Assembly (NCBI GenBank): GCA_015059965.1
Contig: SUZM01000011.1
Location: 13,640-77,639, forward strand
Length of the DNA: 64,000 nucleotides
Direction of reading: 5' to 3'
Source: Rikenellaceae bacterium
GTDB lineage: Bacteria > Bacteroidota > Bacteroidia > Bacteroidales > Rikenellaceae
The notes beneath the pieces were generated by a model. It was given only the letters and a program-made list of their open reading frames with translations. It made no database searches and was not told the DNA's origin. The position numbers and the translations under genes were made by a program. How positions within the stretch are numbered: position 1 is the first letter of the stretch; the number at the start of each line of letters is the position of its first letter. Below are positions 1-64,000 of this stretch, one piece after another.

Positions 1-1392
1 CGAGTCGCCCACCTTGAGCCACAGACGGCAGTAGGAGGTGTTCAGTGCCGTCCAGATGCCGTAGCGACGGAAGAGGTCGTAGCAGAAGATCTCGCGGGCG
101 TAGCAGGGGTCGTCCTTGTGCCACTTGAGGTGAATCTTTCTCACGCCGCCCAGCTCATGCTCGTCATCCTTCTGGAATTTGCGCAGGTTGAGCATGAAGT
201 GAACGTGGTGGTAGTCGGGGTTCTCGGTGTTGTGCATCTCCCCGCCATTGCCCTCGGGACGGCGGCGCGAGGTGTTGCCTCTCAGGCGCAGTCCGGCATC
301 GGTGAAGCTGTGCGTCTGCCCATTCTTCGTAAAGCTGGCATCGCAGTGGATATATTCGTCGGTATTCGAGTTCTGGTCATAGAGGCTCAGCAGCTCGTTC
401 CACTGCTCCTCGCTGATGGTCATGTGAATCTCGGGCAGGGCCTCCATATCGAAGATGTAGGTGTAGCCGTCGCTTACCTCCCCGGGGGTGGGGACGGGCT
501 CCTCTTTGGACTCCTCGTCGATCACAAAGTCGATCTGCTCACCCTCCTCCCAATCGTCGATCGAGTGCGAGAGCTTCAGCTTAAGACCCTCCTTGGCGGT
601 GAGTGTGGCCTGAACCGTGTACTGCTTGCCCGAGAGGAGGTCGGCGGCCTCCATCAATTCGCAATTGTAGCTTTTGCCCGAGGCGGTGGTGGCCTTCAGT
701 TTGGGTTGTGCCTTGCTTTGCGGGGCGGTGATCAGCTGCCAACCCTCTTCCCCTTCAATCGTTACGGGAGCTGCCGTGATCGAAGCCTTCTCGCCCATGG
801 CGCTAACGGCAAGGCTCTTCTGATCAAAGCGCACGGCTCGCTGAAGATTCGAGATTGAGACTTCGCTGATCTGCTCGCCCGTCTGGTTGTCGATGTGGAT
901 GATAAACTTCGTGAGCAGGTGGCGGAACGGAAGAGTGATGGCCTCCGAAGTGGGCTTGGCCTCCGTGGTGGCGGCCATCAGATCCGAGGCCGTGTAGTGC
1001 TCGCGGCTTCTCTGATCCTCTTGCAGGTTAAAGGTTACCCCTTCGGCGGTGTATTTCCACCCCGAAGCGTAGGGATAGTAGGCCGTAAGGAGAGCCTTTT
1101 GCTCCTTATCCTCATACCAGTAGCGAACTCCGTTCGATTGCAGATTCCCCTCCTTGAAGGTGTAGAGCCCGTTGTCCACATAGGCCTCCGGAGTGAAGAT
1201 ATACAAGCCGATCTGATCGCCCTCCTCAAAGGAGGTGTCGGTGGCACGTCCGTAGTCGGCCATGGTGGCCTGCAACGTGATCTGCATCTTGCCCTTGGGG
1301 GCCGGTTGTGGTTCGTCGGGGTCGCTTGCGCAGGCAAATCCTCCCATCAAAAGGGCCGCATAAAGGGCCAAGCTCAACATTTTTTTCATCAT
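1..1392 (-). CDS. surface lipoprotein: fimbrillin-like N-terminal module fused to a CotH kinase-family domain (3' end runs off the window)
   Basis: Hand translation of the minus strand from the ATG at 1392 gives MMKKMLSLALYAALLMGGFACASD (lipobox). It continues FEEGDQIGLY...RYWYEDKEQKALLTAYYPYA, then near the window edge HFMLNLRKFQKDDEHELGGVRKIHLKWHKDDPCYAREIFCYDLFRRYGIWTALNTSYCRLWLKVGD, which is CotH-like. The frame is open to position 1. It is absent from the ORF track only because it has no stop inside the window. Confidence 0.75.
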   Translation of the reverse strand, partial: MMKKMLSLALYAALLMGGFACASDPDEPQPAPKGKMQITLQATMADYGRATDTSFEEGDQIGLYIFTPEAYVDNGLYTFKEGNLQSNGVRYWYEDKEQKALLTAYYPYASGWKYTAEGVTFNLQEDQRSREHYTASDLMAATTEAKPTSEAITLPFRHLLTKFIIHIDNQTGEQISEVSISNLQRAVRFDQKSLAVSAMGEKASITAAPVTIEGEEGWQLITAPQSKAQPKLKATTASGKSYNCELMEAADLLSGKQYTVQATLTAKEGLKLKLSHSIDDWEEGEQIDFVIDEESKEEPVPTPGEVSDGYTYIFDMEALPEIHMTISEEQWNELLSLYDQNSNTDEYIHCDASFTKNGQTHSFTDAGLRLRGNTSRRRPEGNGGEMHNTENPDYHHVHFMLNLRKFQKDDEHELGGVRKIHLKWHKDDPCYAREIFCYDLFRRYGIWTALNTSYCRLWLKVGDS

Positions 1393-1432
1393 TAACCTCT
1401 CTTTATCTGTTTGTTAAAGTTTACTTTCCCCG

Positions 1433-1491
1433 CAAAGGTACAAAATAATTGGGAATTCAGGCTCCGAATTCCCAATTATTTTATACCTTTG
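1433..1491. promoter_or_regulatory. divergent promoter palindrome: two TACCTTTG -7 boxes inside 26-bp inverted repeats
   Basis: CAAAGGTACAAAATAATTGGGAATTC aggctcc GAATTCCCAATTATTTTATACCTTTG. The boxes are at 1433-1440 (minus) and 1484-1491 (plus), serving the CotH-fusion gene and the AraC-family gene. Confidence 0.7.
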
Positions 1492-1519
1492 GTAGTCGAA
1501 CCCGAATTTTTGAAAAGAA

Positions 1520-2644
1520 ATGAATTATGAACAATTTATATTGACGGTCAATACCTCTTCTATTGTCATTCTGCTGGTTTTGGCGCTCATTCTGCTCCTG
1601 GCAACACGTTTTAAAGGGGAGGCTGGTTATGCTGCGGCAATTATTATTGTCCCCACGGTTCCGGTCTATCTCTACAATGCGACCCGTATGTTGTGTATGT
1701 ATGAGACGGCCTACCTCATTTTCCCTTTTGCCTCCTCGCTCAACACCCTCCTCATGCCTCTGTTGTGGCTTTTCACGCGGCGAAATTTCAATACCGATTT
1801 TCGATTTCGCCTCCCGCAACTTCTGCATATGCTCCCCATGATTCTCTTCTTGGTGTTCAGCTTTTTCTTCTCACGGCAGGAAATCATGGTCTTTATCCGC
1901 TACGAGACGACGGGTAATGACCTTTGGTTTGCGGATATGAACAGCTCGGTTGTTGCGCTACAGATGCTCCTCTATTTCCCGCTGATTTTCTTCTATATTT
2001 ACAAGGAGCGGCGTCTGGTGGGAGATGCGTTATCGGATGCCGAGTGGGCACAGAAGGCGTGGATTAGTCAATTTATGATCCTCTTTGCGGCACTCTTTGT
2101 GGTTGTGATGGTGAGCTACGCCCTTTGGCCGCGAACCGATGCGTGGCTGATTCAGATACTGAACGTCATAGCCATGGCTTTTCTGGTTTATAACGCAATA
2201 GCGCACCCTACGGAGCACAAACTCTCCGTATCGGAACTGGCCCTCGATCCATTGAAGCCAAGTGTAGGGGAGTATGCACCCCTAACGGCTCTTCAGATGG
2301 AGCAGATTTGTTCGGATGTATCGGCCTATTTGGGAGAGTCGAAGGCCTATCTGCGTCCTGAGTATTCACTGGCCTCGCTGGCCTTGGAGGTGAAGATTCC
2401 GCAGCGCAACATCTCGCGTTCGATTAACAGCCACCTGAAGTGTAACTTCTTTACCCTGATCAATCGGTTGCGGGTGGAGGAGGCCAAGCACCTATTGCTT
2501 AATTTGGATGCTTCGGGTTATACGATCGATAGTATCTCGGTGGAGTGCGGATTCCGCTCCCGATCGACTTTTTTCCTGGTATTCAAAAAACTGACCGGAC
2601 AATCCCCTGCGGCTTGGCTTTCGGCCAGAAAAAAAGAGTCGTAA
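1520..2644 (+). CDS. AraC-family transcriptional regulator with N-terminal multi-TM domain
   Basis: 374-aa ORF. The N-terminal ~200 aa are hydrophobic. The C-terminus carries an AraC HTH (IPQRNISRSINSHLKCNFFTLINRLRVEEAKHLL...ISVECGFRSRSTFFLVFKKLTGQSP). Confidence 0.8.
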   Translation: MNYEQFILTVNTSSIVILLVLALILLLATRFKGEAGYAAAIIIVPTVPVYLYNATRMLCMYETAYLIFPFASSLNTLLMPLLWLFTRRNFNTDFRFRLPQLLHMLPMILFLVFSFFFSRQEIMVFIRYETTGNDLWFADMNSSVVALQMLLYFPLIFFYIYKERRLVGDALSDAEWAQKAWISQFMILFAALFVVVMVSYALWPRTDAWLIQILNVIAMAFLVYNAIAHPTEHKLSVSELALDPLKPSVGEYAPLTALQMEQICSDVSAYLGESKAYLRPEYSLASLALEVKIPQRNISRSINSHLKCNFFTLINRLRVEEAKHLLLNLDASGYTIDSISVECGFRSRSTFFLVFKKLTGQSPAAWLSARKKES

Positions 2645-2946
2645 AGAGGAGCAAAGAACATAGCACCAAATTTCAACAGGTTTAGCAGATTTAACCCCTG
2701 ATCTATAGTCGAAAAAGAGGTCCTTAAGATCTCTTTTTTGACTTTTTTCTTTCTCTGTTCGACCTGAGATACACTCCTTAGAGGGGCTTCTGAGGCCGAT
2801 TCGGTCCGAATATCCGCTATTCGGACTCGTGAGCATGCAAAATATTTGGAGCATTGTGCCTCTTTATACGACCTTTGTGACAGGAGAAAATGAGAGCGGA
2901 ACCGAAAAGCTATAACAGAGTAGGAAAATTTTAAAACCAAACAACG

Positions 2947-3438
2947 ATGAAACGATTATTACTTCTTTTGGCAGCCGTGATGTGTTTCTCGGTCGCCAAC
3001 GCGCAAAAGGGCGAGATGGCCGCCGGCGTTAATTTCAATTTCGGCACTGCCTACACGGGTGCTTACAGCAACATGGGTATCGGGCTCAAGTACCAATATT
3101 TAATCACGGATCACTTCCGCATCGAGCCCGCCTTTACCTACTACTTCAAGAAGGACTATATCTCGATGTGGGATGTAATGGCCAATGTGCACTGGGTCTT
3201 CCATATGGCAGACAACAAGCTGAACCTCTATCCGTTGGTCGGACTGGGAGTATTGGGTGCCAAGGCGAGCGTCTTTGGTTATTCGGCTTCGACGACCAAC
3301 TTCGGGATCAACCTCGGTGGTGGTGTGGAGTACAAGGTCCACGAACATATAGCCATCGGAGCCGAACTTAAGTATGCCATTGTTGGTAACAGCTACAGTC
3401 ACCTCGGCATTCAGATTGGAGCCACCTACCTCTTCTAG
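2947..3438 (+). CDS. small outer-membrane beta-barrel protein (OmpW/opacity-porin-like)
   Basis: 163 aa with signal peptide MKRLLLLLAAVMCFSVANAQ, alternating beta-strand pattern and a terminal aromatic residue (GATYLF). Confidence 0.7.
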   Translation: MKRLLLLLAAVMCFSVANAQKGEMAAGVNFNFGTAYTGAYSNMGIGLKYQYLITDHFRIEPAFTYYFKKDYISMWDVMANVHWVFHMADNKLNLYPLVGLGVLGAKASVFGYSASTTNFGINLGGGVEYKVHEHIAIGAELKYAIVGNSYSHLGIQIGATYLF

Positions 3439-3512
3439 CGGCCTGGAATAGGCCTCCAGAGACTCTTTTGTGGGGATTTCACCCTTAGACCGGAAAACAA
3501 CGAACCTTAAAA

Positions 3513-3950
3513 ATGAAGATTATGAAGACGATGAAACGACTTTTCTGCATGTTGCTTTTGGCAGCTGCAGCAACCGCCTTTATCGCCTGCAGCGATAAGG
3601 AGGATGACAACCCGATTAACCCCAACTCCGGAGAATTGGTTTACGGACAGTGGGTAGAGCGTGGCAACCAGCTCATCTACAGTGAATCCTACGATCAGGG
3701 GTACGGTATGGGATATACCATGACTTGGACACTTACCTTCGACAGCAGTGAAATTTGTGTTGCCTCCGAGTGCACCTACACCTTTGCCTCGGCCGATTTG
3801 GCCCAGATTGTCTACGAATCCTATGCCGACGAGGAGGTGAACGCCCGAATCTCGGGCCGCGTGGTAACCTTTGACTTTACGGAGTATCATGCCGGGCTGA
3901 CCAAAGCCGAAGCGATGGCTATGGTAGAGTCGATGGGCGGACTCATGTAG
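3513..3950 (+). CDS. hypothetical lipoprotein
   Basis: 145 aa with a signal peptide and lipobox (LLLAAAATAFIACSDKEDD). I do not recognise a family. Confidence 0.6.
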   Translation: MKIMKTMKRLFCMLLLAAAATAFIACSDKEDDNPINPNSGELVYGQWVERGNQLIYSESYDQGYGMGYTMTWTLTFDSSEICVASECTYTFASADLAQIVYESYADEEVNARISGRVVTFDFTEYHAGLTKAEAMAMVESMGGLM

Positions 3951-4029
3951 CCCTCAAATCCGCATCAGAGGGTTTTATGATGTGGATTCCTGATTAAAAT
4001 ACGCCACAATGAAACCAGCACAATCGGCG

Positions 4030-4103
4030 TGCACCTGGTCCTTGGGTAGCAGTTAAAGACTGCACCCACCGCTCTCGATCCGACCAGGTGCATGCCTCTT
4101 TTT
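4030..4103 (+). terminator. large branched hairpin plus T-run downstream of the lipoprotein gene (terminator, or 3' end of a small RNA)
   Basis: TGCACCTGGTC (4030-4040) pairs with GACCAGGTGCA (4082-4092). There is an inner stem GGGTAGCAG/CTGCACCC, followed by CTCTTTTTG. Confidence 0.55.
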
Positions 4104-4203
4104 GCTGTTGAGGCGATCTTTCGGTTGCGAAAGGGAGGGTGTTAAAGTGGAAAATCGATTGTTCGGGGAAAATTATTGCTTCGGCAGTGGTTGAAATTTG
4201 TGA

Positions 4204-4236
4204 ATTATTTTGTACCTTTGGTAGTCGAACCCGAAT
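4204..4236 (+). promoter_or_regulatory. murA promoter/leader: -7 box TACCTTTG (4213-4220) within a 33-mer shared with 1475-1507
   Basis: ATTATTTTGTACCTTTGGTAGTCGAACCCGAAT compared with ATTATTTTATACCTTTGGTAGTCGAACCCGAAT at 1475-1507 (32/33 identical). Confidence 0.7.
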
Positions 4237-4248
4237 CAAAGTGAGAAT

Positions 4249-5550
4249 ATGGCAATATTTCAAGTCGAAGGCGGACATCGTCTGCATGGTGAGATTACCC
4301 CGCAGGGGGCTAAAAATGAGGCGCTTCAGATCCTCTGTGCCACGCTGCTGACACCCGAGAAGGTGATCGTGAGAAATGTACCTCAGATTTTGGATGTGCT
4401 CCAGCTCATCGAACTCCTCAAGGCGATGGGCGTCGAGGTGGAAAAACTCTCCGAGGAGTGTTACTCGTTCCGCGCAGCCGACATCAACCTCGACTACCTG
4501 CAAAGCGAGGATTACCGACGTCGGGGAACCAAATTGCGCGGCTCGGTGATGATGCTCGGCCCGCTGTTGGCCCGTTTCGGTGTGGCCTACATCCCCAAGC
4601 CCGGAGGCGACAAGATCGGACGTCGCCGTCTGGATACTCACTTCCTGGGCTTCCAGAAGCTGGGTGCCGAGGTCGATTTCGCTGCGGGCCGCGTGACGGC
4701 CAAGGAGCTCAAGGGTACCTATATGCTTTTGGACGAGGCCTCGGTGACGGGTACGGCCAACATCGTGATGGCCGCTGTATTGGCCAAGGGAACCACCACG
4801 ATCTACAATGCGGCTTGCGAGCCCTATCTGCAGCAGCTCTGCAAGATGCTCAACCGCATGGGCGCCAAGATCTCGGGCATCGCCTCCAACCTGCTCACGA
4901 TCGAGGGTGTGGAGTCGCTCGGTGGTACCGAGCACACGATGCTTCCCGATATGATCGAGGTGGGCAGCTTCATCGGCATGGCCGCCATGAATCGCTCGGA
5001 GCTCCTGATTCGCAACGTCTCGTTCGAGAACCTGGGCATCATTCCGGCCCAGTTTGCCCGCATGGGAATCCAATTCGAACAGCGCGGAGACGACCTTTAC
5101 ATCCCGCAGCAGGATCACTACCGCATCGAGACCTTCATGGACGGATCGATCATGACCATTGCCGATGCCCCGTGGCCGGGACTGACCCCCGATCTCCTGT
5201 CGATCTTCCTGGTGGTGGCTACGCAGGCCAAGGGTGCCGTGCTGATTCACCAGAAGATGTTCGAGAGCCGTCTCTTCTTTGTCGATAAGTTGATCGATAT
5301 GGGGGCTCAAATCATCTTGTGCGATCCCCACCGAGCCACGGTGATCGGCCACAACCACGAGGTGAGGCTTCGTGCTACGCGCATGTCGTCGCCCGATATC
5401 CGCGCGGGTGTAGCCCTGTTGATTGCCGCCATGTCGGCTGAAGGGGTTTCGACGATTCAGAATATCGATCAGATCGACCGCGGCTATCGCGATATTGATC
5501 GTCGTTTGAATGCCTTGGGTGCCCGCATCACCCGCTTAGAGGATTTTTAA
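4249..5550 (+). CDS. murA: UDP-N-acetylglucosamine 1-carboxyvinyltransferase
   Basis: 433 aa. N-terminus MAIFQVEGGHRLHGEITPQGAKNEALQILCATLL and full-length MurA/EPSP-fold similarity. A TAccTTTG box lies 29 nt upstream. Confidence 0.95.
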   Translation: MAIFQVEGGHRLHGEITPQGAKNEALQILCATLLTPEKVIVRNVPQILDVLQLIELLKAMGVEVEKLSEECYSFRAADINLDYLQSEDYRRRGTKLRGSVMMLGPLLARFGVAYIPKPGGDKIGRRRLDTHFLGFQKLGAEVDFAAGRVTAKELKGTYMLLDEASVTGTANIVMAAVLAKGTTTIYNAACEPYLQQLCKMLNRMGAKISGIASNLLTIEGVESLGGTEHTMLPDMIEVGSFIGMAAMNRSELLIRNVSFENLGIIPAQFARMGIQFEQRGDDLYIPQQDHYRIETFMDGSIMTIADAPWPGLTPDLLSIFLVVATQAKGAVLIHQKMFESRLFFVDKLIDMGAQIILCDPHRATVIGHNHEVRLRATRMSSPDIRAGVALLIAAMSAEGVSTIQNIDQIDRGYRDIDRRLNALGARITRLEDF

Positions 5551-5572
5551 TTTTATGCGGCATATTTTGCAC
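5551..5572 (+). repeat. TTTTATGCGGCATATTTTGCAC box (copy 1), immediately after the murA stop
   Basis: The same 22-mer with 2-4 substitutions occurs at 32067 and 56301. Here it is followed by CCTTGCCGCCCCGAA, as in copy 3. Confidence 0.7.
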
Positions 5573-5835
5573 TTCCCTTGCCGCCCCGAAAGCCCATCCT
5601 TTAAGTATGTTTCTGCCGAGGCGACTGCATGAAGCAAAAATCTGCACACCTGGATAGAAAACCGGCAGACGATTTTAACGGGCGCAAAGAGTTGAGAGGT
5701 GCCATCGAAGTCGACCCTTTGTCAAAGGGAGGATTTCGAAGGGAGTGTAAATACTTAAACAGATGAAAACCAAAAGGTTTTTATGTGTGCCACGGTAAAC
5801 TGAACAGAATAGAGATAATTGTAAAATAACCTCAT

Positions 5836-6414
5836 ATGTTTTTGGAAAATTCAACAAAGAAGGGCTGGATCGAGGTGATTTGCGGCTCGATGTTTTCGGG
5901 AAAAACCGAGGAGCTGATTCGCCGGATGAAGCGAGCCAAATTTGCCAACCAGCGAGTAGAGATCTTTAAACCTCGTATTGATGTGCGCTACTCCGAGGAG
6001 GAGGTGGTGTCGCACGATTCGAATGCCATCCGTTCGACCCCGGTGGATTCGGCGCAGACCATTCTGCTGATGGCCTCCGATGTCGATGTGGTGGGTATTG
6101 ACGAGGCGCAATTTTTCGATGAGGGGATCGTGGAGGTCTGCCGCAAATTGGCTGACAGCGGTGTGCGTGTGATTCTGGCCGGCCTGGATATGGACTACCT
6201 GGGCAAGCCCTTCGGTCCGATGCCTGCGCTGATGGCCACCGCCGAGTATGTGACCAAGGTGCATGCCATCTGTGTGCGTTGCGGCAACCTTGCGCACCAT
6301 TCGCACCGCCTGACGGCCGATGACAAGCAGGTTGTGCTCGGCGCCCAGGACAGCTATCAGCCCATCTGTCGCCACTGTTTTGCCGAGGCGATGAAAGCGA
6401 AGAGTTCCCTCTGA
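5836..6414 (+). CDS. tdk: thymidine kinase
   Basis: 192 aa with P-loop [11 protein letters not shown] and C-terminal Zn-binding cysteines (CVRCG...CRHC). Confidence 0.93.
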
Positions 6415-6449
6415 TTCTTTTTTTCTCCGCATCGGATCGAGCGATAGCA

Positions 6450-6495
6450 AAAACCGAACGGGCAGCAACTTCAAAACTGCTGCCCGTTCGGTTTT
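6450..6495. terminator. bidirectional intrinsic terminator between convergent tdk and folD
   Basis: AAAACCGAACGGGCAGC - loop - GCTGCCCGTTCGGTTTT: a 17-bp perfect stem flanked by A and T runs. Confidence 0.9.
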
Positions 6496-6517
6496 CTGTT
6501 GAACGAGAAGAGGCGGG

Positions 6518-7366
6518 TTATGCCATAAAATTCTTATAGCACTGGATCGTATTCTCCATCAGGCAGGTGATGGTCATGGGGCCTACACCGCCCGGTACGG
6601 GGGTAATGTGCGAGGCGATGGGCTCGATGGCAGCGTAGTCCACATCACCACACAGCTTGCCCGTCTCGGGATCGCGATTTACACCCACGTCGATCACCAC
6701 GGCACCCGGGGCCACCATGTCGGCCGTCACGAACTTCGGGCGACCAATGGCCACTACCAGGATCTCGGCTCCGAGGCAGACCTCCTTAAGATTTTGGGTG
6801 CGGCTGTGGGCGATGGTCACCGTAGCGTTGTTGTCCAAGAGAAGCTTGGCCACCGGAAGGCCTACGATATTGCTGCGGCCGATCACCACGGCACGCTTGC
6901 CGGCGATCTCTACGCCTGCGGCCTTCAGGAGCTTGATGATGCCCTTCGGCGTGCAGGGGAGGATGCAGCGATCCTTCTGCCACAGGGCAGCGACGTTGAG
7001 CGGGTGGAAGCCGTCCACATCTTTCTCCTTGCTGATCGTGGCAATCACCTTCTCTTCCGAGATGTGTTTGGGCAGGGGCAGCTGTACGAGGATGCCATCC
7101 ACGTTTTGGTCTGCGTTCAGATCGCGAATCAGCGAGAGGATCTCCTCCTCCGTGGCGCTCTCGGGGCGGCGGATCGTGGTGTTGTCGATACCCAAGGCGT
7201 TGCAGGCTTGGGCCTTGCCGGTCACATAGCTCACACTGCCGGGATCTTCGCCCACCAGAATCACCACCAGGTGCGGGGCGCGACCATATTTTGCCTTCAG
7301 CTCGGCAACCTCCTCGGCCATCTCGGCCTTCAACTTAACCGAAAGTTCTTTTCCAGAAATAATCAT
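6518..7366 (-). CDS. folD: bifunctional methylenetetrahydrofolate dehydrogenase/methenyl-THF cyclohydrolase
   Basis: 282 aa with motifs LVVILVGEDPGSVSYV, VIGRSNIVGLPVAKLL and TPVPGGVGPMT. Confidence 0.95.
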   Translation of the reverse strand: MIISGKELSVKLKAEMAEEVAELKAKYGRAPHLVVILVGEDPGSVSYVTGKAQACNALGIDNTTIRRPESATEEEILSLIRDLNADQNVDGILVQLPLPKHISEEKVIATISKEKDVDGFHPLNVAALWQKDRCILPCTPKGIIKLLKAAGVEIAGKRAVVIGRSNIVGLPVAKLLLDNNATVTIAHSRTQNLKEVCLGAEILVVAIGRPKFVTADMVAPGAVVIDVGVNRDPETGKLCGDVDYAAIEPIASHITPVPGGVGPMTITCLMENTIQCYKNFMA

Positions 7367-7474
7367 ACCTTATCTATCTTTTTAATTCTTCTGTTCTATA
7401 CCTAACTCATGTCTAACTCTTTTCGTTCCGGCGCCTCTTTTCGTCGGATCATCTCCACATCTCGGGATCAATCC

Positions 7475-8731
7475 TTAGAGGGCCCAATGGCCGATATCGG
7501 TGCGGTGGAAGAGGTTCTCGCACTCGATCTTTGCAACCTGGCGGAGGGCATCCTCCCGGGCGGCTTTCAGGTCCGAACCGCGACCCACCACGAAGAGTAC
7601 GCGGCCGCCGTTGGTCACCAGACGACCCTCCTTCGAGGCGGTCCCCATGTGATAAACCTGCTCTACCTGATCCAACCCTTTGATCTCGAATCCTTTGGCG
7701 TAGCTCTCGGGGTAGCCTTTCGAGGCCATGACGATACCTAAGGTGGCGAAGTCGTGCCACTCCAACTCCCCCTCCACGGCGCAGGCCGGTTTCTCGCCGC
7801 GAGCCAGGGCGTGGAATACCTCCACGATATCGCTCTTCAGGCGCGGCAGCACCACCTCCGTCTCGGGATCTCCGAAGCGGGCATTGAACTCGATCACCTT
7901 GATCCCCGCGGGGGTCTTCATCAGTCCGCCGTAGAGCACACCCGTAAAGGGGCATCCCTCCTTTGCCATGGCGCGGGCCGTGGGGCGCATCACATGCTCC
8001 AAGGTCCATTGGCGCTCCTCATCGGAGATGAAGGGCAGGGGGGAATAGGCTCCCATGCCGCCTGTGTTGGGCCCTTTGTCGCCGTCGAAGGCGCGCTTGT
8101 GGTCCTGCGAAAGGACCATCGGATAGACCTCCTCGCCCGCCACGAAGCAGAGGAACGAGAACTCGGGTCCGGTCAGGAAATCCTCGACCACCACCTTGCC
8201 CTTGCCGAACTTATCATCCAAGAGCATATCTTTCAGGGCGGCATCGGCCTCTTCGAGCGTCTCGGCAATTACGACCCCCTTGCCGGCAGCCAATCCGTCG
8301 TACTTCAGTACGGCAGGCAGGGGGCGGCTTTGGACGTAGGCCAGAGCCTCCTCATAGGCCGTAAAGGAGCGGAATGCCGCCGTCGGGATCTCGTATTTCT
8401 GCATCAGCTCTTTGGCAAACTCCTTCGAGGACTCGATGCGCGTGGCCGATTTCGTGGGGCCGAAGATCGTAAGTCCTTCGGCTTTAAAACGATCCACCAC
8501 ACCGGCCGCCAAGGACGCCTCGGGACCAACGACCGTGAGATCGATTTGGTGCTCCTTGGCAAAGTTTGCCAGCCCCTCCACATCGGTATCTTTCAGATCG
8601 ACACACTCGGCCTGAAGGGCGATTCCCGCATTACCTGGGGCGCAATAGATCTTCTCGGCCTTGGGCGAACGTGCCAAGGCATCGACAATGGCGTGCTCGC
8701 GGCCGCCGGAACCTATAACCAGTATTTTCAT
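7475..8731 (-). CDS. purD: phosphoribosylamine--glycine ligase
   Basis: The ORF is 7475..8809. I place the start at internal MKILVIGSGGREHAIVDAL (aa 27 of the ORF). ATP-grasp GARS similarity runs the full length. Confidence 0.93.
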   Translation of the reverse strand: MKILVIGSGGREHAIVDALARSPKAEKIYCAPGNAGIALQAECVDLKDTDVEGLANFAKEHQIDLTVVGPEASLAAGVVDRFKAEGLTIFGPTKSATRIESSKEFAKELMQKYEIPTAAFRSFTAYEEALAYVQSRPLPAVLKYDGLAAGKGVVIAETLEEADAALKDMLLDDKFGKGKVVVEDFLTGPEFSFLCFVAGEEVYPMVLSQDHKRAFDGDKGPNTGGMGAYSPLPFISDEERQWTLEHVMRPTARAMAKEGCPFTGVLYGGLMKTPAGIKVIEFNARFGDPETEVVLPRLKSDIVEVFHALARGEKPACAVEGELEWHDFATLGIVMASKGYPESYAKGFEIKGLDQVEQVYHMGTASKEGRLVTNGGRVLFVVGRGSDLKAAREDALRQVAKIECENLFHRTDIGHWAL

Positions 8732-8845
8732 CAATTCAAAATTCAAGCAACAAAATTCATAGTTTGGCCGAAGGGGTAAACTCCCCGGTTTGGCGAGGAA
8801 GATCCGCACGCTGTCGGTGTGAATTTTCCCCGCAAAATGGAGCGT

Positions 8846-10375
8846 TTAGTGTTTGAAGTGGCGCTCGCCGGTAAATACCATCGAGATCCCCATCTCGTCG
8901 GCCTTTTGGATCGACTCCTCGTCGCGCACCGAGCCTCCGGGCTGTACGATGGCCGTCACGCCGCGCTCGGCAGCCAGCGTCACGCAGTCGTCGAAGGGGA
9001 AGAAGCCGTCCGAAGCGAGGACGATGCCTTCGTTTACCCCCTTGGCGTTGGCCTGGTTCAGGGCGATCTCGGCCGATCCGATGCGGTTCATCTGGCCGGC
9101 GCCCACACCTAAGGTCTGCCCCCCCTTCACTGCCACGATGGCGTTCGACTTCACATGCTTCACGATGCGCCAGCCGAACGACAGATCTTTCGCCTCTTCG
9201 GTCGTGGGGCACTTTGCGGTCTTGCATTCGCCATCCTCCACCGCTTTGGTCGTGATGTCGAGCTGCTGCACCAGAAGGCCTCCATTCACGCTCACATACT
9301 GCTGCGGAGTCTTGCCGTCGCGCTCCATCTTCACCTCCAGCAGGCGCAGATTCTTCTTCGTGGTGAGCACCTCCAGGGCCTCGTCCGTAAATTTCGGGGC
9401 CATGATGATCTCCAGGAAGATGGGCTTCATCTTCTCGGCCATCTCGCGATTGACCTCGCAGTTCGTGGCCACGATGCCGCCGAAGATCGAAACCGTGTCG
9501 GCCTCATAGGCCTTCGTCCAGGCCTCCAGGCCATCCTTACCCACTGCAGCTCCGCAGGGGTTCATGTGCTTCAGCCCCACACAGAAGGGCTCATCGAATT
9601 CGCGCACGATTTGCAGGGCGGCGTTGGCATCCTGGATATTGTTGTACGAAAGCTCCTTGCCGTTGAGTTGGCGTGCCGTGGCGAGCGAGTAGCTCACCTC
9701 CTCCTGCGAACGGTAGAAGTTGGCCTGCTGGTGGGGATTCTCACCGTAGCGCAACGACTGCACGAGGTCAAACTCCAGGAAGAGTTTCTCGTTCAGACCG
9801 GCTGCCTTACGCATGTAGGTGGCGATCATGGCATCGTACTGTGCCGTGTGGGTGTAGGCCTTGGCCGAGAGCTCCAGACGGGTCTCGGGGCGGGTGTTCC
9901 CCTCGGCCTCGATCTCGGCGATGATGCGTGCGTAATCCTCGGGGTGGCAGACCACCGTCACGTCGCGGTAGTTCTTGGCTGCCGAGCGCAGCATCGAAGG
10001 GCCGCCGATGTCGATGTTCTCAATGGCATCGGCCATCGTCACATCGGGCTTCGAGATCGTCTCCCGGAAGGGGTAGAGGTTTACACATACCAGGTCGATA
10101 TACTCGATCCCGTTCTCGTTGAGGGCCTGCGTGTGGCTCTCGTCGTCACGGCGGGCCAGAAGGCCTCCGTGGACCTTGGGGTGGAGGGTCTTCACACGAC
10201 CGTCGCAGATCTCCGGGAAGCCCGTTACATCGCTGATGTTGATCACCTCAACACCATTCTCCTTGAGGAGTTTCATCGTGCCACCCGTGGCAATCACCTC
10301 CCAGCCCAGACGGCGAAGGTTTTGGGCGAACTCCACCACGCCCCGCTTATCACTTACACTGACTAATGCGCGCAT
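8846..10375 (-). CDS. purH: bifunctional AICAR transformylase / IMP cyclohydrolase
   Basis: The ORF is 8846..10384 and its first codon is TTG. The first ATG gives MRALVSVSDKRGVVEFA (MGS-like domain). The C-terminus ends ...MVFTGERHFKH. Confidence 0.95.
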   Translation of the reverse strand: MRALVSVSDKRGVVEFAQNLRRLGWEVIATGGTMKLLKENGVEVINISDVTGFPEICDGRVKTLHPKVHGGLLARRDDESHTQALNENGIEYIDLVCVNLYPFRETISKPDVTMADAIENIDIGGPSMLRSAAKNYRDVTVVCHPEDYARIIAEIEAEGNTRPETRLELSAKAYTHTAQYDAMIATYMRKAAGLNEKLFLEFDLVQSLRYGENPHQQANFYRSQEEVSYSLATARQLNGKELSYNNIQDANAALQIVREFDEPFCVGLKHMNPCGAAVGKDGLEAWTKAYEADTVSIFGGIVATNCEVNREMAEKMKPIFLEIIMAPKFTDEALEVLTTKKNLRLLEVKMERDGKTPQQYVSVNGGLLVQQLDITTKAVEDGECKTAKCPTTEEAKDLSFGWRIVKHVKSNAIVAVKGGQTLGVGAGQMNRIGSAEIALNQANAKGVNEGIVLASDGFFPFDDCVTLAAERGVTAIVQPGGSVRDEESIQKADEMGISMVFTGERHFKH

Positions 10376-10380
10376 ATTTC

Positions 10381-10459
10381 TCAATTCACAATTTTCTATT
10401 CACAATTTACGATTGCGGTCATCGTGCCGATATTCGGCCCCTTTGCGAAGCCTTGATTC
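10381..10459. repeat. composite repeat copy G, between purN and purH
   Basis: CAATTCA CAATTTT CTATTCA CAATTTA CGATTG, then CGGTCATCGTGCCGATATTCGGCCCC... . It contains the palindrome GCCGATATTCGGC. Confidence 0.65.
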
Positions 10460-11023
10460 CTAACGCTCGCAAAGGCGCTTGACCGTATCGATATACAAAG
10501 GATACTCCGTTGCGTGGATCATCGCCTCTAACGCTTCGATATCGTTACCCTCGTAGGGGAACGAGCGCTGGGCGATGATTTTGCCGCCATCCAGCTCCTT
10601 ATTTACATAGTGTACCGTTACGCCATAGACCTTGACTCCGTATCGGAAGGCATCCTCAATGGCATGAGCCCCCTTGAAGGCGGGCAGCAACGAGGGGTGG
10701 ATGTTGATCATGCGCCCCTGATAGGCATCGATGATCTCGTCGCCCAAGATACGCATGTAACCTGCCAGACAGATCAGATCGACCTGCTTCTCTTCAAGCA
10801 CCGCCATTACCTGGCGCTCCCAGGCCGCCTTGTCCGCAAACTCCTTTATCGAGTGGCTCCAGCGTTCGATGCCGAGCCGTTCGGCCCGCTCATTGACCTT
10901 GGCCGAGGGACGATCCGAGACCATCAGGACCACCTCGGCATCAATCTCGCCACTCTGGCACGCCTCGGCCAAAGCCTGAAAGTTGGTTCCCGAACCACTG
11001 GCAAAGATCGCAATGCGTTTCAT
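10460..11023 (-). CDS. purN: phosphoribosylglycinamide formyltransferase
   Basis: 187 aa with MKRIAIFASGSGTNFQAL and the formyltransferase motif INIHPSLLPAFKG. Confidence 0.93.
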   Translation of the reverse strand: MKRIAIFASGSGTNFQALAEACQSGEIDAEVVLMVSDRPSAKVNERAERLGIERWSHSIKEFADKAAWERQVMAVLEEKQVDLICLAGYMRILGDEIIDAYQGRMINIHPSLLPAFKGAHAIEDAFRYGVKVYGVTVHYVNKELDGGKIIAQRSFPYEGNDIEALEAMIHATEYPLYIDTVKRLCER

Positions 11024-11031
11024 TCGCCCGA

Positions 11032-12057
11032 CTATTTGATGGTTACACCTTCACCCTCTACCACGCGGCCGATTACCGAGGCCTTCTCGCCTTGGGCCGT
11101 CAGCAGCTCGATGGCCTTCTGTGCCTCGCTCTCGTCCAGGGCGATCACCATGCCGATACCCATATTGAAGATGTTGAACATCTCGCGATGGGCCACACCA
11201 CCGTGTTTCTCCAGGAAACGGAAGACGGGAAGGATCTCCCACGAGCCCTCCACGACCTCCACGCCCTGACCGGCCTTGAGGATGCGGGGGATGTTCTCAT
11301 CGAAACCACCACCCGTGATGTGGCTGATACCGTGAACATCGCAGTTGCGGATCACCTCCAGCACCTGCTTGACATAGATGCGGGTCGGGGTGAGGAGCAC
11401 CTCGCCCAGCAGGCGGTTGCCCAGCTCGTCGTAGGCCTCTTTCAGATCCAGTCCGGCATCCGAAACGATCTTGCGCACAAGCGAAAAGCCGTTGGAGTGT
11501 ACACCGCTCGAAGCGATACCCACCAGCACGTCGCCCACCTTGACCTTCGAACCGTCGATCAGGCGCTTCTTCTCCACTACGCCGCAGGTGAAACCGGCGA
11601 TATCATACTCGCCATCGCCATACATACCCGGCATCTCGGCCGTCTCACCGCCCACTAAGGCGCAACCAGCCTGGCGGCAGCCTTCGGCCACACCGGCTAC
11701 GATGGCCTCAATCTTGTAGGGCTCGTTGTGGCCCACAGCCACATAGTCTAAGAACAACAACGGCTCGGCACCCTGTGCCAGCACATCATTTACACACATT
11801 GCCACGGCATCAATACCGATCGTGTCGTGCTTGTCCATTGCAAAGGCGAGTTTGAGCTTCGTGCCCACACCATCCGTGCCGCTCACCAATATGGGCTCCT
11901 CTACGTTCAGGGCCGAGAGGTCAAACATGCCGCCAAAGGCGCCGATGTTGCCCATCACACCCAAGCGATTGGTCGAGGAGACATGCTTCTTGATGCGACG
12001 CACCACCTCATAACCTGCCTCGAGGTTTACCCCCGCCTGTTCATAAGTCTTTGCCAT
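11032..12057 (-). CDS. purM: phosphoribosylformylglycinamidine cyclo-ligase (AIR synthetase)
   Basis: 341 aa with [10 protein letters not shown] and [13 protein letters not shown], typical of PurM. Confidence 0.95.
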
Positions 12058-12135
12058 AAATTTTTCTATTCTTATCTTGTTTTTCTAATTATCGATTTGC
12101 TCTCGGCTGTAGCTCTAATTGCCTGTTGCTCATTA
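12058..12135. repeat. degenerate composite repeat copy H (reverse orientation), between purF and purM
   Basis: ...TTATCGATTTGCTCTCGGCTGTAGCTCTAATTGCCTGTTGCTCAT aligns to the reverse complement of the copy B core (ATCGATTATCTCGGTGCGTAAGCCCAATTGCTCATT). It runs straight into the purF stop codon. Confidence 0.55.
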
Positions 12136-13560
12136 CTTGAGCAGCTCCTCCATCTTTTCGTCGTACAGATCGGTCGGGTAGCGGCGCGTGAAGCAGGCCA
12201 TGCAGAGCTCCGAGCGTTTACCCGCCTTCAGGAGCGACTCGGTGGAGAGGTAGGCCAGCGAATCGGCATCGAGCTTTATGCGCAACTCCTCTACGGTATT
12301 GTGGGCGCAGGCCAGCTCTTCGAGTGAGGCGACGTCCACACCATAGAAGCAGGGGCCGATGAACGGGGGCGAGGCGATGCGGACGTGTACCTCCAAGGCT
12401 CCCGCCTCGCGCAACATCTTCACAATTCGGCGTGAGGTGGTGCCGCGCACAATCGAATCGTCGATCAGCGCCACACGCTTGCCCTGCACAATGCTCTTCA
12501 CGGCCGAGAGTTTCATGCGCACACCCTTCTCGCGCAACGCCTGCGAGGGCTGAATGAAGGTGCGGCCGATATACTTATTTTTAATAAGGCCCATTTCGTA
12601 GGGGATACCGCTCGCCTCGCTGTAGCCGCTGGCGGCGCTGAGGCTCGAGTCGGGCACACCGATCACGATATCGACATCGGCCGGAGCCTCCTGCCACAGC
12701 AGACGGCCCGACTCCTTGCGGTAGGAGTGGACGTTGCACCCCTCAATATCGCTGTCGGGGCGGGCAAAGTAGATATACTCCATGGCGCACATCAGGTGGC
12801 GCTTGAACTGCGAATAGTGTTGGCTGCGAATACCGTGGTGGTCGATCGTTACGATCTCTCCGGGCTCCACATCTCGGATGAATTCAGCGCCGATCGTGTC
12901 GAAGGCGCAGGTCTCGGAGCTGACGACGTAACCCTCGCCCAGGCGGGCAATCGACAGGGGGCGCAAGCCGTACTTGTCGCGGCAGGCGTAGATGCGGTTC
13001 TGGGTCATAATCAGGAAGGCAAAGGCCCCCTCCATCATGTTCAGCGCATCGATGATCGAGTAGATGCGCGGGCGGGTTGATTTGCCGGTCTCCTTCTTGA
13101 TCAGGTGAGCCAGCACCTCGCTGTCCGAAGTGGACTGGAAGAGGCTGCCTCGATCCTCCAGATAGCGTTTCAGCAGGTGGGCATTGACAATATTGCCGTT
13201 GTGGGCCAGGGCGAAGTTGCCCGTATTGTGGTGGAAGAGAAAGGGTTGGATATTCTCTTCGCCGCCACCGCCCGCCGTGGCGTAGCGCACATGGCCGATC
13301 GCCATGTGGCCTGTCAGGCTCCGGAGCTGCTGCTCGCGGAAGACCTCGGTCACTAGACCCGAACCCTTCACGCGGCTGAAGCGGCCATCGGAATCGACAC
13401 TCACGATACCGGCACCCTCCTGGCCGCGGTGTTGCAGCGAATGCAGTCCGTAGTAGGCCAGCGACGAGGCATTCTCCACGCCATAGACACCGAAGACTCC
13501 GCACTCCTCGTGCAACTCTCGGTCAGCGACTTCGATCATCGGATTTCTTAGTTCATTCAT
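12133..13560 (-). CDS. purF: amidophosphoribosyltransferase
   Basis: 475 aa. Ntn-type catalytic Cys after a short propeptide (LHEECGVFGVYG) and PRTase motif VALIDDSIVRGTT. Confidence 0.95.
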   Translation of the reverse strand: MNELRNPMIEVADRELHEECGVFGVYGVENASSLAYYGLHSLQHRGQEGAGIVSVDSDGRFSRVKGSGLVTEVFREQQLRSLTGHMAIGHVRYATAGGGGEENIQPFLFHHNTGNFALAHNGNIVNAHLLKRYLEDRGSLFQSTSDSEVLAHLIKKETGKSTRPRIYSIIDALNMMEGAFAFLIMTQNRIYACRDKYGLRPLSIARLGEGYVVSSETCAFDTIGAEFIRDVEPGEIVTIDHHGIRSQHYSQFKRHLMCAMEYIYFARPDSDIEGCNVHSYRKESGRLLWQEAPADVDIVIGVPDSSLSAASGYSEASGIPYEMGLIKNKYIGRTFIQPSQALREKGVRMKLSAVKSIVQGKRVALIDDSIVRGTTSRRIVKMLREAGALEVHVRIASPPFIGPCFYGVDVASLEELACAHNTVEELRIKLDADSLAYLSTESLLKAGKRSELCMACFTRRYPTDLYDEKMEELLK

Positions 13561-13595
13561 ACGATTCGATTTCTTTGCAGGTAAGACGTGGTTCC

Positions 13596-14312
13596 TTAAT
13601 TCTTAACGGCCTGAAGACGTGTCAGGATCAACTCGTAGGCCTCACGCACGCGACCCAGGTCGCGGCGGAAACGATCCTTGTCGAGCTTTTCGCCCGTCTC
13701 GATGTCCCACAGACGACAAGTGTCGGGTGAGAGTTCGTCGGCCAGGATGATCTCCCCCTCGGGGGTGCGGCCGAACTCCATCTTAAAGTCCACCAAGCGG
13801 ATTCCGGCGCGACGGAAGAGCTCCAGGAGCAGCGTGTTGATCTGCTCGGCCAGGCCGTAGATCACCTTCAGCTCCTCATAGCTCACCAACTCCAGGGCTA
13901 CGGCGTGGTGGTCGTTCATCAACGGGTCGTCCAGGTCATCGCGCTTGTAGTAGAGGTCGTAGATCACGTTTTGGGGCTCCACGCCCTCTTCCACTCCCAA
14001 ACGCTGGGCCATCGAGCCGGCAATCGTGTTGCGGACCACCACCTCCAGCGGGATCACCTGCACGCGGCGGCACAACTGGTCGCACTCGTCCACAAGCTCC
14101 ACAAAGTGGGTCTTGATCCCCGCCTTGGCCAGGTACTCATACAAGAGGGCCGAGATGGCCGACGTGACCTTGCCCTTACCGACGATGGTCGCCTTTTTGA
14201 TGTTGTTGAAGGCGGTTGCCGTATCCTTATAGCGGACCACCACCCGATTGGGATTCTCCGTCAGGAAGACCTGTTTGGCCTTCCCTTCGTAGAGCATATC
14301 CTTCAGTTCCAT
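13596..14312 (-). CDS. purC: phosphoribosylaminoimidazole-succinocarboxamide synthase
   Basis: 238 aa with LYEGKAKQVF and LADELSPDTCRLWD, typical of SAICAR synthase. Confidence 0.95.
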   Translation of the reverse strand: MELKDMLYEGKAKQVFLTENPNRVVVRYKDTATAFNNIKKATIVGKGKVTSAISALLYEYLAKAGIKTHFVELVDECDQLCRRVQVIPLEVVVRNTIAGSMAQRLGVEEGVEPQNVIYDLYYKRDDLDDPLMNDHHAVALELVSYEELKVIYGLAEQINTLLLELFRRAGIRLVDFKMEFGRTPEGEIILADELSPDTCRLWDIETGEKLDKDRFRRDLGRVREAYELILTRLQAVKN

Positions 14313-14357
14313 ATAAATCAGTTCTTCAGTACTAAATTTAACCTAACTAAACCGTTC

Positions 14358-17300
14358 TTATTCTTTGCGGAAGTAACGCACGGCATTCTCGAAGAGCGGC
14401 TGGCGCTTCTGGCCAGCAATGTTCTTGAAGAGCGACTCCTCGTAGCGCTCCGTGTGTCCCATCTTGCCCAGGATCTGTCCGCACTCCGAGACGATACCCT
14501 CAATGGCGTAGTAGGACCCGTTGGGGTTGGCCGGAGCCTCGGCCGTGGGCAATCCCTGCTCATCGGCATACTGGAAGGCCACCTGACCCTTGCGGAAGAG
14601 TTCCGCGGCCAATGCCTCATCGACCACAAACTTACCCTCGCCATGGCTGACGGCTATGGCGTGCAGATCACCCACCTCGAAGCTCGAGAGCCAGGGGGAG
14701 TTGGTTGTGGCGATGCGCGTGGTGACGATCTGTGAGATGTGGCGGTTGATGTCGTTGCGGAAGAGCGTGGGCGAGGTCTCATCGACACGACCCAATCGGC
14801 CATAGGGCAACAGCCCCGACTTCACCAGGGCCTGGAAGCCGTTGCAGATACCGATGATCAGGCCGCCGCGATCCAGCAGGCGGTGAATCTCCTCGGCAAT
14901 ATCCTGGTTGTTCAACACATTGACGATCAGCTTGGCGCTGCCATCGGGCTCATCACCGGCCGAGAAGCCGCCGCTGAGGGCCAGGATGTGGCACTCGCTG
15001 ATGTGGCGCTTCATCTCGGCAATCGAGCGCAGAATATCCTCGCTCTCCAGATTGCAGAGCACGCTGGTGCGACACTCGGCGCCGGCGCGACGGAAGGCGC
15101 GGGCCACATCGTAGTCGCAGTTCGTGCCGGGGAAGACGGGCAGGTAGACGATGGGGCTCTCTACAGCCTCTCCCGGGTAGGTGAACGTGCGCTTTTCATG
15201 GGGCAGCTCCATCATGGGGGCGCTGTTCTGCCCCTTGTCGGGATAGATGGTGGCAAAACGCTCCGAGTTGGCCCGCTGCAGTTCATCGATCGAGAACTCC
15301 ACATCGTTGATCTTAAGAGACTCGGTCTCCACGGTACGACCCAGCAGTTTCAGATCTGCAAAGTCGAGCTCCTCGGTCGATTCGATCACAAACGAGCCGT
15401 ACTTCAGGTCGAAGAGCTCCTCTGCGGCCATCTTTAGCTCGGCACCTACACGGTTGCCGAACGACATCTTGGCCAGAGCCTCGGCCAGACCGCCCTGCTG
15501 CAGGGCCCAGGCCGAAACAACCTTCCCCTCCTCAATGCAATCGGACAAAAATGTAAAATTGCGTTTCAGGGCTGCGGTGTCGGGCATATAGTTGTTCAGC
15601 GGCTTGTGCTCCAACAGGTAGATGTAGTTGCCGGCCGACTTGAACTCGGGCGAGATTACGCGGCGGGCATCCACCGTCGTGATGCCGAAGGCGATGAGCG
15701 TGGGCGGAACATTGATGTCGCGGAACGTGCCGCTCATCGAGTCCTTGCCGCCGATCGAGGGCAGTCCCAGCTCCACCTGCATCTTCAGCGTACCCAAAAG
15801 GGCACTCAGGGGTTTACCCCACGAGTGGGCATCGTGTGTCATGCGCTCGAAGTACTCCTGATACGAGAAGCGCATCTTCTCGTAGCGGGCTCCCGCAGCG
15901 ACCACCTTCGCACAAGCCTCCACCACCGAGTAGGCGGCACCGTGGTAGGGGCTCCAACTCATCAACTCGGGGTTGAAGCCGAAGGCCATCACCGAGGCCG
16001 TATTCGTAAATCCGTCGGTCGGCAGCTTCTGACACGAAACCTGCGTTTCGGTCTGTTGCGTGCGACCGCCATAAGGCATCAGCACGGTCGAGGCTCCGAT
16101 CGTCGAGTCGAACATCTCGATCAGCCCCTTCTGCGTCAGGACATTATCCGACTGCATGTGGTTGATCATCTGCTCCTCAAGATGCTCGCCTTGGGGTTCA
16201 CGCTTGAAGGGGTCGCACCCCTCGACAGCCTCGATGGCAGCCGTAGCGTAGTGCTTGGCTCCGGCCGAGTCGATGAACTCGCGGCTCAGATCGACCACCA
16301 GTTCTCCCTTATAATACATACGCATGCGGGCCGTGTCGGTTACATCGGCCACATGGGTTGTTTCGATATTCTCTTCGCGGCAGTAGCGGCAGAACTCCTC
16401 CACATCCTTCTGCTCGATCACCACCGACATGCGCTCCTGCGACTCGCTGATGGCCAGCTCCGTGGCATTCAGACCGCTATACTTGGTCTTTACACGATCC
16501 AGCCAGATATCGAGGCCGTCCGTGAGCTCGCCGATCGCCACGCTCACGCCACCTGCACCAAAGTCGTTCGACTTCTTGATCAGGCGCGTAACCTCGGGAC
16601 GGCGGAACAGACGTTCCAGTTTGCGCTCCTCGGGGGCGTTACCCTTCTGTACCTCGCTCGAGCAGCTCTCGAGCGACTGCTCCGTGTGCTCCTTCGACGA
16701 GCCCGTGGCTCCGCCGATACCGTCGCGACCCGTGCGACCGCCCAGCATGATGACCACGTCGCCGGCCGTGGGACGTTCGCGGCGTACATGCTCGGCCTTC
16801 ACGGCACCCACTACGGCGCCCACCTCCAGGCGCTTGGCCACATAGTCCGGGTGGTAGATCTCGCGCACATGGGTGGTGGCCAGACCGATCTGGTTGCCGT
16901 AACTCGAGTAGCCGGCTGCCGCCTTGCGGCTGATGATCGACTGCGGGAGCTTGCCCTTCATCGTCTCGCTCACCGGAGCATAGATGTTGCCGGCACCCGT
17001 CACGCGCATCGCCTGGTAGACGTAGCTGCGACCTGACAGCGGGTCACGGATGGCACCACCCAGACAGGTCGAGGCTCCGCCGAAGGGCTCGATCTCGGTG
17101 GGGTGGTTGTGCGTCTCGTTCTTGAACTGCAGGAGCCACTGCTCGGTCTTGCCGTCCACATCGACATCCACATAGATCGAGCAGGCGTTGTTCTCCTCGC
17201 TCACCTCCATATCCTCCAACAGGCCGCGCTTCTTCAGACAGCGGGCTCCGATCGTGGCGATATCCATCAGGCAGATGCTCTTCTGCTCACGACCCAACTC

Positions 17301-18065
17301 GCGGCGGATGTTCAGGTAGAGGGCCAGCGAATCCTCGATCTCCGACTTGAAGAGCGACTCCTCTACGGTGATCCCCTCCAGCTCGGTGGTGAAGGTGGTG
17401 TGGCGACAGTGGTCGCTCCAGTAGGTATCCAGAATGCGGAGCTCTGTCTCGCGGGGGTTGCGCCCCTCCTGGCGGAAGTAGTTTACTACCTCGCGCAGGT
17501 CGTCGCTGTTCATGGCCAATCCCATCTGCTTGCAGTAGGGGGCCAGCTCCTCCTCCTTCATCTCGGTGAAGCCCTCCAGAACGGGTACTGCCGTGGGGGC
17601 AGCCTCCTCCGATTCGGAGAGCACCGCGAGGTTTTTCTCTCGGGACTCCACGGCATTGATGCAGTAGCGCTTGACGGCCTCCATCTGCTCAGCATTGAGG
17701 GCCGGCTCAAAAATATAGACCTTCGAGCTGCGGATGCGTACATCGGCTTTGGGGTCGATCAGCTTCACGCAATCGACAGCCGAGGCGGCACGCTGATCAA
17801 ACTGTCCGGGCAGGAACTCCACGGCCAGGCTGCTCTTTCCCTCCAGCTCCAGCTCATCGCTCACGCGGTCCGTCTGGCGCTCGCCGAAGACCGAGTAGCG
17901 GCACTTCTCCACCAGCTCCTCATCGAAACCGAAGAGGTCGTAGACGTTGATCCAACGAAAGCCCGTCAACCCGAGTCCGAGGTTGTCGTTCAGCTCGCGC
18001 TTCATGCTCTCGGCCTCCACTTGAAAGCGGGGTAATTTTTCTACATAGATGCGATAATTCTTCAT
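14358..18065 (-). CDS. purL: phosphoribosylformylglycinamidine synthase, single-chain large form
   Basis: The ORF is 14358..18092 (first codon TTG). The ATG at aa 10 gives MKNYRIYVEKLPRFQ. It contains AIRS-like repeats and a C-terminal glutaminase (IGICNGFQAL). Confidence 0.95.
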   Translation of the reverse strand: MKNYRIYVEKLPRFQVEAESMKRELNDNLGLGLTGFRWINVYDLFGFDEELVEKCRYSVFGERQTDRVSDELELEGKSSLAVEFLPGQFDQRAASAVDCVKLIDPKADVRIRSSKVYIFEPALNAEQMEAVKRYCINAVESREKNLAVLSESEEAAPTAVPVLEGFTEMKEEELAPYCKQMGLAMNSDDLREVVNYFRQEGRNPRETELRILDTYWSDHCRHTTFTTELEGITVEESLFKSEIEDSLALYLNIRRELGREQKSICLMDIATIGARCLKKRGLLEDMEVSEENNACSIYVDVDVDGKTEQWLLQFKNETHNHPTEIEPFGGASTCLGGAIRDPLSGRSYVYQAMRVTGAGNIYAPVSETMKGKLPQSIISRKAAAGYSSYGNQIGLATTHVREIYHPDYVAKRLEVGAVVGAVKAEHVRRERPTAGDVVIMLGGRTGRDGIGGATGSSKEHTEQSLESCSSEVQKGNAPEERKLERLFRRPEVTRLIKKSNDFGAGGVSVAIGELTDGLDIWLDRVKTKYSGLNATELAISESQERMSVVIEQKDVEEFCRYCREENIETTHVADVTDTARMRMYYKGELVVDLSREFIDSAGAKHYATAAIEAVEGCDPFKREPQGEHLEEQMINHMQSDNVLTQKGLIEMFDSTIGASTVLMPYGGRTQQTETQVSCQKLPTDGFTNTASVMAFGFNPELMSWSPYHGAAYSVVEACAKVVAAGARYEKMRFSYQEYFERMTHDAHSWGKPLSALLGTLKMQVELGLPSIGGKDSMSGTFRDINVPPTLIAFGITTVDARRVISPEFKSAGNYIYLLEHKPLNNYMPDTAALKRNFTFLSDCIEEGKVVSAWALQQGGLAEALAKMSFGNRVGAELKMAAEELFDLKYGSFVIESTEELDFADLKLLGRTVETESLKINDVEFSIDELQRANSERFATIYPDKGQNSAPMMELPHEKRTFTYPGEAVESPIVYLPVFPGTNCDYDVARAFRRAGAECRTSVLCNLESEDILRSIAEMKRHISECHILALSGGFSAGDEPDGSAKLIVNVLNNQDIAEEIHRLLDRGGLIIGICNGFQALVKSGLLPYGRLGRVDETSPTLFRNDINRHISQIVTTRIATTNSPWLSSFEVGDLHAIAVSHGEGKFVVDEALAAELFRKGQVAFQYADEQGLPTAEAPANPNGSYYAIEGIVSECGQILGKMGHTERYEESLFKNIAGQKRQPLFENAVRYFRKE

Positions 18066-18106
18066 GGCTTTTTCTCGTCTTGCAGGGTTCAACTACCGGC
18101 GGGAGG

Positions 18107-18574
18107 TTACAACTCGGCCTCCAGGACCTTCTGGGTCTGCTGACGGCGGAACTCCAGGAGGCGCTCCTCCAGCGCCTTGTCCGTCAGGGCAAAGATCGAG
18201 GCGGCAATCAGGGCGGCATTCTTGGCCCCGTTGATCGCCGTGGTCGATACGGGAACGCCGCCCGGCATCTGTACGATCGAGAGCAGCGAGTCCAGACCGC
18301 CCAATGCCGAGGTCTTGATCGGTACACCGATCACGGGTATGGTGGTCAGGCCTGCCGTTACGCCGGCCACATGGGCGGCTCCGCCCGCTCCGGCGATGAT
18401 GCATCCGATGCCGCGTTCACGCGCCGTGGTGGCATACTCCACCATCAGGTGTGGGGTGCGGTGTGCACTGATTACGCGCTTCTCGTACTCGATGCCCAAC
18501 TCCTCGAGCATCTCCACAGCGGCCGACATTACGCCCCAGTCGCTCGTGGATCCCATAATAACTGCTACTTTCAT
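18107..18574 (-). CDS. purE: 5-(carboxyamino)imidazole ribonucleotide mutase (class I PurE by motif)
   Basis: 155 aa with [19 protein letters not shown] (class I signature) and [11 protein letters not shown]. Confidence 0.92.
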
Positions 18575-18669
18575 ATCCTGTATTGTTTTTAATTTTTATT
18601 TCCGTGTTTATTCCGATTTTTTCAACCTAAACGATTGGTAGTGAGTCTTCTGTGGCGGTTGCAAAACCT

Positions 18670-18711
18670 AAAAACAGAAAACCGCCATGATACAATCGTA
18701 TCACAACGGTT
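18670..18711 (-). terminator. terminator/attenuator hairpin inside the purE leader
   Basis: The minus strand reads AACCG-TTG-TGATAC-GATT-GTATCA-TGG-CGGTT followed by TTCTGTTTTT. It lies ~95 nt upstream of the purE ATG. Confidence 0.65.
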
Positions 18712-18861
18712 TATCGGCTTGGGCACACTGCTCCATTCGTCAGTCGTTTTCGCGTTGCAAGACAACGCTCACCGCTTGTTCGGTGTCGGTGCCGACTTAG
18801 GTTATGGATGGTCTGCTTCATTCTTCGGTTGTCCTCTCTACGGGGTTTCGGAATACGTCCG

Positions 18862-18869
18862 CAAAGGTA
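18862..18869 (-). promoter_or_regulatory. candidate -7 box (TACCTTTG) for the pur operon
   Basis: The plus strand reads CAAAGGTA. It lies ~290 nt upstream of the purE ATG and is the only TAnnTTTG match I found in the spacer. Confidence 0.55.
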
Positions 18870-18966
18870 ACGCAAATTGTCCGAATCACCAAATTTAAGC
18901 ACCAAAAGTATCAACAGAATTTTTAACAATTCCATCCGAGCCGGTCAAATCCGAAACCCGAAATAT

Positions 18967-19006
18967 GAGAGAAGCCGAAGAAGCCGAAACCTTCGCGGCT
19001 TCTCTC
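18967..19006 (-). terminator. terminator hairpin after the lipoprotein gene at 19049
   Basis: GAGAGAAGCCG - loop - CGGCTTCTCTC (11 bp). The minus-strand 3' flank is ATATTTCGGGTTTCGG. Confidence 0.7.
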
Positions 19007-19048
19007 CTTCGGCTCTACTCCGATCTTTGCCTCGACGGCTTTCGGTGC

Positions 19049-19516
19049 CTATCTCTGACCCGTGTAGCGGACCAGCATGGTGTTGCAGTCGAACGCGAGG
19101 CTGAAGCTCCCCGTGGCGGCATCATACAAGCCGCTCAGGTTGGCGATGGGGAAGGCATCGTAGGGGGCTCCCATGAAGTAGGGGATGGTCTCGGCCGCCT
19201 CGAAGCGGATCGACTCTCCCTCGGCCGAATCCTGCAGATCGCGCACCTCGATCGAGAGCCAGGGCATCTGAGCCACGAACTTGATCTCGGGCATCAACAG
19301 GTGGTAGCGGCCATCGGCGGTCGGTTGGAGCTGCATGGCGATCCCCTCCTCGGAGAAGGCTTCGAAGCGGCTTCCCTCATCGGGCAGAGCCTCCAATTTG
19401 CCCGTAAAGCTCAGCGTCTCGGTCGGTGCCGGGGTTACCGGGGTTTCGTTGTTCTCATCATCACTGCAGGCAGCAAAGCCGCTCAGCAGGGCAAAAACGA
19501 TCAAAAGTTTTTTCAT
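19049..19516 (-). CDS. hypothetical lipoprotein downstream of a TonB-dependent receptor
   Basis: 155 aa with lipobox LLSGFAACSDDENN. It sits 88 nt downstream of the receptor gene on the same strand. Confidence 0.6.
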   Translation of the reverse strand: MKKLLIVFALLSGFAACSDDENNETPVTPAPTETLSFTGKLEALPDEGSRFEAFSEEGIAMQLQPTADGRYHLLMPEIKFVAQMPWLSIEVRDLQDSAEGESIRFEAAETIPYFMGAPYDAFPIANLSGLYDAATGSFSLAFDCNTMLVRYTGQR

Positions 19517-19604
19517 AACTTGGAATTAGGGGTTACAATCGGTTAAATGTGAATGAGTTAATCGGTTAAATATTAAGTATTTCAATCGGTTGAATGTAAA
19601 TGGG

Positions 19605-21824
19605 TTAGAAGTTCGCTGTTACGGTGACACCGAAAGTGCGGGGACGTCCCTGTTGCATGAATTCGCGTCCCACGGACTTGAAGTAGAAGAGGTCGTAGCG
19701 CGTATTGGTGAAGTTGCGGCACCAGAGGTCGAGGGTGTAGTTCTCATGCTCGAATCGGAGCGAGAAGTTCCCCAGCAGGTAGAGATCCTGGCTCAGCGTG
19801 TTCTCCTCGTTCCAGGCAATGGGGCCCGCGCCGCGCAGGTCAATCGAGGGGATGATGCGCTCGAGCCATGAGCTGCGAATCGGGAAGGTGTAGGCCGCAC
19901 GCGCCGCAAGGGTGTGCTCTGGGGCGTAGGGGAGGCGATTGCCGCTGTAGTCTGCCTCGCCGCTCAGGTATTCGCGGAAGGTGGCGTGGGTATAGCCATA
20001 GGAGGCCGAGAGGTTCAGCTGCCCGGTGGGGCGTGCCACGAGCGTGAGTTCGCCGCCGAGGCTGTGGGTTCGGCCGGCATTGGTCATCATGCGTCCGGTG
20101 GTCTGGCCCGGCGGGAAGACGGTGAGTTGTTGGTCGTGGCAATCGATGAAGAAGAGGCTGAAATCGACAAGCAGATCCCCCTTCAGCAGGTGGAGGTGGC
20201 CGCCCAACTCATAGTTCCAGCTCCATTCGGGGTCGTAGCCCACCACCTGGTCGATGGCAAACTGGCGGTTGAAGGAGATGCCCATCTTCTTCATCAGCGA
20301 ATTTTGCAATACCTCGCTGAACATCTGTGTGTTGAATCCTCCCGCCTTATACCCTTTCGAGGCCGAGAGGTAGAGGTTCGAGAGGCGATGGCTGCCCATG
20401 CGGTAGAGGACCGAGAGCTTGGGCAGCAGCTCTGTGAAGCGCTTCCGGAGATCTCCGTTCAGGGCGTAGGGCTCGATCGTGGTGGCATTCACGCGGCAGG
20501 GCTTGTGGGTCGAGCTGAGGTAGTCGAGGCGTGCCCACTCCACATCGAAGCGCAGGCCCGCCGTCAGGAGCCAGCGGCCGAGGTTGAGCGACGATTCGTG
20601 GTAGAGCGCAGCACCATAGGTGAGCTGGTCGAAGTCGCTGTCCAGGAGAAACTCCTTGGGGAAATCGACCTCGATACCCTCGGGGATATTCCCCAGGATC
20701 AGGTTGTGGATGCCCTCCTCTTTGAAGAGTACCGGGGCCTGCATGTCGCCCCCTTTCCAAAAGCCAAAGGCCCCCACCAGCCATTGGTAGCGGCTCTTTG
20801 TGGTCGAGCGCACGACCACCTCTTCGCTCAAGGCGTGTTCGCGGCGCAGCTGTTCGAGTGTGAAGTAGCTCTCGGGGCGGAAGTCCTGGTCGAGGGTCAT
20901 CTCATCGTCGAGGAACTGGTAGGAGGTGATGCTCTCCACCATGGCCCGGCCTCCGCTGTAGCGAAGGGTCAGGGCATCGCTCAGGGTGGCGCGCTCATAG
21001 CCGCAGGGGTCGTTGTAGGCGATATCTCCCGTCTCGACCGAACGATAGGGGTAGCCCCCCTGTTCGAGGAAGGAGGCGGCGAAGGTGTTTCCGATAAACC
21101 ACCCCTCGGACTCCCACTCCACCTTGAAGCGGGCTCCGCCTCCAATCTCATGGTCGCACTTTTCGCCCGTGTAGCTGTTCGTAAAGAGGCCGTCCGACCC
21201 CCCGAGGTTGGCGGCAACGCCGATGCCGAGGTTGTGCAGGCGGTTGTAGCTCGACAGTCGCACCTTATAGCTGTTCCCGCTGCCATACTCGGCCAGGAAA
21301 CGTGCCCCCTGAAAGGTCAGCGGTGAGAGGGTGCGGATGTTGATCACACCCCCCATGGTGTTGCGCCCGTAGAGGGTGCTCTGTGGTCCGCGCAGCACCT
21401 CTAAGCGTTCAATGTCGGCCACGTCGAGGTCGTAGCCGTCCTTGTTGAGCATCGGTACGTTATCGACGTTGAGCCCCACGACCGGCTGGTCGATGCGGGC
21501 CCCTAAGCCGCGCACATAGATCGACGAGGTCATGCGCGACCCATAGTCCGGGGCATAGAGGTTGGGGACTAAACAAGAGACCTCCTTGGGGGCCGAGAGC
21601 TGTAGGCGCTCAACCTCCGACTGGAGGAGCTGCGTGGCTGCGATGGGGCTTTGTCTCAGGGGTGCGCGCTGCTTGATCGAGGGGGCTTGCACCACCACCT
21701 CCTCCATGCGGATGGTGGTGTCGGCCTCCAACGGCAACTCCGTACCGCGTCCTCGGGCCGAGGCCCCGAACGCGACAAAAAGCAGCATAGGAATCAGCAG
21801 TTTATGAATTTTACAGCCTTTCAC
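19605..21824 (-). CDS. TonB-dependent receptor (no SusD partner)
   Basis: The ORF is 19605..21860 (TTG). GTG at 21824 gives (M)KGCKIHKLLIPMLLFVAFGASA; ATG at 21788 is an alternative start. It has a plug (EEVVVQA...VEVLRGPQSTLYGRN) and a C-terminal barrel ending ...RTFGVTVTANF. Confidence 0.88.
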   Translation of the reverse strand: MKGCKIHKLLIPMLLFVAFGASARGRGTELPLEADTTIRMEEVVVQAPSIKQRAPLRQSPIAATQLLQSEVERLQLSAPKEVSCLVPNLYAPDYGSRMTSSIYVRGLGARIDQPVVGLNVDNVPMLNKDGYDLDVADIERLEVLRGPQSTLYGRNTMGGVINIRTLSPLTFQGARFLAEYGSGNSYKVRLSSYNRLHNLGIGVAANLGGSDGLFTNSYTGEKCDHEIGGGARFKVEWESEGWFIGNTFAASFLEQGGYPYRSVETGDIAYNDPCGYERATLSDALTLRYSGGRAMVESITSYQFLDDEMTLDQDFRPESYFTLEQLRREHALSEEVVVRSTTKSRYQWLVGAFGFWKGGDMQAPVLFKEEGIHNLILGNIPEGIEVDFPKEFLLDSDFDQLTYGAALYHESSLNLGRWLLTAGLRFDVEWARLDYLSSTHKPCRVNATTIEPYALNGDLRKRFTELLPKLSVLYRMGSHRLSNLYLSASKGYKAGGFNTQMFSEVLQNSLMKKMGISFNRQFAIDQVVGYDPEWSWNYELGGHLHLLKGDLLVDFSLFFIDCHDQQLTVFPPGQTTGRMMTNAGRTHSLGGELTLVARPTGQLNLSASYGYTHATFREYLSGEADYSGNRLPYAPEHTLAARAAYTFPIRSSWLERIIPSIDLRGAGPIAWNEENTLSQDLYLLGNFSLRFEHENYTLDLWCRNFTNTRYDLFYFKSVGREFMQQGRPRTFGVTVTANF

Positions 21825-21886
21825 GGCTGCAAAGGAACACAAAAAAGACGAAACGTGCAATCCTTATTTGTGAGGAGGAGGGAATA

Positions 21887-22023
21887 AATGAGCAATGAGC
21901 AGTGAGCAATGAGCAGTGAGCAATGAGCAATGAGCAATGAAGCTTGCGCCCCGAAATATTTAATTGGTAATATTTCCAACAACAAGGAAATTATTTCTCA
22001 TTTCTCATTTCTCATTTCTCATT
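21887..22023. repeat. composite repeat copy A: (AATGAGC/AGTGAGC)x7.5 - core - (TCTCATT)x4
   Basis: Left array 21887-21940. Core AGCTTGCGCCCCGAAATATTTAATTGGTAATATTTCCAACAACAAGGAAATTATT. Right array 21996-22023, which contains the stop codon of the LuxR-family gene. Confidence 0.85.
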
Positions 22024-22600
22024 CCTCGTTGATATACCCGTTCATCATGGCGTAGATCGTCAGGGCCGAGGTGGTGCGGATGCCGAGTTTGCGCATCAGG
22101 TTGCGGCGGTGGGAGATTACTGTGGTGATGCCGATACCCATGCGGTCGGCAATCTCCTTGTTGATCAGCCCCCGGGTGATCAGGCGCAGCACCTCCGTCT
22201 CGCGTGGGGTGAGCCGCTTTTCGGGGCGTGGGCGCGGGGCTCCGCCTCCCTCGGCGGGGTGCCCGTGGTGGCGGATGCGCATCAGATCGCGCACGATCGC
22301 CGTCTCGCTCTGTGCGATGTTGAGCGAGTGCCCCTCTGTCTCCTCCCCCTGTGTGAGGCAGATTGTGCGGTGGCGCTTCTCGCGGAGGAGTTCGCTGTGC
22401 TGCTCGACCAGTTCCCGGTCGATGAAGTAGTGGAAAATGTGTTCGTGGCGCTCCTCCTCCAGCAGTTCGTCGAGAGCGCTGAAGTGGATCACCTCCACCC
22501 CGGGCTGGATCCGCTCGAGCAGCGCCTTGAGCCCTAAGCCCACCAGGGCATTCCGGCTCAGGATCGCAAAGCGGGGAGTGGCTATCTTGGGGTTATTCAT
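22019..22600 (-). CDS. LuxR-family regulator with degenerate receiver-like N-terminal domain
   Basis: 193 aa with a C-terminal LuxR HTH (LTPRETEVLRLITRGLINKEIADRMGIGITTVISHRRNLMRKLG). The N-terminal part resembles a receiver, but the acidic DD pocket reads S-R-N. Confidence 0.8.
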   Translation of the reverse strand: MNNPKIATPRFAILSRNALVGLGLKALLERIQPGVEVIHFSALDELLEEERHEHIFHYFIDRELVEQHSELLREKRHRTICLTQGEETEGHSLNIAQSETAIVRDLMRIRHHGHPAEGGGAPRPRPEKRLTPRETEVLRLITRGLINKEIADRMGIGITTVISHRRNLMRKLGIRTTSALTIYAMMNGYINEE

Positions 22601-23066
22601 GGTGGTAGGGTTCGTTGTTCAGGATCGTAAAGGCGCGGTAGATCTGCTCGGCAAAGAGGGCCCGCACAATCTGGTGCGAAAAGGTCATGCGCGAGAGCGA
22701 GAGCTTGCCGTTGGCCCGGGCATAGACCTCCTCCGAGAAACCGTAGGGGCCGCCGATCAGGAGCACCAGGCGGCGCATGCCGCTGTTCATCCGCTTCTGC
22801 AACCAGTAGGCGAACTCCACCGAGCGCATCTCCTCGCCTCGCTCATCGAGCAGAACGACGTAGTCTCCTTCGTCCAACTGCTTCAGGATTGCCTCTCCTT
22901 CGAGCGTTCGCTGTTGTTTGATGCTCAACGATTTGGTATTTTTAACATCCGGCAGGGTGGTTACCGCCATTCGGCAGTAGTGATTCACTCGTTTGAGATA
23001 CATCTCTACGAGTGCTCCTACCTCCTTCGAGTCGGTCTTCCCTATGACGATCAGCTCTATGTTCAC
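22593..23066 (-). CDS. rlmH: 23S rRNA (pseudouridine1915-N3)-methyltransferase
   Basis: 157 aa SPOUT protein (LLIGGPYGFSEEV...LSLSRMTFSHQIVRALFAEQIYRAF). It overlaps the regulator gene by 8 nt. Confidence 0.9.
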   Translation of the reverse strand: MNIELIVIGKTDSKEVGALVEMYLKRVNHYCRMAVTTLPDVKNTKSLSIKQQRTLEGEAILKQLDEGDYVVLLDERGEEMRSVEFAYWLQKRMNSGMRRLVLLIGGPYGFSEEVYARANGKLSLSRMTFSHQIVRALFAEQIYRAFTILNNEPYHHE

Positions 23067-23153
23067 TTTTTTCTATCCGTTTTTATTCTGGGGGCAATCA
23101 GGCTTTTCCCCACTCCGAGTAACCTCCTCAAAAGGGGATAATCGAGCGTTCGG

Positions 23154-24470
23154 TTAATCGCTATTCCACTCTCCTTGGGCGTCTTCGTAGAAAACGGGGC
23201 GATTCTTCTCCATCGACTTGATCCACTGGTAGGCTTTGTAGAGGGCGTAGCCGTTTCCCGAGGGGTTGGCCAGGCGGAAGGCGATCACCGAGGTGTGGTT
23301 GCGCGAGCGGTAGTACATGCGCTTCACGCGCCGGGTGAACTCCTCGGCCAGTGTCGGGTCGTTGGCCGGAGTGCCTCCCACGGTGCGGTCTTCGCGCTTG
23401 TCGGGGGCGGAGATGGCGGCACAATCTATCACATAGAGTCCCAGATGGTCGGCCAGCTCGTAGTACCAATGGGGTTGCGGAGCCGTGGGACATAGCGTGT
23501 TAAACCCCGCCTTGCGCAGGCGGAGCATCTCCTGCTCGGTTGTTTTGCGGTCGGCGAGGGCGTTGCAGGGGGTGCTCTTCAGCGTGTAGGGCTCCCCGAA
23601 GCGATACCAGGTGCCATCGCGGTAGAGCATGTCGCTGAAGCCAATCTCCAGGGGCATGTACTCCCACATCTTGCCATCGCGCTTCGTGAAGAGCATCACC
23701 CGGTAGAGTGGGGCCTTGCCATCGCCCCATTTCTGTTCGTTGGTGTGGTAGATGAAGGGGTGCAGGTGTACGGTATCTTGCGAGCGACCGGCGATCTGGA
23801 TCGGGTGGTCGGTATAGTCCATCAGCTTGCCCGTGGGGGAGTAGATGTCGTAGGCCACATTCACCTCCTCTTCGTAATTGAAGGCGTTGCGGGCCACGAT
23901 GTCGAGCTCTAAGACACCGAAGCGGCGCAAGGAGTCGGGCACCAGGCGGATCGTGAAATCGGCAATCGATCGTCTCTGCTGTGCGAAGAGGTAGGAGCCC
24001 GTGAGGCACTCTGCGGGCGACTTGAGTCCCTGCTGCGTATGGTTGAGCTCACCTCCGCGCAGCCCGATGCGGAAGTGGTTCTTCCCTTGTCGGATGAAGG
24101 GGGTGAGATCGTACTCCGCAGGCGAGATGCCGTCCTCGTTGCGGACCACCTCCGAGCCGTTCACCTCGAGTGTGTAGGCCTGTCCCACCGCCTCGAGGTG
24201 GATCATCACCAGACCGTCGGTCCAGACAAAGGGGATCTCGGTCTGCTGCCCCATCCAGATCGCCTCCTCTGACAGCGTTTCGAGCTCGGGGGCAAAGCGG
24301 ATGTATTGCGAACTGCGCGTGTAGTCGCCCCCCACCGTGGCATCGTGGCGGTTCTGGTAAGGGAGCACCTCACTGCGAAAAACCTCATGCTCCTGGGCCG
24401 AAATTCGCCCTCCAATCCCCGCAAAGAGGAGGATTAGGAGCATTTGTTGCATCAATCGAAACCTTCTCAT
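23154..24470 (-). CDS. secreted glycoside-hydrolase-family-2-like protein, C-terminally short and lacking catalytic Glu residues
   Basis: 438 aa with a signal peptide. It has a GH2 sugar-binding domain, an Ig-like domain and the start of the TIM barrel, and ends ...NHTSVIAFRLANPSGNGYALYKAYQWIKSMEKNRPVFYEDAQGEWNSD. The start may be M7 (24452), because a -7 box lies only 5 nt before the 24470 ATG. Confidence 0.7.
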   Translation of the reverse strand: MRRFRLMQQMLLILLFAGIGGRISAQEHEVFRSEVLPYQNRHDATVGGDYTRSSQYIRFAPELETLSEEAIWMGQQTEIPFVWTDGLVMIHLEAVGQAYTLEVNGSEVVRNEDGISPAEYDLTPFIRQGKNHFRIGLRGGELNHTQQGLKSPAECLTGSYLFAQQRRSIADFTIRLVPDSLRRFGVLELDIVARNAFNYEEEVNVAYDIYSPTGKLMDYTDHPIQIAGRSQDTVHLHPFIYHTNEQKWGDGKAPLYRVMLFTKRDGKMWEYMPLEIGFSDMLYRDGTWYRFGEPYTLKSTPCNALADRKTTEQEMLRLRKAGFNTLCPTAPQPHWYYELADHLGLYVIDCAAISAPDKREDRTVGGTPANDPTLAEEFTRRVKRMYYRSRNHTSVIAFRLANPSGNGYALYKAYQWIKSMEKNRPVFYEDAQGEWNSD

Positions 24471-24515
24471 AGGGGCAAAGGTACTTTTTTATTTGAAATA
24501 TCGCAAATAAATATG

Positions 24516-24523
24516 TACCTTTG
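24516..24523 (+). promoter_or_regulatory. -7 box TACCTTTG for asnS (a divergent partner CAAAGGTA at 24476-24483 serves the GH2-like gene)
   Basis: Exact TAnnTTTG matches 36 nt before the asnS ATG and 5 nt before the 24470 ATG. Confidence 0.65.
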
Positions 24524-24559
24524 TAGGCTAAAATAGAGGAAAACAAAAACCTAACGATA

Positions 24560-25948
24560 ATGAAAAAGTTACGCATTGTAGAGTTGCTCGCCTCGAAGGA
24601 GGTCGATTGCGACGTAGTGGTCAAGGGCTGGGTTCGCACCAAGCGTGGGAACAAAAATGTAGCTTTCATCGCCCTGAACGATGGATCGTGTGTGCAGAAT
24701 ATTCAGGTGGTGGTCGATCTGCAGAAGATCGATGCCGAGGAGTTGAAACCCATCACCACGGGTGCCTGCATCCGTGTGGATGGTAAGCTGGTGGCCTCGC
24801 AGGGCGCCGGCCAGGGTGTCGAGGTGCAGGCCGAGAAGATCGAGATCTACGGCACGGCCGACCCCGAGAGCTACCCCCTGCAGAAGAAGGGCCACTCGCT
24901 GGAGTTCCTGCGTGAGATCGCCTACCTGCGCCCCCGTACCAATACTTTTGGTGCCGTGCTGCGCATCCGCCACGCCATGGCCTACGCCATCCATGAGTAC
25001 TTCCATACCCATGGCTTCTACTACTTCCACACCCCCATCATCACGGGTTCGGACTGCGAGGGTGCCGGTGCCATGTTCACCGTTACGACGATGGACCTGA
25101 ACAATGTACCCAAGAATGAGGAGGGCCAGGTGGATTATACGCAGGATTTCTTTGGCAAGCCCTGCAACCTTACCGTCTCGGGACAGCTCGAGGGTGAGCT
25201 CGGCGCCTTGTCGTTGGGTCGCATCTACACCTTCGGACCCACCTTCCGTGCCGAGAACTCAAACACGGTGCGCCACGCTTCGGAGTTCTGGATGATTGAG
25301 CCCGAGGCCGCCTTCTACGAGTTGGAGGACAATATGGACCTCGCGGAGGATTTCATCAAATACCTGGTGCGCTATGCCCTGAAGAACTGCCGCGAGGATC
25401 TCGAGTTCATGAATAAGATGTGGGATCCCGAGCTCCTGGAGCGCCTGAACTTTGTGGTCGAGAATGACTTTGTGCGCCTGGACTATACCGAGGGTATCGA
25501 GATCCTGAAGGCTTCGGGTCGTAAGTTCGAGTTCCCCTGCGAGTGGGGTGACGACCTGCAGTCCGAGCATGAGCGCTACCTGGTGGAGGAGCACTTCAAG
25601 CGCCCGGTGATCCTCATCAACTACCCCAAGCAGATCAAGGCCTTCTACATGAAGCAGAACGAGGATGGCCGCACGGTACGCGCCATGGATGTTTTGTTCC
25701 CCAAAATCGGCGAGATTATCGGCGGTTCGGAGCGTGAGAACGATTATGGCAAGCTTCGTGCACGCGTCCAGGAGTTGGGCATGAACGAGAAGGATGTGTG
25801 GTGGTACCTCGACACGCGCCGTTGGGGATCGGCTCCCCACTCGGGCTTTGGTCTGGGCTTCGACCGTCTGCTGATGTTCGTCACGGGTCTGAACAATATT
25901 CGTGATGTGCAGCCTTTCCCGAGAACGCCTAAGAATGCCGAATTTTAA
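24560..25948 (+). CDS. asnS: asparagine--tRNA ligase
   Basis: 462 aa with an OB-fold N-terminus, class II motifs and the AsnRS-type C-terminus [10 protein letters not shown]. Confidence 0.93.
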
Positions 25949-25978
25949 TAAAAAACACACTAGACCAAAATAGAGACC

Positions 25979-26016
25979 GCCTCCCAAATAATAAAACCGG
26001 TTTGGGAGGCGTTTTT
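25979..26016 (+). terminator. intrinsic terminator after asnS
   Basis: GCCTCCCAAA - loop - TTTGGGAGGC followed by GTTTTT. Confidence 0.9.
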
Positions 26017-26070
26017 GCTAATAAGGAAGAGGCCGATTTGTTCTATCACTTTAAGCAGATTGGCAAGGAT

Positions 26071-27489
26071 ATGGCAATAAACCAACGACAGATCTTGTCG
26101 CTTCAGCAGAAGCTCTCTCCGCAACAGATCCAGATGATCAAGTTGCTGGAGCTCCCCACCATGCAGCTCGAGCAGCGCATCAAGCAGGAGATTGAGGAGA
26201 ATATTGTGCTGGAGGAGGATCGGCAGACCGAGCCGGATGAGGAGCCGCAGCAGATTTCGGTTGAGGAGTACCTCAAGGAGGATGACACTCCGGCCTATAA
26301 GAGTCGGGTGAACAACTTCTCGAAGGATGATAAGCAGCGTCCGATCTACCTTTCGGGGGGGCGTTCGTTGCAGGAGTACCTGGTCGAGCAGCTGGGCTAT
26401 CGCAACCTTTCGGAGCGGCAGATGCGGTTGGCGATCTACCTGGTGGGGTCGATTGATGAGGATGGTTACCTGAGGCGTGAACTCCTCTCGGTGGCCGATG
26501 ATATCGCCTTCACGCTTGGTATCGAGACTTCGGAGCAGGAGTTGGAGCAGCTCCTGGGGGTGATCCACGAATTGGAGCCGGCGGGCATCGGAGCCCGCAA
26601 CCTGCAGGAGTGTCTGCTCCTGCAGATGGGTCAGAAGCGCCTCACGACGCGTGCGTTGCGCTTGGCGCATCGTATTCTTGCGCAACATTTCGAGGAGTTT
26701 GCCAAGAAGCATTACGAGAAGCTGATGCAGCGCCTCCAGATCTCGGAGGAGGATTTCCGCGAGGCCTTGCAGGAGATTCGGCACCTCTCGCCCAAACCCG
26801 GCAACCTCTATGCCGAGGGGGGCAGTGAGGCTGCGCCCTACATCATTCCCGACTTTGTGCTCGACTACCACGATGGGCGTTTCGATCTCTCGCTCAACTC
26901 CACGGGGGTGCCCGAGGTGAAGATCAATCGCCGTTATGTGGAGATGATGCGCGAGATGGTGCAACCCGATGGCACGGTGAAGAGTGAGAATCGCGAGGCG
27001 GTGCAGTTTGTGAAGTCGAAGATCGACTCGGCCAAGTGGTTCATCTCGGCCATCCGTCAGCGCCACGATACGCTGATGCGCACCATGCAGGAGATTTTGG
27101 ACTACCAGCAGGAGTATTTCCGTGATGGCGACAAGTCGAAACTGCGGCCCATGATCCTGAAGGATATTGCCGATCGTACCGGGCTCGATGTCTCTACCAT
27201 TTCGCGAGTCGTAAACAGCAAATACGTTCAGACGCACTTCGGCATTATCTTGCTGAAATCGCTCTTCTCGGAGGCGATGCTCACCGACTCGGGCGAAGAG
27301 GTCTCGAGCTATGAGATCAAGACCCTGCTGCAGCAGTTTATCGACAATGAGCAGAAGCGCCATCCGCTGACGGATGAGACCCTGATGGTAATGCTCAACG
27401 ATAAGGGCTATCGTATTGCCCGCCGCACGGTGGCCAAGTATAGGGAGATGCTCGGAATCCCGGTGGCTCGTCTTCGCAAGCAGATATAG
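26071..27489 (+). CDS. rpoN: RNA polymerase sigma-54 factor
   Basis: The ORF is 26002..27489. The ATG at aa 24 gives MAINQRQILSLQQKLSPQQIQMIKLLELP (region I). The C-terminus has an RpoN box-like ARRTVAKYRE. Confidence 0.92.
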   Translation: MAINQRQILSLQQKLSPQQIQMIKLLELPTMQLEQRIKQEIEENIVLEEDRQTEPDEEPQQISVEEYLKEDDTPAYKSRVNNFSKDDKQRPIYLSGGRSLQEYLVEQLGYRNLSERQMRLAIYLVGSIDEDGYLRRELLSVADDIAFTLGIETSEQELEQLLGVIHELEPAGIGARNLQECLLLQMGQKRLTTRALRLAHRILAQHFEEFAKKHYEKLMQRLQISEEDFREALQEIRHLSPKPGNLYAEGGSEAAPYIIPDFVLDYHDGRFDLSLNSTGVPEVKINRRYVEMMREMVQPDGTVKSENREAVQFVKSKIDSAKWFISAIRQRHDTLMRTMQEILDYQQEYFRDGDKSKLRPMILKDIADRTGLDVSTISRVVNSKYVQTHFGIILLKSLFSEAMLTDSGEEVSSYEIKTLLQQFIDNEQKRHPLTDETLMVMLNDKGYRIARRTVAKYREMLGIPVARLRKQI

Positions 27490-27539
27490 TCCGCTCCCCG
27501 TCCGAATGAGGAGCAAAACGGATCAAATCGTATAGATCA

Positions 27540-28175
27540 ATGGAGCAACAACACATCGAATATGCCGGCCCGAAGGGCGGCTGGGCGCGTCTGGCACATC
27601 TGCTCTCAACGCTCCTTCACCCCTTTTTTGTGCCGCTCTATGCCCTTTTGGTGTTGCTCTCGGGCAGCCTGCTTTTGACCTCCACGAAACTCTATCTGGT
27701 GGGGGTTATCCTTCTCTACACGTTCGCCCTGCCGACCTTTATGTTGCTTCTTCTTCGCCATCTGGGTCACCTCTCCGGCTATCGTATTGACAATCGCCGC
27801 GAGCGCATCCTGCCCCTGATGCTGGGCACGCTCTCCTACCTGCTCTGTGCCCTTACACTCCTGAAGCTCCCGGTGGCCATGCTACTCCACAAGATGATGT
27901 TCGGGGCCGCTTTGTGCCAACTCTTCTGCCTGCTGGTTACCCTGCGGTGGAAGATCAGCCTTCACCTCACGGCCCAGGGAGGACTGGTCGCCTTCTTCTC
28001 CATCCTGACCATCGCGGGAAACGGCCGCATGCTTCTGCCGCTGCTCTTCTCGGTCCTTTGTAGCGGTCTTCTCTCCTCGGCCCGTCTCTACTTGGGCTGC
28101 CACAACGGTTGGCAAGTCCTCGCCGGCTTTATGAGTGGCTTTCTTATCATGTTCCTTACGGTTTTGCTGCTATAA
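27540..28175 (+). CDS. PAP2-superfamily-like integral membrane protein (degenerate motifs)
   Basis: 211 aa with about 6 TM segments. The C3-like motif SARLYLGCHNGWQVLAG resembles SRxxxxxHxxxD, but the Asp is Gln. Confidence 0.5.
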   Translation: MEQQHIEYAGPKGGWARLAHLLSTLLHPFFVPLYALLVLLSGSLLLTSTKLYLVGVILLYTFALPTFMLLLLRHLGHLSGYRIDNRRERILPLMLGTLSYLLCALTLLKLPVAMLLHKMMFGAALCQLFCLLVTLRWKISLHLTAQGGLVAFFSILTIAGNGRMLLPLLFSVLCSGLLSSARLYLGCHNGWQVLAGFMSGFLIMFLTVLLL

Positions 28176-28184
28176 GAAATAAGT

Positions 28185-28223
28185 AAAGAGTGTGCCCGAT
28201 AAGGATTCAAGGACACACTCTTT
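28185..28223. terminator. bidirectional terminator hairpin between convergent genes
   Basis: AAAGAGTGTG - 19-nt loop - CACACTCTTT. Confidence 0.75.
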
Positions 28224-28283
28224 GACCTCTTTGTGTTATTTTGGGTTCCGTATTTGGCTGTCAGCCAAATGGTTGCCCGTTGC

Positions 28284-28886
28284 TCATTTGAACGACCCTC
28301 CGAGTCGAATGCCGGGGTAGGTGTCGATCACCGACGAGGCGATCTTCACATAGTCGTGGTCGGCGAGCGAGGGGGCGGCAGCCTTCATCGTCGAGAGCAC
28401 ATGGTTGGCATCGAATACCAACTTGAGCACGCCGTTTTCGTACTCGGTTTGGCCGCTCAGGGTGGCTGTTTTCTCCTTCATCGAAACTCTCATCGTAATT
28501 TCGCCCGTTGAGGGGTTGTAGGTGTAGTTGCCCATGGCAACCACTCCGTTGATCTCGATGGTCAGCGTCTTGTTTGTCTTGAAGGTGACGCGGTCGCGGC
28601 CACTCTGGATGCCGGCTTTGGCCATGAGCCCCTCCATCTGCCCTTCGAGGGCGCTTACGGCCATCGTGGCCACGGGATCCGACCCCGTATAGTCGATTAC
28701 GGGCTCTGAAAAGAGCCAGGTCTTGGCCAACTCCGAGGCCTTGATATGCGTAGTCTCGGGGATTATCTCCTCGCTCTTCTTCGTGCTCATGCCGAAGAGG
28801 CTCTTGAGCATATCGGCCCACGATTGGGCCTGGCTATCGACCGACACACTGCTCAGCAGGAGCAGGACTAATAGAATCTTTTTCAT
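28284..28886 (-). CDS. secreted lipocalin-like protein (DUF4923-like)
   Basis: The ORF is 28284..28976. The internal start gives MKKILLVLLLLSSVSVDSQAQ (signal peptide). The family name is from memory only. Confidence 0.6.
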   Translation of the reverse strand: MKKILLVLLLLSSVSVDSQAQSWADMLKSLFGMSTKKSEEIIPETTHIKASELAKTWLFSEPVIDYTGSDPVATMAVSALEGQMEGLMAKAGIQSGRDRVTFKTNKTLTIEINGVVAMGNYTYNPSTGEITMRVSMKEKTATLSGQTEYENGVLKLVFDANHVLSTMKAAAPSLADHDYVKIASSVIDTYPGIRLGGSFK

Positions 28887-28909
28887 CTGTATTGGGTGCT
28901 TTTTTTGTG

Positions 28910-30832
28910 TTACTTTTTCAGGGTCTCGATCTCGGCGAGCCAGAGGGCTGCTGAGCCGTCGGAGGGCATGCGCCAATCGCCGCGGGGCGAGAGGCTTACG
29001 GAGCCCACCTTGGGGCCGTCGGGCATGGCCGAGCGTTTGAACTGCTGGGAGAAGAAGCGTCGGAAGAAGACCTCCATCCAGTGCAGGATCACCTCGCGCG
29101 GGTAGCGCTCGCCAAAGGCCTGCTCGGCCAGGAAGAGGAGCTTGCGGGGTGAGGCTCCGCGGCGGATGAAGTGGTAGAGCATGAAGTCGTGCAACTCGTA
29201 GGGACCCACCAGGTCTTCGGTCTTCTGTGCAATCTCGCCCTTCTCGTCGGCCGGCAGCAACTCGGGGCTCACGGGCGTATCGACAATGTCGAGGAGAGTC
29301 TTCTCGGCCTCACCGCCCAGTGTCTCGGCAGCCGTGCGTACCAGGTGGCGCACCAGGGTCTTGGGGATCGAGGCGTTCACGCCGTACATCGACATTTGGT
29401 CGCCGTTGTAGGTGGCCCAGCCTAAGGCCAGCTCGCTCAGGTCGCCCGTGCCGATCACTAAACCGCCCACCTTGTTGGCGTAGTCCATCAGGATCTGCGT
29501 GCGCTCGCGTGCCTGCGAATTTTCGTAGGTGGCCGAGCGGTCTGCCGGGTCAAGGGCGATATCTGCAAAGTGTTGTTGCACGGCCTTGGCAATCGGAATC
29601 TCGATCTGCGTGATGCCCAGTTGCTCCATCAGCGCCAGGGCATTGCGGTAGGTGCGGTCTGTGGTTCCGAAACCCGGCATGGTGATGCCGTAGATCCCCT
29701 TTCGGTCGAGGCCCAGCTTGTCGAAGGCTTTGACCACAACCAGCAGGGCCAGCGTGGAGTCCAGACCTCCCGAGATGCCCAGAACCACCGACCGGCAGCG
29801 CGTGTGGCTCAGACGCTTAACCAGGCCCATGGCCTGAATCTGAAAAATCTCTTCGCAGCGGGTGTGGCGCTGCTCGTCGTCTGCGGGGACGAAGGGGTGC
29901 GGGTCGATCGTGCGCGCGAAGTCGCTCGCCCGGGGGGTGAGGTCGCATGCACAGAGGCGGAAACCCTCCTGCGGAGTGTGTGCGGCAAAGGTGTTGGTGC
30001 GGGAGCGTTCGGTCTCGATCCGCTCCACGTCGATCTCGCCCACCAGAAGCTGCTCCTCGAGCGAGAAGCGCTCGCTGCGGGCGACCCATTCGCCCTGATC
30101 CGCAATGAGGATGTTGCCTCCGAAGACTAAGTCGGTCGAAGATTCGCCGAAGCCGGACGAGACGTAGAGGTAGCCGGCCCGAAGCCGTGCCGACTGTCCT
30201 GCAACGAGCGAGAGCAGGTAGGAGTGCTTGCCCACCACCTCGGGTGATGCCGAGAGGTTTATAATCAGGCGGGCTCCCGCTTGCGACAGGGCTGCCGAGG
30301 GGGGTGCCGGTACCCAAAGATCCTCGCAGATCTCGATGCCGCACTCCACGCCGTTGATCCCCAGCATCACATCACATCCGAAGGGAACCTCCTCGCCGCA
30401 GAGCTCGATGAGGCTGCCGCGCACCTCGGCTCCCGAGGCAAACCAGCGCTCTTCGTAGAACTCGCCGTAGTTGGGCAGGTGGCTCTTGGGCACAACGCCC
30501 AGGAGCTCCCCTTGTGCAAAGGCGGCAGCGCAGTTGTAGCGTCGTCCGCCCGCCACTACAGGCAGGCCGACCACTGCCACAATGGGGCAGTCGGCCGTTT
30601 GGCGCATCACTTGCTTGAGGGCCTCCTCGGCACCCCGCATCAGCTCGGGCTGCAGAAAGAGGTCTCCGCAGGTGTACCCCGTGAGCGAGAGTTCGGGGAA
30701 GACCACCAGCTCTGCACCACGTTCGGCCGCACGGCGGATCAGTCCGATGTGGCGCTCGGCATTGAGGGCGCAGTCGGCCACCCCAACCGAGGGGATGGCG
30801 CCTGCGACCTTGAAATATCCGTAGGGGTTCAT
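28910..30832 (-). CDS. nadE: glutamine-dependent NAD+ synthetase
   Basis: 640 aa with an N-terminal CN-hydrolase domain ([16 protein letters not shown]) and a C-terminal NAD synthase P-loop ([14 protein letters not shown]). Confidence 0.93.
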
Positions 30833-30842
30833 TGCCGTAAGA

Positions 30843-32057
30843 TTATTTGGCCCAGAGGGTTGCTAAATTGAGGATCACCTGCTGAGCCTTCTGCATGGTG
30901 GTCAGCGAACAGTACTCAAACTTGCCGTGGAAGTTCATGCCGCCCGTGAAGAGGTTTGGACACGGCAGACCCATGAACGAGAGACGAGCGCCATCCGTAC
31001 CACCACGAATGGGCTTCACGATGGGCTCGACACCCACCATGCGCATGGCCTCCTTGGCCTTGTCGATCACCTGGGGGTGCGGCTCCACCATCTTGCGCAT
31101 ATTGAAGTACTGATCCTTGATCTGGAGCGAGACGATGCCGGCCGAATATTTGTGGTTCAGGTGCTCCACGCAGGCCACCATAAACTGCTTCTTCTTCTCG
31201 AAGAGCTCCATGTCGTGGTCGCGGATGATGTACTGCAGGTCGGCCTCCTCGACCGTTCCTTTGAATCCTACGCAGTGGAAGAATCCCTCGTAGCCCTCGG
31301 TGAACTGCGGGCGCTCCGTGGCGGGGAGCAGTTGGTTCAGCTCACAGGCGATATCGATGGCGTTGAGCATCTTGCCCTTGGCGACACCCGGGTGTACGTT
31401 GCGTCCCTGGATGTGAATCTTGGCTCCGGCGGCGTTGAAGTTTTCGTACTCCAGCTCGCCCTCGAAGCCGCCGTCCATCGTGTAGGCGAAGTCGGCACCG
31501 AACTTCTCGACGTTGAAGTAATCGACACCGCGGCCGATCTCCTCATCGGGCGTAAAGCCGATGCGGATCTTGCCGTGTTCAACTTCGGGGTGGGTCATCA
31601 GATACTCGGCGGCTGTCATGATCTCGGCTACGCCGGCCTTGTCGTCGGCACCCAAGAGGGTCGTACCGTCGGTGTGAATGAGCGTGTGGCCCTTGAAGAA
31701 CGAGAGCTCCGGGAAGTCCGAAACCTTCATCGTCAGCTGACCGTTCAGCACCAGGTCGCCACCGTCGTACTCCTCCACAATGCGGGGCTTGACATCCTTG
31801 CCGCTCATGTCGGGAGCCGTGTCCACATGGGCGATGAAGCCGATCACGGGGGCATTCTCCTTGCCCTTCGTAGCCGGAATCGTACCCATCACATAGCCGT
31901 ATTCGTCCATCGTTACCTCGGTCATTCCGAGACTCTCCATCTCCTCCTTGAGGTAGCTTAAAAGAACCTTCTGCTTCTCGGTCGAGGGGAAGGTTTCGCT
32001 GTTCTCGTCCGACTGCGTATCGAACGATACATATTTCAAAAATCTATCCAGTAACAT
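30843..32057 (-). CDS. pepT: peptidase T (tripeptide aminopeptidase)
   Basis: 404 aa M20B protein: MLLDRFLKYVSFDTQSDENS, HVDTAPD, GADDKAGVAEIM. Confidence 0.93.
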   Translation of the reverse strand: MLLDRFLKYVSFDTQSDENSETFPSTEKQKVLLSYLKEEMESLGMTEVTMDEYGYVMGTIPATKGKENAPVIGFIAHVDTAPDMSGKDVKPRIVEEYDGGDLVLNGQLTMKVSDFPELSFFKGHTLIHTDGTTLLGADDKAGVAEIMTAAEYLMTHPEVEHGKIRIGFTPDEEIGRGVDYFNVEKFGADFAYTMDGGFEGELEYENFNAAGAKIHIQGRNVHPGVAKGKMLNAIDIACELNQLLPATERPQFTEGYEGFFHCVGFKGTVEEADLQYIIRDHDMELFEKKKQFMVACVEHLNHKYSAGIVSLQIKDQYFNMRKMVEPHPQVIDKAKEAMRMVGVEPIVKPIRGGTDGARLSFMGLPCPNLFTGGMNFHGKFEYCSLTTMQKAQQVILNLATLWAK

Positions 32058-32066
32058 ATTTTTAAA

Positions 32067-32089
32067 TTTTATGCGGCATCTTTTGCCCC
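32067..32089 (+). repeat. TTTTATGCGGCATCTTTTGCCCC box (copy 2), 9 nt outside the pepT start codon
   Basis: Sequence identity to the boxes at 5551 and 56301. Confidence 0.65.
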
Positions 32090-32215
32090 TTCTCGCCTGT
32101 TCCGGCTGGGCAGTTAGAGCCGTAGGTTTTTTGTGGGAGTTCTGGGAATTTTAGGAGATATGGGAGGTATGGGATAGTTTTACAACTCCCAAAATCCTAT
32201 ATCTCCTACAATTCC

Positions 32216-32275
32216 CATTGCTCATTACCCATTGCTCATTACTCATTGCTCATTGCTCATTGCTCATTGCTCATT
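32216..32275. repeat. 7-nt tandem array (GCTCATT/ACTCATT/ACCCATT x8), copy E, 8 nt from the OPT transporter stop
   Basis: CATTGCTCATTACCCATTGCTCATTACTCATTGCTCATTGCTCATTGCTCATTGCTCATT. A separate imperfect palindrome (TGGGAATTTTAGGAGATAT...ATATCTCCTACAATTCCCA) lies just to its left. Confidence 0.85.
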
Positions 32276-32283
32276 TGGGAGCC

Positions 32284-34299
32284 TTACTCCTCCTTCTTGG
32301 CCTTCAACGTGTGGCAGATGAAGTAGCCGATCAGGCAGAGGTAGGCAGCGACACCGCACCACTCGGCGGCATTCGACGAGGCCCACTCCGCAAGGCGCCA
32401 ATCCACGCCGGCGAACTTCAGCACGGCACTTACCACACCCATCAGGGCGCCACCGGCAATGAAGCCCGAGGCAATCAGCGTACCCCGATCCGTGCGAGCC
32501 TTGTTGAGCTCCTGATCCTTCGAACGGCTCGAGACGAACCACGAAACCAGACCGCCGACAACCAGCGGGGCGTTCAGGTGCATCGGGATGAACATACCCA
32601 GGGCAAAGGCCAGGGCGGGGATGCCGATAGCGGTGAGGACCAGCGCCAGACCGGCACCAATGAAGTAGAGGGCCCAGGGGGTCTGGCCTCCCGTCATCAG
32701 GGGCTGAATTACAGCTGCCATGGCGTTGGCCTGCGGAGCCACCAGAGCATCGGGGTTGTTGGCCGTGTCAAAGCCGTAGGCGGCATTCAGCACCAGGATC
32801 ACACCGGCTACCGTGGCGGCCGAAACGACCGTGCCGAGGAATTTCCACCCCTCCTGCTTGCGAGGCGTGGTGCCGAGCCAGTAGCCGATCTTGAGGTCCG
32901 TGATGAAGCCTCCGGCCATCGAGAGGGCGGTGCAGACCACGCCACCGATGATCAGGGCAGCCGTCATGCCGCTCTTACCCGTCAGACCCACGCTTACCAG
33001 CACGAGCGACGAGAGGATGAGGGTCATGAGTGTCATACCCGATACGGGGTTCGAGCCCACGATGGCGATGGCGTTGGCTGCTACGGTGGTGAAGAGGAAG
33101 GCGATCACGAAGACGATCAGAATGGCCACAATCGACTGACCCCAGTTGTTCAGCACACCGAATTGGAAGAAGAGGAAGGTCGTCAGCAGGGTGGCGCAGA
33201 GGATCGTGAGGATCAGCTTCATGGTCAGGTCACGCTGCGTGCGCTCCTCCTTTTGGGTCGAAGAACCCTTCTTGCCTCCGAGCTCCGTTACGGCCAGTCC
33301 GATGGCCGACTTGATGATGCCGGCCTGGCGCACGATGCCGATCAGACCGGCCATGGCGATACCGCCGATACCGATCGGGCGACCGATATACTGGTAGAGG
33401 TTCTCGGGGGTGAAGATCTGCGACGGGTTCTCAAGGATGTGGTTGGCCGTAACGCCCAGCGAAGCGACCAGAGCCGAAGGATCCATCGACTCGGCGAGCG
33501 AGCCCACCAACGGAACGATGAAGAACCAGACGAGGCACGAGCCGGCCGTAATGATCACGGCATACTTCAGACCGATGATGTAGCCCAGACCCAGCACGGC
33601 GGCCGAGGTGTTCAGACCGAAGACCACCTTGTGTTTCTCGGCCAAGGCCACGCCCCATTGCGAGATGCGCGTGGAGATTGAGTCGGTCCAGAAACCGAAC
33701 GTGCCGACCACAAAGTCGTAAAGACCACCCACCAGACCGGCTACGGCGAGCAGCTTGGCCTGGTTGCCGCCCTTCTCACCCGACACGAGGACCTCGGTCG
33801 TAGCCGTAGCCTCGGGGAAGGGGTACTTGCCGTGCATCTCCTTGACGAAGTACTTGCGGAAGGGGATCATCAGCACGATACCCAGCACACCGCCCAGCAG
33901 CGACGAGAGGAAGACCTGGTAGAATTGTGCCTCGAGGCCCAAGATGTAGAGGGCCGGGAGGGTGAAGATGGCGCCGGCCACGATCACGCCCGACGAGGCG
34001 CCGATCGACTGAATGATCACATTCTGGCCCAACATGTTCTTTTTGCCCAGGATCGAGCCCACGCCCACGGCGATGATGGCGATCGGAATGGCGGCCTCGA
34101 AGACTTGTCCCACTTTCAGGCCGAGGAAGGCGGCTGCGGCCGAGAAAATTACGGCCATCAGAAGACCCATACCCACCGAGTAGGGGGTAACCTCTGCGGG
34201 GGTAACTTCAGCAGGCATCATGGGTTTGTACTCCTCACCGGCCTTAAGCTCGCGATAAGCATTTTCGGGCAGTGAGTTTTGCATCTTTTGTGTTTCCAT
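32284..34299 (-). CDS. OPT-family oligopeptide transporter
   Basis: The ORF is 32284..34356. The first ATG sits 2 nt after the TAGCTTTG -7 box, so METQKMQN (34299) is the more likely start. It is polytopic, with OPT-type glycine-rich TM segments. Confidence 0.88.
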   Translation of the reverse strand: METQKMQNSLPENAYRELKAGEEYKPMMPAEVTPAEVTPYSVGMGLLMAVIFSAAAAFLGLKVGQVFEAAIPIAIIAVGVGSILGKKNMLGQNVIIQSIGASSGVIVAGAIFTLPALYILGLEAQFYQVFLSSLLGGVLGIVLMIPFRKYFVKEMHGKYPFPEATATTEVLVSGEKGGNQAKLLAVAGLVGGLYDFVVGTFGFWTDSISTRISQWGVALAEKHKVVFGLNTSAAVLGLGYIIGLKYAVIITAGSCLVWFFIVPLVGSLAESMDPSALVASLGVTANHILENPSQIFTPENLYQYIGRPIGIGGIAMAGLIGIVRQAGIIKSAIGLAVTELGGKKGSSTQKEERTQRDLTMKLILTILCATLLTTFLFFQFGVLNNWGQSIVAILIVFVIAFLFTTVAANAIAIVGSNPVSGMTLMTLILSSLVLVSVGLTGKSGMTAALIIGGVVCTALSMAGGFITDLKIGYWLGTTPRKQEGWKFLGTVVSAATVAGVILVLNAAYGFDTANNPDALVAPQANAMAAVIQPLMTGGQTPWALYFIGAGLALVLTAIGIPALAFALGMFIPMHLNAPLVVGGLVSWFVSSRSKDQELNKARTDRGTLIASGFIAGGALMGVVSAVLKFAGVDWRLAEWASSNAAEWCGVAAYLCLIGYFICHTLKAKKEE

Positions 34300-34357
34300 T
34301 GATTTATAGTTTTTTATTGGTTTTGTCGTTTTTAGTCGAGTCTGCTCATAAATCATA

Positions 34358-34365
34358 CAAAGCTA
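34358..34365 (-). promoter_or_regulatory. -7 box TAGCTTTG for the OPT transporter/pepT transcription unit
   Basis: The plus strand reads CAAAGCTA, directly downstream of the terminator hairpin at 34374-34423. Confidence 0.6.
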
Positions 34366-34373
34366 ATAAAAAA

Positions 34374-34423
34374 AACGGAAACACACAAGTTGTTGGGCGT
34401 TTTGCCCCTTGTGTTGTTCCGTT
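34374..34423 (-). terminator. intrinsic terminator after the S46 peptidase gene
   Basis: AACGGAAACACACAAG - loop - CTTGTGTTGTTCCGTT, flanked by A8 and T8 runs. Confidence 0.85.
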
Positions 34424-34483
34424 TTTTTTCTTTTGCCCCCTTTATAGGGCTTTTGGTGCACGTCTTGCGTGCTTGGGTGCCGG

Positions 34484-36772
34484 TCAGCGCTTGTCGAATT
34501 GCAGCTCCTCGAGCAGGTAACCGGCATCGGCCCACTTCTCGATCACCCACATCACATAGCGGATATCCACAGCCACCGTGCGCGAGAGATCGGGGTGGAA
34601 CCACAGATCGCCCGACATGGATTCGCGGTTGCCGTCGAAGGCCAGGCCGATCAGCTCACCGCGACCGTTGAGCATCGGTGAGCCCGAGTTGCCACCCGTG
34701 ATATCGTTGTTCGTGATCAGGTTCACCTTCAGCTCACCCTTGTCGCCCCAGCGGCCCCAGTCGCGGTTGCGGATCAGCTCCTTCATGCGCTGATCAACCA
34801 CATAGTCGTAGTTCTCGGGGTTCTCTTTCTCCAGGTATCCGCGAATTGTGGAGTGGGAGGCGTAGCGAATACCGTCCACCGGAGAGATCGGCTGCACCGT
34901 TCCGTAGGTCAGGCGCATGGTGGAGTTGGCGTTCGGATATTGGGGAACACCCATTGCCTCGCGGTAGCGGTATTGCAGATCGCGATATTGCTCCTCGAGC
35001 TCGATCACGCGTACGCCCACCTGCTTTTCAGCCTGGGCGATGGCGGCGGCGATGGGTGCGTACTCTACCGACAGAGCGAGGGCTACGAGCGGGTCGTCGA
35101 GGATCTCGCGAACGGAGCGATCCTCGAGCAGGAAGTCGCGGTAGGGTTCGGCCTGGCGGCAGAATGAGCCGTCGAACGAGCTCTCGGCCACCTGACGGGC
35201 ATCCCCGCCGGCCTTACGCATCTGCGAACGCAGGTAGTCGCCCCAGTAGATTTCGGGAACCTCGCGGGTGAAGGTGATGAAACTCTTGACGAAGAGTTCG
35301 CGATCGGTGGCCTCTTCGTAGTTGCGTTCCAGGTGGTTCGAGGCATTCATCAGAGTAGCCCACGACTTGGCCTGCGAGATCGGGCCGCGTCCATGTCGGC
35401 CGCGTCCTTTGCCCTTGCCGTGTCCCTTGCCGTGTCCTTTTCCTCGGGGGCGGGATGAGCCGAGCAACTTCTCCTGCTGCTCTTCATCGGGGCAGTAGAG
35501 CGTGTCGCACTTGTCGTGTTCGAGGCGCTTGGCCAGTGAGGCCACGCGGTTGGCTGCGATCAGGGCCTGGCTCGGCATGAACCACGACTCTTGGTACCAG
35601 GTGCGGTCTGCAATGGCCTTGCGGCGAGCCTCATAGCCCCGTTTCAGGTCGCTGAGCAGGTTGCCGTATTCGGCCTTGCGTGCGGGATCGGCCTCGATCC
35701 ATTGTTGGATCTTGGCCTCCTCGAGGGTGCGGATCTGGCAGACGTGGTAGCGCTTGAGACACTTCTGCTCCCAGCGTACATAGTCGGCGTAGTTGCTCAG
35801 ATTGAAGTAGCCGTCCGAGTAGGCCAGACGCACCAGCGAGTCGGCCTCCATGTGGCGGCGAATGATCTCCATGCGGTTGTGGCGGCACTGCTCGATAATG
35901 GGGTTCTTGAGCTCCTTCTCGCTCACGGCCATCGACGAGCCGTAGCGATGGGTGATGCCCGGGAAACCGATCACCATGGCAAAGTCGCCCTCCTCGACTC
36001 CGCGTGTGGAGATCGGGAGTACGCGGCGGGGCTTGATCGGGCGATTCTCGGTCGAGTAGGCGGCGGGGCGTCCCTCGCTGTTGCCATAGATGCGGTAGAG
36101 GGCAAAGTCGCCCTTGTGCTGCGGCCAGCTCCAATTGTCGGTCTCACCGCCGAATGAGCCGATGCGGGCGGGAGGTGCTCCCACCAGGCGCACATCGGTG
36201 TAGACCTCATATTGCAGCATCAGGAAGAGGCGGCCGTCCCACATCTCGGCGCACCACGACTCGAGCCCCTTGCGGCGGTGGCGGCGCTCCATCTCACTCA
36301 CCAGCTTGCGCGGACCCATGATGCCCCATCTGCCGACAGCCTTCAGCGAGTCGCGGTAGTGGTTGGCCTCTGCCGTGATCTCCTCGATGCCTCGCAGGAA
36401 CATCACCTTCTTCCCCTCGACGGGGAGCTCCTCTCCTTGATTCCGGGCCCAGAAGCCGTCGAAGAGGATGTTGCGCTCGGGGGTCGAGAGCTTGCAGATG
36501 TCGCCGTAGGCCACATGGTGGTTGGTGATCATCAGCCCCTGGTCGGAGATCATACTGCCCGTACCCATACCGCCGTCGATCATCACCACGGCATCGGCCA
36601 GGGCGTTGCCCGACTCCGAGTCGTAGAGTTGATCGGGCTTCAGGCGAAGGCCCTCGGCCTTCATTTCGGGGTAGATCTTCTCGAGCAGGTGGATCAGCCA
36701 CATGCCCTCATCGGCGCTCACCGTACCGCTCATGAGCAGTACGGCGAGCAGCGTGATAATGTATCGTTTCAT
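34484..36772 (-). CDS. S46-family dipeptidyl-peptidase (DPP7/DPP11-like)
   Basis: 762 aa. The signal peptide is followed by DEGMWL, typical of S46. The C-terminus has TGGNSGSPMLNGRGELIGLAFDGN (catalytic Ser). It carries a Gly/Lys/His/Arg-rich insert. Confidence 0.9.
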   Translation of the reverse strand: MKRYIITLLAVLLMSGTVSADEGMWLIHLLEKIYPEMKAEGLRLKPDQLYDSESGNALADAVVMIDGGMGTGSMISDQGLMITNHHVAYGDICKLSTPERNILFDGFWARNQGEELPVEGKKVMFLRGIEEITAEANHYRDSLKAVGRWGIMGPRKLVSEMERRHRRKGLESWCAEMWDGRLFLMLQYEVYTDVRLVGAPPARIGSFGGETDNWSWPQHKGDFALYRIYGNSEGRPAAYSTENRPIKPRRVLPISTRGVEEGDFAMVIGFPGITHRYGSSMAVSEKELKNPIIEQCRHNRMEIIRRHMEADSLVRLAYSDGYFNLSNYADYVRWEQKCLKRYHVCQIRTLEEAKIQQWIEADPARKAEYGNLLSDLKRGYEARRKAIADRTWYQESWFMPSQALIAANRVASLAKRLEHDKCDTLYCPDEEQQEKLLGSSRPRGKGHGKGHGKGKGRGRHGRGPISQAKSWATLMNASNHLERNYEEATDRELFVKSFITFTREVPEIYWGDYLRSQMRKAGGDARQVAESSFDGSFCRQAEPYRDFLLEDRSVREILDDPLVALALSVEYAPIAAAIAQAEKQVGVRVIELEEQYRDLQYRYREAMGVPQYPNANSTMRLTYGTVQPISPVDGIRYASHSTIRGYLEKENPENYDYVVDQRMKELIRNRDWGRWGDKGELKVNLITNNDITGGNSGSPMLNGRGELIGLAFDGNRESMSGDLWFHPDLSRTVAVDIRYVMWVIEKWADAGYLLEELQFDKR

Positions 36773-36796
36773 CTTGTGAAGTGCTTCGACGAAGGG

Positions 36797-38755
36797 TTAC
36801 TCTTCAACGGTCTTTCCCTCAATGAGGAACGAGATGCGGGGATCCGACTCCTTGAAGGTGCCGTCAGCCATGCGCAGGGTCCACTTCTCGGCCTTGAAGA
36901 TCTCGTTCCAGATCTTCTGGTCGTCCCACAGCGGGGTGGCGTAGGTCAGCTGCAGCGTGGGCACATAGTCGCGCAGGACGAAATCGACGGCGAGAATACC
37001 CTCGCAGGTCGAAAGGAAGCTCTTGAAGTAGGGGAAGCCCATGCGTACAGGCATCTTCTCGATACCCGACATCGGCACCTCGTAGCGGGCACGCGGGAAT
37101 TGGCTCTCATCGGCGCACTTCTCGAGATTCTCCACAAAGCGACCCTTCAGTTTCTTGATATCCTCAAACATCAGGTTGATAAACTCGTCGCGCGTTACGG
37201 TACCCTGACGGGTGCAGGTTACCAGGTCGAAGTTCATCGGGATGGGTTTCGTCTCGGCCTTGGCGTTGGGGAAGATGTACTCCTCGACCTCGACCAGCTC
37301 GCGGATCTGCTTCTCGGTGAAGCCCTTGGCGGGATCGACAAAGAGCTCAACATGTACCGGGCAGTCGAACTGCGAGGTGAAGCCGTAGATTCCCTCCACA
37401 TCGAAGAAGACCAGCCCGAAGTGGGTCATATCGGTGCGGTCGCGCAGACCCTCGACACCAAGTACCAGGCGCTCCAGTACGGGAACCGTCTCATCGGGGG
37501 TGGCATATTTGCGGATTGTGGGGGTGAAGAGCACCTCCTGCAGCTTGCGCTCGTTGGTGATCTCGGGATCGTAGAGGATCTCCACGGCGTGGCTGCGCAC
37601 GAAGGTCTTCACACCGTGCACACCGGCCACGCTCTGCATCTTGGCCGAGAGGGCCTTCGAGCTGCCGAAGCACTTGATCGACTGCAGTCCCTCCATCTTG
37701 AAGGTCTGAAGATTCTCCTTCTGCTCATACTCGCCCCACTTCTCGTCGATGGTCGGCAGCTCCCACTTGTTGCCCAAATAGAGTGCCGAGGCGAAGAGCA
37801 GCACGGCCAGCAGGGCGGGAGCCCAGCGCAGACTCTTGCGACCGTTCACCTGCAGGGCACCCGTGTTGCAAGCCGAGATGCAGTTGCCGCACATCGTGCA
37901 GTCGATGTGGCGAACCTTCGTGAAGTCGTGGATGGGGATGTTGTGCGGGCAACGCTTCTCGCAGAGTCCGCAGCTGTTGCAACGCTCCGTGTCGCGGTCG
38001 ATGGTCAGCACCGGAAGGAAGCAGCTGCGCATCTTGAGCGCCTCGAGCAGGTAGCCGCCGGCGCACATCACGCCCAGTACCCATACCCAGCCGCCTTCGA
38101 TGCCGAGTTTCGAGAGACCCCATGCACCGAGCATCATCAGCACGAAGAAGGGGGTAAACTTGAAGATGTTGCTCAAGGCCCCCAGCGGGCAGATGTAGCG
38201 GCACCAGAACATCTTGACGAAGAGGCTGCCGAGGAAGAGTACCGTCACCATGATGGCCGAGAGCCAGGGGATGATCTCACCCTTGAAACCGGTGGCCAGG
38301 GCATAGTAGGGGTCAAAGCGCTTGCAGAAGAGCTCGCTGGCATCGATCGTGTAGTAGAAGATCACGAACAGGAGCACATACTTCACCACGCGCAGCAGGC
38401 GATCGACGATCGAACCCGTGCGCACCTCGATGTTGCAGTGCATCTTCTTGCCCAGCTTGCCCAGCCATTCGCTCACCGTGCCCAGGGGGCAGAGGTAGCC
38501 GCAGAAGAGTCTGGAGAAGAGGATCACGCCCACGGCGAGCGTAATACCCATCATGATCTGGAGCATTGACATGGAGCAGGCCAACGAGTTGCTGTGCAAG
38601 TAGGTAGACAGCGCTTCCAATCCGCCGAAGGGGCAGTAGGCCTCCACATCGACGGGCTGTTCGTTGATCTTACGCCAGGCAATGGTCCCCACAATGGCGG
38701 CCAGCACGCCCCATTGCAGCAGGTTTTTCAGGTAGTTCGGATGCGAATGTTTCAT
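36797..38755 (-). CDS. membrane polyferredoxin (NapH/CcoG-like 4Fe-4S protein) with ~320-aa C-terminal extension
   Basis: 652 aa with TM segments carrying CPFGG, CGYLCPLGT and CRYICPLGA motifs. It has two ferredoxin motifs (CNSCGLCEKRCP, CTMCGNCISAC), followed by repeated beta-alpha-beta-like modules. Confidence 0.8.
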   Translation of the reverse strand: MKHSHPNYLKNLLQWGVLAAIVGTIAWRKINEQPVDVEAYCPFGGLEALSTYLHSNSLACSMSMLQIMMGITLAVGVILFSRLFCGYLCPLGTVSEWLGKLGKKMHCNIEVRTGSIVDRLLRVVKYVLLFVIFYYTIDASELFCKRFDPYYALATGFKGEIIPWLSAIMVTVLFLGSLFVKMFWCRYICPLGALSNIFKFTPFFVLMMLGAWGLSKLGIEGGWVWVLGVMCAGGYLLEALKMRSCFLPVLTIDRDTERCNSCGLCEKRCPHNIPIHDFTKVRHIDCTMCGNCISACNTGALQVNGRKSLRWAPALLAVLLFASALYLGNKWELPTIDEKWGEYEQKENLQTFKMEGLQSIKCFGSSKALSAKMQSVAGVHGVKTFVRSHAVEILYDPEITNERKLQEVLFTPTIRKYATPDETVPVLERLVLGVEGLRDRTDMTHFGLVFFDVEGIYGFTSQFDCPVHVELFVDPAKGFTEKQIRELVEVEEYIFPNAKAETKPIPMNFDLVTCTRQGTVTRDEFINLMFEDIKKLKGRFVENLEKCADESQFPRARYEVPMSGIEKMPVRMGFPYFKSFLSTCEGILAVDFVLRDYVPTLQLTYATPLWDDQKIWNEIFKAEKWTLRMADGTFKESDPRISFLIEGKTVEE

Positions 38756-38855
38756 CTTGACTTGTTTTATGTTTTCTTGCGTGTTAGTTTACGCCACAAA
38801 GGGGAATCGGCCGATGGCCGACTCCCTTGGAGGCAATTCTGATTTTGCCCAATAA

Positions 38856-40427
38856 CTATTCCTTATCCTTTATGCAGCGAATCGATCCGCCGGCAAGGAA
38901 GTTACCCTTGGCAACCTGTACGCGTTCGAACGAGGCGTTCCAGAGTGACATGAAGTCGTAGAACTGGATGTTCTTGAGCGAACCGTCTTCGTTGGTGGTT
39001 GCCGAAATGAAGGTCGAACCGCGCACATAGCTCATTACGCCATATACGCCGTCGTAGTTCGTTACCAGGTAGCTGCCCTTGGCGCTTGTCGTGGTCTTGT
39101 TGCGGGCGCCGGCAAACGACCAGGGCCATCCGGCCTCGGCCAATGCACTCAGCGAAGCTCCGCTGATGGCGGCATCATAGTAGGCACCCTCAGGATTGGT
39201 CAGCGCACCATCGGCACAGTGGCCCACCAGACCGGTCATCTCCGTAACGGTCGGGATGTGCCAGCCCTCGGGGCAGATACCCTGCGTACCCTCTAACGAA
39301 GCGGCATTTTCAGCCGTTACAGCCTCCACACCGAAGGCCGTGGCGGCATCGTAGAGCAGACCCAGCGTAGTGACCAGGTTGGGATCGGCTACCTTGTCGG
39401 CATTGGCTGCCGGGTACCAGATACCGGCATCCTCAGCCGGATCGCTCGATACGGTCTTGCCTTCCGGGATGTAGCGCAGGTTCTCGGCCATCCAGGTGTT
39501 GCCGTCGGCCAGGACTACCGTATTATAGGTCTCGCCGTGGTAAACAAAGTAACCCTCATACTCGGTGAACTCCTCCTCTACGGGGGGCACCTCACCGCCA
39601 TCCTCGGGCTTCAGCTCACCCATATCCTCCCAGTTCTCGATCTCATCGCCAAGCTCCACATCTACGCTCGAGGGGAGTACGGTGATGGACATCGAGTACT
39701 GACCACCGCTCTGGAGCGTGGCCTCGGCCAGGCTCTGGGTGAAGAGCTCCGTCTTACCCTCCTTCTCGGTGCTGACCACCACCTTCAGGGCTGCGGTCTG
39801 CGGCACGATGATGGCGGCATACTTCGACCCCGGAGTCAGCTCGCGAGCCTTGATCGTCGTGGCCTCCACGCCGGCCTTGACAGCTGCGCTCTGTTCCTCA
39901 ACCGAGATCTCGGCCGTCGGCACGACGTTGTAGAGCGTAACACCCGTTACGGTGGCATCGTAGTCGTTCGTGATGTTGATCACGATCTTGGTCATCTTGT
40001 GGTAGAAGGTCATATCGATGGCCTGTGTCGAGGGGGTAACGCCCTCCTTGCGGGCCATCATCAGATCCGAGGCGAAGTAGCCGTCGCCGGTCTGATCTTC
40101 CTGGATCGTGAACTCCGCAGGCTGCGTCTCGGCATAGGGGTAGTAGGCCGTGAGCGTAGCCTCCAGGCCGGCATCCTCATACCACTCCAGGCCGGTGGCC
40201 GAGGTGAAGAGCTCGCCCGAGAAGACCAACTTGGCATTCTCGGCGTGCAGACCCTCTGCCGTGGTGATGTTCAGACCGATGGCATCGCCCTTCTCGAAAT
40301 CCACCTCTGTGGCACGCGTGATGGTGGGATCCACCGCTACAGCCTTCCGTCCCGAGAGGCTCTCACCGGCCTCTTTCGTACAGCTTGCCAGAACTATGGC
40401 CGCTGCAAAAATCAATAATTTTTTCAT
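38856..40427 (-). CDS. surface lipoprotein: fimbrillin-like N-terminal module fused to a FISUMP (Fibrobacter succinogenes major paralogous) domain
   Basis: The ORF is 38856..40433 (TTG). The ATG gives MKKLLIFAAAIVLASCTKE. The N-terminal part is homologous to the gene at 1..1392 (FEKGDAIGL...LEWYEDAGLEATLTAYYPYA). The C-terminal part has NTWMAENLRY...GICPEGWHIPT. Confidence 0.82.
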   Translation of the reverse strand: MKKLLIFAAAIVLASCTKEAGESLSGRKAVAVDPTITRATEVDFEKGDAIGLNITTAEGLHAENAKLVFSGELFTSATGLEWYEDAGLEATLTAYYPYAETQPAEFTIQEDQTGDGYFASDLMMARKEGVTPSTQAIDMTFYHKMTKIVINITNDYDATVTGVTLYNVVPTAEISVEEQSAAVKAGVEATTIKARELTPGSKYAAIIVPQTAALKVVVSTEKEGKTELFTQSLAEATLQSGGQYSMSITVLPSSVDVELGDEIENWEDMGELKPEDGGEVPPVEEEFTEYEGYFVYHGETYNTVVLADGNTWMAENLRYIPEGKTVSSDPAEDAGIWYPAANADKVADPNLVTTLGLLYDAATAFGVEAVTAENAASLEGTQGICPEGWHIPTVTEMTGLVGHCADGALTNPEGAYYDAAISGASLSALAEAGWPWSFAGARNKTTTSAKGSYLVTNYDGVYGVMSYVRGSTFISATTNEDGSLKNIQFYDFMSLWNASFERVQVAKGNFLAGGSIRCIKDKE

Positions 40428-40470
40428 ACGCAATTGTTTTATAGTTAATAGTTTTCTATTTTTTTGCTCG

Positions 40471-40516
40471 TCTCTTTATTCCTCGGTTCTTTATTCCTCG
40501 TCTCTTTATCTTTCGG
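40471..40516. repeat. tandem direct repeat 3 x 15-16 nt (TCTCTTTATTCCTCG-like)
   Basis: Seen in the spacer between the DUF6850-like gene and the fimbrillin-FISUMP gene. It resembles the CTCTTTATTTCGG end of repeat copy F. Confidence 0.8.
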
Positions 40517-40527
40517 CTTCATTGCAT

Positions 40528-42045
40528 TTACCATCGGTATCCGAAGGCAAGCGTTGAGGTGATGCGGTTGGGCTGGGGGACCACGCTGAGGTTAAAACCG
40601 TGCTCCCAGAGTGCCGACAGGTCGGTATAGAATCCCTTGCCAAGGTAGATGCGCACGGCAAGTTCCACCCCTAAGCGGCAGGCCGTCAGGTATTCGTTCT
40701 CCCAGGCAAAGAGCTCGCTCTGCTGCATCGGATAGGGGCTCTCGGGGATTAAGCTGCTCTCGGAGGCCTCCCATTCGCTGTGGCTGCCTCGGCGGAGGTG
40801 CATGCCGAGTGTCAGTTCGGCCGGTCGCCAGCTGTAGCGCTCCCGAATGAAGAGGTGCCATTGGCGCAGGGTCTGCCCCATGATCCGGGGGTAGAGGAGC
40901 GACGATTGCTCGCGGCGCAGGGTGTATGCTATCCCCGCCTCAAAGTGTGATCCTCCCTGCTCCCACTCATAGCCCAGGCCCGTGTGGAGGGTTCTCTGCT
41001 CGAGGATGGGCACCGAGCCGTAGACGGTGGGGATCGTCACGCCGCCCTCGGTGGTGGTCGTGAGGATCACCTCGCGATTCTTGAGCAGCTGCCAGTCGAT
41101 CTCTGCGCGCAGGATGTGGCGAGCCCCCTTTTGGGTGCGGTGGTGCCAACTGATCAGACCGCTGAGGCGGTCGCCCTCAAACTCATGCCATACGCTCCCC
41201 TTCTCGCCCGTGTCACCCGAGGTGTGGCGGTATGCTGCTTCGCCGAAGAGCTCGCCGTATTGGAGTTGCAGGCCTGCGCCGTGGATGTTCTTCTGAATCG
41301 GGAAGGAGGTGATGCCCGATTCGTCGAGGTGGAGATCACCACTGGTCCAGAGTTGTTCGACACCATAGTAGAGTCCCTTGTCAAGGAAGGCCTTGTAGGA
41401 GTCCGGAGTGGAGCCGATCTCCTCGGCTTCAACGCTCTCGGTGTGCTTCTCGAAGAGGTAGACGGCACCCACGGCCCAGCGCCCCTTGTGCCACTGCACG
41501 GCGGGGATGACTTCAAAGTCGAGGGTTGTGTTTTTGTGGCGCAGGTCCTTGCGTTTGGCGTAGTTGCCGGCCATGAAGTCGATGCCGATACCCAGGCGCC
41601 AATGCTCTCCCATGTCGGCCGAGAGGTCGCCCTCAAAGGCGTAGCGCTCGCGGATCTTACGTCCGGGGGTGTACTCGTAGAGGTCTACGGGCCACGAGCC
41701 CGGGGTGGTGAACATCGAGCCCCACATCTCGCTTCCGGAGAAGTAGTCGTAGGCGAAGTTGCCGGCAAAGGAGAGGCGTTTGAAGTGGCGAATCGACTCC
41801 GTGCGGCCTCCGGCATCAAAGCCCTTGTCGGTGGACGAGTGGTTCATCAGCCCGCCCCGCTCGAGGGTTCCCCACACCTCGGCGTAGGAGTATTCCGTTG
41901 TGTCGCAGCGCAGACCTGCGCGGTTGAGCGAGGCGTTCCACGGGTTGTGGCCCATCACCTCCTCGAAACGCTGGGCCCTCAACCCTTCGGGTGCGAGGGT
42001 GTAGGCAATGAGGAGCAGTATGCTCAGGATGGTCTCTCTTCTCAT
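40528..42045 (-). CDS. outer-membrane beta-barrel protein (DUF6850-like)
   Basis: 505 aa with a signal peptide, alternating strand pattern and terminal ...LAFGYRW. The family name is from memory. It overlaps the upstream gene by 4 nt. Confidence 0.7.
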   Translation of the reverse strand: MRRETILSILLLIAYTLAPEGLRAQRFEEVMGHNPWNASLNRAGLRCDTTEYSYAEVWGTLERGGLMNHSSTDKGFDAGGRTESIRHFKRLSFAGNFAYDYFSGSEMWGSMFTTPGSWPVDLYEYTPGRKIRERYAFEGDLSADMGEHWRLGIGIDFMAGNYAKRKDLRHKNTTLDFEVIPAVQWHKGRWAVGAVYLFEKHTESVEAEEIGSTPDSYKAFLDKGLYYGVEQLWTSGDLHLDESGITSFPIQKNIHGAGLQLQYGELFGEAAYRHTSGDTGEKGSVWHEFEGDRLSGLISWHHRTQKGARHILRAEIDWQLLKNREVILTTTTEGGVTIPTVYGSVPILEQRTLHTGLGYEWEQGGSHFEAGIAYTLRREQSSLLYPRIMGQTLRQWHLFIRERYSWRPAELTLGMHLRRGSHSEWEASESSLIPESPYPMQQSELFAWENEYLTACRLGVELAVRIYLGKGFYTDLSALWEHGFNLSVVPQPNRITSTLAFGYRW

Positions 42046-43286
42046 AAGCTCTTCAGGGATTGTTCCTCGCGCTCGTAGAGGTCAGTCGAGGAGTTGTTTG
42101 TGTCGATATAGATCTCATAGCCCGAGGCTGCGGTGGCCGCCTCATCGAGGTGGCGATGCAGGGTGTGGCCCATGGCCGAACCCGAGAGCAGGACGAAGCC
42201 GGCATCTACCGAGTCGGGCAGTCGCTTGGTGTTGTTCGAAGCGGTGCCGTTGTAGACCTCCACCCCATCGAGTATCCACTCCCAGGGGACCTTCACGCAG
42301 AGGTCTGTTGATCCCGGTTTGGTGATCGTGGAGTTGGCTCGGTCGGCCAGATATGCCTCGATGTCGGTCCCCTCGGGGGCGCGGAAGATCACCAGCGTGG
42401 GCGAATTCACCGAGAGGATGTAGCCATTCGAGCGACCGGTCTTGATCAGCACCTCGCAGTAGCGCTCCTCGCTGATCTGGTCGCCAGGTGCCGGGTGGTA
42501 CATCACATTGGGGTAGAGGGTGGGGTTGTAGCAGGCAAAGTAGTCTGTCCGGTTCAGGTTCACCGACTCGGGGTATTGTGCCGTGTGGTCGATGGCACCG
42601 TTTATCGCCACCACGGCCCCTTCGCCCGGAGCCAGCGGGAAGTCGGTGCCCGAGCCCGGCAGTCGCCATACGGCCTCGGTGATGGGGGCATACTCGCGGA
42701 AGGTGACCGCACCTGTTTCGGGGTCGATCGTGGTCCAGACGTTGCCGGCCGGGGCGTTTGAGTTGTAGGGGTCGAGCGTGCCGAAGCAGAGGCCGTCCAG
42801 GTACTGCACTTCGGCGTGGTTGTTGTGCAGGATGAAGTAGCGGTCGGCTTGGTAGTAGCCTTCGTAGGGGGCCTTCGAGCAGCCGCCGCTGTAGAGCTCG
42901 CGGATAACGATCTGCCCGGGCTTCGAGTAGGTGAGCGGCACTCGCAACTGCAGGTTGCCGTCGGTGAGGCGCACCTTGTCGCTCAGGCCGTTGAAGATCG
43001 CCTCGTCGCTCTTGTCTGCTACCGTAATGCGGTAGAATCCCTTGGTGAGGCTGAAGCGGGCGCACCCTTTGGCATCGGTCGGTTGCATATAGGCAGCGGC
43101 CGTGTAGATGTTCTCGGCCCTCACGGCGATTCCTTCGCGCAGGAACTCCTCATACCCTTCGGGGTAGTCTACCTGCACCTCGAGTTGGAGCAGTGCCTCA
43201 TCGTAAACCCCCTCGGAGAGGGTCGTGCAGCCGACCAGCAGGGCGCTCAGGCCGACCAGAAAAAGCCTATGGAGTTGTCTTCTCAT
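42042..43286 (-). CDS. lipoprotein (DUF4876-like)
   Basis: 414 aa with lipobox LLVGCTT. It starts 6 nt after the TonB-dependent receptor gene. The family name is from memory. Confidence 0.7.
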   Translation of the reverse strand: MRRQLHRLFLVGLSALLVGCTTLSEGVYDEALLQLEVQVDYPEGYEEFLREGIAVRAENIYTAAAYMQPTDAKGCARFSLTKGFYRITVADKSDEAIFNGLSDKVRLTDGNLQLRVPLTYSKPGQIVIRELYSGGCSKAPYEGYYQADRYFILHNNHAEVQYLDGLCFGTLDPYNSNAPAGNVWTTIDPETGAVTFREYAPITEAVWRLPGSGTDFPLAPGEGAVVAINGAIDHTAQYPESVNLNRTDYFACYNPTLYPNVMYHPAPGDQISEERYCEVLIKTGRSNGYILSVNSPTLVIFRAPEGTDIEAYLADRANSTITKPGSTDLCVKVPWEWILDGVEVYNGTASNNTKRLPDSVDAGFVLLSGSAMGHTLHRHLDEAATAASGYEIYIDTNNSSTDLYEREEQSLKSL

Positions 43287-43292
43287 GGTGTA

Positions 43293-46127
43293 CTAAAACT
43301 TTAGGCGCAGGGTCACTCCGTAGTAGAAGCCCGGGGTGCGGATCACACGCACACCCGAGGCGTATGAGGTGACGTAACGGCGCGAGTTGGTGAAGTTGTT
43401 GGCATAGAACGAGATCGAGGCGATGTTTCCGATCTCCTTGGTGATGCTCAGATTGGCCGAGAAGTAGGGGTCGTAGCCATCTGTGTCGTACTGGTAGGCC
43501 GTGCCCGAGCGCAGGATGAGCGGAGCGAAGGCGGGATCGGCGGCCTCGGCATCGGTGAAGGGGTGGATCACCCCGTCGGTGGTCATGTAGTAGAGCGGGC
43601 GGATGGCCGTGTAGTTGCCTCCGTCGTAGATCGAGCCCCCCAGGGGGTTGCCCTCTTCATCGACATTGTAGGCGTACTCTTCACCCCCGTAGCAGCTCAG
43701 GTTCTGGCTCTGTTTCACGAGTGAGGCCTCTAAGCGCAGGGTGATGATCATGCGGATCGAGGGGATGTGGGTCGTCGTCGTGAGATTTACGTCGAGCGAG
43801 TGGCTCTTGTGGCCGTTGTAGGTTACCGATGTGAGTCCCTTGTTGTCGGCGTAGATGCCCACATATTCGTAGGAGTTGCCGCTCTGGGTCGTACTCGATA
43901 CCGAGGGGTAGTACCAGGAGGTACCCTCGCTGATGTATTTTGTGTAGGTATAGGCGGCATCCAGGCGAATCTCGGTGCGAATGGGGTTGATCGTCGGGAA
44001 CCAGGCCGTGAGCTCGGCTCCCATGCGGTCGATGGGCGATCCGTTATCTTGTCTCTTGCTGCGGGTGAAGGTCTCGTTGCGCCCTTTGTGTTCCATTTTT
44101 ATCCACCCTTCGGAGAGGTTGTCGCCATCGCGCACGAAGAGTTCACCGGTCTGCGAATCGACCTTCAGCAACGGATTCTGGGGGATCACATACCCTTCGG
44201 GGGTGCCGTAGCGGTCGAAGGCGATGGGCAGGAACTCCACCGTGGTTTCATAGGGGTTGTGGGTGCGGTTGAAGAAGGCCGCCAAGGAGATGCGGGTCTT
44301 GCCCGGTCGGAGGTCTAGACCCACCTCGGCGTTGCGGTTGCGCTGCCATTTCAGTTCGGGGTTGAACGCCATCTGATAGGGGTGGGTGTAGTAGACATAG
44401 GAGTTTCCGCCCGACCAGGTGAGGTCGAAGACGCGCACGTCGGTGTACTCCGGACGGGGGTAGAGCACGCCGAGCGAGGGGAGCTTCTCGGCCAGGCCCC
44501 AGCCACCGCGGATCGAGACCTTTTCACTCAGCTTCCAGCGGGCATTCAGACGGGGTGACCAGGTGAGCGTGTGCTGGTAGTCGCTCCCCTCGATAAAGCT
44601 CTTCTCTCCGCGCAGACCCGCCATCAGGGTGAGCGATGTGGAGCCCACCGGAAGGGTCAGGGTCTCCTCGATCCAGAAGGCCAGGTTGTGCAGATAGGGA
44701 ATCTCGGTGTAGGGGTAGGGGCGGTAGCCGTGGGGGGCCAGGGCGGGGTCTTCGTAGTACTCGCCTTGGCCGACATTTCCTTCGGAGCGCCACTGCAGGC
44801 CCGCCTTCAGGTTACTCAGCCAGCGACCCTCGTCCCACGAACGGATCCACTTTGCCTTGAGCGAAGCTTCGTAGTCGAGTTGCTTGGAGTCGATGTATTG
44901 GGTGGCGAAGTGGTTCTCGGGGAGCAGCGTGGCCGGGTAGTACCCTTCGTAGGGGCTGTGTACGGCCGGCAGGCGCGAGCTGTTTGAGACGTAGGTGGTA
45001 TTGCGTTGCAGATTGTCCGTGTAGTTTACCGACCCCGAGAGCTCCACGTCGGTGATCCAGCGCTTGTTGAGCAACCATTTGAGCGAGGCGTTGGCTCGGA
45101 TGACGTTGTCGCGTTCGTGCTCGCTCTGTCCGCGGAAGACGTCGGGATCATCCTCGGTGTTCATGCCGCCCAGGTTGCCGGATAAGCCCGCCTCGAGGCG
45201 CAGGACCTCGAGCAGGGTATTCGAGTAGTGGAGCGAGAGACCCGAGCGGGAGTAGGAGGAGTAGGGAGATACGGGATTTTTGGTTGCACGGGCATACTCC
45301 AGCGCCGTGTTCAGAACTCCTTTTTTGGGGCCCAGGTCGAAGCCCTTCGATAGGGAGGCCTGCTTCGTGCGCGGGTTGGCCATCAGCTGGATGTTCCAGG
45401 GGGTCTTGCCCTTGCGGGTAGAGATCTTCACCATGCCGCTGCCCACATCGCCATATTCGGCCGAGGGGACACCCGTGATCACCTCCACCTGTTCGATGTT
45501 CGTCGAGGCGATATTGCGGGTCGAGGCTCCCGAGGCTTCGCCCATCGAGGAGTTGGTCGAGAGGCGCACGCCATCGACCTCCACAGCAGTCGAGAAGGCG
45601 GCATTACCCACCGACTCGCCGCCATCGCGCAGCGAGAGGATGTTATCCTCCATCAGGTCGGGATTGACGGTCTTGCCACCCGGCAGCAACGATTGGATAT
45701 CCGAGGCGTTGAGCACCTGCATGTGCTCCAGGGCATTGCTGCCGATGGTGCGCGAAGTGGAGAGGGCGCTGCCGCTCTCGGTGGCTGTTACCACCACCTC
45801 ATCGACCTTCAGGTTGTCCTCGATCATCTCCAGGCGGATCACTCCGCTTGTCGGAACGCGGATTTTGCTCTCGAGGGTGACGAAGCCCAGTGAGGTTACC
45901 GCGACGAGGTGCTCGCCCGCCGGGACTCCTTTCAGATGAAAGTCTCCTTTGTCGTCCGCCACGGCCCACAGCCCGAGTTGAGGGAGTTCGATGACTGCCA
46001 TCTCAACGGGAGTCTCCGATCCTTTAACAACCACCCGTCCCTCAATGGACGAGTGTTGAGCCGCTGTTCGTAGCGGCAGCAACAGCGTCAGCCATGTGCT
46101 TAAAATGCATATCGTATACCTCCACAT
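43293..46127 (-). CDS. TonB-dependent receptor with N-terminal carboxypeptidase-regulatory-like domain
   Basis: 944 aa with a signal peptide. CarbopepD-like IEGRVVVKGSETPVEMAVIELPQLGLWAVADDKGDFHLKGVPAGEH, then a plug and barrel ending YGVTLRLKF. Confidence 0.9.
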   Translation of the reverse strand: MWRYTICILSTWLTLLLPLRTAAQHSSIEGRVVVKGSETPVEMAVIELPQLGLWAVADDKGDFHLKGVPAGEHLVAVTSLGFVTLESKIRVPTSGVIRLEMIEDNLKVDEVVVTATESGSALSTSRTIGSNALEHMQVLNASDIQSLLPGGKTVNPDLMEDNILSLRDGGESVGNAAFSTAVEVDGVRLSTNSSMGEASGASTRNIASTNIEQVEVITGVPSAEYGDVGSGMVKISTRKGKTPWNIQLMANPRTKQASLSKGFDLGPKKGVLNTALEYARATKNPVSPYSSYSRSGLSLHYSNTLLEVLRLEAGLSGNLGGMNTEDDPDVFRGQSEHERDNVIRANASLKWLLNKRWITDVELSGSVNYTDNLQRNTTYVSNSSRLPAVHSPYEGYYPATLLPENHFATQYIDSKQLDYEASLKAKWIRSWDEGRWLSNLKAGLQWRSEGNVGQGEYYEDPALAPHGYRPYPYTEIPYLHNLAFWIEETLTLPVGSTSLTLMAGLRGEKSFIEGSDYQHTLTWSPRLNARWKLSEKVSIRGGWGLAEKLPSLGVLYPRPEYTDVRVFDLTWSGGNSYVYYTHPYQMAFNPELKWQRNRNAEVGLDLRPGKTRISLAAFFNRTHNPYETTVEFLPIAFDRYGTPEGYVIPQNPLLKVDSQTGELFVRDGDNLSEGWIKMEHKGRNETFTRSKRQDNGSPIDRMGAELTAWFPTINPIRTEIRLDAAYTYTKYISEGTSWYYPSVSSTTQSGNSYEYVGIYADNKGLTSVTYNGHKSHSLDVNLTTTTHIPSIRMIITLRLEASLVKQSQNLSCYGGEEYAYNVDEEGNPLGGSIYDGGNYTAIRPLYYMTTDGVIHPFTDAEAADPAFAPLILRSGTAYQYDTDGYDPYFSANLSITKEIGNIASISFYANNFTNSRRYVTSYASGVRVIRTPGFYYGVTLRLKF

Positions 46128-46228
46128 AAAGAAATGATCGTTTTTGTTTGCAAAAATACAAAAAAACGGTCATTTCTTTATAATGGTTGGTCGAAAAATG
46201 TGTTGTACTGGTTTGAAAATAGTTCTTT

Positions 46229-47212
46229 TTACGGCCTTTTGTTGTGCCAATCCGAATGGTCGGCTTTCTCGGAATGGGAGTCGGATCGGAACAGCGGCAG
46301 CAGGAAGATCCAGCTCACCAGGCAGAAGGCGACAGTCAGTGTCGGCACCCCGAAGGGGGCGAGTATCACGTTGGCAGCCCCCTGCGCAAAGAGGGTGAGC
46401 ACTACGCCCAGCACGGCCCAAAGGGCCGAGCGCCACGAAGGGCGGTGGAAGACGGCCCCCAGGGCAATACCTGTCAATACGGGACTGAAACCGTAGAGGC
46501 CGAGGCTGATCTCTGTCCCCGGAGCCTGAAAGAGGAGTGCCAGGGCTAAGGCCAGGGCCGATGAGAAGGCGGCCCAGAAGGCGGCCCAGCCGTTTGCGCT
46601 GATCAGCCCCGCCAAGAAGAAGAGCCCCGTGACCCAAGAGTCGAACAGGAAGACTTGGGCGATACCCCGCAACCAATAGAAGATCAGGTGAATGGGGCCT
46701 GTGGCCAGGTGGATGCTCCCCTCCTGGTGGAGTGCCGGAGTGGGCAACCCCTCGGCGGAAAGTCCTTCGAAGCTGTGGGCCGCGGCCAGCAGCAGCCAGC
46801 AGATCAGTACGAAGGGCATGGTCAGCGAGTTGAGCCGCCAACGCCGCATCACGCGGTTCATCCCCTCGCGCAGCCAGACTGTCGAGGCGGCACCCAGCAT
46901 CAGGACGCACCAGGTCAGCGGAGTGCTCCTCAGGAAGCTCATCAGGGCACAACCCAGCAGAATGCCGTTGAAGCCCCATAGACCCGCCTCCCCCTCCGAG
47001 GGTTTCAGGCGCAGCAGGTGGCCGGTCAGGGTCGATACCGCGAGGCCGACCACGGCACCCCATGCTACGGCCATCCGCCCCTCGCTCCAGGCACCCCAAA
47101 AGATGCCGATCAGAAAGAAGAGGCTGCAGCTCACACTCTGCTGAAACATCACCTGTCCTGCGCCGCACAGCATGCCGCGCAACATCGTTCTAATGGTTTG
47201 TATGCGATTCAT
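46229..47212 (-). CDS. urea transporter (UT family)
   Basis: 327 aa, polytopic. GAGQVMFQQS and GLWGFNGILLGCAL are typical of UT/Yut channels. It lies directly downstream of ureD. Confidence 0.85.
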   Translation of the reverse strand: MNRIQTIRTMLRGMLCGAGQVMFQQSVSCSLFFLIGIFWGAWSEGRMAVAWGAVVGLAVSTLTGHLLRLKPSEGEAGLWGFNGILLGCALMSFLRSTPLTWCVLMLGAASTVWLREGMNRVMRRWRLNSLTMPFVLICWLLLAAAHSFEGLSAEGLPTPALHQEGSIHLATGPIHLIFYWLRGIAQVFLFDSWVTGLFFLAGLISANGWAAFWAAFSSALALALALLFQAPGTEISLGLYGFSPVLTGIALGAVFHRPSWRSALWAVLGVVLTLFAQGAANVILAPFGVPTLTVAFCLVSWIFLLPLFRSDSHSEKADHSDWHNKRP

Positions 47213-47240
47213 TTGGTGTGGGAATTTCTAAGTGATTCAA

Positions 47241-47276
47241 TTTGTATATAACTCTTATTTTGTATATAACTTTTAT
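47241..47276. repeat. tandem direct repeat 2 x 18 nt (TTTGTATATAACTCTTAT / TTTGTATATAACTTTTAT)
   Basis: Seen in the ureD-urea transporter spacer. Confidence 0.85.
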
Positions 47277-47305
47277 TGTGCAAAACAGCATAAATTAGAA
47301 ATTTT

Positions 47306-48223
47306 TTATCGCCAGGGGAACTCCTCGGGCATGGGGACTCCTTTGATTGTTTGGCGCACGCAGGAGCAGAGCTCACGCAGGAGCCCTTTGGCGGTTTCGC
47401 CCCTGCGGCTCAGGATGCGGCATTGCAGGCCGGCATCGTTTGGCAGGCGCAGGAGCCCCAGACCATACTCTTCGAAGAGACCGACCCGGGGGCCGATCTT
47501 CTGAAAGAGGGTGTCGCGAGCCTCTTTCGGGGTGAGGATGAGTGCCGAGGCAAAGACCTCGTATCGGCCCAGCACCCCCGGGCTTGCCGGAGAGTGCCGT
47601 GCGGGCTCCAGGAGGATCTTTTCGCGCATCAGCTCCCGGCCCGATGGACGGCGCACCGAGAGGTTCAGCGCCAGCAGATCGTAGCGAAAACGCTCATCGT
47701 GGTGCCGGTGTCGTCCGGCCAGGCAGCACTCCCCGTAGAAGAGGGTGGCCGTGGGATCTATCGTGAGCTCCGTCGTGCTCCACCTGCGGCTGTTGCGGCA
47801 GGGGATCAGGGGCTCGGGCAGGTACTCCATATAGGCCCCTTTGTCGAGGCGGAAGCGCTGTTCGACGGCCGAGAAGTTGTGGCGCATCGTGGCCACCTTC
47901 GTGGCGGCCCCCGTGGAGAGGAAGAGCTCCCCCTCGGGGCCCACATCCACCTCGGTCAGGTAGCGGTCGCCATCCACCTCGGGCCCACCGGCGGAGAGGA
48001 TGTAGAGACAGGCCATTCCGGGCAACTGCTCATCAAAGTAGAGGGCCTGCTGGGCAATCAGCGGGGCGTGGCGCTCCCATCTTTTCAGAAGGGTTCGCCC
48101 TTTGGGGTCGCGCTCGAAGCCCAGGCGCAGGAGTCCGCATTTGCCGGCGCCGCCCGCCGCCATGGCCGGAGGATCGGCTCCATAGGGCTTTAGTTCGCGG
48201 ATGGCTGAGAGGTCGCTCATCAT
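47306..48223 (-). CDS. ureD: urease accessory protein UreD/UreH
   Basis: 305 aa with UreD-family similarity. It overlaps ureG by 4 nt. Confidence 0.88.
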
Positions 48224-48849
48224 GGCTCGTCCGGCAGTTGGAGGTCAAAGAGGGCCATGCGGCGGATTAGGCCCAGGAGCTCGTCAATCCCCTCGCCACT
48301 TCGACAGTTCGTAAACAGAAAGGGTTTGCCCGGGCGCATGAGCTCCGAGTCGCGGCGCATCACCTCGAGCGAGGCTCCCACATAGGGGGCCAGGTCGAAC
48401 TTGTTGATCACCAGGATATCCGACTGCGAAATACCGGGGCCGTCCTTGCGCGGAATCTTGTCGCCCGCCGCCACGTCGATCACATAGATGAAGAAATCGA
48501 CCAGCGCAGGGCTGAAGGTGAGCGTGAGGTTGTCGCCGCCCGACTCGATGAGTACCACCTCCGAGTCGGGGAAACGCCGTTCCATCTCCTCCACGGCGGC
48601 CAGATTCATCGACGGATCTTCGCGCACGGCGGTATGGGGGCAGGCCCCCGTCTCCACGCCCAGGATGCGATCCTCCATCAGGATTCCCTTGAGCATGCGG
48701 CGTACATGTTCGGCATCCTCCGTGGTGACAATGTCGTTGGTGATCACCAATACCCGGAGACCGAGCTCCAGGAAGCGAGGCACCAGGGCCTCAATCAAGG
48801 CGGTCTTTCCCGACCCTACGGGCCCGCCGATTCCGATCCTGCAAGACAT
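48220..48849 (-). CDS. ureG: urease accessory GTPase UreG
   Basis: 209 aa with P-loop [13 protein letters not shown], metal-binding [13 protein letters not shown] and the G4 motif INKFDL. Confidence 0.95.
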
Positions 48850-48877
48850 AGTTTAAATTTTTCAGCATTTATAATTT

Positions 48878-49028
48878 AATGAGCAATGAGCAATGAGCAA
48901 TGAGCAATTGGGCTTACGCACCGAGATAATCGATTGGGAATATTTCCAACGACAAGAAAATCATTTCTTACTACTCACTTCTCATTTCTCATTGCTCATT
49001 ACTCATTACTCATTTCTCATTTCTCATT
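48878..49028. repeat. composite repeat copy B, between ureF and ureG
   Basis: (AATGAGC)x4, then AATTGGGCTTACGCACCGAGATAATCGATTGGGAATATTTCCAACGACAAGAAAATCATT, then nine 7-nt units of type nCTCATT. Confidence 0.9.
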
Positions 49029-49043
49029 GCACACAGCATTCTC

Positions 49044-49745
49044 CTAATTCATAAACATGCGCTGCGTGCCTTGTTCGTGCATCGAAGCGAGGATCTCCAA
49101 TTCGGGGGCGAAGAGTTCGATCTCGTCGAGCGTTCGGGGCGCGAGCTCCGCATAGAGCTCTTCGACCTGCGGGGCCAGGCCGAAGAGGAGTCGCTGTGTC
49201 GCGAGGTGGTCGATGCGCATCAGACGCAGGGCGGCACTCGTTATCTGCGAGGCGATGCCGTAGAGCAGGGTCGTGAAGAGCTCCTCCTCGCTCAGCTCGA
49301 GAGTCGAGAAGAGCACCCCCATTGTGGTGGCGTGGTGTCCCGCGATCTCACCCTTGCGGATCGCCTCGGCCCAGCGGCCGGGGGCCTCTTCGGGGAGCAT
49401 GTCGCGGGCCAGCTCGGCGAGCTTATGGCCCATGCGCAGGCTCATGCGGCGGTTTTCGTCCCCAGTCTTGAAGAGGCTGAGGCGTTCGTCGGCCCTTCGG
49501 GCCTCTGCGAAATCGCCTCGAACTGTCGCGCGGCAGGCTGCAAGAGAGGCCACGCCGTCGCAGGTTGCCGACTGACGGACCGCCGCGAGCAGAAACTCTC
49601 CGAGCGATCTTTCCGAGGTGACTCTTCCCGCCGCCACCGCCGCCTCGAGTCCCACCGAGAAGCTGAAGCCCCCGACCGGCAGTGCCGAGTCGGAGAGTTG
49701 CCTCAGCCAAAAGGCGCGGCTAACCCTGCTCTTCGGGGTGCTCAT
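49044..49745 (-). CDS. ureF: urease accessory protein UreF
   Basis: 233 aa. LRQLSDSALPVGGFSFSVGLEAAV is typical of UreF. Confidence 0.9.
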   Translation of the reverse strand: MSTPKSRVSRAFWLRQLSDSALPVGGFSFSVGLEAAVAAGRVTSERSLGEFLLAAVRQSATCDGVASLAACRATVRGDFAEARRADERLSLFKTGDENRRMSLRMGHKLAELARDMLPEEAPGRWAEAIRKGEIAGHHATTMGVLFSTLELSEEELFTTLLYGIASQITSAALRLMRIDHLATQRLLFGLAPQVEELYAELAPRTLDEIELFAPELEILASMHEQGTQRMFMN

Positions 49746-50304
49746 CTTCGGTGTGGTGGTTGTGGTGTTGCTCTGTGCCGCCGAACAGGCGCCGTACCTC
49801 GTGGGGGGCGAGGTAGGGAATTACTTCCCCTCCCGCCTCGAAGTGGCACTCGACCCCCTCCGGGTGGTGGCTCTCGATGACGCTCAGCATCACCTTGCGG
49901 TCCACGGTGAGCGGTACATAGACCTTTTTGTGGCGGATCACGGCGGGCCAATGTTGGTTGCCGATGGCGTGACCCAACTCGAAGAGCCGCTCCTGCTGCA
50001 CCGCGAGGGGAAACTCTTGCAACCCTTCCAGGTCGATGACCAGGACTTCGTTTAGGGCGAGGCTCACCACCAGCGCCCGACCCGTTTGGGGGTCGTAGCG
50101 CAGGATGTCCCCATCGTGCAGGCGCTCGGGGCGCCTGAGGGCCACGGCTACCTCCTCCCCCGAATCGGTGTGGGCCACGAAGCGGCTCTTTTGAGCGGTC
50201 CACTGGTCGAGTACCAGCCGTTCGATAGTGGCCTGGGCCAGTCGTTCGGCCCAGGCCGGCTCGTGGCGGTTGCCCGCCACCGAGGTGAAAAGTGTGCGCT
50301 CCAT
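49720..50304 (-). CDS. ureE: urease accessory (Ni metallochaperone) protein UreE
   Basis: The ORF is 49720..50481. The start at MERTLFTS overlaps the ureC stop (ATGA). It has GNQHWP and a His-rich tail HHNHHTEDEH. Confidence 0.88.
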   Translation of the reverse strand: MERTLFTSVAGNRHEPAWAERLAQATIERLVLDQWTAQKSRFVAHTDSGEEVAVALRRPERLHDGDILRYDPQTGRALVVSLALNEVLVIDLEGLQEFPLAVQQERLFELGHAIGNQHWPAVIRHKKVYVPLTVDRKVMLSVIESHHPEGVECHFEAGGEVIPYLAPHEVRRLFGGTEQHHNHHTEDEHPEEQG

Positions 50305-52022
50305 CAGCTGAACCAGTAGAGTTGTCCTAAGGCGACCCGCTCGGCCGGACGGAGCGAGACCACTTCGCCGTTGATGCGCACCTCGAAGGTCTGCGAATCG
50401 ACCTCGATGTGGGGGGTGGCATTGTTCAGATACATCTGCTCCTTGGTCAGTTGGCGGGTGTGCTGCACGGGCAGAACGCACTTCTCAAGCCCCAAGCGCT
50501 CCTTGATCCCCAGTTCAAAGGCTGCCTTCGAGACAAAGGAGATGCAGCTGCGCTTCAGCGCCTTGCCCCGAGCCCCGAACATCGGGCGGTAGATCATCGG
50601 TTGCGGAGTGGGCAGCGAGGCGTTCGGATCTCCGATATTTGCCCAATTGATCATCCCCCCTTTGATCACCATCTTGGGTTTGGCTCCGAACATTGCCGGC
50701 TCCCAGAGTACCAGGTCGGCCACCTTGCCCTTGGCGATTGAGCCGACGTAGTCCGAGATGCCGAAGCAGATGGCCGGGTTGAGGGTGATCTTCGCCAAAT
50801 AGCGCCGGACGCGGAAGTTGTCGTTTTCGGGGCTCTCCTCCTTGAGCCTTCCGCAGGCCTGCTTCATGTAGGAGGCCATCTGGAAGGTGCGCATGAAGCT
50901 CTCACCCACGCGGCCCATGGCTTGCGAGTCGGACGAGACCATCGACAGCACGCCCAGGTCGTGGAGCATATTCTCGGCTGCCTGGGTCTCGGTGCGCACG
51001 CGGCTCTCGGCAAACGAGACATCGGAGGGGATCTTCGGGTTGAGGTTGTGGCAGACCATGATCATATCGAAGAGCTCGGCCTGCGAGTTGATTCCAAAGG
51101 GAAGGGTGGGGTTGGTCGATGAGGGGAGGACGTTTGCCATCGAGGCCACCTTCAGCAGATCGGGGGCATGGCCGCCACCGGCCCCCTCGGTATGGTAGGT
51201 GTGAATCGTGCGCCCCTCGAAGGCTGCGATCGTATCCTCGACATAGCCCCCTTCGTTGAGGGTGTCGGTGTGGATGGCCACCTGGACATCGTAGCGGTCG
51301 GCCATCTTTAGGGCCGTGCGGATCGACTCGGGGGTCGAGCCCCAATCCTCGTGGACCTTCAGCCCGCAGCATCCCGCCTCGAGCTGTTCGGCAATGGACC
51401 GTTTGCCCGAGCAGTTGCCCTTACCCAGCAACCCGATATTGATGGGCAGATCCTCCACGGCCTGCAGCATCCGCTCCACGTTCCACACCCCCGGGGTGAT
51501 GGTTGTGCCGTTGGTGCCGTCCGTAGGACCTACGCCGCCGCCGATGAGGGTTGTGATGCCGTTTGAGAGGGCTGCTTCGGCCTGCTGGGGAGCGATCATG
51601 TGGACGTGGCCGTCGATGCCTCCGGCGGTGAGGATCAGATGCTCCCCCGAGATGGCATCGGTCGAAGCTCCGGTTACCAACTCGGGAGAGACTCCCGACA
51701 TCGTGTCGGGATTCCCCGCCTTGCCGATACCGGCAATCAGTCCATCCTTAATTCCGACATCGGCCTTGACGACACCCAATATGGGGTCGAGGATCGTTAC
51801 GTTGGTGATCACCAGGTCGAGCGAGCCCTCTTTCGAGGTGAGCTCGGCGGCTTGTCCCATGCCATCGCGCAGGGTCTTGCCTCCACCGTAGACCACCTCA
51901 TCGCCGTAGCCGCGCAGATCCTTCTCGATCTCCACATAGAGCTCCGTGTCGCCCAGGCGGATCTTGTCGCCCACCGTAGGGCCGAACAGGTCAGCGTATG
52001 CCTGTCTTGTGATGCTTGCCAT
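50304..52022 (-). CDS. ureC: urease subunit alpha
   Basis: 572 aa with [20 protein letters not shown] and [11 protein letters not shown] (Ni-site residues). Confidence 0.97.
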
Positions 52023-52025
52023 TTC

Positions 52026-52559
52026 TTATCTCTCGGTTTTGTGGTTACTTAATCCTTGTTTTTCGGTCTCCGGGCATTGCTCGGGCTTCTCGTTCGAGCA
52101 GTGGTGGCCGTGTCGGGGCTCCACATCGCGAAAGCCCAAGTGCTTCATCCTGCGGAAGGCGAGGGCCTTGGCGGGATAGTATCCCGGGGCCTCTTCACGG
52201 GCCGTGCACCCCTGTGCCAGGCCATTGAAGCCGATGATGCGCTGCTTGCCCGCAAAGGGGACGATCTGAACCGTCTTCTCATCCCCGGGCTCGAAGCGGA
52301 TGGCCGTCGTGGCGGGGATGTTCAGGTGACAGCCGAAGGCCGCCTTGCGGTCGAACTGCAGGTAGCGGTTGGCCTCGAAGAGGTGGAAGTGTGAGCCCAC
52401 CTGAATGGGGCGATCTCCCGTGTTTTGGATGAGCAGGGTGGTTACGGGGCGATCCTCGTTGTAGGTTATCGGCTCTGCGGCCAGAAGGGTGCCGCCGACC
52501 GGAACGGCCTCGCGGGGTGCAAAGCCTTGCTCCATGGGGTATATCGAATGCTTCTTCAT
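52026..52559 (-). CDS. ureB: urease subunit beta with extended His/Cys-containing C-terminal tail
   Basis: 177 aa. The core has [17 protein letters not shown]...IRFEPGDEK. About 50 extra C-terminal residues include [14 protein letters not shown]. Confidence 0.92.
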
Positions 52560-52564
52560 AGGGC

Positions 52565-52867
52565 CTACTTGATGGGTTGATGAATGCTGACGAGTCGCGA
52601 ACCGTCGGTAAATACCGCCTCGACCTGCAGCAGGTTTACCATGTCGGCAACCCCCTCCATCACATCTTCGCGGCGGAGTACTTCGGACGACTCCTTCATG
52701 ACCTGCTCCACGCTTTTGCCTTCGCGAGCCCCCTCCAGCGCATAGGAGGTGATGTAGGCTACGGCCTCGGGGTAGTTGAGCTTCAACCCCTTGGCTTTGC
52801 GTCGCTCGGCCACCTGGCCCAGCGACAAGAGCATCAGTTTTTCAATCTCTCTGGGTGATAAATGCAT
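52565..52867 (-). CDS. ureA: urease subunit gamma
   Basis: 100 aa: [37 protein letters not shown]. Confidence 0.96.
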
Positions 52868-52924
52868 AGGTATATAAAATTTTGAAAGTGTTTCGAATTG
52901 ACTTCTTTTTCGTTATCTTTATAT

Positions 52925-53027
52925 TATTGAAAATTCTTTATTGAAAATTCTTTATTGAAAACTCTTTATTTCGGTCTATATCACCATATAAATATTTTGG
53001 TGCGCAGCCCAATTGTGAATTGTAAAT
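52925..53027. repeat. composite repeat copy F (reverse orientation), between crcB stop and ureA start
   Basis: (TATTGAAAATTCTT)x3, then ATTTCGGTCTATATCACCATATAAATATTTTGGTGCGCAGCCCAATTG, then TGAATTG and TAAATTC. The core matches the reverse complement of the copy B left core. Confidence 0.8.
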
Positions 53028-53402
53028 TCATCGCACGATCTCTCTTCCGATCATCACCATCGTAAGGCCCAATGCGAAGCTGAGGCTGAGGTAGAGGGTG
53101 AAGAGTCCCCAATGCTCATCGGAGAGCAGGCGGTAGAGGTCGTCGCTGAAGGATGAAAAGGTGGTCAGGCCTCCGCAGAAGCCCGTGATCAACAATGCAG
53201 AGAGGGCGGGCGAGAGGAGGCGGTGGCGTTCAGCCAATCCATAGAGCAGACCAATCAGAAGCGATCCTACGACATTTACGGCAAAGGTCCCCCAGGGAAA
53301 GTTTGCCGCAGGGGCGATGTGGTTTATGTAGCGCCCCACCAGGTAGCGCAGGCAGGTGCCCAGGAATCCGCCGAGACCGGCAATCAGCATCAAACGTATC
53401 AT
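53028..53402 (-). CDS. crcB: fluoride ion channel CrcB/FluC
   Basis: 124 aa with 4 TM segments and GGFLGTCLRY and GFCGGLTTFSSF motifs. Confidence 0.92.
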   Translation of the reverse strand: MIRLMLIAGLGGFLGTCLRYLVGRYINHIAPAANFPWGTFAVNVVGSLLIGLLYGLAERHRLLSPALSALLITGFCGGLTTFSSFSDDLYRLLSDEHWGLFTLYLSLSFALGLTMVMIGREIVR

Positions 53403-53430
53403 TGATTTTCCGTTTTTTCAGGGCTTGGTG

Positions 53431-53445
53431 GCAAGGATTGTGCCA
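53431..53445 (-). promoter_or_regulatory. sigma-54 type -24/-12 promoter element TGGCACAATCCTTGC upstream of crcB
   Basis: The minus strand reads CTGGCAC-AATCC-TTGCC, a perfect match to TGGCAC-N5-TTGC. The GC of the -12 element is 29 nt before the crcB ATG. rpoN is present in this window. Confidence 0.55.
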
Positions 53446-53460
53446 GAATAATTTAGGGAG

Positions 53461-53598
53461 GTGAGCAATGAGTAATGAACAAAGAATAACAAGTAATGAG
53501 CGGGGATGCTTTGTCGGGGAGCCAAAGCAGAAACGGGGCATATTGCCAACGACAAGGAAAATAATTTTGAATTTTGAATTTTGAATTTTGAATTTTTT
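53461..53598. repeat. composite repeat copy D, between crcB and glyQS
   Basis: Degenerate AATGAGC-type array, then a core containing GCATATTGCCAACGACAAGGAAAATAATT, then (AATTTTG)x5. Confidence 0.75.
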
Positions 53599-53599
53599 G

Positions 53600-53607
53600 T
53601 ACCTTTG
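53600..53607 (+). promoter_or_regulatory. -7 box TACCTTTG for glyQS
   Basis: Exact match 53 nt upstream of the ATG. Confidence 0.65.
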
Positions 53608-53660
53608 TCGGTTGGTAGGTAATAAACCACGGTAACGAAAACAAAAACAACTCGAAATAA

Positions 53661-55205
53661 ATGACACAGGAAGAACTCTTTAAGAAGTTGGTGGCTCACT
53701 GCAAGGAGTACGGATTCGTATTCCCCTCGAGCGAGATTTACGATGGCCTGGGGGCCGTCTATGACTATGGCCAGAATGGTGTGGAGCTCAAGAACAACAT
53801 CAAGCGTTATTGGTGGGATTCGATGGTTAAGCTCCACGAGAATATTGTGGGTATCGATGCCGCGATCTTCATGCACCCCAAGACTTGGGAGGCTTCGGGC
53901 CATGTGGGCGCCTTCAACGACCCGCTGATCGACAACCGCGACTCGAAGAAGCGCTATCGTGCCGACGTGCTCGTGGAGGATTGGATGGCCAAGCAGGACG
54001 AAAAGATGCAGAAGGAGGTCGATAAGGCCCGCAAGCGCTTCGGGGAGTCGTTCAACGAGGAGCAGTATCGCTCGACCTCGCCCCGCGTGCTGGAGATCGC
54101 CCAGAAGAAGCAGGTGGTACTCGACCGCTTTACCAAGGCTCTGAATGACAACGACCTGGAGGAGCTCAAGCAGATCATCCTCGACTGCGAGATCGTCTGC
54201 CCGATTTCGGGTACGCGCAACTGGACCGATGTGCGCCAGTTCAACCTCATGTTCTCGACCCAGATGGGTTCGACGGCCGAGGGGGCCAATACCATCTACC
54301 TGCGCCCCGAGACGGCTCAGGGTATCTTTGTGAACTTCCTCAACGTACAGAAGACGGGTCGCATGAAGCTCCCCTTCGGTATCGCCCAGATCGGCAAGGC
54401 TTTCCGTAACGAGATCGTAGCCCGCCAGTTCATCTTCCGCATGCGCGAGTTCGAGCAGATGGAGATGCAGTTCTTCGTGCAGCCCGGTACCGAGATGGAG
54501 TGGTGGTCGAAGTGGAAGGAGACCCGTATGGCTTGGCACCGTGCCCTGGGCTTCGGTGACGAGAACTACCGCTTCCACGACCACGAGAAGCTGGCTCACT
54601 ATGCCAACGCCGCAACCGATGTGGAGTACAACTTCCCCTTCGGCTTCAAGGAGGTGGAGGGCATCCACTCGCGCACGGACTTCGACCTGGGTCGTCACCA
54701 GGAGTTCTCGGGTAAGAAGATCCAGTATTTCGATGCTGAGCGCGGGGAGAGCTATGTGCCCTATGTGGTGGAGACCTCGATCGGCGTGGACCGCATGTTC
54801 CTGCAGGTGATGTCGGCCGCCTATACCGAGGAGCAGCTCGAGGGCGGCGATCAGCGCGTGGTGCTCAAGCTGCCCGCAGCCTTGGCCCCCGTCAAGGTGG
54901 CTGTGCTCCCTCTGGTCAAGAAGGACGGCATGCCCGAGGTGGCCCGCAAGATCGTCGATGAGCTCAAGTACGACTACAACGTGGTCTATGACGAGAAGGA
55001 CTCGGTGGGCAAGCGCTACCGCCGTCAGGATGCCGTGGGTACCCCCTTCTGTGTGACGGTCGATGGTCAGACCTTGGAGGATCAGACGGTTACGGTACGT
55101 CACCGCGACTCGATGCAGCAGGAGCGCGTCGCCATCAGCGACCTGAAGCGTATGGTCGATCAGGAGTGCTCCTTTGCCCGTCTGTTCAAGAAGCTGAACC
55201 TCTAA
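53661..55205 (+). CDS. glyQS: glycine--tRNA ligase (homodimeric class II type)
   Basis: 514 aa with FVFPSSEIYDGLGAVYDYGQNGVELKNNIKRYWW and a C-terminal anticodon-binding domain. Confidence 0.95.
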   Translation: MTQEELFKKLVAHCKEYGFVFPSSEIYDGLGAVYDYGQNGVELKNNIKRYWWDSMVKLHENIVGIDAAIFMHPKTWEASGHVGAFNDPLIDNRDSKKRYRADVLVEDWMAKQDEKMQKEVDKARKRFGESFNEEQYRSTSPRVLEIAQKKQVVLDRFTKALNDNDLEELKQIILDCEIVCPISGTRNWTDVRQFNLMFSTQMGSTAEGANTIYLRPETAQGIFVNFLNVQKTGRMKLPFGIAQIGKAFRNEIVARQFIFRMREFEQMEMQFFVQPGTEMEWWSKWKETRMAWHRALGFGDENYRFHDHEKLAHYANAATDVEYNFPFGFKEVEGIHSRTDFDLGRHQEFSGKKIQYFDAERGESYVPYVVETSIGVDRMFLQVMSAAYTEEQLEGGDQRVVLKLPAALAPVKVAVLPLVKKDGMPEVARKIVDELKYDYNVVYDEKDSVGKRYRRQDAVGTPFCVTVDGQTLEDQTVTVRHRDSMQQERVAISDLKRMVDQECSFARLFKKLNL

Positions 55206-55215
55206 GAGATAAGCT

Positions 55216-55323
55216 ATGCGGATTAAGATTGGAGCTCGTCAGTTGGGTATCATCTTTTTGATCCTTGCTGCTGGTTTTGCGTTGGGTTACCTCGCCGGTT
55301 ACGCCTTCTCGCATTGGCTGTAG
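55216..55323 (+). CDS. possible 35-aa hydrophobic micropeptide
   Basis: My own reading: ATG..TAG encodes MRIKIGARQLGIIFLILAAGFALGYLAGYAFSHWL, one TM-like helix. It is below the ORF-track size cutoff and has no homology evidence. Confidence 0.25.
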   Translation: MRIKIGARQLGIIFLILAAGFALGYLAGYAFSHWL

Positions 55324-55325
55324 TA

Positions 55326-55751
55326 ATGGGACGCATCCTTTCGATAGACTATGGCACGAAGCGCACGGGAATCGCTGTGAGCGATCCCCTGCGCATCATT
55401 GCCGGAGGACTTGAAACGGTGGAGACCAAGCAACTCGAGAAGTGGCTGGCACAATATATGGCCCGCGAGGACGTTTCGACCATTGTGGTGGGAAAGCCCA
55501 TGCAACCCAACGGCGAACCCTCAGAGACGTGGCGCTTTGTTGAGCCTCTGGTGCGGCGCCTCAAGGCCGCCTACCCCGAGAAGGAGGTAACCCTCTACGA
55601 CGAGCGATTCACCTCCGTGCTGGCCAACCGCGCCATCCGCGAGTCGGGCATCGGCAAGATGGCCCGTCGCGACAAGGCCCTGGTCGATAAGGTCTCGGCC
55701 ACGATTATTCTGCAAGATTATATGGAACATTTGAACTATACAAAGTTATGA
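55326..55751 (+). CDS. ruvX: Holliday junction resolvase-like nuclease RuvX/YqgF
   Basis: The ORF is 55314..55751 (TTG). The ATG gives MGRILSIDYGTKRTGIAVSD. Confidence 0.9.
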   Translation: MGRILSIDYGTKRTGIAVSDPLRIIAGGLETVETKQLEKWLAQYMAREDVSTIVVGKPMQPNGEPSETWRFVEPLVRRLKAAYPEKEVTLYDERFTSVLANRAIRESGIGKMARRDKALVDKVSATIILQDYMEHLNYTKL

Positions 55752-56293
55752 TATATCCGATTGTCATCTATGGCTCTCCGATTCTGCGTAATGTCTCGGA
55801 GGATATTACACCCGACTACCCCGACCTGAAGAAGCTCATCGAGGATATGTTCCTGACGATGCGCGAGGCCGAGGGTGTGGGCCTTGCCGCTCCCCAGATC
55901 GGTAAGAACATTCGTCTCTTTGTGGTAGACTGCACCCCTTGGGCCGAGGAGAATCCCGAACTTGCGGACTACCGTCGCGCCTTCATCAACGCTGAGATCC
56001 TTGAGGAGTCGGAGGAGACCGACCTCTTCAACGAGGGGTGCCTCTCGCTCCCCGGCCTGCATGAGAATGTGCGCCGCCCGATTGCCATCCGCATGCGCTG
56101 GATGGATGAAGATTTCAACGAGCATGACGAGTGGATCGACGGCCTTCCGGCCCGCGTGATCCAGCACGAGTACGACCACCTTGAGGGTGAGGTCTTCACC
56201 GACCACCTCTCGCCCCTGCGCCGCAACCTGCTGAAGAACAAACTCACCAATCTGACCAAAGGTAAATATCGCGCACACTACCGCACCAAGTAG
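55748..56293 (+). CDS. def: peptide deformylase
   Basis: 181 aa with GVGLAAPQIG, EGCLSLPG and QHEYDHLEG. Confidence 0.95.
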   Translation: MIYPIVIYGSPILRNVSEDITPDYPDLKKLIEDMFLTMREAEGVGLAAPQIGKNIRLFVVDCTPWAEENPELADYRRAFINAEILEESEETDLFNEGCLSLPGLHENVRRPIAIRMRWMDEDFNEHDEWIDGLPARVIQHEYDHLEGEVFTDHLSPLRRNLLKNKLTNLTKGKYRAHYRTK

Positions 56294-56300
56294 TTTTTGA

Positions 56301-56403
56301 TTTTATGCGGTAAATTTTGCACCGCCTTGCCTGCCCCGAATGGGAAGTACACCAAGTACATCCCATCCGGGGCTCACGGCATAAGTACAAAATTTCATGG
56401 GCA
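56301..56403 (+). repeat. TTTTATGCGGTAAATTTTGCAC box (copy 3) plus imperfect inverted partner GTACAAAATTTCATGGGCA, enclosing a 13-bp hairpin
   Basis: The box is at 56301-56322, the inner hairpin GCCCCGAATGGGA...TCCCATCCGGGGC at 56333-56373, and the inverted partner at 56385-56403. It starts 7 nt after the def stop. Confidence 0.6.
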
Positions 56404-56423
56404 ATACAACCTTAAACAAAAAA

Positions 56424-56458
56424 AGCGTGTGTCCGAAAAATTTCATCGTACACACGCT
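56424..56458. terminator. terminator hairpin between convergent def and the MBL-hydrolase gene
   Basis: AGCGTGTGT - loop - ACACACGCT, preceded by an A7 run (a U-tract for the minus-strand transcript). Confidence 0.8.
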
Positions 56459-56485
56459 TGGGTCTTATCGCAGAGGCTGAGATGG

Positions 56486-57205
56486 CTACTCCATGCCGCG
56501 GATGCGGACCTCGCAGATCCCCTCCAGCTCACGCTGCAGGCGCTCCAGGTCGGTCTGCTCCTCTACCTGGCCGTAGTGGTAGGGGTAGAAGATGCGGGGG
56601 CGGATCGCCTTAATGGCATCCACAGCCTGATCTACGGTCATGGTGTAGGGCTGGTTTACGGGCAGCAGGGCGATGTCGATATTGGGCGCAGCCTTCATCT
56701 CGGGGGTGTTCTCCCCATCGCCGGCGATATAGATGCGCACACCGCCGAAGCCGATGATGTAGCCCACATCCTCGCGTCCCTTGGGGTGGAAGTTCGTGCG
56801 GCCCTCCGAGTAGTTGTAGGCCGGCAGGGTCTCCAGGCGCAGGAAGGGAAGCGGCTTGATGCTGATGCCCGGGCGCACCGTCGAGCAGTCGATGCCGTGT
56901 TCGGCTAAAATGCCGGCCGTGGTGGCATCGCAGAAGATCATCGTGTCCTGCTTCATGAGTTTATAGACCGCCTCGAGCTCGAAATGGTCATAGTGGTGGT
57001 GTGAGATCAGGATCAGGTCGGCCTTGGGCAACGAGTCGTAGTCGGCGTGGTCCACCACCGGGTCGGTGTAGATGTACTTGCCGGCCACTTCGATGGCTAG
57101 TGACGAATGCTTGAAGAAGATCATGCGGAAGGGGGCTCCCACCGTGGCCGTGAAGGCATCGGACGGATAGCCGAATGCAAGTTCATATTCGGAGGTTGTT
57201 ACCAT
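56486..57205 (-). CDS. MBL-fold metal-dependent hydrolase
   Basis: The ORF is 56486..57289. The low-GC3 first 28 codons suggest the start is MVTTSEYE (57205). It has HHHYDH and GDGENTPEM. Confidence 0.8.
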   Translation of the reverse strand: MVTTSEYELAFGYPSDAFTATVGAPFRMIFFKHSSLAIEVAGKYIYTDPVVDHADYDSLPKADLILISHHHYDHFELEAVYKLMKQDTMIFCDATTAGILAEHGIDCSTVRPGISIKPLPFLRLETLPAYNYSEGRTNFHPKGREDVGYIIGFGGVRIYIAGDGENTPEMKAAPNIDIALLPVNQPYTMTVDQAVDAIKAIRPRIFYPYHYGQVEEQTDLERLQRELEGICEVRIRGME

Positions 57206-57369
57206 GGCGTTAATATCTTTAAGTTTAACAATTTGCGCTAACCAAACCCGGCGGCGGGGCTCCTTGTGTTTTGTCTGCGGCCTCCGCATCGCTGTGGGAC
57301 ATTCTCCCTACAAAGATAAAAAAAATCTTTCTATTTTCAAAATCTTATGGCGCGGATCAAAAAAAATCG

Positions 57370-57377
57370 TACCTTTG
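57370..57377 (+). promoter_or_regulatory. -7 box TACCTTTG for the lipoprotein gene at 57457 (divergent TATCTTTG at 57311-57318 serves the MBL hydrolase gene)
   Basis: Exact TAnnTTTG matches on both strands of the spacer. Confidence 0.6.
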
Positions 57378-57456
57378 TTCTCCACAGGCCGGGCATACGA
57401 AATGCCCTGCAACCTGCGTTTGAGGCTGTGAACAAAGAATTGACCAAATCATCTGT

Positions 57457-58461
57457 ATGAGAATGAAAAAATTATCTCTTTTTGCCCTGGCGGCTCTTTT
57501 GATCTTCGCTGTGGGCTGCAACAGCGATGCCGAGGAGCACTACTTCGGCGAGTATAGCGACCTGAAGCCCGGCATGCTGATCTACAATGCCGTATCGACA
57601 CAGCAACTCGTGGCCATGGATCCCACGGCAGTGGCTCTTCGCCTGGCCATGCTCCTCGATGAGGCCGCGCTCAAGGGGGCTGCCCCCGACGAGGTGGAGA
57701 TCCGCATCGGCGAGCGCAATCTGTTGCTCAAAGATCTCCTTTTCGGCCGTTCGGTAAAGATCGAAGAGGTGGCCCTTGAAGAGAGCCCTGAGGAGGGTTC
57801 GGGCCTCTACCGCATCACCTACACCAATGCCGCACCTGCCACGGTGGACAGCTACCGCCGAGAGGGTAGCTACCTGATTCATACTCAGGGGCTTTCACTC
57901 ACCGAAAGTTCGGAACAACAGCCCTGGCGGGTAACCCCCGAGGAGCAGCTCTACCTCTACATGGGAGCCGGCGACAGCGAGCGCTTTATCCTAAAAGGGG
58001 GAACCACCGAGCTCTATGCCTCTGATTCGGGAGTCTATGCGATTCGTCTTCGGGAGTCGGGCGCCTCGTTCGAGGTAACGGAGCAGTTCACCTCCGCCTG
58101 GTCGGGCGATTTTACCCTCACCACCTCGACCATCACCGGTGATCTGGCCTACTCGAACCACCGCAAAGATACCTACAACTTCTGGGGAGAAGCCGAGGGG
58201 CCTACGTTCTATGCCTTCAACAACGCCTCGAGAACCCGCATGTACTACTGCATTGACGAGGCAAACCGCATGAGCTGGCAGCCCTCCGTGTCGGGCTCCA
58301 ATGTGCTGGCGGTGAGCGGCGTGGAGTATTGCCGACTGACCCATGCGGAGGACTATCCCGCCGAGATCTATCCGGCACCCGATGTGAGCGTTTCGCGCAC
58401 CTACAGTGAGGGCAAGGTTACCCACACGCTCACCTACAACGGCCTTAAGATGGAGTTTTAA
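57457..58461 (+). CDS. hypothetical lipoprotein
   Basis: 334 aa with lipobox LLIFAVGCNSD. I do not recognise a family. Confidence 0.6.
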   Translation: MRMKKLSLFALAALLIFAVGCNSDAEEHYFGEYSDLKPGMLIYNAVSTQQLVAMDPTAVALRLAMLLDEAALKGAAPDEVEIRIGERNLLLKDLLFGRSVKIEEVALEESPEEGSGLYRITYTNAAPATVDSYRREGSYLIHTQGLSLTESSEQQPWRVTPEEQLYLYMGAGDSERFILKGGTTELYASDSGVYAIRLRESGASFEVTEQFTSAWSGDFTLTTSTITGDLAYSNHRKDTYNFWGEAEGPTFYAFNNASRTRMYYCIDEANRMSWQPSVSGSNVLAVSGVEYCRLTHAEDYPAEIYPAPDVSVSRTYSEGKVTHTLTYNGLKMEF

Positions 58462-58538
58462 GGGGCCGAGGATGAACAAAATAACCAAAAAAAGGTAAAA
58501 AATAGCACGCAAAGCGTAGCAACTGAAAAAAAAATGCT

Positions 58539-58546
58539 TATCTTTG
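58539..58546 (+). promoter_or_regulatory. -7 box TATCTTTG for rpmI-rplT
   Basis: Exact match 34 nt upstream of the rpmI ATG. Confidence 0.6.
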
Positions 58547-58580
58547 CGGGCTATGTTTAACTAAATTAACTTTTACGACA

Positions 58581-58775
58581 ATGCCAAAAATGAAAACGAA
58601 TGCCGCTGCAAAGAAGAGATTTACTTTCACCGGCACAGGTAAGATCAAGCGTAAGCACGCTTATCACAGTCACATCCTGACCAAAAAGTCGACGAAACAG
58701 AAGCGTAACCTCTGCTACTCGAGCACCGTTGCGCCTGCCGATGAGGCAAAAATCAAGAGCCTGCTGGTTAAATAA
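58581..58775 (+). CDS. rpmI: 50S ribosomal protein L35
   Basis: 64 aa: [33 protein letters not shown]. Confidence 0.95.
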
Positions 58776-58878
58776 TGATTGTTTGACCATCCAGGGATTT
58801 TATTAACCAAAGAGCGAAACAGCCCCAAAGAACAGGAGAGAAGCCTGTCGCTGACAGCTCGTCAAAAACTTTAACACT

Positions 58879-59223
58879 ATGCCACGTTCAGTAAACGCAG
58901 TTGCGTCACGCGCAAGAAGAAAGAAGGTTTTGAAACTTGCCAAGGGTAACTTTGGTTCAAGGGGAAACGTATGGACCGTTGCCAAAAACACGGTCGAGAA
59001 GGGTTTGCAGTATGCTTATGCACACCGCCAGCTCAAGAAGAGAACGTATCGTTCGCTGTGGATCACCCGTATCAACGCCGGTGTTCGCGCTTACGGTATG
59101 ACCTATTCGCAGTTTATCGGTAAGCTCAACGTGAAGGGTATCCAGCTCAACCGCAAGGTGCTGGCCGACCTCGCCATGAACGAGCCGAAGGCATTCGAAG
59201 CAATCGTTAACGCAGTTAAGTAG
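58879..59223 (+). CDS. rplT: 50S ribosomal protein L20
   Basis: 114 aa: [30 protein letters not shown]... Confidence 0.96.
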
Positions 59224-59247
59224 TACGGCTGAAAAGTCGTTTCAAGG

Positions 59248-59277
59248 TAAAGGCGGAACTTTCGGGTTCCGCCTTTA
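59248..59277. terminator. bidirectional intrinsic terminator after rplT / the WG-repeat gene
   Basis: TAAAGGCGGAAC - tttcgg - GTTCCGCCTTTA. Confidence 0.9.
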
Positions 59278-59308
59278 CTCATTTGTCCGCACCCGGATAG
59301 GGTAGGGG

Positions 59309-60505
59309 TTATCTGCTCAGCGAGAAGGGGATGGAGAGATTGTCCCGGTAGGCAATGCCTCGCTCGATATAGCTTTGCGAGAGGTTGTCCCACTCCGTGA
59401 AGAGGGTGATTTGGTCGTACTCGAAGGGGATGATCACCTTGCCGCGAGAAGAGATTACTCCGTAGCGCAACTCACCCGTGCCATCGGGAATGGCGCACGA
59501 AGCGTGGCCATACCGTCCGCTCGGGTTAAGGGCATAGACCCATTGCGAGAGGAGCTCGCGCCCCTGGCTGTCGAGCAACATGTAGCGCATGGCCTCTCCC
59601 TCGTTCAAGCCCACCCATAGGCGGCCGAATTCGTGAGCAGAGGCGTAGTCCCAGCGGATGGGGATCGCCTCGCGACCCGTGCGGTCGATATAGCCGTATT
59701 TCAACTCCCCCTGAACGACTTTACAGACCACAGCCAACCCGTCGTTGAACCTTTCGGCCTGGTAGTAATCAAAGGGGATCACGGTTTCGCCGTTACGGTT
59801 CAGATAGCCATATTTAGGGTAGTATTTCCCCTCGATCGCCGCAATGGCAAGCCCGTTATGCATCTTTTTGATTTCGAAGTATTTGGGGGCGATGATCTCG
59901 CGCCCCAGGGTGTCGATCAGACCATACAGCCCCTTGAATTCGGCGACAATATTCTGTATATTGAGGGTAAACCCTTCGGGGAGGTTCACGTTGTTGGGAA
60001 TTGCGGGTCGGCTCCAACTGCCGACTCCGACCACGGCGACCCCTTCGCTGAAGTCGTCGGCATAGTCAAAAGTGCGGTCAAAGAGTTTTTCGCCCTGTGT
60101 ATTCAGGAAGTAGTAGTTCCTCTTGCCCAAATCGTTCTCTTCGCCAACCACAAAGCGACCATCGATCACCGAACCCATACGATGCCAACGAATCGGGGTC
60201 ACCAGGCATCCCGTGGTGTCAATCAACCCTTTCAGGTCGCCACCCATGGGCCCTTCAGCTACAATGGCGTATCCGTTTCGGAAGGGGTGGGCGTAAGGAT
60301 ATTGGGCCTTGATGATGATCTTCCCCTCGCAGTCGGCATAGCCGTAGCGGGTATTTTCTCCCTCACCTTTCACCACCAGATGAAACCCTTCTCGCGAAGC
60401 ATTCGGTTGCGTAGAGAGGCTGTAGCCCTTGGGAAGGTTCAATTTGGCTTGCTGGGCCGTGGCTGATGCGGTGATCAGCAGAAAAAAGAGAAGCAGACGT
60501 TTCAT
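59309..60505 (-). CDS. WG-repeat (KWG) containing secreted protein
   Basis: 398 aa with a signal peptide and repeated ~35-aa units of the form G.I...G..IIP..Y......F..G.A.V. Confidence 0.75.
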   Translation of the reverse strand: MKRLLLFFLLITASATAQQAKLNLPKGYSLSTQPNASREGFHLVVKGEGENTRYGYADCEGKIIIKAQYPYAHPFRNGYAIVAEGPMGGDLKGLIDTTGCLVTPIRWHRMGSVIDGRFVVGEENDLGKRNYYFLNTQGEKLFDRTFDYADDFSEGVAVVGVGSWSRPAIPNNVNLPEGFTLNIQNIVAEFKGLYGLIDTLGREIIAPKYFEIKKMHNGLAIAAIEGKYYPKYGYLNRNGETVIPFDYYQAERFNDGLAVVCKVVQGELKYGYIDRTGREAIPIRWDYASAHEFGRLWVGLNEGEAMRYMLLDSQGRELLSQWVYALNPSGRYGHASCAIPDGTGELRYGVISSRGKVIIPFEYDQITLFTEWDNLSQSYIERGIAYRDNLSIPFSLSR

Positions 60506-60521
60506 AAAATTGGAAATTTAA

Positions 60522-60641
60522 AATGAGTAATGGGTAATGAGTAATGAGCAATGAGTAATGAGTAATGAGCTTACGCACCGGAATATTACCTGAGAATATT
60601 TCAACGACAAGAAAATCATTGCTCATTGCTCATTGCTCATT
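60522..60641. repeat. composite repeat copy C, between mutS stop and the WG-repeat gene start
   Basis: (AATGAGT/AATGGGT/AATGAGC)x7, then TTACGCACCGGAATATTACCTGAGAATATTTCAACGACAAGAAAATCATT, then (GCTCATT)x3. The arms are reverse-complementary. Confidence 0.9.
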
Positions 60642-60644
60642 TGT

Positions 60645-63326
60645 TTATAGCCCTGTGATCTTCTTGATTTCGTTCAATTTGTTCAGGGCCTCCAGAGGGG
60701 TGAGCGAGTTGATGTCGATCCCCTTGATCTGGTCGCGGATCTGCACCAGTACGGGGTCGTCCAGGCGGAACATCGAGAGTTGCATCTCCTGTGCCCGCGA
60801 GAGCTCCTCGACGGTCTCGCGCACCGAGGCGCGTTTGCGACCGCGTTCCTTCAGGCTCTTCGAGGGGACAATTTCGTTCTGGCCATAGACCTGCACCAGG
60901 TTCTTCAGGATCTCATCCGCACGGTTTACTAGCGAGGAGGGCATGCCGGCGAGTTGTGCCACGTGGATACCGAACGAGTGTTCGGAGCTGCCGCGCAGGA
61001 GTTTTCGTAAGAACACGACCGATCCGTCCAACTCCTTGACGCTCACATGGTAGTTCTTCACCCGGGGGTACATCTGCTCCATCTCGTTGAGCTCGAAGTA
61101 GTGGGTGGCGAAGAGGGTCTTGGCGCGTGCCGAGGGGTGGTTGTGCAGGTATTCGACCATGGCCCAGGCGATCGAGATGCCGTCGTAGGTGCTTGTGCCG
61201 CGGCCGATCTCGTCCAGGAGCACTAAACTGCGATCCGAGATGTTGTTGAGGATGGCGGCCGACTCCAGCATCTCAACCATGAAGGTCGATTCTCCCTGTG
61301 AGATGTTGTCCGAGGCCCCCACACGCGTAAAGATCTTGTCCACCACACCGATTCGGGCCGACTTGGCCGGCACGAACATACCCATTTGGGCCATCAGCAC
61401 GATCAGGGCTGTCTGGCGCAGCAGGGCCGATTTACCCGACATGTTGGGTCCGGTGATCATGATGATCTGCTGCTCCTTCTCATCGAGCGTAACGTCGTTG
61501 GGGATATACTCCTCCCCCACGGGCAGCAACATCTCGATCACGGGGTGGCGACCCTCGCGGATCTCGATCCGCTTGCCGTCGTTGAGCTCGGGGCGCGTGT
61601 AGCGGCGTTCGACGGCCAGGCGGGCAAAGGATTGCAGACAGTCCAAGCGCGAGATCGCGCCGGCATCGCGCTGCAGGGTGGGGATTGTGCGCGAGAGGTC
61701 GGCAATGAGTTGCTGATAGAGGCGTTGTTCGATTTGCAGCATCCGCTCCTCGGCGCCGAGAATCTTCTGCTCATACTCCTTGAGCTCCTCGGTGATGTAG
61801 CGCTCGGCAGCCGTCAGGGTCTGCTTGCGGATCCAATCCTCGGGGACCTTGTCTTTGTGCGTGTTGCGCACCTCTATATAATAGCCGAAGACGTTGTTGT
61901 AGCTGATCTTGAGTGAGGGGATCCCCGTGCGCTCGGATTCGCGCTCCAGGATCCGGTCCAGAACCTGCTTGCCGTGGTGGGCAATGCGCCTCAGGTCGTC
62001 GAGCTCGGCATCCACCCCCGGGGCGATGAATCCCCCCTTCTGGAGTTGGTTTGCCGGGTCGGGGTAGAGTTCTCGGGCCAACCGTTCGCGTACCTCCGAC
62101 AGCGGATCGATCTCTGCTCCCAGGCTGTTCAAAGGTTCCGAGTCGGTCGAATCCAGCAGGGCCTTCAGGTGCTCCACAGCCTCGAGGGCTGTCTTCAGCT
62201 GAATCATCTCGCGGGGCAGGATGCGCCCCGTGGCGATGCGTGAGAGGATGCGTTCCAGGTCGCCTACGCGCGTGATCTGCTCTCTGAGGGCCTCGGCAAA
62301 CTCCCCGTCGCGGGTGAGGTGCTCCACCACATCGAGGCGGCGGTTGATCTCCTCGATCGACTTTACGGGCATGGCCACCCATCGTTTCAGCCTGCGACCT
62401 CCCATCGGGGTCAGCGTGCGGTCGATCACATCGGCAAAGCCGCACCGCTCGCGTGAGGCGTTCGATGAGAAGAGCTCCAGATTGCGAATTGTGAATTTGT
62501 CGATCCAGACATACTCCTCCTGGTCGATGCGTGAGATGGAGTCGATGTGGGCCGTGTCGCGGTGTTCGGTAAATTCGAGGTAGTAGAGGATGGCCCCGGC
62601 AGCCGAGATGCCGCTCGTCAGGTGATCCACGCCGAAGCCCTTGAGCGAAGAGGTGGAAAACTGCTTGCAGAGCTTCTCGCGGTTCACCTCCTCGGAGAAG
62701 ACCCACTCGTCGAGCCGATAGGTGTAGTGGCGCGTACCGAAGATACTCGAAAAACGCTCCTCCGATCCTCGTTGGTAGAGGATCTCCTTGGGGCGGAGGT
62801 TTGAGACGAGCTTGTCGATGTAGTTGTCCGATCCCTCGGCGACATAGAACTCTCCGGTCGAGATGTCCAAAAAGGCGGCTCCGGTGCACTGTTTGCCAAA
62901 GTAGATTGAGGCCAGAAAGGAGTTCTCCTTTGCGGGCAGGATATTGTCGCCCATCGCCACGCCGGGCGTAACGAGTTCGATCACTCCGCGCTTGACAAGA
63001 CCCTTCACGGTCTTGGGGTCTTCGAGCTGCTCACAGATGGCCACGCGCTCACCCGCCCTCACCAGTTTCGGCAGGTAGGTGTCGACGGCATGATAGGGGA
63101 AGCCGGCCAACTCGACAAACGAGGCGGCGCCGTTGGCCCGGCGCGTGAGGGTGATGCCCAGAATCCCACTCGCCTTGATGGCATCCTCGCCAAAGGTCTC
63201 GTAGAAGTCCCCTACGCGAAACAACAGAATCGCATCGGGGTGTACTGCCTTGATCTGGTAGTACTGCTTCATCAGGGGGGTCTCCACATATTTTTTCTCC
63301 TTTCCGGAGCTCTTTTCTTCGGCCAT
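60645..63326 (-). CDS. mutS: DNA mismatch repair protein MutS
   Basis: The ORF is 60645..63419. The start at [26 protein letters not shown] (63326) lies 20 nt downstream of a TATATTTG box. Walker A is [10 protein letters not shown]. Confidence 0.95.
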
Positions 63327-63345
63327 AGTCTTTGCTCTTAACGTA

Positions 63346-63353
63346 CAAATATA
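63346..63353 (-). promoter_or_regulatory. -7 box TATATTTG for mutS
   Basis: The plus strand reads CAAATATA, 20 nt upstream of the proposed mutS ATG. Confidence 0.6.
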
Positions 63354-63724
63354 CGAAGAACTTGCGTAAAAATGGCAGGATGAGGGTGAAATTTGATAAG
63401 TGGTTGGTACATATACCATTTTTGTGTTACCTCACCATATTGTTAAATTTGGCAGAAGGAGCCGAATATGGTGGGTGTTAGAGAAAGAATTGCTACCTAT
63501 CCGTTGCCTTTATATTAAAGGGAAAGTTGGTAGAAAAAGCATCTTTAATCTCTTGCACATACCCTACAACAGCCACAAAGAACGCTTGTTTTTTTTATCA
63601 TTGCACTGACAAAGGTAATCATTTTTTCTCGTTGGAAGAAAAATACGAGAATGAGATTAATAGTCAAGTACTTGTTGCCTTGTTCCGCTATGTTCTACAT
63701 GCCGTTCATTAACTCTGTAAAATT

Positions 63725-63732
63725 TATTTTTG
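63725..63732 (+). promoter_or_regulatory. -7 box TATTTTTG for the integrase gene
   Basis: Exact match 19 nt upstream of the ATG at 63751. Confidence 0.55.
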
Positions 63733-63750
63733 CAACCAAAGAAATGAGTT

Positions 63751-64000
63751 ATGAATCAGGCAGATGTAAAGGTGTCGTTCTACCTTAAAAAGAGCGAAGC
63801 AGATGCCAAAGGAAACTGTCCCGTAATGGCAAGGTTGAATGTCGGCAAGTACTCCGAGGCGGCATTCAGTGTGAAAATGTCGGTCCCACATACGATGTGG
63901 CACTCAGGTCGTGCTACGGGTAAGAGTGTCGCAGCACGCGAAATCAATCGTCAGTTAGACGAAATCAGAGCCTCGGCTCTACATATCTATCAAGAACAAT
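63751..64000 (+). CDS. tyrosine-type site-specific integrase, N-terminal Arm-DNA-binding part (truncated by the window end)
   Basis: My own translation: MNQADVKVSFYLKKSEADAKGNCPVMARLNVGKYSEAAFSVKMSVPHTMWHSGRATGKSVAAREINRQLDEIRASALHIYQEQ. This pattern is typical of Bacteroidota CTn/phage integrase N-termini. A TATTTTTG box lies 19 nt upstream. Confidence 0.7.
   Translation, partial: MNQADVKVSFYLKKSEADAKGNCPVMARLNVGKYSEAAFSVKMSVPHTMWHSGRATGKSVAAREINRQLDEIRASALHIYQEQ

Follow-up and report, generated by a model that had tools for sequence, protein, structure and literature searches.

The 64,000-nucleotide window analysed here, from a gut Rikenellaceae bacterium close to Alistipes (GCA_015059965.1, SUZM01000011.1:13640-77639), carries next to its urease and urea transporter genes an operon that is probably the Rikenellaceae version of an iron- and haem-starvation-induced family, represented by BT3625-BT3633 of B. 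thetaiotaomicron and PG1019-PG1022 of P. gingivalis, and that probably came to adjoin urease through a local rearrangement. The original prediction had described these genes as a candidate metal acquisition system, with nickel as a suggested metal. Their resemblance to a metal-uptake system is supported by our analysis, but nickel for urease is not, and a role of the module in nickel supply is unlikely, because the genes appear to form a separate operon with iron- and haem-responsive relatives and the junction traces to rearrangement in one lineage. Receptor/DUF4876/DUF6850 loci of this kind are among the strongest iron-starvation responders in gut and oral Bacteroidota.

Pfam searches placed the receptor, DUF4876, DUF6850, FISUMP, polyferredoxin and urea transporter genes where they had been predicted, all on the minus strand (Table 1), with a gap of exactly 6 nt between the receptor and DUF4876 genes and an overlap of exactly 4 nt between the DUF4876 and DUF6850 genes. 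The five genes assigned to the unit past the urea transporter gene are all present, but the unit probably comprises six, the last encoding an S46 peptidase, because no promoter box interrupts it from the receptor gene to the S46 gene and a putative terminator follows the latter. The FISUMP lipoprotein has the lipobox LASC and likely starts at the ATG at 40427. The genes of ureABCEFGD are likewise in place, except that the open reading frame at 49742-50203 is not ureE and has no Pfam match; the true frame, at 49720-50301, gives UreE_N and UreE_C matches, encodes a His-rich tail and overlaps ureF by 26 nt.

Table 1. Features of the receptor operon and its surroundings, counted from the first base of the window.
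Feature	Position	Strand	Evidence
S46 (DPP7-like) dipeptidyl-peptidase gene, probably the last of the operon	34484-36772	minus	PF10459 E = 2e-171
Polyferredoxin gene, 652 aa	36797-38755	minus	Pfam: Fer4_5 x2 + Fer4
Mfa_like_1 + FISUMP surface lipoprotein gene	38856-40433	minus	PF13149 E = 9e-37; PF09603 E = 1e-14
DUF6850 plugless outer-membrane beta-barrel gene, 505 aa	40528-42045	minus	PF21012 E = 7e-35, 121 bits
DUF4876 surface lipoprotein gene, 414 aa, lipobox LLVGC	42042-43286	minus	PF16215 E = 5e-34, 118 bits
Non-SusC TonB-dependent transporter (receptor) gene, 944 aa	43293-46127	minus	PF13715, PF07715, PF00593
Urea transporter gene	46229-47212	minus	Pfam
ureD, G, F, C, B, A	47306-52867	minus	Pfam
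ureABCEFGD and urea transporter gene, the neighbouring unit outside the receptor module	46229-52867	minus	Pfam
Putative Bacteroidota-type -7 box TATTTTTG (TAnnTTTG), about 24 nt 5' of the receptor ATG	46151-46158	minus	
Hairpin between the urea transporter and receptor genes	46128-46179	minus	folding energy against shuffles
Terminator-like hairpin and T-run, 3' of the S46 gene	34368-34424	minus	read from spacer sequence
Putative -7 box TAGCTTTG of the OPT gene, 3' of the S46 terminator	first base 34365	minus	

Co-transcription of the receptor with the urease genes, which had been called uncertain, now appears unlikely, because the receptor gene has a putative -7 box of its own and a hairpin that would insulate it. 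This hairpin is stable, as claimed (minimum free energy of -29.8 kcal/mol, z = -5.15, with 0 of 200 shuffles folding as well). Its loop holds the -7 box, its 3' arm abuts the receptor ATG and its extended stem pairs the AUG; it would bury the start codon only in read-through RNA. The arrangement recurs in locus L012, where base changes compensate one another, and all seven loci that we compared, urease-linked and unlinked, align on a TAnnTTTGC box 5' of the receptor gene. The 16 spacers on the minus strand between OPT and crcB contain only two -7 boxes (29 occur on both strands of the whole window), and none was found from the receptor gene through the end of the S46 gene. The receptor-to-S46 genes would thus form a separate operon, probably of six genes, read from a Bacteroidota sigma-A-type promoter inside the hairpin. 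The single sigma-54 -24/-12 match of the window lies at 53431-53445, upstream of crcB-ure. A generic sigma-70 and terminator scan was uninformative on this genome, which belongs to the Bacteroidota. In an Rfam search of the 36-54 kb interval the only above-threshold match was 5_ureB_sRNA, antisense within ureC.

The first three genes encode a complete receptor/DUF4876/DUF6850 triad, as seen in the plug and barrel of the receptor, the same-strand adjacency, the lipobox and the modelled barrel fold. The receptor consists of an N-terminal CarboxypepD_reg-like domain, a Plug and a beta-barrel (Pfam), and its score of 32 bits against the SusC/RagA model TIGR04056 (cut-off 368) marks it as non-SusC; in a search of solved structures the CirA plug was the sole match, and a distant one. 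The DUF4876 protein, present as a single copy in the window's genome, matches a structure deposited as a 'putative lipoprotein' (PDB 4q1z, 2e-29). Similar pairs have been described by Price, who proposed for DUF4876 a 'lid' role that was predicted with AlphaFold-Multimer and is not backed by a genetic phenotype (bioRxiv 10.1101/2023.03.17.533168). Here too the gene for a non-SusC receptor is followed on the same strand by that for a lipobox-bearing DUF4876 lipoprotein, a candidate lid. The AlphaFold2 model of the DUF6850 protein (pLDDT 83.5, pTM 0.81) has about 18-20 strands, and a fold search with it retrieved nothing but large barrels of a generic kind, the closest being AlgE, FadL and the barrels of TonB-dependent transporters (TM-scores of only 0.3-0.4). 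The Bacteroides counterpart of the fourth product, BT_3630, has a signal peptide that directs cargo onto the outer face of outer-membrane vesicles (PMC11554821).

These four genes are the outer-membrane core of BT3625-BT3633 and appear there in the same order, with identities of 51% for the receptor (BT3633-type), 53% for DUF4876 (53-54% across Bacteroides orthologues), 36% for DUF6850 and 37% for FISUMP. The Bacteroides locus runs from BT3633 down to BT3625 as receptor, DUF4876, DUF6850, FISUMP, hypothetical, PepSY_TM, ABC, hypothetical and DUF4857, so that it continues past the core with small PepSY_TM proteins, an ABC ATPase, a putative permease and DUF4857, whereas the window has the polyferredoxin and the S46 peptidase; the FISUMP protein of the window also bears an extra Mfa-like N-terminal domain. 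Searching the whole genome of the window by tblastn with the Bacteroides PepSY_TM, hyp195, hyp222 and DUF4857 proteins gave no match, and the ABC ATPase gave generic matches only (20-27% identity).

The link to iron comes from the expression of these relatives. Dipyridyl chelates nickel, cobalt, copper and zinc as well, so induction by it is not strictly iron-specific. With that limit, dipyridyl raises expression of the BT3625-BT3633 locus 37- to 128-fold, the locus is also colitis-induced, and PG1019-22 are 21- to 214-fold up under iron or haem limitation (PMC10434189); PG1019 and PG1020 are also up in a hemH mutant without haem (PMC13096392). The P. gingivalis locus, which we compared by its published description, shares with the window a DUF4876 lipoprotein, a TonB-dependent receptor and further hypothetical genes, but it belongs to a more distant BT1938/BT1939 branch (PMC10434189) and no polyferredoxin is reported for it. 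The triad core had been described as having no assigned function, and this is still so in the literature up to 2026, in which PG1019/PG1020 are termed an uncharacterised transport system (PMC13096392).

The polyferredoxin sets the window's operon apart from both loci. The protein has seven predicted transmembrane helices (its topology was judged by eye from sequence), three CxxxCP-type motifs and two CxxCxxCxxxC clusters. Like CcoG, NapH and NosH-type polyferredoxins, it combines CxxxCP membrane motifs of the Fer4_5 kind with a pair of [4Fe-4S] motifs, an additional transmembrane helix and a C-terminal domain that is predicted to be non-cytoplasmic. It nevertheless falls far under the family cut-offs, with 55.8 bits against NapH/MauN TIGR02163 (cut-off 213), 20.1 bits against CcoG TIGR02745 (cut-off 316.7) and a similarly distant score against the NosR model, and it differs from the CcoG and NapH families in its C-terminal half (residues 330-652), which is predicted to form tandem HMA-like domains in the periplasm. 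A fold search with the AlphaFold2 model (pLDDT 78.9 overall and 85-94 in the C-terminal half) ranked CopA and ATP7B highest through their tandem HMA domains, with a weak match in sequence; the HMA-like domains lack CxxC, and the first and the second contain a single invariant cysteine apiece.

Across the Rikenellaceae loci the polyferredoxin gene stays with the triad through three gene orders, while PepSY_TM genes are found with the triad in Bacteroides and L014 and CCP_MauG di-haem genes in L016-L018. That one slot is filled by three unrelated redox proteins suggests that import is followed by a redox step. CcoG is thought to work on the cytoplasmic side, so reduction by the polyferredoxin in the periplasm has to be assumed. 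Among known proteins, CcoG reduces Cu(II) and those of the PepSY_TM type reduce ferrisiderophores in the periplasm (PMC13038864). The best reading is that the polyferredoxin, on its predicted architecture, replaces the Bacteroides PepSY_TM reductase in a six-gene iron-type operon. Surface lipoproteins would bind an iron-bearing substrate, the TonB-dependent transporter would move it to the periplasm, and the membrane polyferredoxin would carry out the redox step, passing electrons from predicted cytoplasmic [4Fe-4S] clusters to the predicted periplasmic HMA-like domains; its place would be held by PepSY_TM in Bacteroides and by di-haem CCP_MauG in other Bacteroidota. Fe2+ would then enter via FeoB, and feoB is present in the window's genome. 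A redox step after import offers experimenters a concrete handle. Three of the five urease-linked species have neither the polyferredoxin nor the S46 gene at the locus, and the four-gene core may therefore do without them nearby.

The S46 gene could give the operon a different meaning, one that we consider unlikely, in which the receptor imports a haem- or iron-bearing peptide or protein, the co-transcribed periplasmic S46 peptidase degrades the carrier and the polyferredoxin reduces the metal, as a Bacteroidota analogue of the ferredoxin-piracy system Fus. The S46 gene lies directly 3' of the polyferredoxin gene in all ten Rikenellaceae loci that have a polyferredoxin gene (gaps of 2-130 nt; 24 nt in the window, with no -7 box in the gap), PG1019/PG1020 respond to haem limitation, and peptidase-like 'HEAT repeat' genes occur in other versions of the triad (L013; BT1933-39). 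However, S46 exopeptidases serve general peptide catabolism, and with an OPT-PepT peptide module immediately downstream the association may be no more than synteny; moreover, the Bacteroides locus is without a peptidase gene, and the core stands without a nearby S46 gene in the three urease-linked species mentioned above. We also considered a Fus-like M16 partner and rejected it: an M16 peptidase gene adjoins the module in L011 and L034, but this neighbour is not conserved and the orthologue in the window's genome is on another contig (C10).

It is less likely still that the substrate is not a metal but a peptide, glycan or cofactor, with the iron response of the homologues indirect and the polyferredoxin an unrelated neighbour. 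Consistent with such a substrate, 519 fitness experiments revealed no phenotype for B. thetaiotaomicron mutants in BT3632 and BT3633; FISUMP and Mfa-like domains serve surface proteins as generic binding modules, and type IX-secreted BNR/sortilin proteins occur in some versions of the triad. An indirect response is hard to square with 20- to 214-fold induction in two distant species, and the recurrence of PepSY_TM, CCP_MauG and polyferredoxin genes beside the triad, together with the HMA-like domains of the polyferredoxin, argues for a metal.

That the receptor module supplies nickel for urease, as had been suggested, we now consider very improbable. The receptor would carry nickel, or a chelate of it, through the outer membrane, in the manner of FrpB4, in an Alistipes clade that has lost nikMNQO. 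The case for it is one of position. In 66 of 76 urease-positive Rikenellaceae the nikMNQO genes (CbiM/CbiQ/CbiO; order nikMN-nikQ-nikO) lie directly 3' of the urea transporter gene, the exact slot taken by the module in the window, and all 66 genomes in which CbiM was found are urease-positive. The observation that the window contains no recognisable nickel importer was borne out and, for NicO, HupE/UreJ and CbiM, extends to the whole genome (G000, 98.8% complete); CbiM is also absent from a urease-linked genome (G651) and from the nearest sampled relative, which is not urease-linked (G146). The urease genes are intact with the His-rich UreE tail noted above, the polyferredoxin has HMA-like domains, and the junction of urea transporter and receptor has persisted in at least five species despite change in both outer flanks.

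Against this, the module and NikMNQO, an ECF-type nickel importer, share a slot but no homology, and an outer-membrane receptor cannot replace an inner-membrane importer, so the inner-membrane gap remains; CorA, present in the window's genome, is a possible low-affinity route. Nor does loss of nik bring the triad to urease elsewhere. Besides the window's lineage, nine other sampled urease-positive genomes have lost nikMNQO, and none has the triad beside urease: DUF4876 is absent from four and lies elsewhere in the genome in five, and in four of the nik-less genomes nik is cleanly deleted and no receptor lies close by. An apparent enrichment of DUF4876 in nik-less urease-positive genomes (6/10 vs 19/66, p = 0.07) was rejected because it vanishes within the genus (5/9 without nik vs 14/23 with nik). 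In Rikenellaceae, nikMNQO is strictly tied to urease yet lost in about one in eight urease-positive species without a recognised substitute.

Signatures of nickel handling at the locus were also sought. The receptor has its own putative promoter and insulating hairpin, and no NiCo or other metal riboswitch or nickel-related element was found by Rfam in the 36-54 kb interval. Histidine enrichment of the receptor was rejected as a nickel signature, because the counts overlap (15-18 in linked and 10-16 in unlinked receptors) and do not discriminate. Like the window's receptor, H. pylori FrpB4 is a TonB-dependent receptor in a urease-making organism, but FrpB4, which takes up nickel, is not known to have DUF4876 or DUF6850 partners and is controlled by NikR, a control that is not visible at the window's locus.

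The neighbourhood survey proposed with the original prediction also speaks against nickel supply. A one-protein DUF4876 scan of contigs gave only 3 loci, and we replaced it by whole-genome family searches with look-ups of the encoding contigs. Each of the 20 DUF6850 loci that we sampled from the phylum includes the triad, and in none of them does urease lie within 10 kb. In 251 Rikenellaceae genomes DUF4876 and urease are not associated (odds ratio 0.85, p = 0.67), and of the 25 genomes with both, only the window's own has them adjacent. The triad is thus found mostly without urease, and its relatives are tied to iron and haem. We give the least credence to the idea that an iron-type module was co-opted in the nik-less clade for TonB-dependent scavenging of nickel or nickel chelates for urease, with its fixed position under selection, which, if true, would amount to a TonB-dependent nickel route in Bacteroidota feeding some inner-membrane step.

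An iron-type operon moved next to urease by rearrangement fits the phylogeny of the loci: those linked to urease form a single clade (support 0.998) that is nested among unlinked loci of Alistipes. Two further comparisons weigh against nickel supply, namely that unlinked orthologues share 64-70% identity with the window's proteins and that branch lengths in the linked clade are not unusual. The junction is limited to this one clade, of at least five Alistipes-like species, and the join of triad and urease is, as judged from these comparisons, a local rearrangement in one small Alistipes lineage. Rearrangement can produce a striking adjacency, even one backed by a missing-transporter argument. 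In the nearest sampled relative, G146, the two blocks lie on the same strand, 43 kb apart.

The observation behind the original prediction was confirmed as a whole, and its gene gaps proved exact on recheck: the urease operon, a urea transporter gene and a receptor-led module lie on one strand of the window. The module comprises a triad (TonB-dependent receptor, DUF4876 lipoprotein and DUF6850 barrel) together with FISUMP lipoprotein, polyferredoxin and S46 peptidase genes. The ureABCEFGD set is present as described, with one correction to the reading frame of ureE. The obvious ATG-initiated ORF at 49742-50203 (minus strand) has no Pfam match and was rejected as ureE; the true ureE, in the different frame 49720-50301 (minus strand), matches UreE_N and UreE_C, carries a His-rich tail (...EQHHNHHTEDEHPEEQG), shares 26 nt with ureF and probably begins at a codon other than ATG. 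Between ureG and ureF, a 194-nt spacer (48850-49043) places a foldback-like repeat within the urease operon, with inverted arrays of 7-nt units (GAGAAAT or GAGTAAT facing CATTGCT) around a core. Antisense within ureC, an Rfam 5_ureB_sRNA match at 51572-51872 (plus strand; 63 bits, gathering score 40) probably reflects conserved coding sequence and not a real sRNA.

Gene layout from crcB to the OPT transporter gene, in window coordinates
Feature	Position	Strand	Remark
crcB	53028-53402	minus	fluoride channel gene
ureA, B, C, E, F, G, D	52867-47306	minus	
Urea transporter gene	47212-46229	minus	
Receptor gene	46127-43293	minus	CarbopepD/Plug/barrel, TonB-dependent
DUF4876 lipoprotein gene	43286-42042	minus	
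DUF6850 gene	42045-40528	minus	
Mfa-like/FISUMP lipoprotein gene	40433-38856	minus	
Membrane polyferredoxin gene	38755-36797	minus	Fer4_5/Fer4
S46 dipeptidyl-peptidase gene	36772-34484	minus	
OPT transporter gene		minus	downstream of S46 gene

From this adjacency the module had been proposed to acquire metal, possibly nickel for urease. Among 401 Bacteroidota genomes, DUF6850 scored above its family cut-off in 31, and the top 20 loci were retrieved. Receptor and DUF4876 genes both adjoin DUF6850 in 19 of the 20; at the twentieth (L020), a receptor was recovered by tblastn and a 481-aa ORF occupies the DUF4876 position. UreC, UreG and the urea transporter were found within 10 kb of none of these best 20 loci. 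Of 251 evenly sampled Rikenellaceae genomes, 89 encode DUF4876, 76 encode Urease_alpha and 25 encode both (odds ratio 0.85, p = 0.67), and by contig and coordinate a DUF4876-urease pair lies ≤15 kb apart only in the window's own genome, G000, the next closest pair being 52 kb apart. A role in metal acquisition is plausible, and DUF4876 shows no association with urease in this sample.

A dedicated nickel importer does accompany urease in this family. At 11 of 12 other urease loci, a divergent crcB, ureABCEFGD and the urea transporter gene are followed by nikMN (CbiM plus PDGLE), nikQ (CbiQ), nikO (ABC ATPase) and a convergent MFS gene, with the nik genes directly 3′ of the urea transporter gene (L038-L048; L039:15630-18168). 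CbiM is present in 66 of the 251 Rikenellaceae genomes, all 66 urease-positive, and in 0 of 175 urease-negative genomes, usually ~6 kb from ureC. This distribution is the signature of a dedicated urease partner, whereas DUF4876 has no such signature.

The missing importer in the window had been counted in favor of a nickel role. CbiM is missing from 10 of the 76 urease-positive genomes, including G000 and its relative G146, with no recognized nik substitute in any of the ten; nor was it found in G651, the genome of urease-linked locus L003. Four of these genomes have the MFS gene immediately after the urea transporter gene and no receptor nearby, which is a clean nik deletion, and DUF4876 is wholly absent from four of the ten. 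Within the genus, DUF4876 occurs in 5 of 9 urease-positive nik-less genomes versus 14 of 23 with nik. An outer-membrane receptor, moreover, could not stand in for an inner-membrane ECF importer. Because nik was lost without a receptor nearby and the receptor sits in the wrong membrane, the missing-importer argument fails. Nickel supply to urease by the module is not supported and very improbable. NicO and HupE/UreJ were not found in G000 (1.95 Mb, completeness 98.8%), and CorA, a low-affinity Ni/Co route in enterobacteria, is present. The window corresponds to C9:13640-77639 of G000, and the named relatives found are in keeping with an Alistipes-like member of the family.

The junction between the urea transporter and receptor genes occurs in the window and in four additional species, whose DUF4876 proteins are 77% (L012), 76% (L062), 72% (L002) and 68% (L003) identical to that of the window. 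No urease was found near six further loci, with identities of 66% (L036), 65% (L009), 64% (L010), 58% (L011), 52% (L007) and 50% (L008). In a tree of concatenated receptor, DUF4876 and DUF6850 sequences, the urease-linked loci form one clade (support 0.998) nested among unlinked ones. In the nearest sampled relative, G146 (urea transporter 63% and UreC 82% identical), the S46-polyferredoxin-FISUMP-DUF6850-DUF4876-receptor block occupies 53.5-64.9 kb and the block from the urea transporter gene to ureA 108.3-114.8 kb; both are on one strand of a single contig, with 43 kb between them. The window's block at 19-34 kb (OPT, PepT, NadE, rpoN and others to a second receptor gene) lies, inverted, between these two blocks of G146. 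Given this layout, a local rearrangement joined two units that were already neighbors at a distance, and the junction is a rearrangement product. The second receptor gene (751 aa; 19605-22600, minus strand), TonB-dependent and non-SusC, adjoins a LuxR-type regulator gene.

Promoter predictions likewise separate the two units. A TAnnTTTG(C) −7 box precedes the receptor gene in seven of seven aligned loci, both urease-linked and unlinked; that of the window (TATTTTTG, 46158-46151) lies within the loop of a hairpin (46128-46179) whose stability had been predicted and held up (−29.8 kcal/mol, z = −5.15, matched by 0 of 200 shuffles). In the minus-strand stretch running from OPT through crcB, only two of the 16 spacers contain the box, those before the receptor gene and before OPT, the latter after a clear terminator; receptor to S46 is therefore predicted to be one transcription unit. 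By folding, an extended hairpin in read-through RNA from the urea transporter gene would pair the receptor AUG, and RNA begun at the internal promoter would carry only the 3′ arm. Locus L012 has the same hairpin and −7 box architecture with compensating changes. No TAnnTTTG box was found before crcB or ureA; the sole σ54-type −24/−12 match in the window (TGGCAC-N5-TTGC, 53431-53445, minus strand; 0.13 expected by chance) lies upstream of crcB-ure. With rpoN encoded within the window, this site would fit regulation of urease by nitrogen, independently of the module. The DUF6850-FISUMP spacer (40434-40527) holds three ~15-nt units, GAGGAATAAAGA(A/G)(A/C)C-like, and no −7 box.

Homologous loci point to iron or haem as the best-supported substrate. 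DUF4876 has ~1,570 homologs, with Bacteroides copies 53-54% identical, and one Bacteroides locus encodes receptor, DUF4876, DUF6850, FISUMP, hypothetical, PepSY_TM, ABC ATPase, hypothetical and DUF4857 proteins, matching BT3633 down to BT3625 gene for gene. Expression of BT3633-BT3625 rises 37- to 128-fold in B. thetaiotaomicron with 150 µM dipyridyl and is also raised in a colitis model, and P. gingivalis PG1019-22 (DUF4876 plus receptor) shows 21- to 214-fold induction (PMC10434189). PG1019/PG1020 are up in a hemH mutant cultured without haem, and are still termed an uncharacterised transport system (PMC13096392). DUF4876 proteins have been proposed by Price as surface 'lids' of non-SusC transporters, and BT3632/BT3633 mutants have no fitness phenotype (bioRxiv 10.1101/2023.03.17.533168); the signal peptide of the FISUMP lipoprotein BT_3630 directs cargo to the outer-membrane vesicle surface (PMC11554821). 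The DUF4876 protein matches structural-genomics entry 4q1z, and for DUF6850 AlphaFold2 predicts a large plug-less barrel (pLDDT 83.5) with only general likeness to solved barrels.

In the window and seven other loci (L012, L010, L011, L007, L008, L035 and L036), FISUMP is followed by the polyferredoxin gene, which stays near the triad where gene order has changed: Tidjanibacter L033 reads FISUMP, polyferredoxin, S46, hypothetical gene, receptor, DUF4876, DUF6850, and L034 reads triad, M16 (opposite strand), polyferredoxin, S46. The S46 gene is 3′ of the polyferredoxin gene in 10 of 10 loci (the window with L007-L012 and L033-L036), and in the window a 24-nt gap free of any promoter box separates the two, which suggests that the peptidase is co-transcribed with the uptake operon. 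The polyferredoxin scores far under the NapH and CcoG family cut-offs; its invariant features include three CxxxCP-type motifs, two four-cysteine clusters and loop residues C41, C60 and C144. Its AlphaFold2 model (pLDDT 78.9), confident in the C-terminal half, resolves residues 330-652 (36797-37770) into tandem HMA-like domains without CxxC; CopA and ATP7B give the best fold matches, through their tandem HMA domains, and there is a weak sequence match. C362 and C465, one in each of the first two HMA-like domains, are invariant across 31 homologs. Judged from hydrophobic segments by eye and the positive-inside rule, the Fe-S clusters would lie on the cytoplasmic side of the membrane and the HMA-like half on the periplasmic side.

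PepSY_TM proteins fill the equivalent slot in Bacteroides and L014, and a di-haem CCP_MauG gene lies directly 3′ of the triad in three low-GC Bacteroidota (L016:10753-11892, L017:10699-11823, L018:10699-11847). The PepSY_TM proteins known so far act on ferrisiderophores as periplasmic reductases, and CcoG is a reductase of Cu(II) (PMC13038864). G000 contains feoB; neither PepSY_TM nor DUF4857 of Bacteroides has a homolog there. Given this and the recurring redox slot, we interpret the polyferredoxin as a stand-in, non-orthologous to PepSY_TM, that would perform the redox step in an uptake pathway of the iron type. Other triad loci have HEAT-repeat or type IX-secreted BNR/sortilin proteins in the CCP_MauG position.

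Two features of the urease loci stand apart from the module. L049 and L052, in same-genus genomes G031 and G171 that contain no urea transporter gene, nik genes or DUF4876, encode a divergent urease (UreC 58-60% identical) after two ABC ATPase genes that may be UrtDE-like. Finally, nearly all the Rikenellaceae urease loci seen (L037-L056) have crcB beside ureA, usually divergent and in the window co-directional; fluoride inhibits urease, and the pairing may be functional.

Follow-up and report, generated by a model that had tools for sequence, protein, structure and literature searches.

The Foldback (FB) elements of Drosophila are kilobase-scale repeats with subrepeats of 10, 20 and 31 bp, some of them with coding loops, and their mobility has been demonstrated. 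They are said to possess long inverted arms made of tandem short repeats in variable number, reportedly described by Potter, Truett and colleagues at around 1980–81. Among the palindromic repeats of bacteria, the REPs of E. coli are imperfect palindromes of ~35 nt that are linked to RAYT transposases, while the Correia/NEMIS elements of Neisseria have fixed terminal inverted repeats of 26 nt with TA duplications. In both REP/BIME and Correia elements, the transcribed repeat forms a hairpin, with consequences for mRNA stability or RNase III processing.

Tandem arrays are the building material of two further systems. BrickBuilt of Porphyromonas gingivalis is a MITE/minisatellite in which an internal array of 23-nt units lies between a ‘leader’ and a ‘tail’ (PMC4596501). 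Intergenic arrays of the heptanucleotide TAACTGA occur in Beggiatoaceae, Cyanobacteria and five Bacteroidetes (PMC4679880), and the LSSR survey of Mrazek et al. 2007 is referred to here as it is cited in that paper.

The repeat family analysed here was found in a 64 kb stretch of Rikenellaceae DNA, referred to as the window. The full element is 120–190 nt long and consists of a central core between two inverted arrays of 7-nt units. With FB elements it shares array-built inverted arms of varying unit number, a non-repeated centre and the capacity to snap back into a hairpin, but FB elements are eukaryotic and mobile, whereas the Rikenellaceae element is far shorter and has no coding partner. 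Like BrickBuilt, it belongs to the Bacteroidota, is strictly intergenic and multicopy, combines tandem array, conserved unique segments and inverted ends, and has a limited host range. The two have no sequence similarity, however, and in place of one internal array of 23-nt units there are two inverted arrays of 7-nt units outside the central core. Promoter activity is a demonstrated feature of BrickBuilt.

As in REP/BIME and Correia/NEMIS, the palindromes lie between genes that are probably co-transcribed, and a hairpin mechanism may operate here as well, but the arms are microsatellites, no target-site duplication was seen, and the window has no RAYT gene. The cyanobacterial STRR, TAACTGA and LSSR arrays are also intergenic and made of 7-nt tandem units, often lie only a few nucleotides from start codons, differ from strain to strain and have a scattered distribution over the phyla, some Bacteroidetes included. 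They are plain direct arrays for which neither a conserved core nor systematic inverted pairing is described; the STRR/LSSR type thus covers the arms and a core-less array of the window (E, see below), but not the core or the composite element.

Anatomy and extent of the repeat family

The original prediction described eight loci, A to H, as sharing one architecture of tandem array, core and second array. Three of these (A, B and C) are clear paralogues of one element, as judged by an nhmmer core profile (Table 1), and their cores are 79–84% identical in pairwise comparison. Patterns for the left and the right core, allowing up to 3 mismatches, each match A, B and C alone, where 0.00–0.01 matches are expected from shuffled sequences. 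The first half of the shared plan runs from (AATGAGN)n via GCTTRCGCACCGrAATATT to a spacer of 6–7 nt, and the second half from GAATATTyCCAACrACAAGrAAAwyATT to (NCTCATT)n. The core is ~58 nt long and imperfectly palindromic, with the arrays inverted on either side. The arms form inverted repeats of 25–31 nt with 84–93% complementarity, which can pair in several slipped registers; that the arms of B and C are reverse complements able to form a hairpin had been predicted correctly. One right-core sequence had been assigned to A, B, C and D, and is exact in B alone.

Two further loci are half or diverged copies. In D, the right half of the core is recovered, while the left half has diverged and the arms are non-complementary. 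In F, the left core is present in the predicted reverse orientation, while the right half is not recovered, the model having matched in the left half alone. E is a bare array, in which nhmmer found no core, and it adjoins an unrelated hairpin (~32141–32215). G and H gave no nhmmer match at E<=5 and have no TRF array; in H, the CTCATT units amount to barely one and a half. As G and H are unmatched, D and F are half copies and E is an array alone, eight members is an over-count: the 64 kb contain three full copies, two half or diverged copies and one bare array. The arrays of 7-nt period in A, B, C, D and E were all found by TRF where they had been predicted.

Table 1. Positions of the elements and their parts in the window, with the evidence for each.
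Feature	Position	Strand	Evidence
A left arm, (AATGAGC/AGTGAGC) x7.7	21887..21940	+	TRF; sequence
A core	21940..21998	+	nhmmer E 2.8e-16
A right arm, (TCTCATT) x5	21993..22027	+	TRF; sequence
B left arm, (AATGAGC) x4.4	48878..48908	+	TRF period 7, 100% matches
B core, TTGGGCTTACGCACCGAGATAATCGATTGGGAATATTTCCAACGACAAGAAAATCATT	48908..48968	+	nhmmer E 4.4e-17; motif searches vs shuffles
B right arm, (NCTCATT) x9.7	48961..49028	+	TRF; inverted-repeat pairs I1-I7, 86-93% complementary
C left arm, (AATGAGT/C) x6.9	60522..60569	+	TRF; sequence
C core	60566..60623	+	nhmmer E 1.2e-13
C right arm, (GCTCATT) x3.7	60616..60641	+	TRF
D, old diverged copy	53461..53598	+	nhmmer right half 53534-53568, E 4.8e-6
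D first arm, degenerate AATGAGY	53461..53500	+	
D second arm, (AATTTTG) x4.9	53563..53596	+	TRF
E, bare (GCTCATT/ACTCATT) x8.6 array, core-less	32216..32275	+	TRF; sequence
F, partial copy	52924..53027	-	nhmmer E 0.005; TRF
F left core	53011..52974	-	
F, 2-3 CAATTCA units			
F, 14-nt array x3.4	52924..52970		

The family is real, although smaller than claimed, and it is apparently undescribed; its ingredients are known. In line with the expectation that no described family would match, none of the elements was matched when the whole window was searched against Rfam at gathering thresholds, and literature searches found no description of the Rikenellaceae core or of the array-armed arrangement. 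In E-value mode, B returned sub-threshold miRNA-hairpin look-alikes alone (29.7 bits vs a threshold of 135), a resemblance to miRNA precursors that is due to the hairpin shape alone. Two other positions of the window do reach an Rfam gathering score. One is 5_ureB_sRNA (51572–51872, plus strand, 63 bits), antisense within ureC, a match that probably reflects conserved urease coding sequence. The other is a DUF805b motif (2893–2926, plus strand, 40.9 bits) upstream of an outer-membrane beta-barrel gene (2947–3438).

Searching representative genome contigs with the right-core pattern gave 3 chance matches, all of them coding and ending in ...NNKKII*; the source species is either unrepresented in the genome collection or not assembled through the repeats. 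Scans of viral contigs with the left and the right core produced chance coding matches only. With a permissive pattern applied to metagenome contigs, a single contig (L084) was real among the 120 stretches listed, and almost all the rest were due to chance. A pseudo-peptide search, using the array translation ‘SLLIAHC’ together with core frames, recovered arrays from scattered taxa and the core in none of the 120 proteins listed. On plasmids, a plain (CAATGAG)n array was found in Yersinia pseudotuberculosis and no copy of the core. Since AATGAGC also forms plain arrays in Yersinia and in a scatter of metagenomic ORFs, the unit itself is not lineage-specific.

Turnover of the arms and age of the copies

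The strains compared were L004, which is 100% identical to the window, and L005/L158 (GCA_053312515.1), which is ~98.4% identical. Between the window and L005, 5 of the 6 indels of at least 3 nt are gains or losses within tandem arrays. They affect the 15-mer array at 40488, the left arm of B, which is 34 nt longer in L005, an arm of D (12 nt), and F, where a 14-mer array and one 7-nt unit differ in number. The core of B differs by a few substitutions only. In L158, both arms of C are longer by one unit, around an identical core. Unit variants differ between strains even when the number of units is equal, and short-read contigs (Logan) end inside the arrays. With most strain indels located in arrays and unit variants turning over, the arms behave as hypervariable microsatellites.

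The sixth indel is unrelated. It is a 149 nt insertion in L005, at 56344, between convergent genes for Lactamase_B_3 and peptide deformylase; it is bounded by a ~25-nt direct repeat (CCCCGAATGrGAAGTACACCAAGTA) and looks like a repeat-mediated deletion/insertion. The window has further intergenic tandem arrays whose period is not divisible by 7, namely a 23-mer x3 (19537–19607), a 15-mer x2.9 (40467–40509), which has one unit fewer in L005, and an 18-mer x2.1 (47241–47277).

To compare species, syntenic loci of relatives were fetched via UreF homologues, with the identical L35 protein as an additional anchor. In the species with 85% UreF identity (L148, L162), an AATGAGA array follows ureF. At the D site, a full core is found in one of these (L162; E 1e-16, arms AATTCAA/TTGAATT) and also in a species with 69% UreF identity (L149; E 2e-12, AATTCAR arms), so that D is old and vertically inherited. 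Its left arm has switched unit family from AATTCAA to AATGAGY, which leaves the copy in the window without a hairpin. The ureF-ureG spacer of L149 holds a different 10-mer array. No core was detected in ~55 kb of non-redundant sequence from the species with 61–63% UreF identity (L150, L154, L155, L159), where the ureF-ureG spacer is unrelated and B is absent. In L155, a 61% species, the mutS-WG spacer is just 27 nt long and the C site is empty. B and C arose, or were lost, more recently.

A REP/BIME- or MITE-like nature had been proposed for the family, and part of this holds. Terminal inverted repeats are present, with the core extending the palindrome of the arms, and the dispersed copies show presence/absence differences between species, B and C being those that the 61–63% species do not have. 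Current mobility is not supported: within the species, all sampled strains agree in their copies and in the sites of these. No transposase was found among the ~40 window genes with a Pfam call, and no autonomous relative was found. On inspection, the flanks of A, B and C have no consistent direct repeat, and in L155 the sequence of the empty C site has diverged too far for an alignment. The REP/BIME type, a conserved imperfect palindrome of ~20–40 nt in hundreds of copies with a cognate RAYT (IS200-like) gene, does not fit an element of 120–190 nt with array arms.

The metagenome contig L084 (JAEIGA010351558.1), which stems from another organism, has a full core of 76–81% identity and one significant left-core-only copy (E 0.09); a further such copy at the contig end is a pattern match only. 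Its core copies (1–660 and 2040–2302) lie among ~290-nt direct repeats, CGTCATCCCGAG-type inverted repeats and C-tract hairpins. These repeats flank a gene for an AAA_25 ATPase and resemble the origin region of a plasmid or mobile element. Another contig, L139 (ERZ27298148 k141_37709; ~50% G+C, Bacteroidales-like), has ~3 tandem copies of a ~493-nt unit at 3700–5250. In this unit, (GTAGCGGT)n on the outside and (AATGAGC)n / (GCTCATT)n on the inside are inverted and nested around a different core, which contains a TATATTTG -7 box, and a (TCTATAGCT) x14 array is found nearby. As the design is the same while the core is different, the ‘array-armed palindrome’ may be a more general habit of Bacteroidales.

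In related species, the crcB-ureA spacer, the spacer between OPT and the next gene, and the ureF-ureG spacer contain unrelated 7–10-nt arrays (AATTCAW, TTCCTAA, AATTCAG, TACTAGGGCG), located at 6852–6910 in L150, 808–870 and 9583–9644 in L154, and 4428–4465 in L149. Some of them reach within 10–15 nt of the next start codon. Array-filled spacers characterise the clade as a whole.

Gene context, transcription signals and folding

The window has ~59% G+C, with AT-rich spacers. It stems from an uncultured, Alistipes-like gut bacterium: its proteins exactly match MAG entries for Rikenellaceae bacterium/Alistipes sp., and its genes are of the Bacteroidota type (TonB/Plug receptors, Mfa-like protein, DUF4876, purDHNMFCL-purE, ureABCEFGD, mutS, rpoN). 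B sits between ureF and ureG, inside ureABCEFGD, with gaps of 15 nt to the ureF stop codon and 28 nt to the ATG of ureG (minus strand, start codon 48849). C sits between mutS and a WG-repeat gene, leaving 3 nt to the mutS stop codon (60645–60647) and 16 nt to the start codon of the WG-repeat gene. The right arm of A overlaps the TGA stop codon of a LuxR-family gene (22019–22600, minus strand; Pfam GerE), and A lies ~150 nt upstream of a gene for a TonB-dependent receptor. E starts 8 nt past the stop codon of an OPT transporter gene. D lies between the divergent genes crcB and glyS, with a sigma-54-type crcB promoter on one side and the glyS promoter on the other, and F lies between crcB and ureA. 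In A, B, C and D, the core points the same way with respect to the gene downstream of it (4 of 4, not significant); since the minus strand carries nearly all local genes, this agreement is confounded.

The sigma-54 consensus is matched perfectly just once in the window, by TGGCACAATCCTTGC at 53431–53445 (minus strand), ~28 nt upstream of the crcB start codon. L162, L149 and L155 have kept the site at the same place, and L150 has it with a single substitution. RpoN itself is encoded in the window (rpoN, 26002–27489), and Rfam detected no fluoride riboswitch. A sigma-54-driven crcB, if this is what the site indicates, would be unusual. A connection between sigma-54 and the repeat was considered and rejected, the single consensus site in the window being that at crcB.

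Bacteroidetes sigma-A promoters are defined by a -7 box, TAnnTTTG, which a -33 TTTG may accompany. The local promoters show this box, usually as TACCTTTG. Two divergent TACCTTTG promoters at ~1430–1495 lie upstream of an AraC-family gene and have an inverted repeat of ~15 nt per arm between them, AATAATTGGGAATTC-N7-GAATTCCCAATTATT, the TTGGGAAT/ATTCCCAA dyad of which resembles the centre of the repeat core. Within A, B and C there is no sigma-70-type promoter and no terminator pattern. The TAnnTTTG box is absent from both of their strands, by which a canonical promoter was rejected; among the elements, it is present only at the core/arm junction of D (53562) and at glyS P1 (53600). An intrinsic terminator, with GC-rich stem and U-tract, was likewise rejected for A, B and C, canonical terminators being present elsewhere in the window (e.g. 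near 25990 and 34390). A small conserved ORF in the core was also discarded, as inspection of the sequence revealed stop codons in the core frames and an ATG that is not conserved. Since B and C fill co-directional spacers that lack promoter and terminator, it is simplest to suppose that both are transcribed as part of the operon mRNA.

When folded as RNA, B reaches -61.4 kcal/mol on the minus strand and -49.9 kcal/mol on the plus strand (z ~-7 on both). In a comparison of whole elements, the values on the plus and minus strands are -43.8 and -44.7 kcal/mol for A, -47.0 and -58.0 kcal/mol for B, and -43.4 and -36.7 kcal/mol for C. Whole-element folds span -37 to -70 kcal/mol, and D of the window, with its non-complementary arms, yields -12 to -20 kcal/mol. 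Neither strand folds consistently better in A, B and C, and strand-specific RNA folding was therefore rejected. RNAalifold places the left and right halves of the core in one imperfect stem that continues the arms; at -3.6 to -7.8 kcal/mol, this consensus fold is weak, and covariation contributes almost nothing to it.

In six diverse cores, 89% of the helix cells are paired, a value matched by 141 of 500 shuffles, and the observed covariation values are reached in 96–356 of 500 shuffles. Compensatory changes had been proposed for the small palindromes of the core, and a single pair proved to have changed on both sides. The suggestion of an mRNA element in the sense of a conserved RNA structure fares no better, given that covariation does not exceed that of shuffles and that no strand is consistently favoured. 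G-to-A changes in A and in B of L005 break a predicted long-range stem pair. On inspection, the seventh base of the arm units does not keep its complementarity between the arms; taken together with the non-complementary arms of D, this suggests that hairpin quality is not strongly selected. The palindrome is real, and its conservation looks sequence-based rather than structure-selected.

Origin of the elements and their possible roles

Of several possible explanations, we tentatively favour, at somewhat less than an even chance, that the elements are old, now immobile palindromic repeats of a foldback/MITE-like type, with arms that evolve by slippage, and that they are co-transcribed as operon hairpins. 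The unit would be lineage-restricted and non-autonomous, its ~58-nt core stem running out into the two inverted 7-nt arrays. Copies may have spread to intergenic spacers before the lineage parted from the species of 69–85% UreF identity. They would since have been inherited vertically, with a slowly drifting core and with arms that turn over fast by replication slippage, through gain and loss of units and even replacement of the unit family. B and C would most likely be transcribed in the operon mRNA and form a long, register-slipping hairpin, the most probable effect of which would be on mRNA processing or stability, or an uncoupling of the flanking cistrons, as in REP/BIME and Correia elements. 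Against this stand the lack of a recognisable target-site duplication, of a transposase or RAYT gene in the window and of presence/absence differences within the species, as well as the small sample of 3–5 copies and the apparently weak selection on hairpin quality. In addition, the persistence of the right core between species down to 69% UreF identity could equally be the mark of a sequence-specific function such as a protein-binding site.

The last point leads to the main rival, which we consider unlikely, that the core is a sequence-specific protein-binding module at the DNA level (an operator or nucleoid-protein site) and that the arrays are tolerated or tunable spacers. Such a module would comprise the GGAATATT...AATATTCC dyad and the invariant blocks CAACGACAAGG and GCTTRCGC, which persist across species while covariation is absent. 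Core halves that occur apart, in F and in the left-core-only copy or copies of L084, are reminiscent of separable sites; furthermore, D sits between two promoters, and divergent promoters at ~1440–1480 enclose a similar TTGGGAAT...ATTCCCAA dyad. However, the flanking genes (LuxR/TonB receptor, urease accessory, mutS/WG, crcB/glyS) follow no regulon logic, B and C are located inside operons where no promoter was seen, and no candidate binding protein was identified. It is distinctly unlikely that the core is a weak or alternative-sigma promoter aimed at the downstream gene, which would make the element an internal promoter cassette. The only hint of such a role is that the right core marginally resembles -7 regions nearby: AATGATTTTC-TTGTC matches AATGATTACCTTTGTC, a promoter-like site with a -7 box that lies upstream of mutS at 63610, and AATTATTTTCCTTGTCGTTGG corresponds to AATTTTTTGTACCTTTGTCGGTTGG in glyS P1. 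The similarity has p values of 0.003–0.05, uncorrected for 36 comparisons, and the nhmmer profile misses these promoters. Moreover, no copy retains either the TA or the TTTG of the -7 box (the copies read TTTCCTTG or TTTTCTTG), and the -33 TTTG is absent. A cassette would agree with the common orientation of all four copies toward the downstream gene and with the core/arm junction TAATTTTG created by AATTCAA-type arms, a perfect -7 box in the opposite direction, and it would have a precedent in the bidirectional promoter activity of BrickBuilt (PMC4596501).

That there is no element at all, and that heptanucleotide microsatellites have arisen in place by slippage of the LSSR/STRR type around a core that is leftover spacer, is very improbable. 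Relatives do carry unrelated, core-less 7–10-nt arrays in the same spacers, AATGAGC does form plain arrays in Yersinia and scattered taxa, and E is bare. This process can account for the arms and for E, G and H, but not for the homologous cores of A, B, C, L084, L162 and L149 (E 1e-12 to 1e-17) nor for arms that are always inverted around the core, and for A, B and C it is contradicted by the profile statistics. We also see very little chance that the core fold is the functional part of a structured RNA, whether a cis-regulator (e.g. an attenuator) or a small RNA (e.g. an intergenic sRNA released by processing). Probable transcription within operons and the strong hairpin energy would be expected of such an RNA; yet no Rfam gathering score is reached by the elements, the pair statistics equal those of shuffles, the consensus core fold is weak, no strand is preferred, and the predicted stem is broken by the G-to-A changes mentioned above.

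Beyond the foldback/MITE-like origin that we favour, it is quite improbable that the heptamer arms act as contingency rheostats between cistrons or that the elements represent the first bacterial transposons of the foldback type. As rheostats, slippage would alter the length and register of the hairpin and so set relative expression, for example of ureABCEF vs ureGD. Shine-Dalgarno sequences are little used in Rikenellaceae, as in the Bacteroidota in general. As foldback transposons, the elements would call for a dedicated recombinase that recognises iterated AATGAG/AATTCA hexamers.

Short-read assemblies of this common gut family break at the elements, which fragments MAGs at operon junctions, and the arms are built-in hypervariable typing markers that differ between strains only 1.6% apart. 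A 120–190-nt hairpin within housekeeping operons (urease, and downstream of mutS) offers a natural test of the ways in which bacteria with little use for Shine-Dalgarno sequences tolerate or exploit structured intercistronic RNA. Mobility or tunability, should either prove true, would extend the architecture of foldback elements to bacteria.
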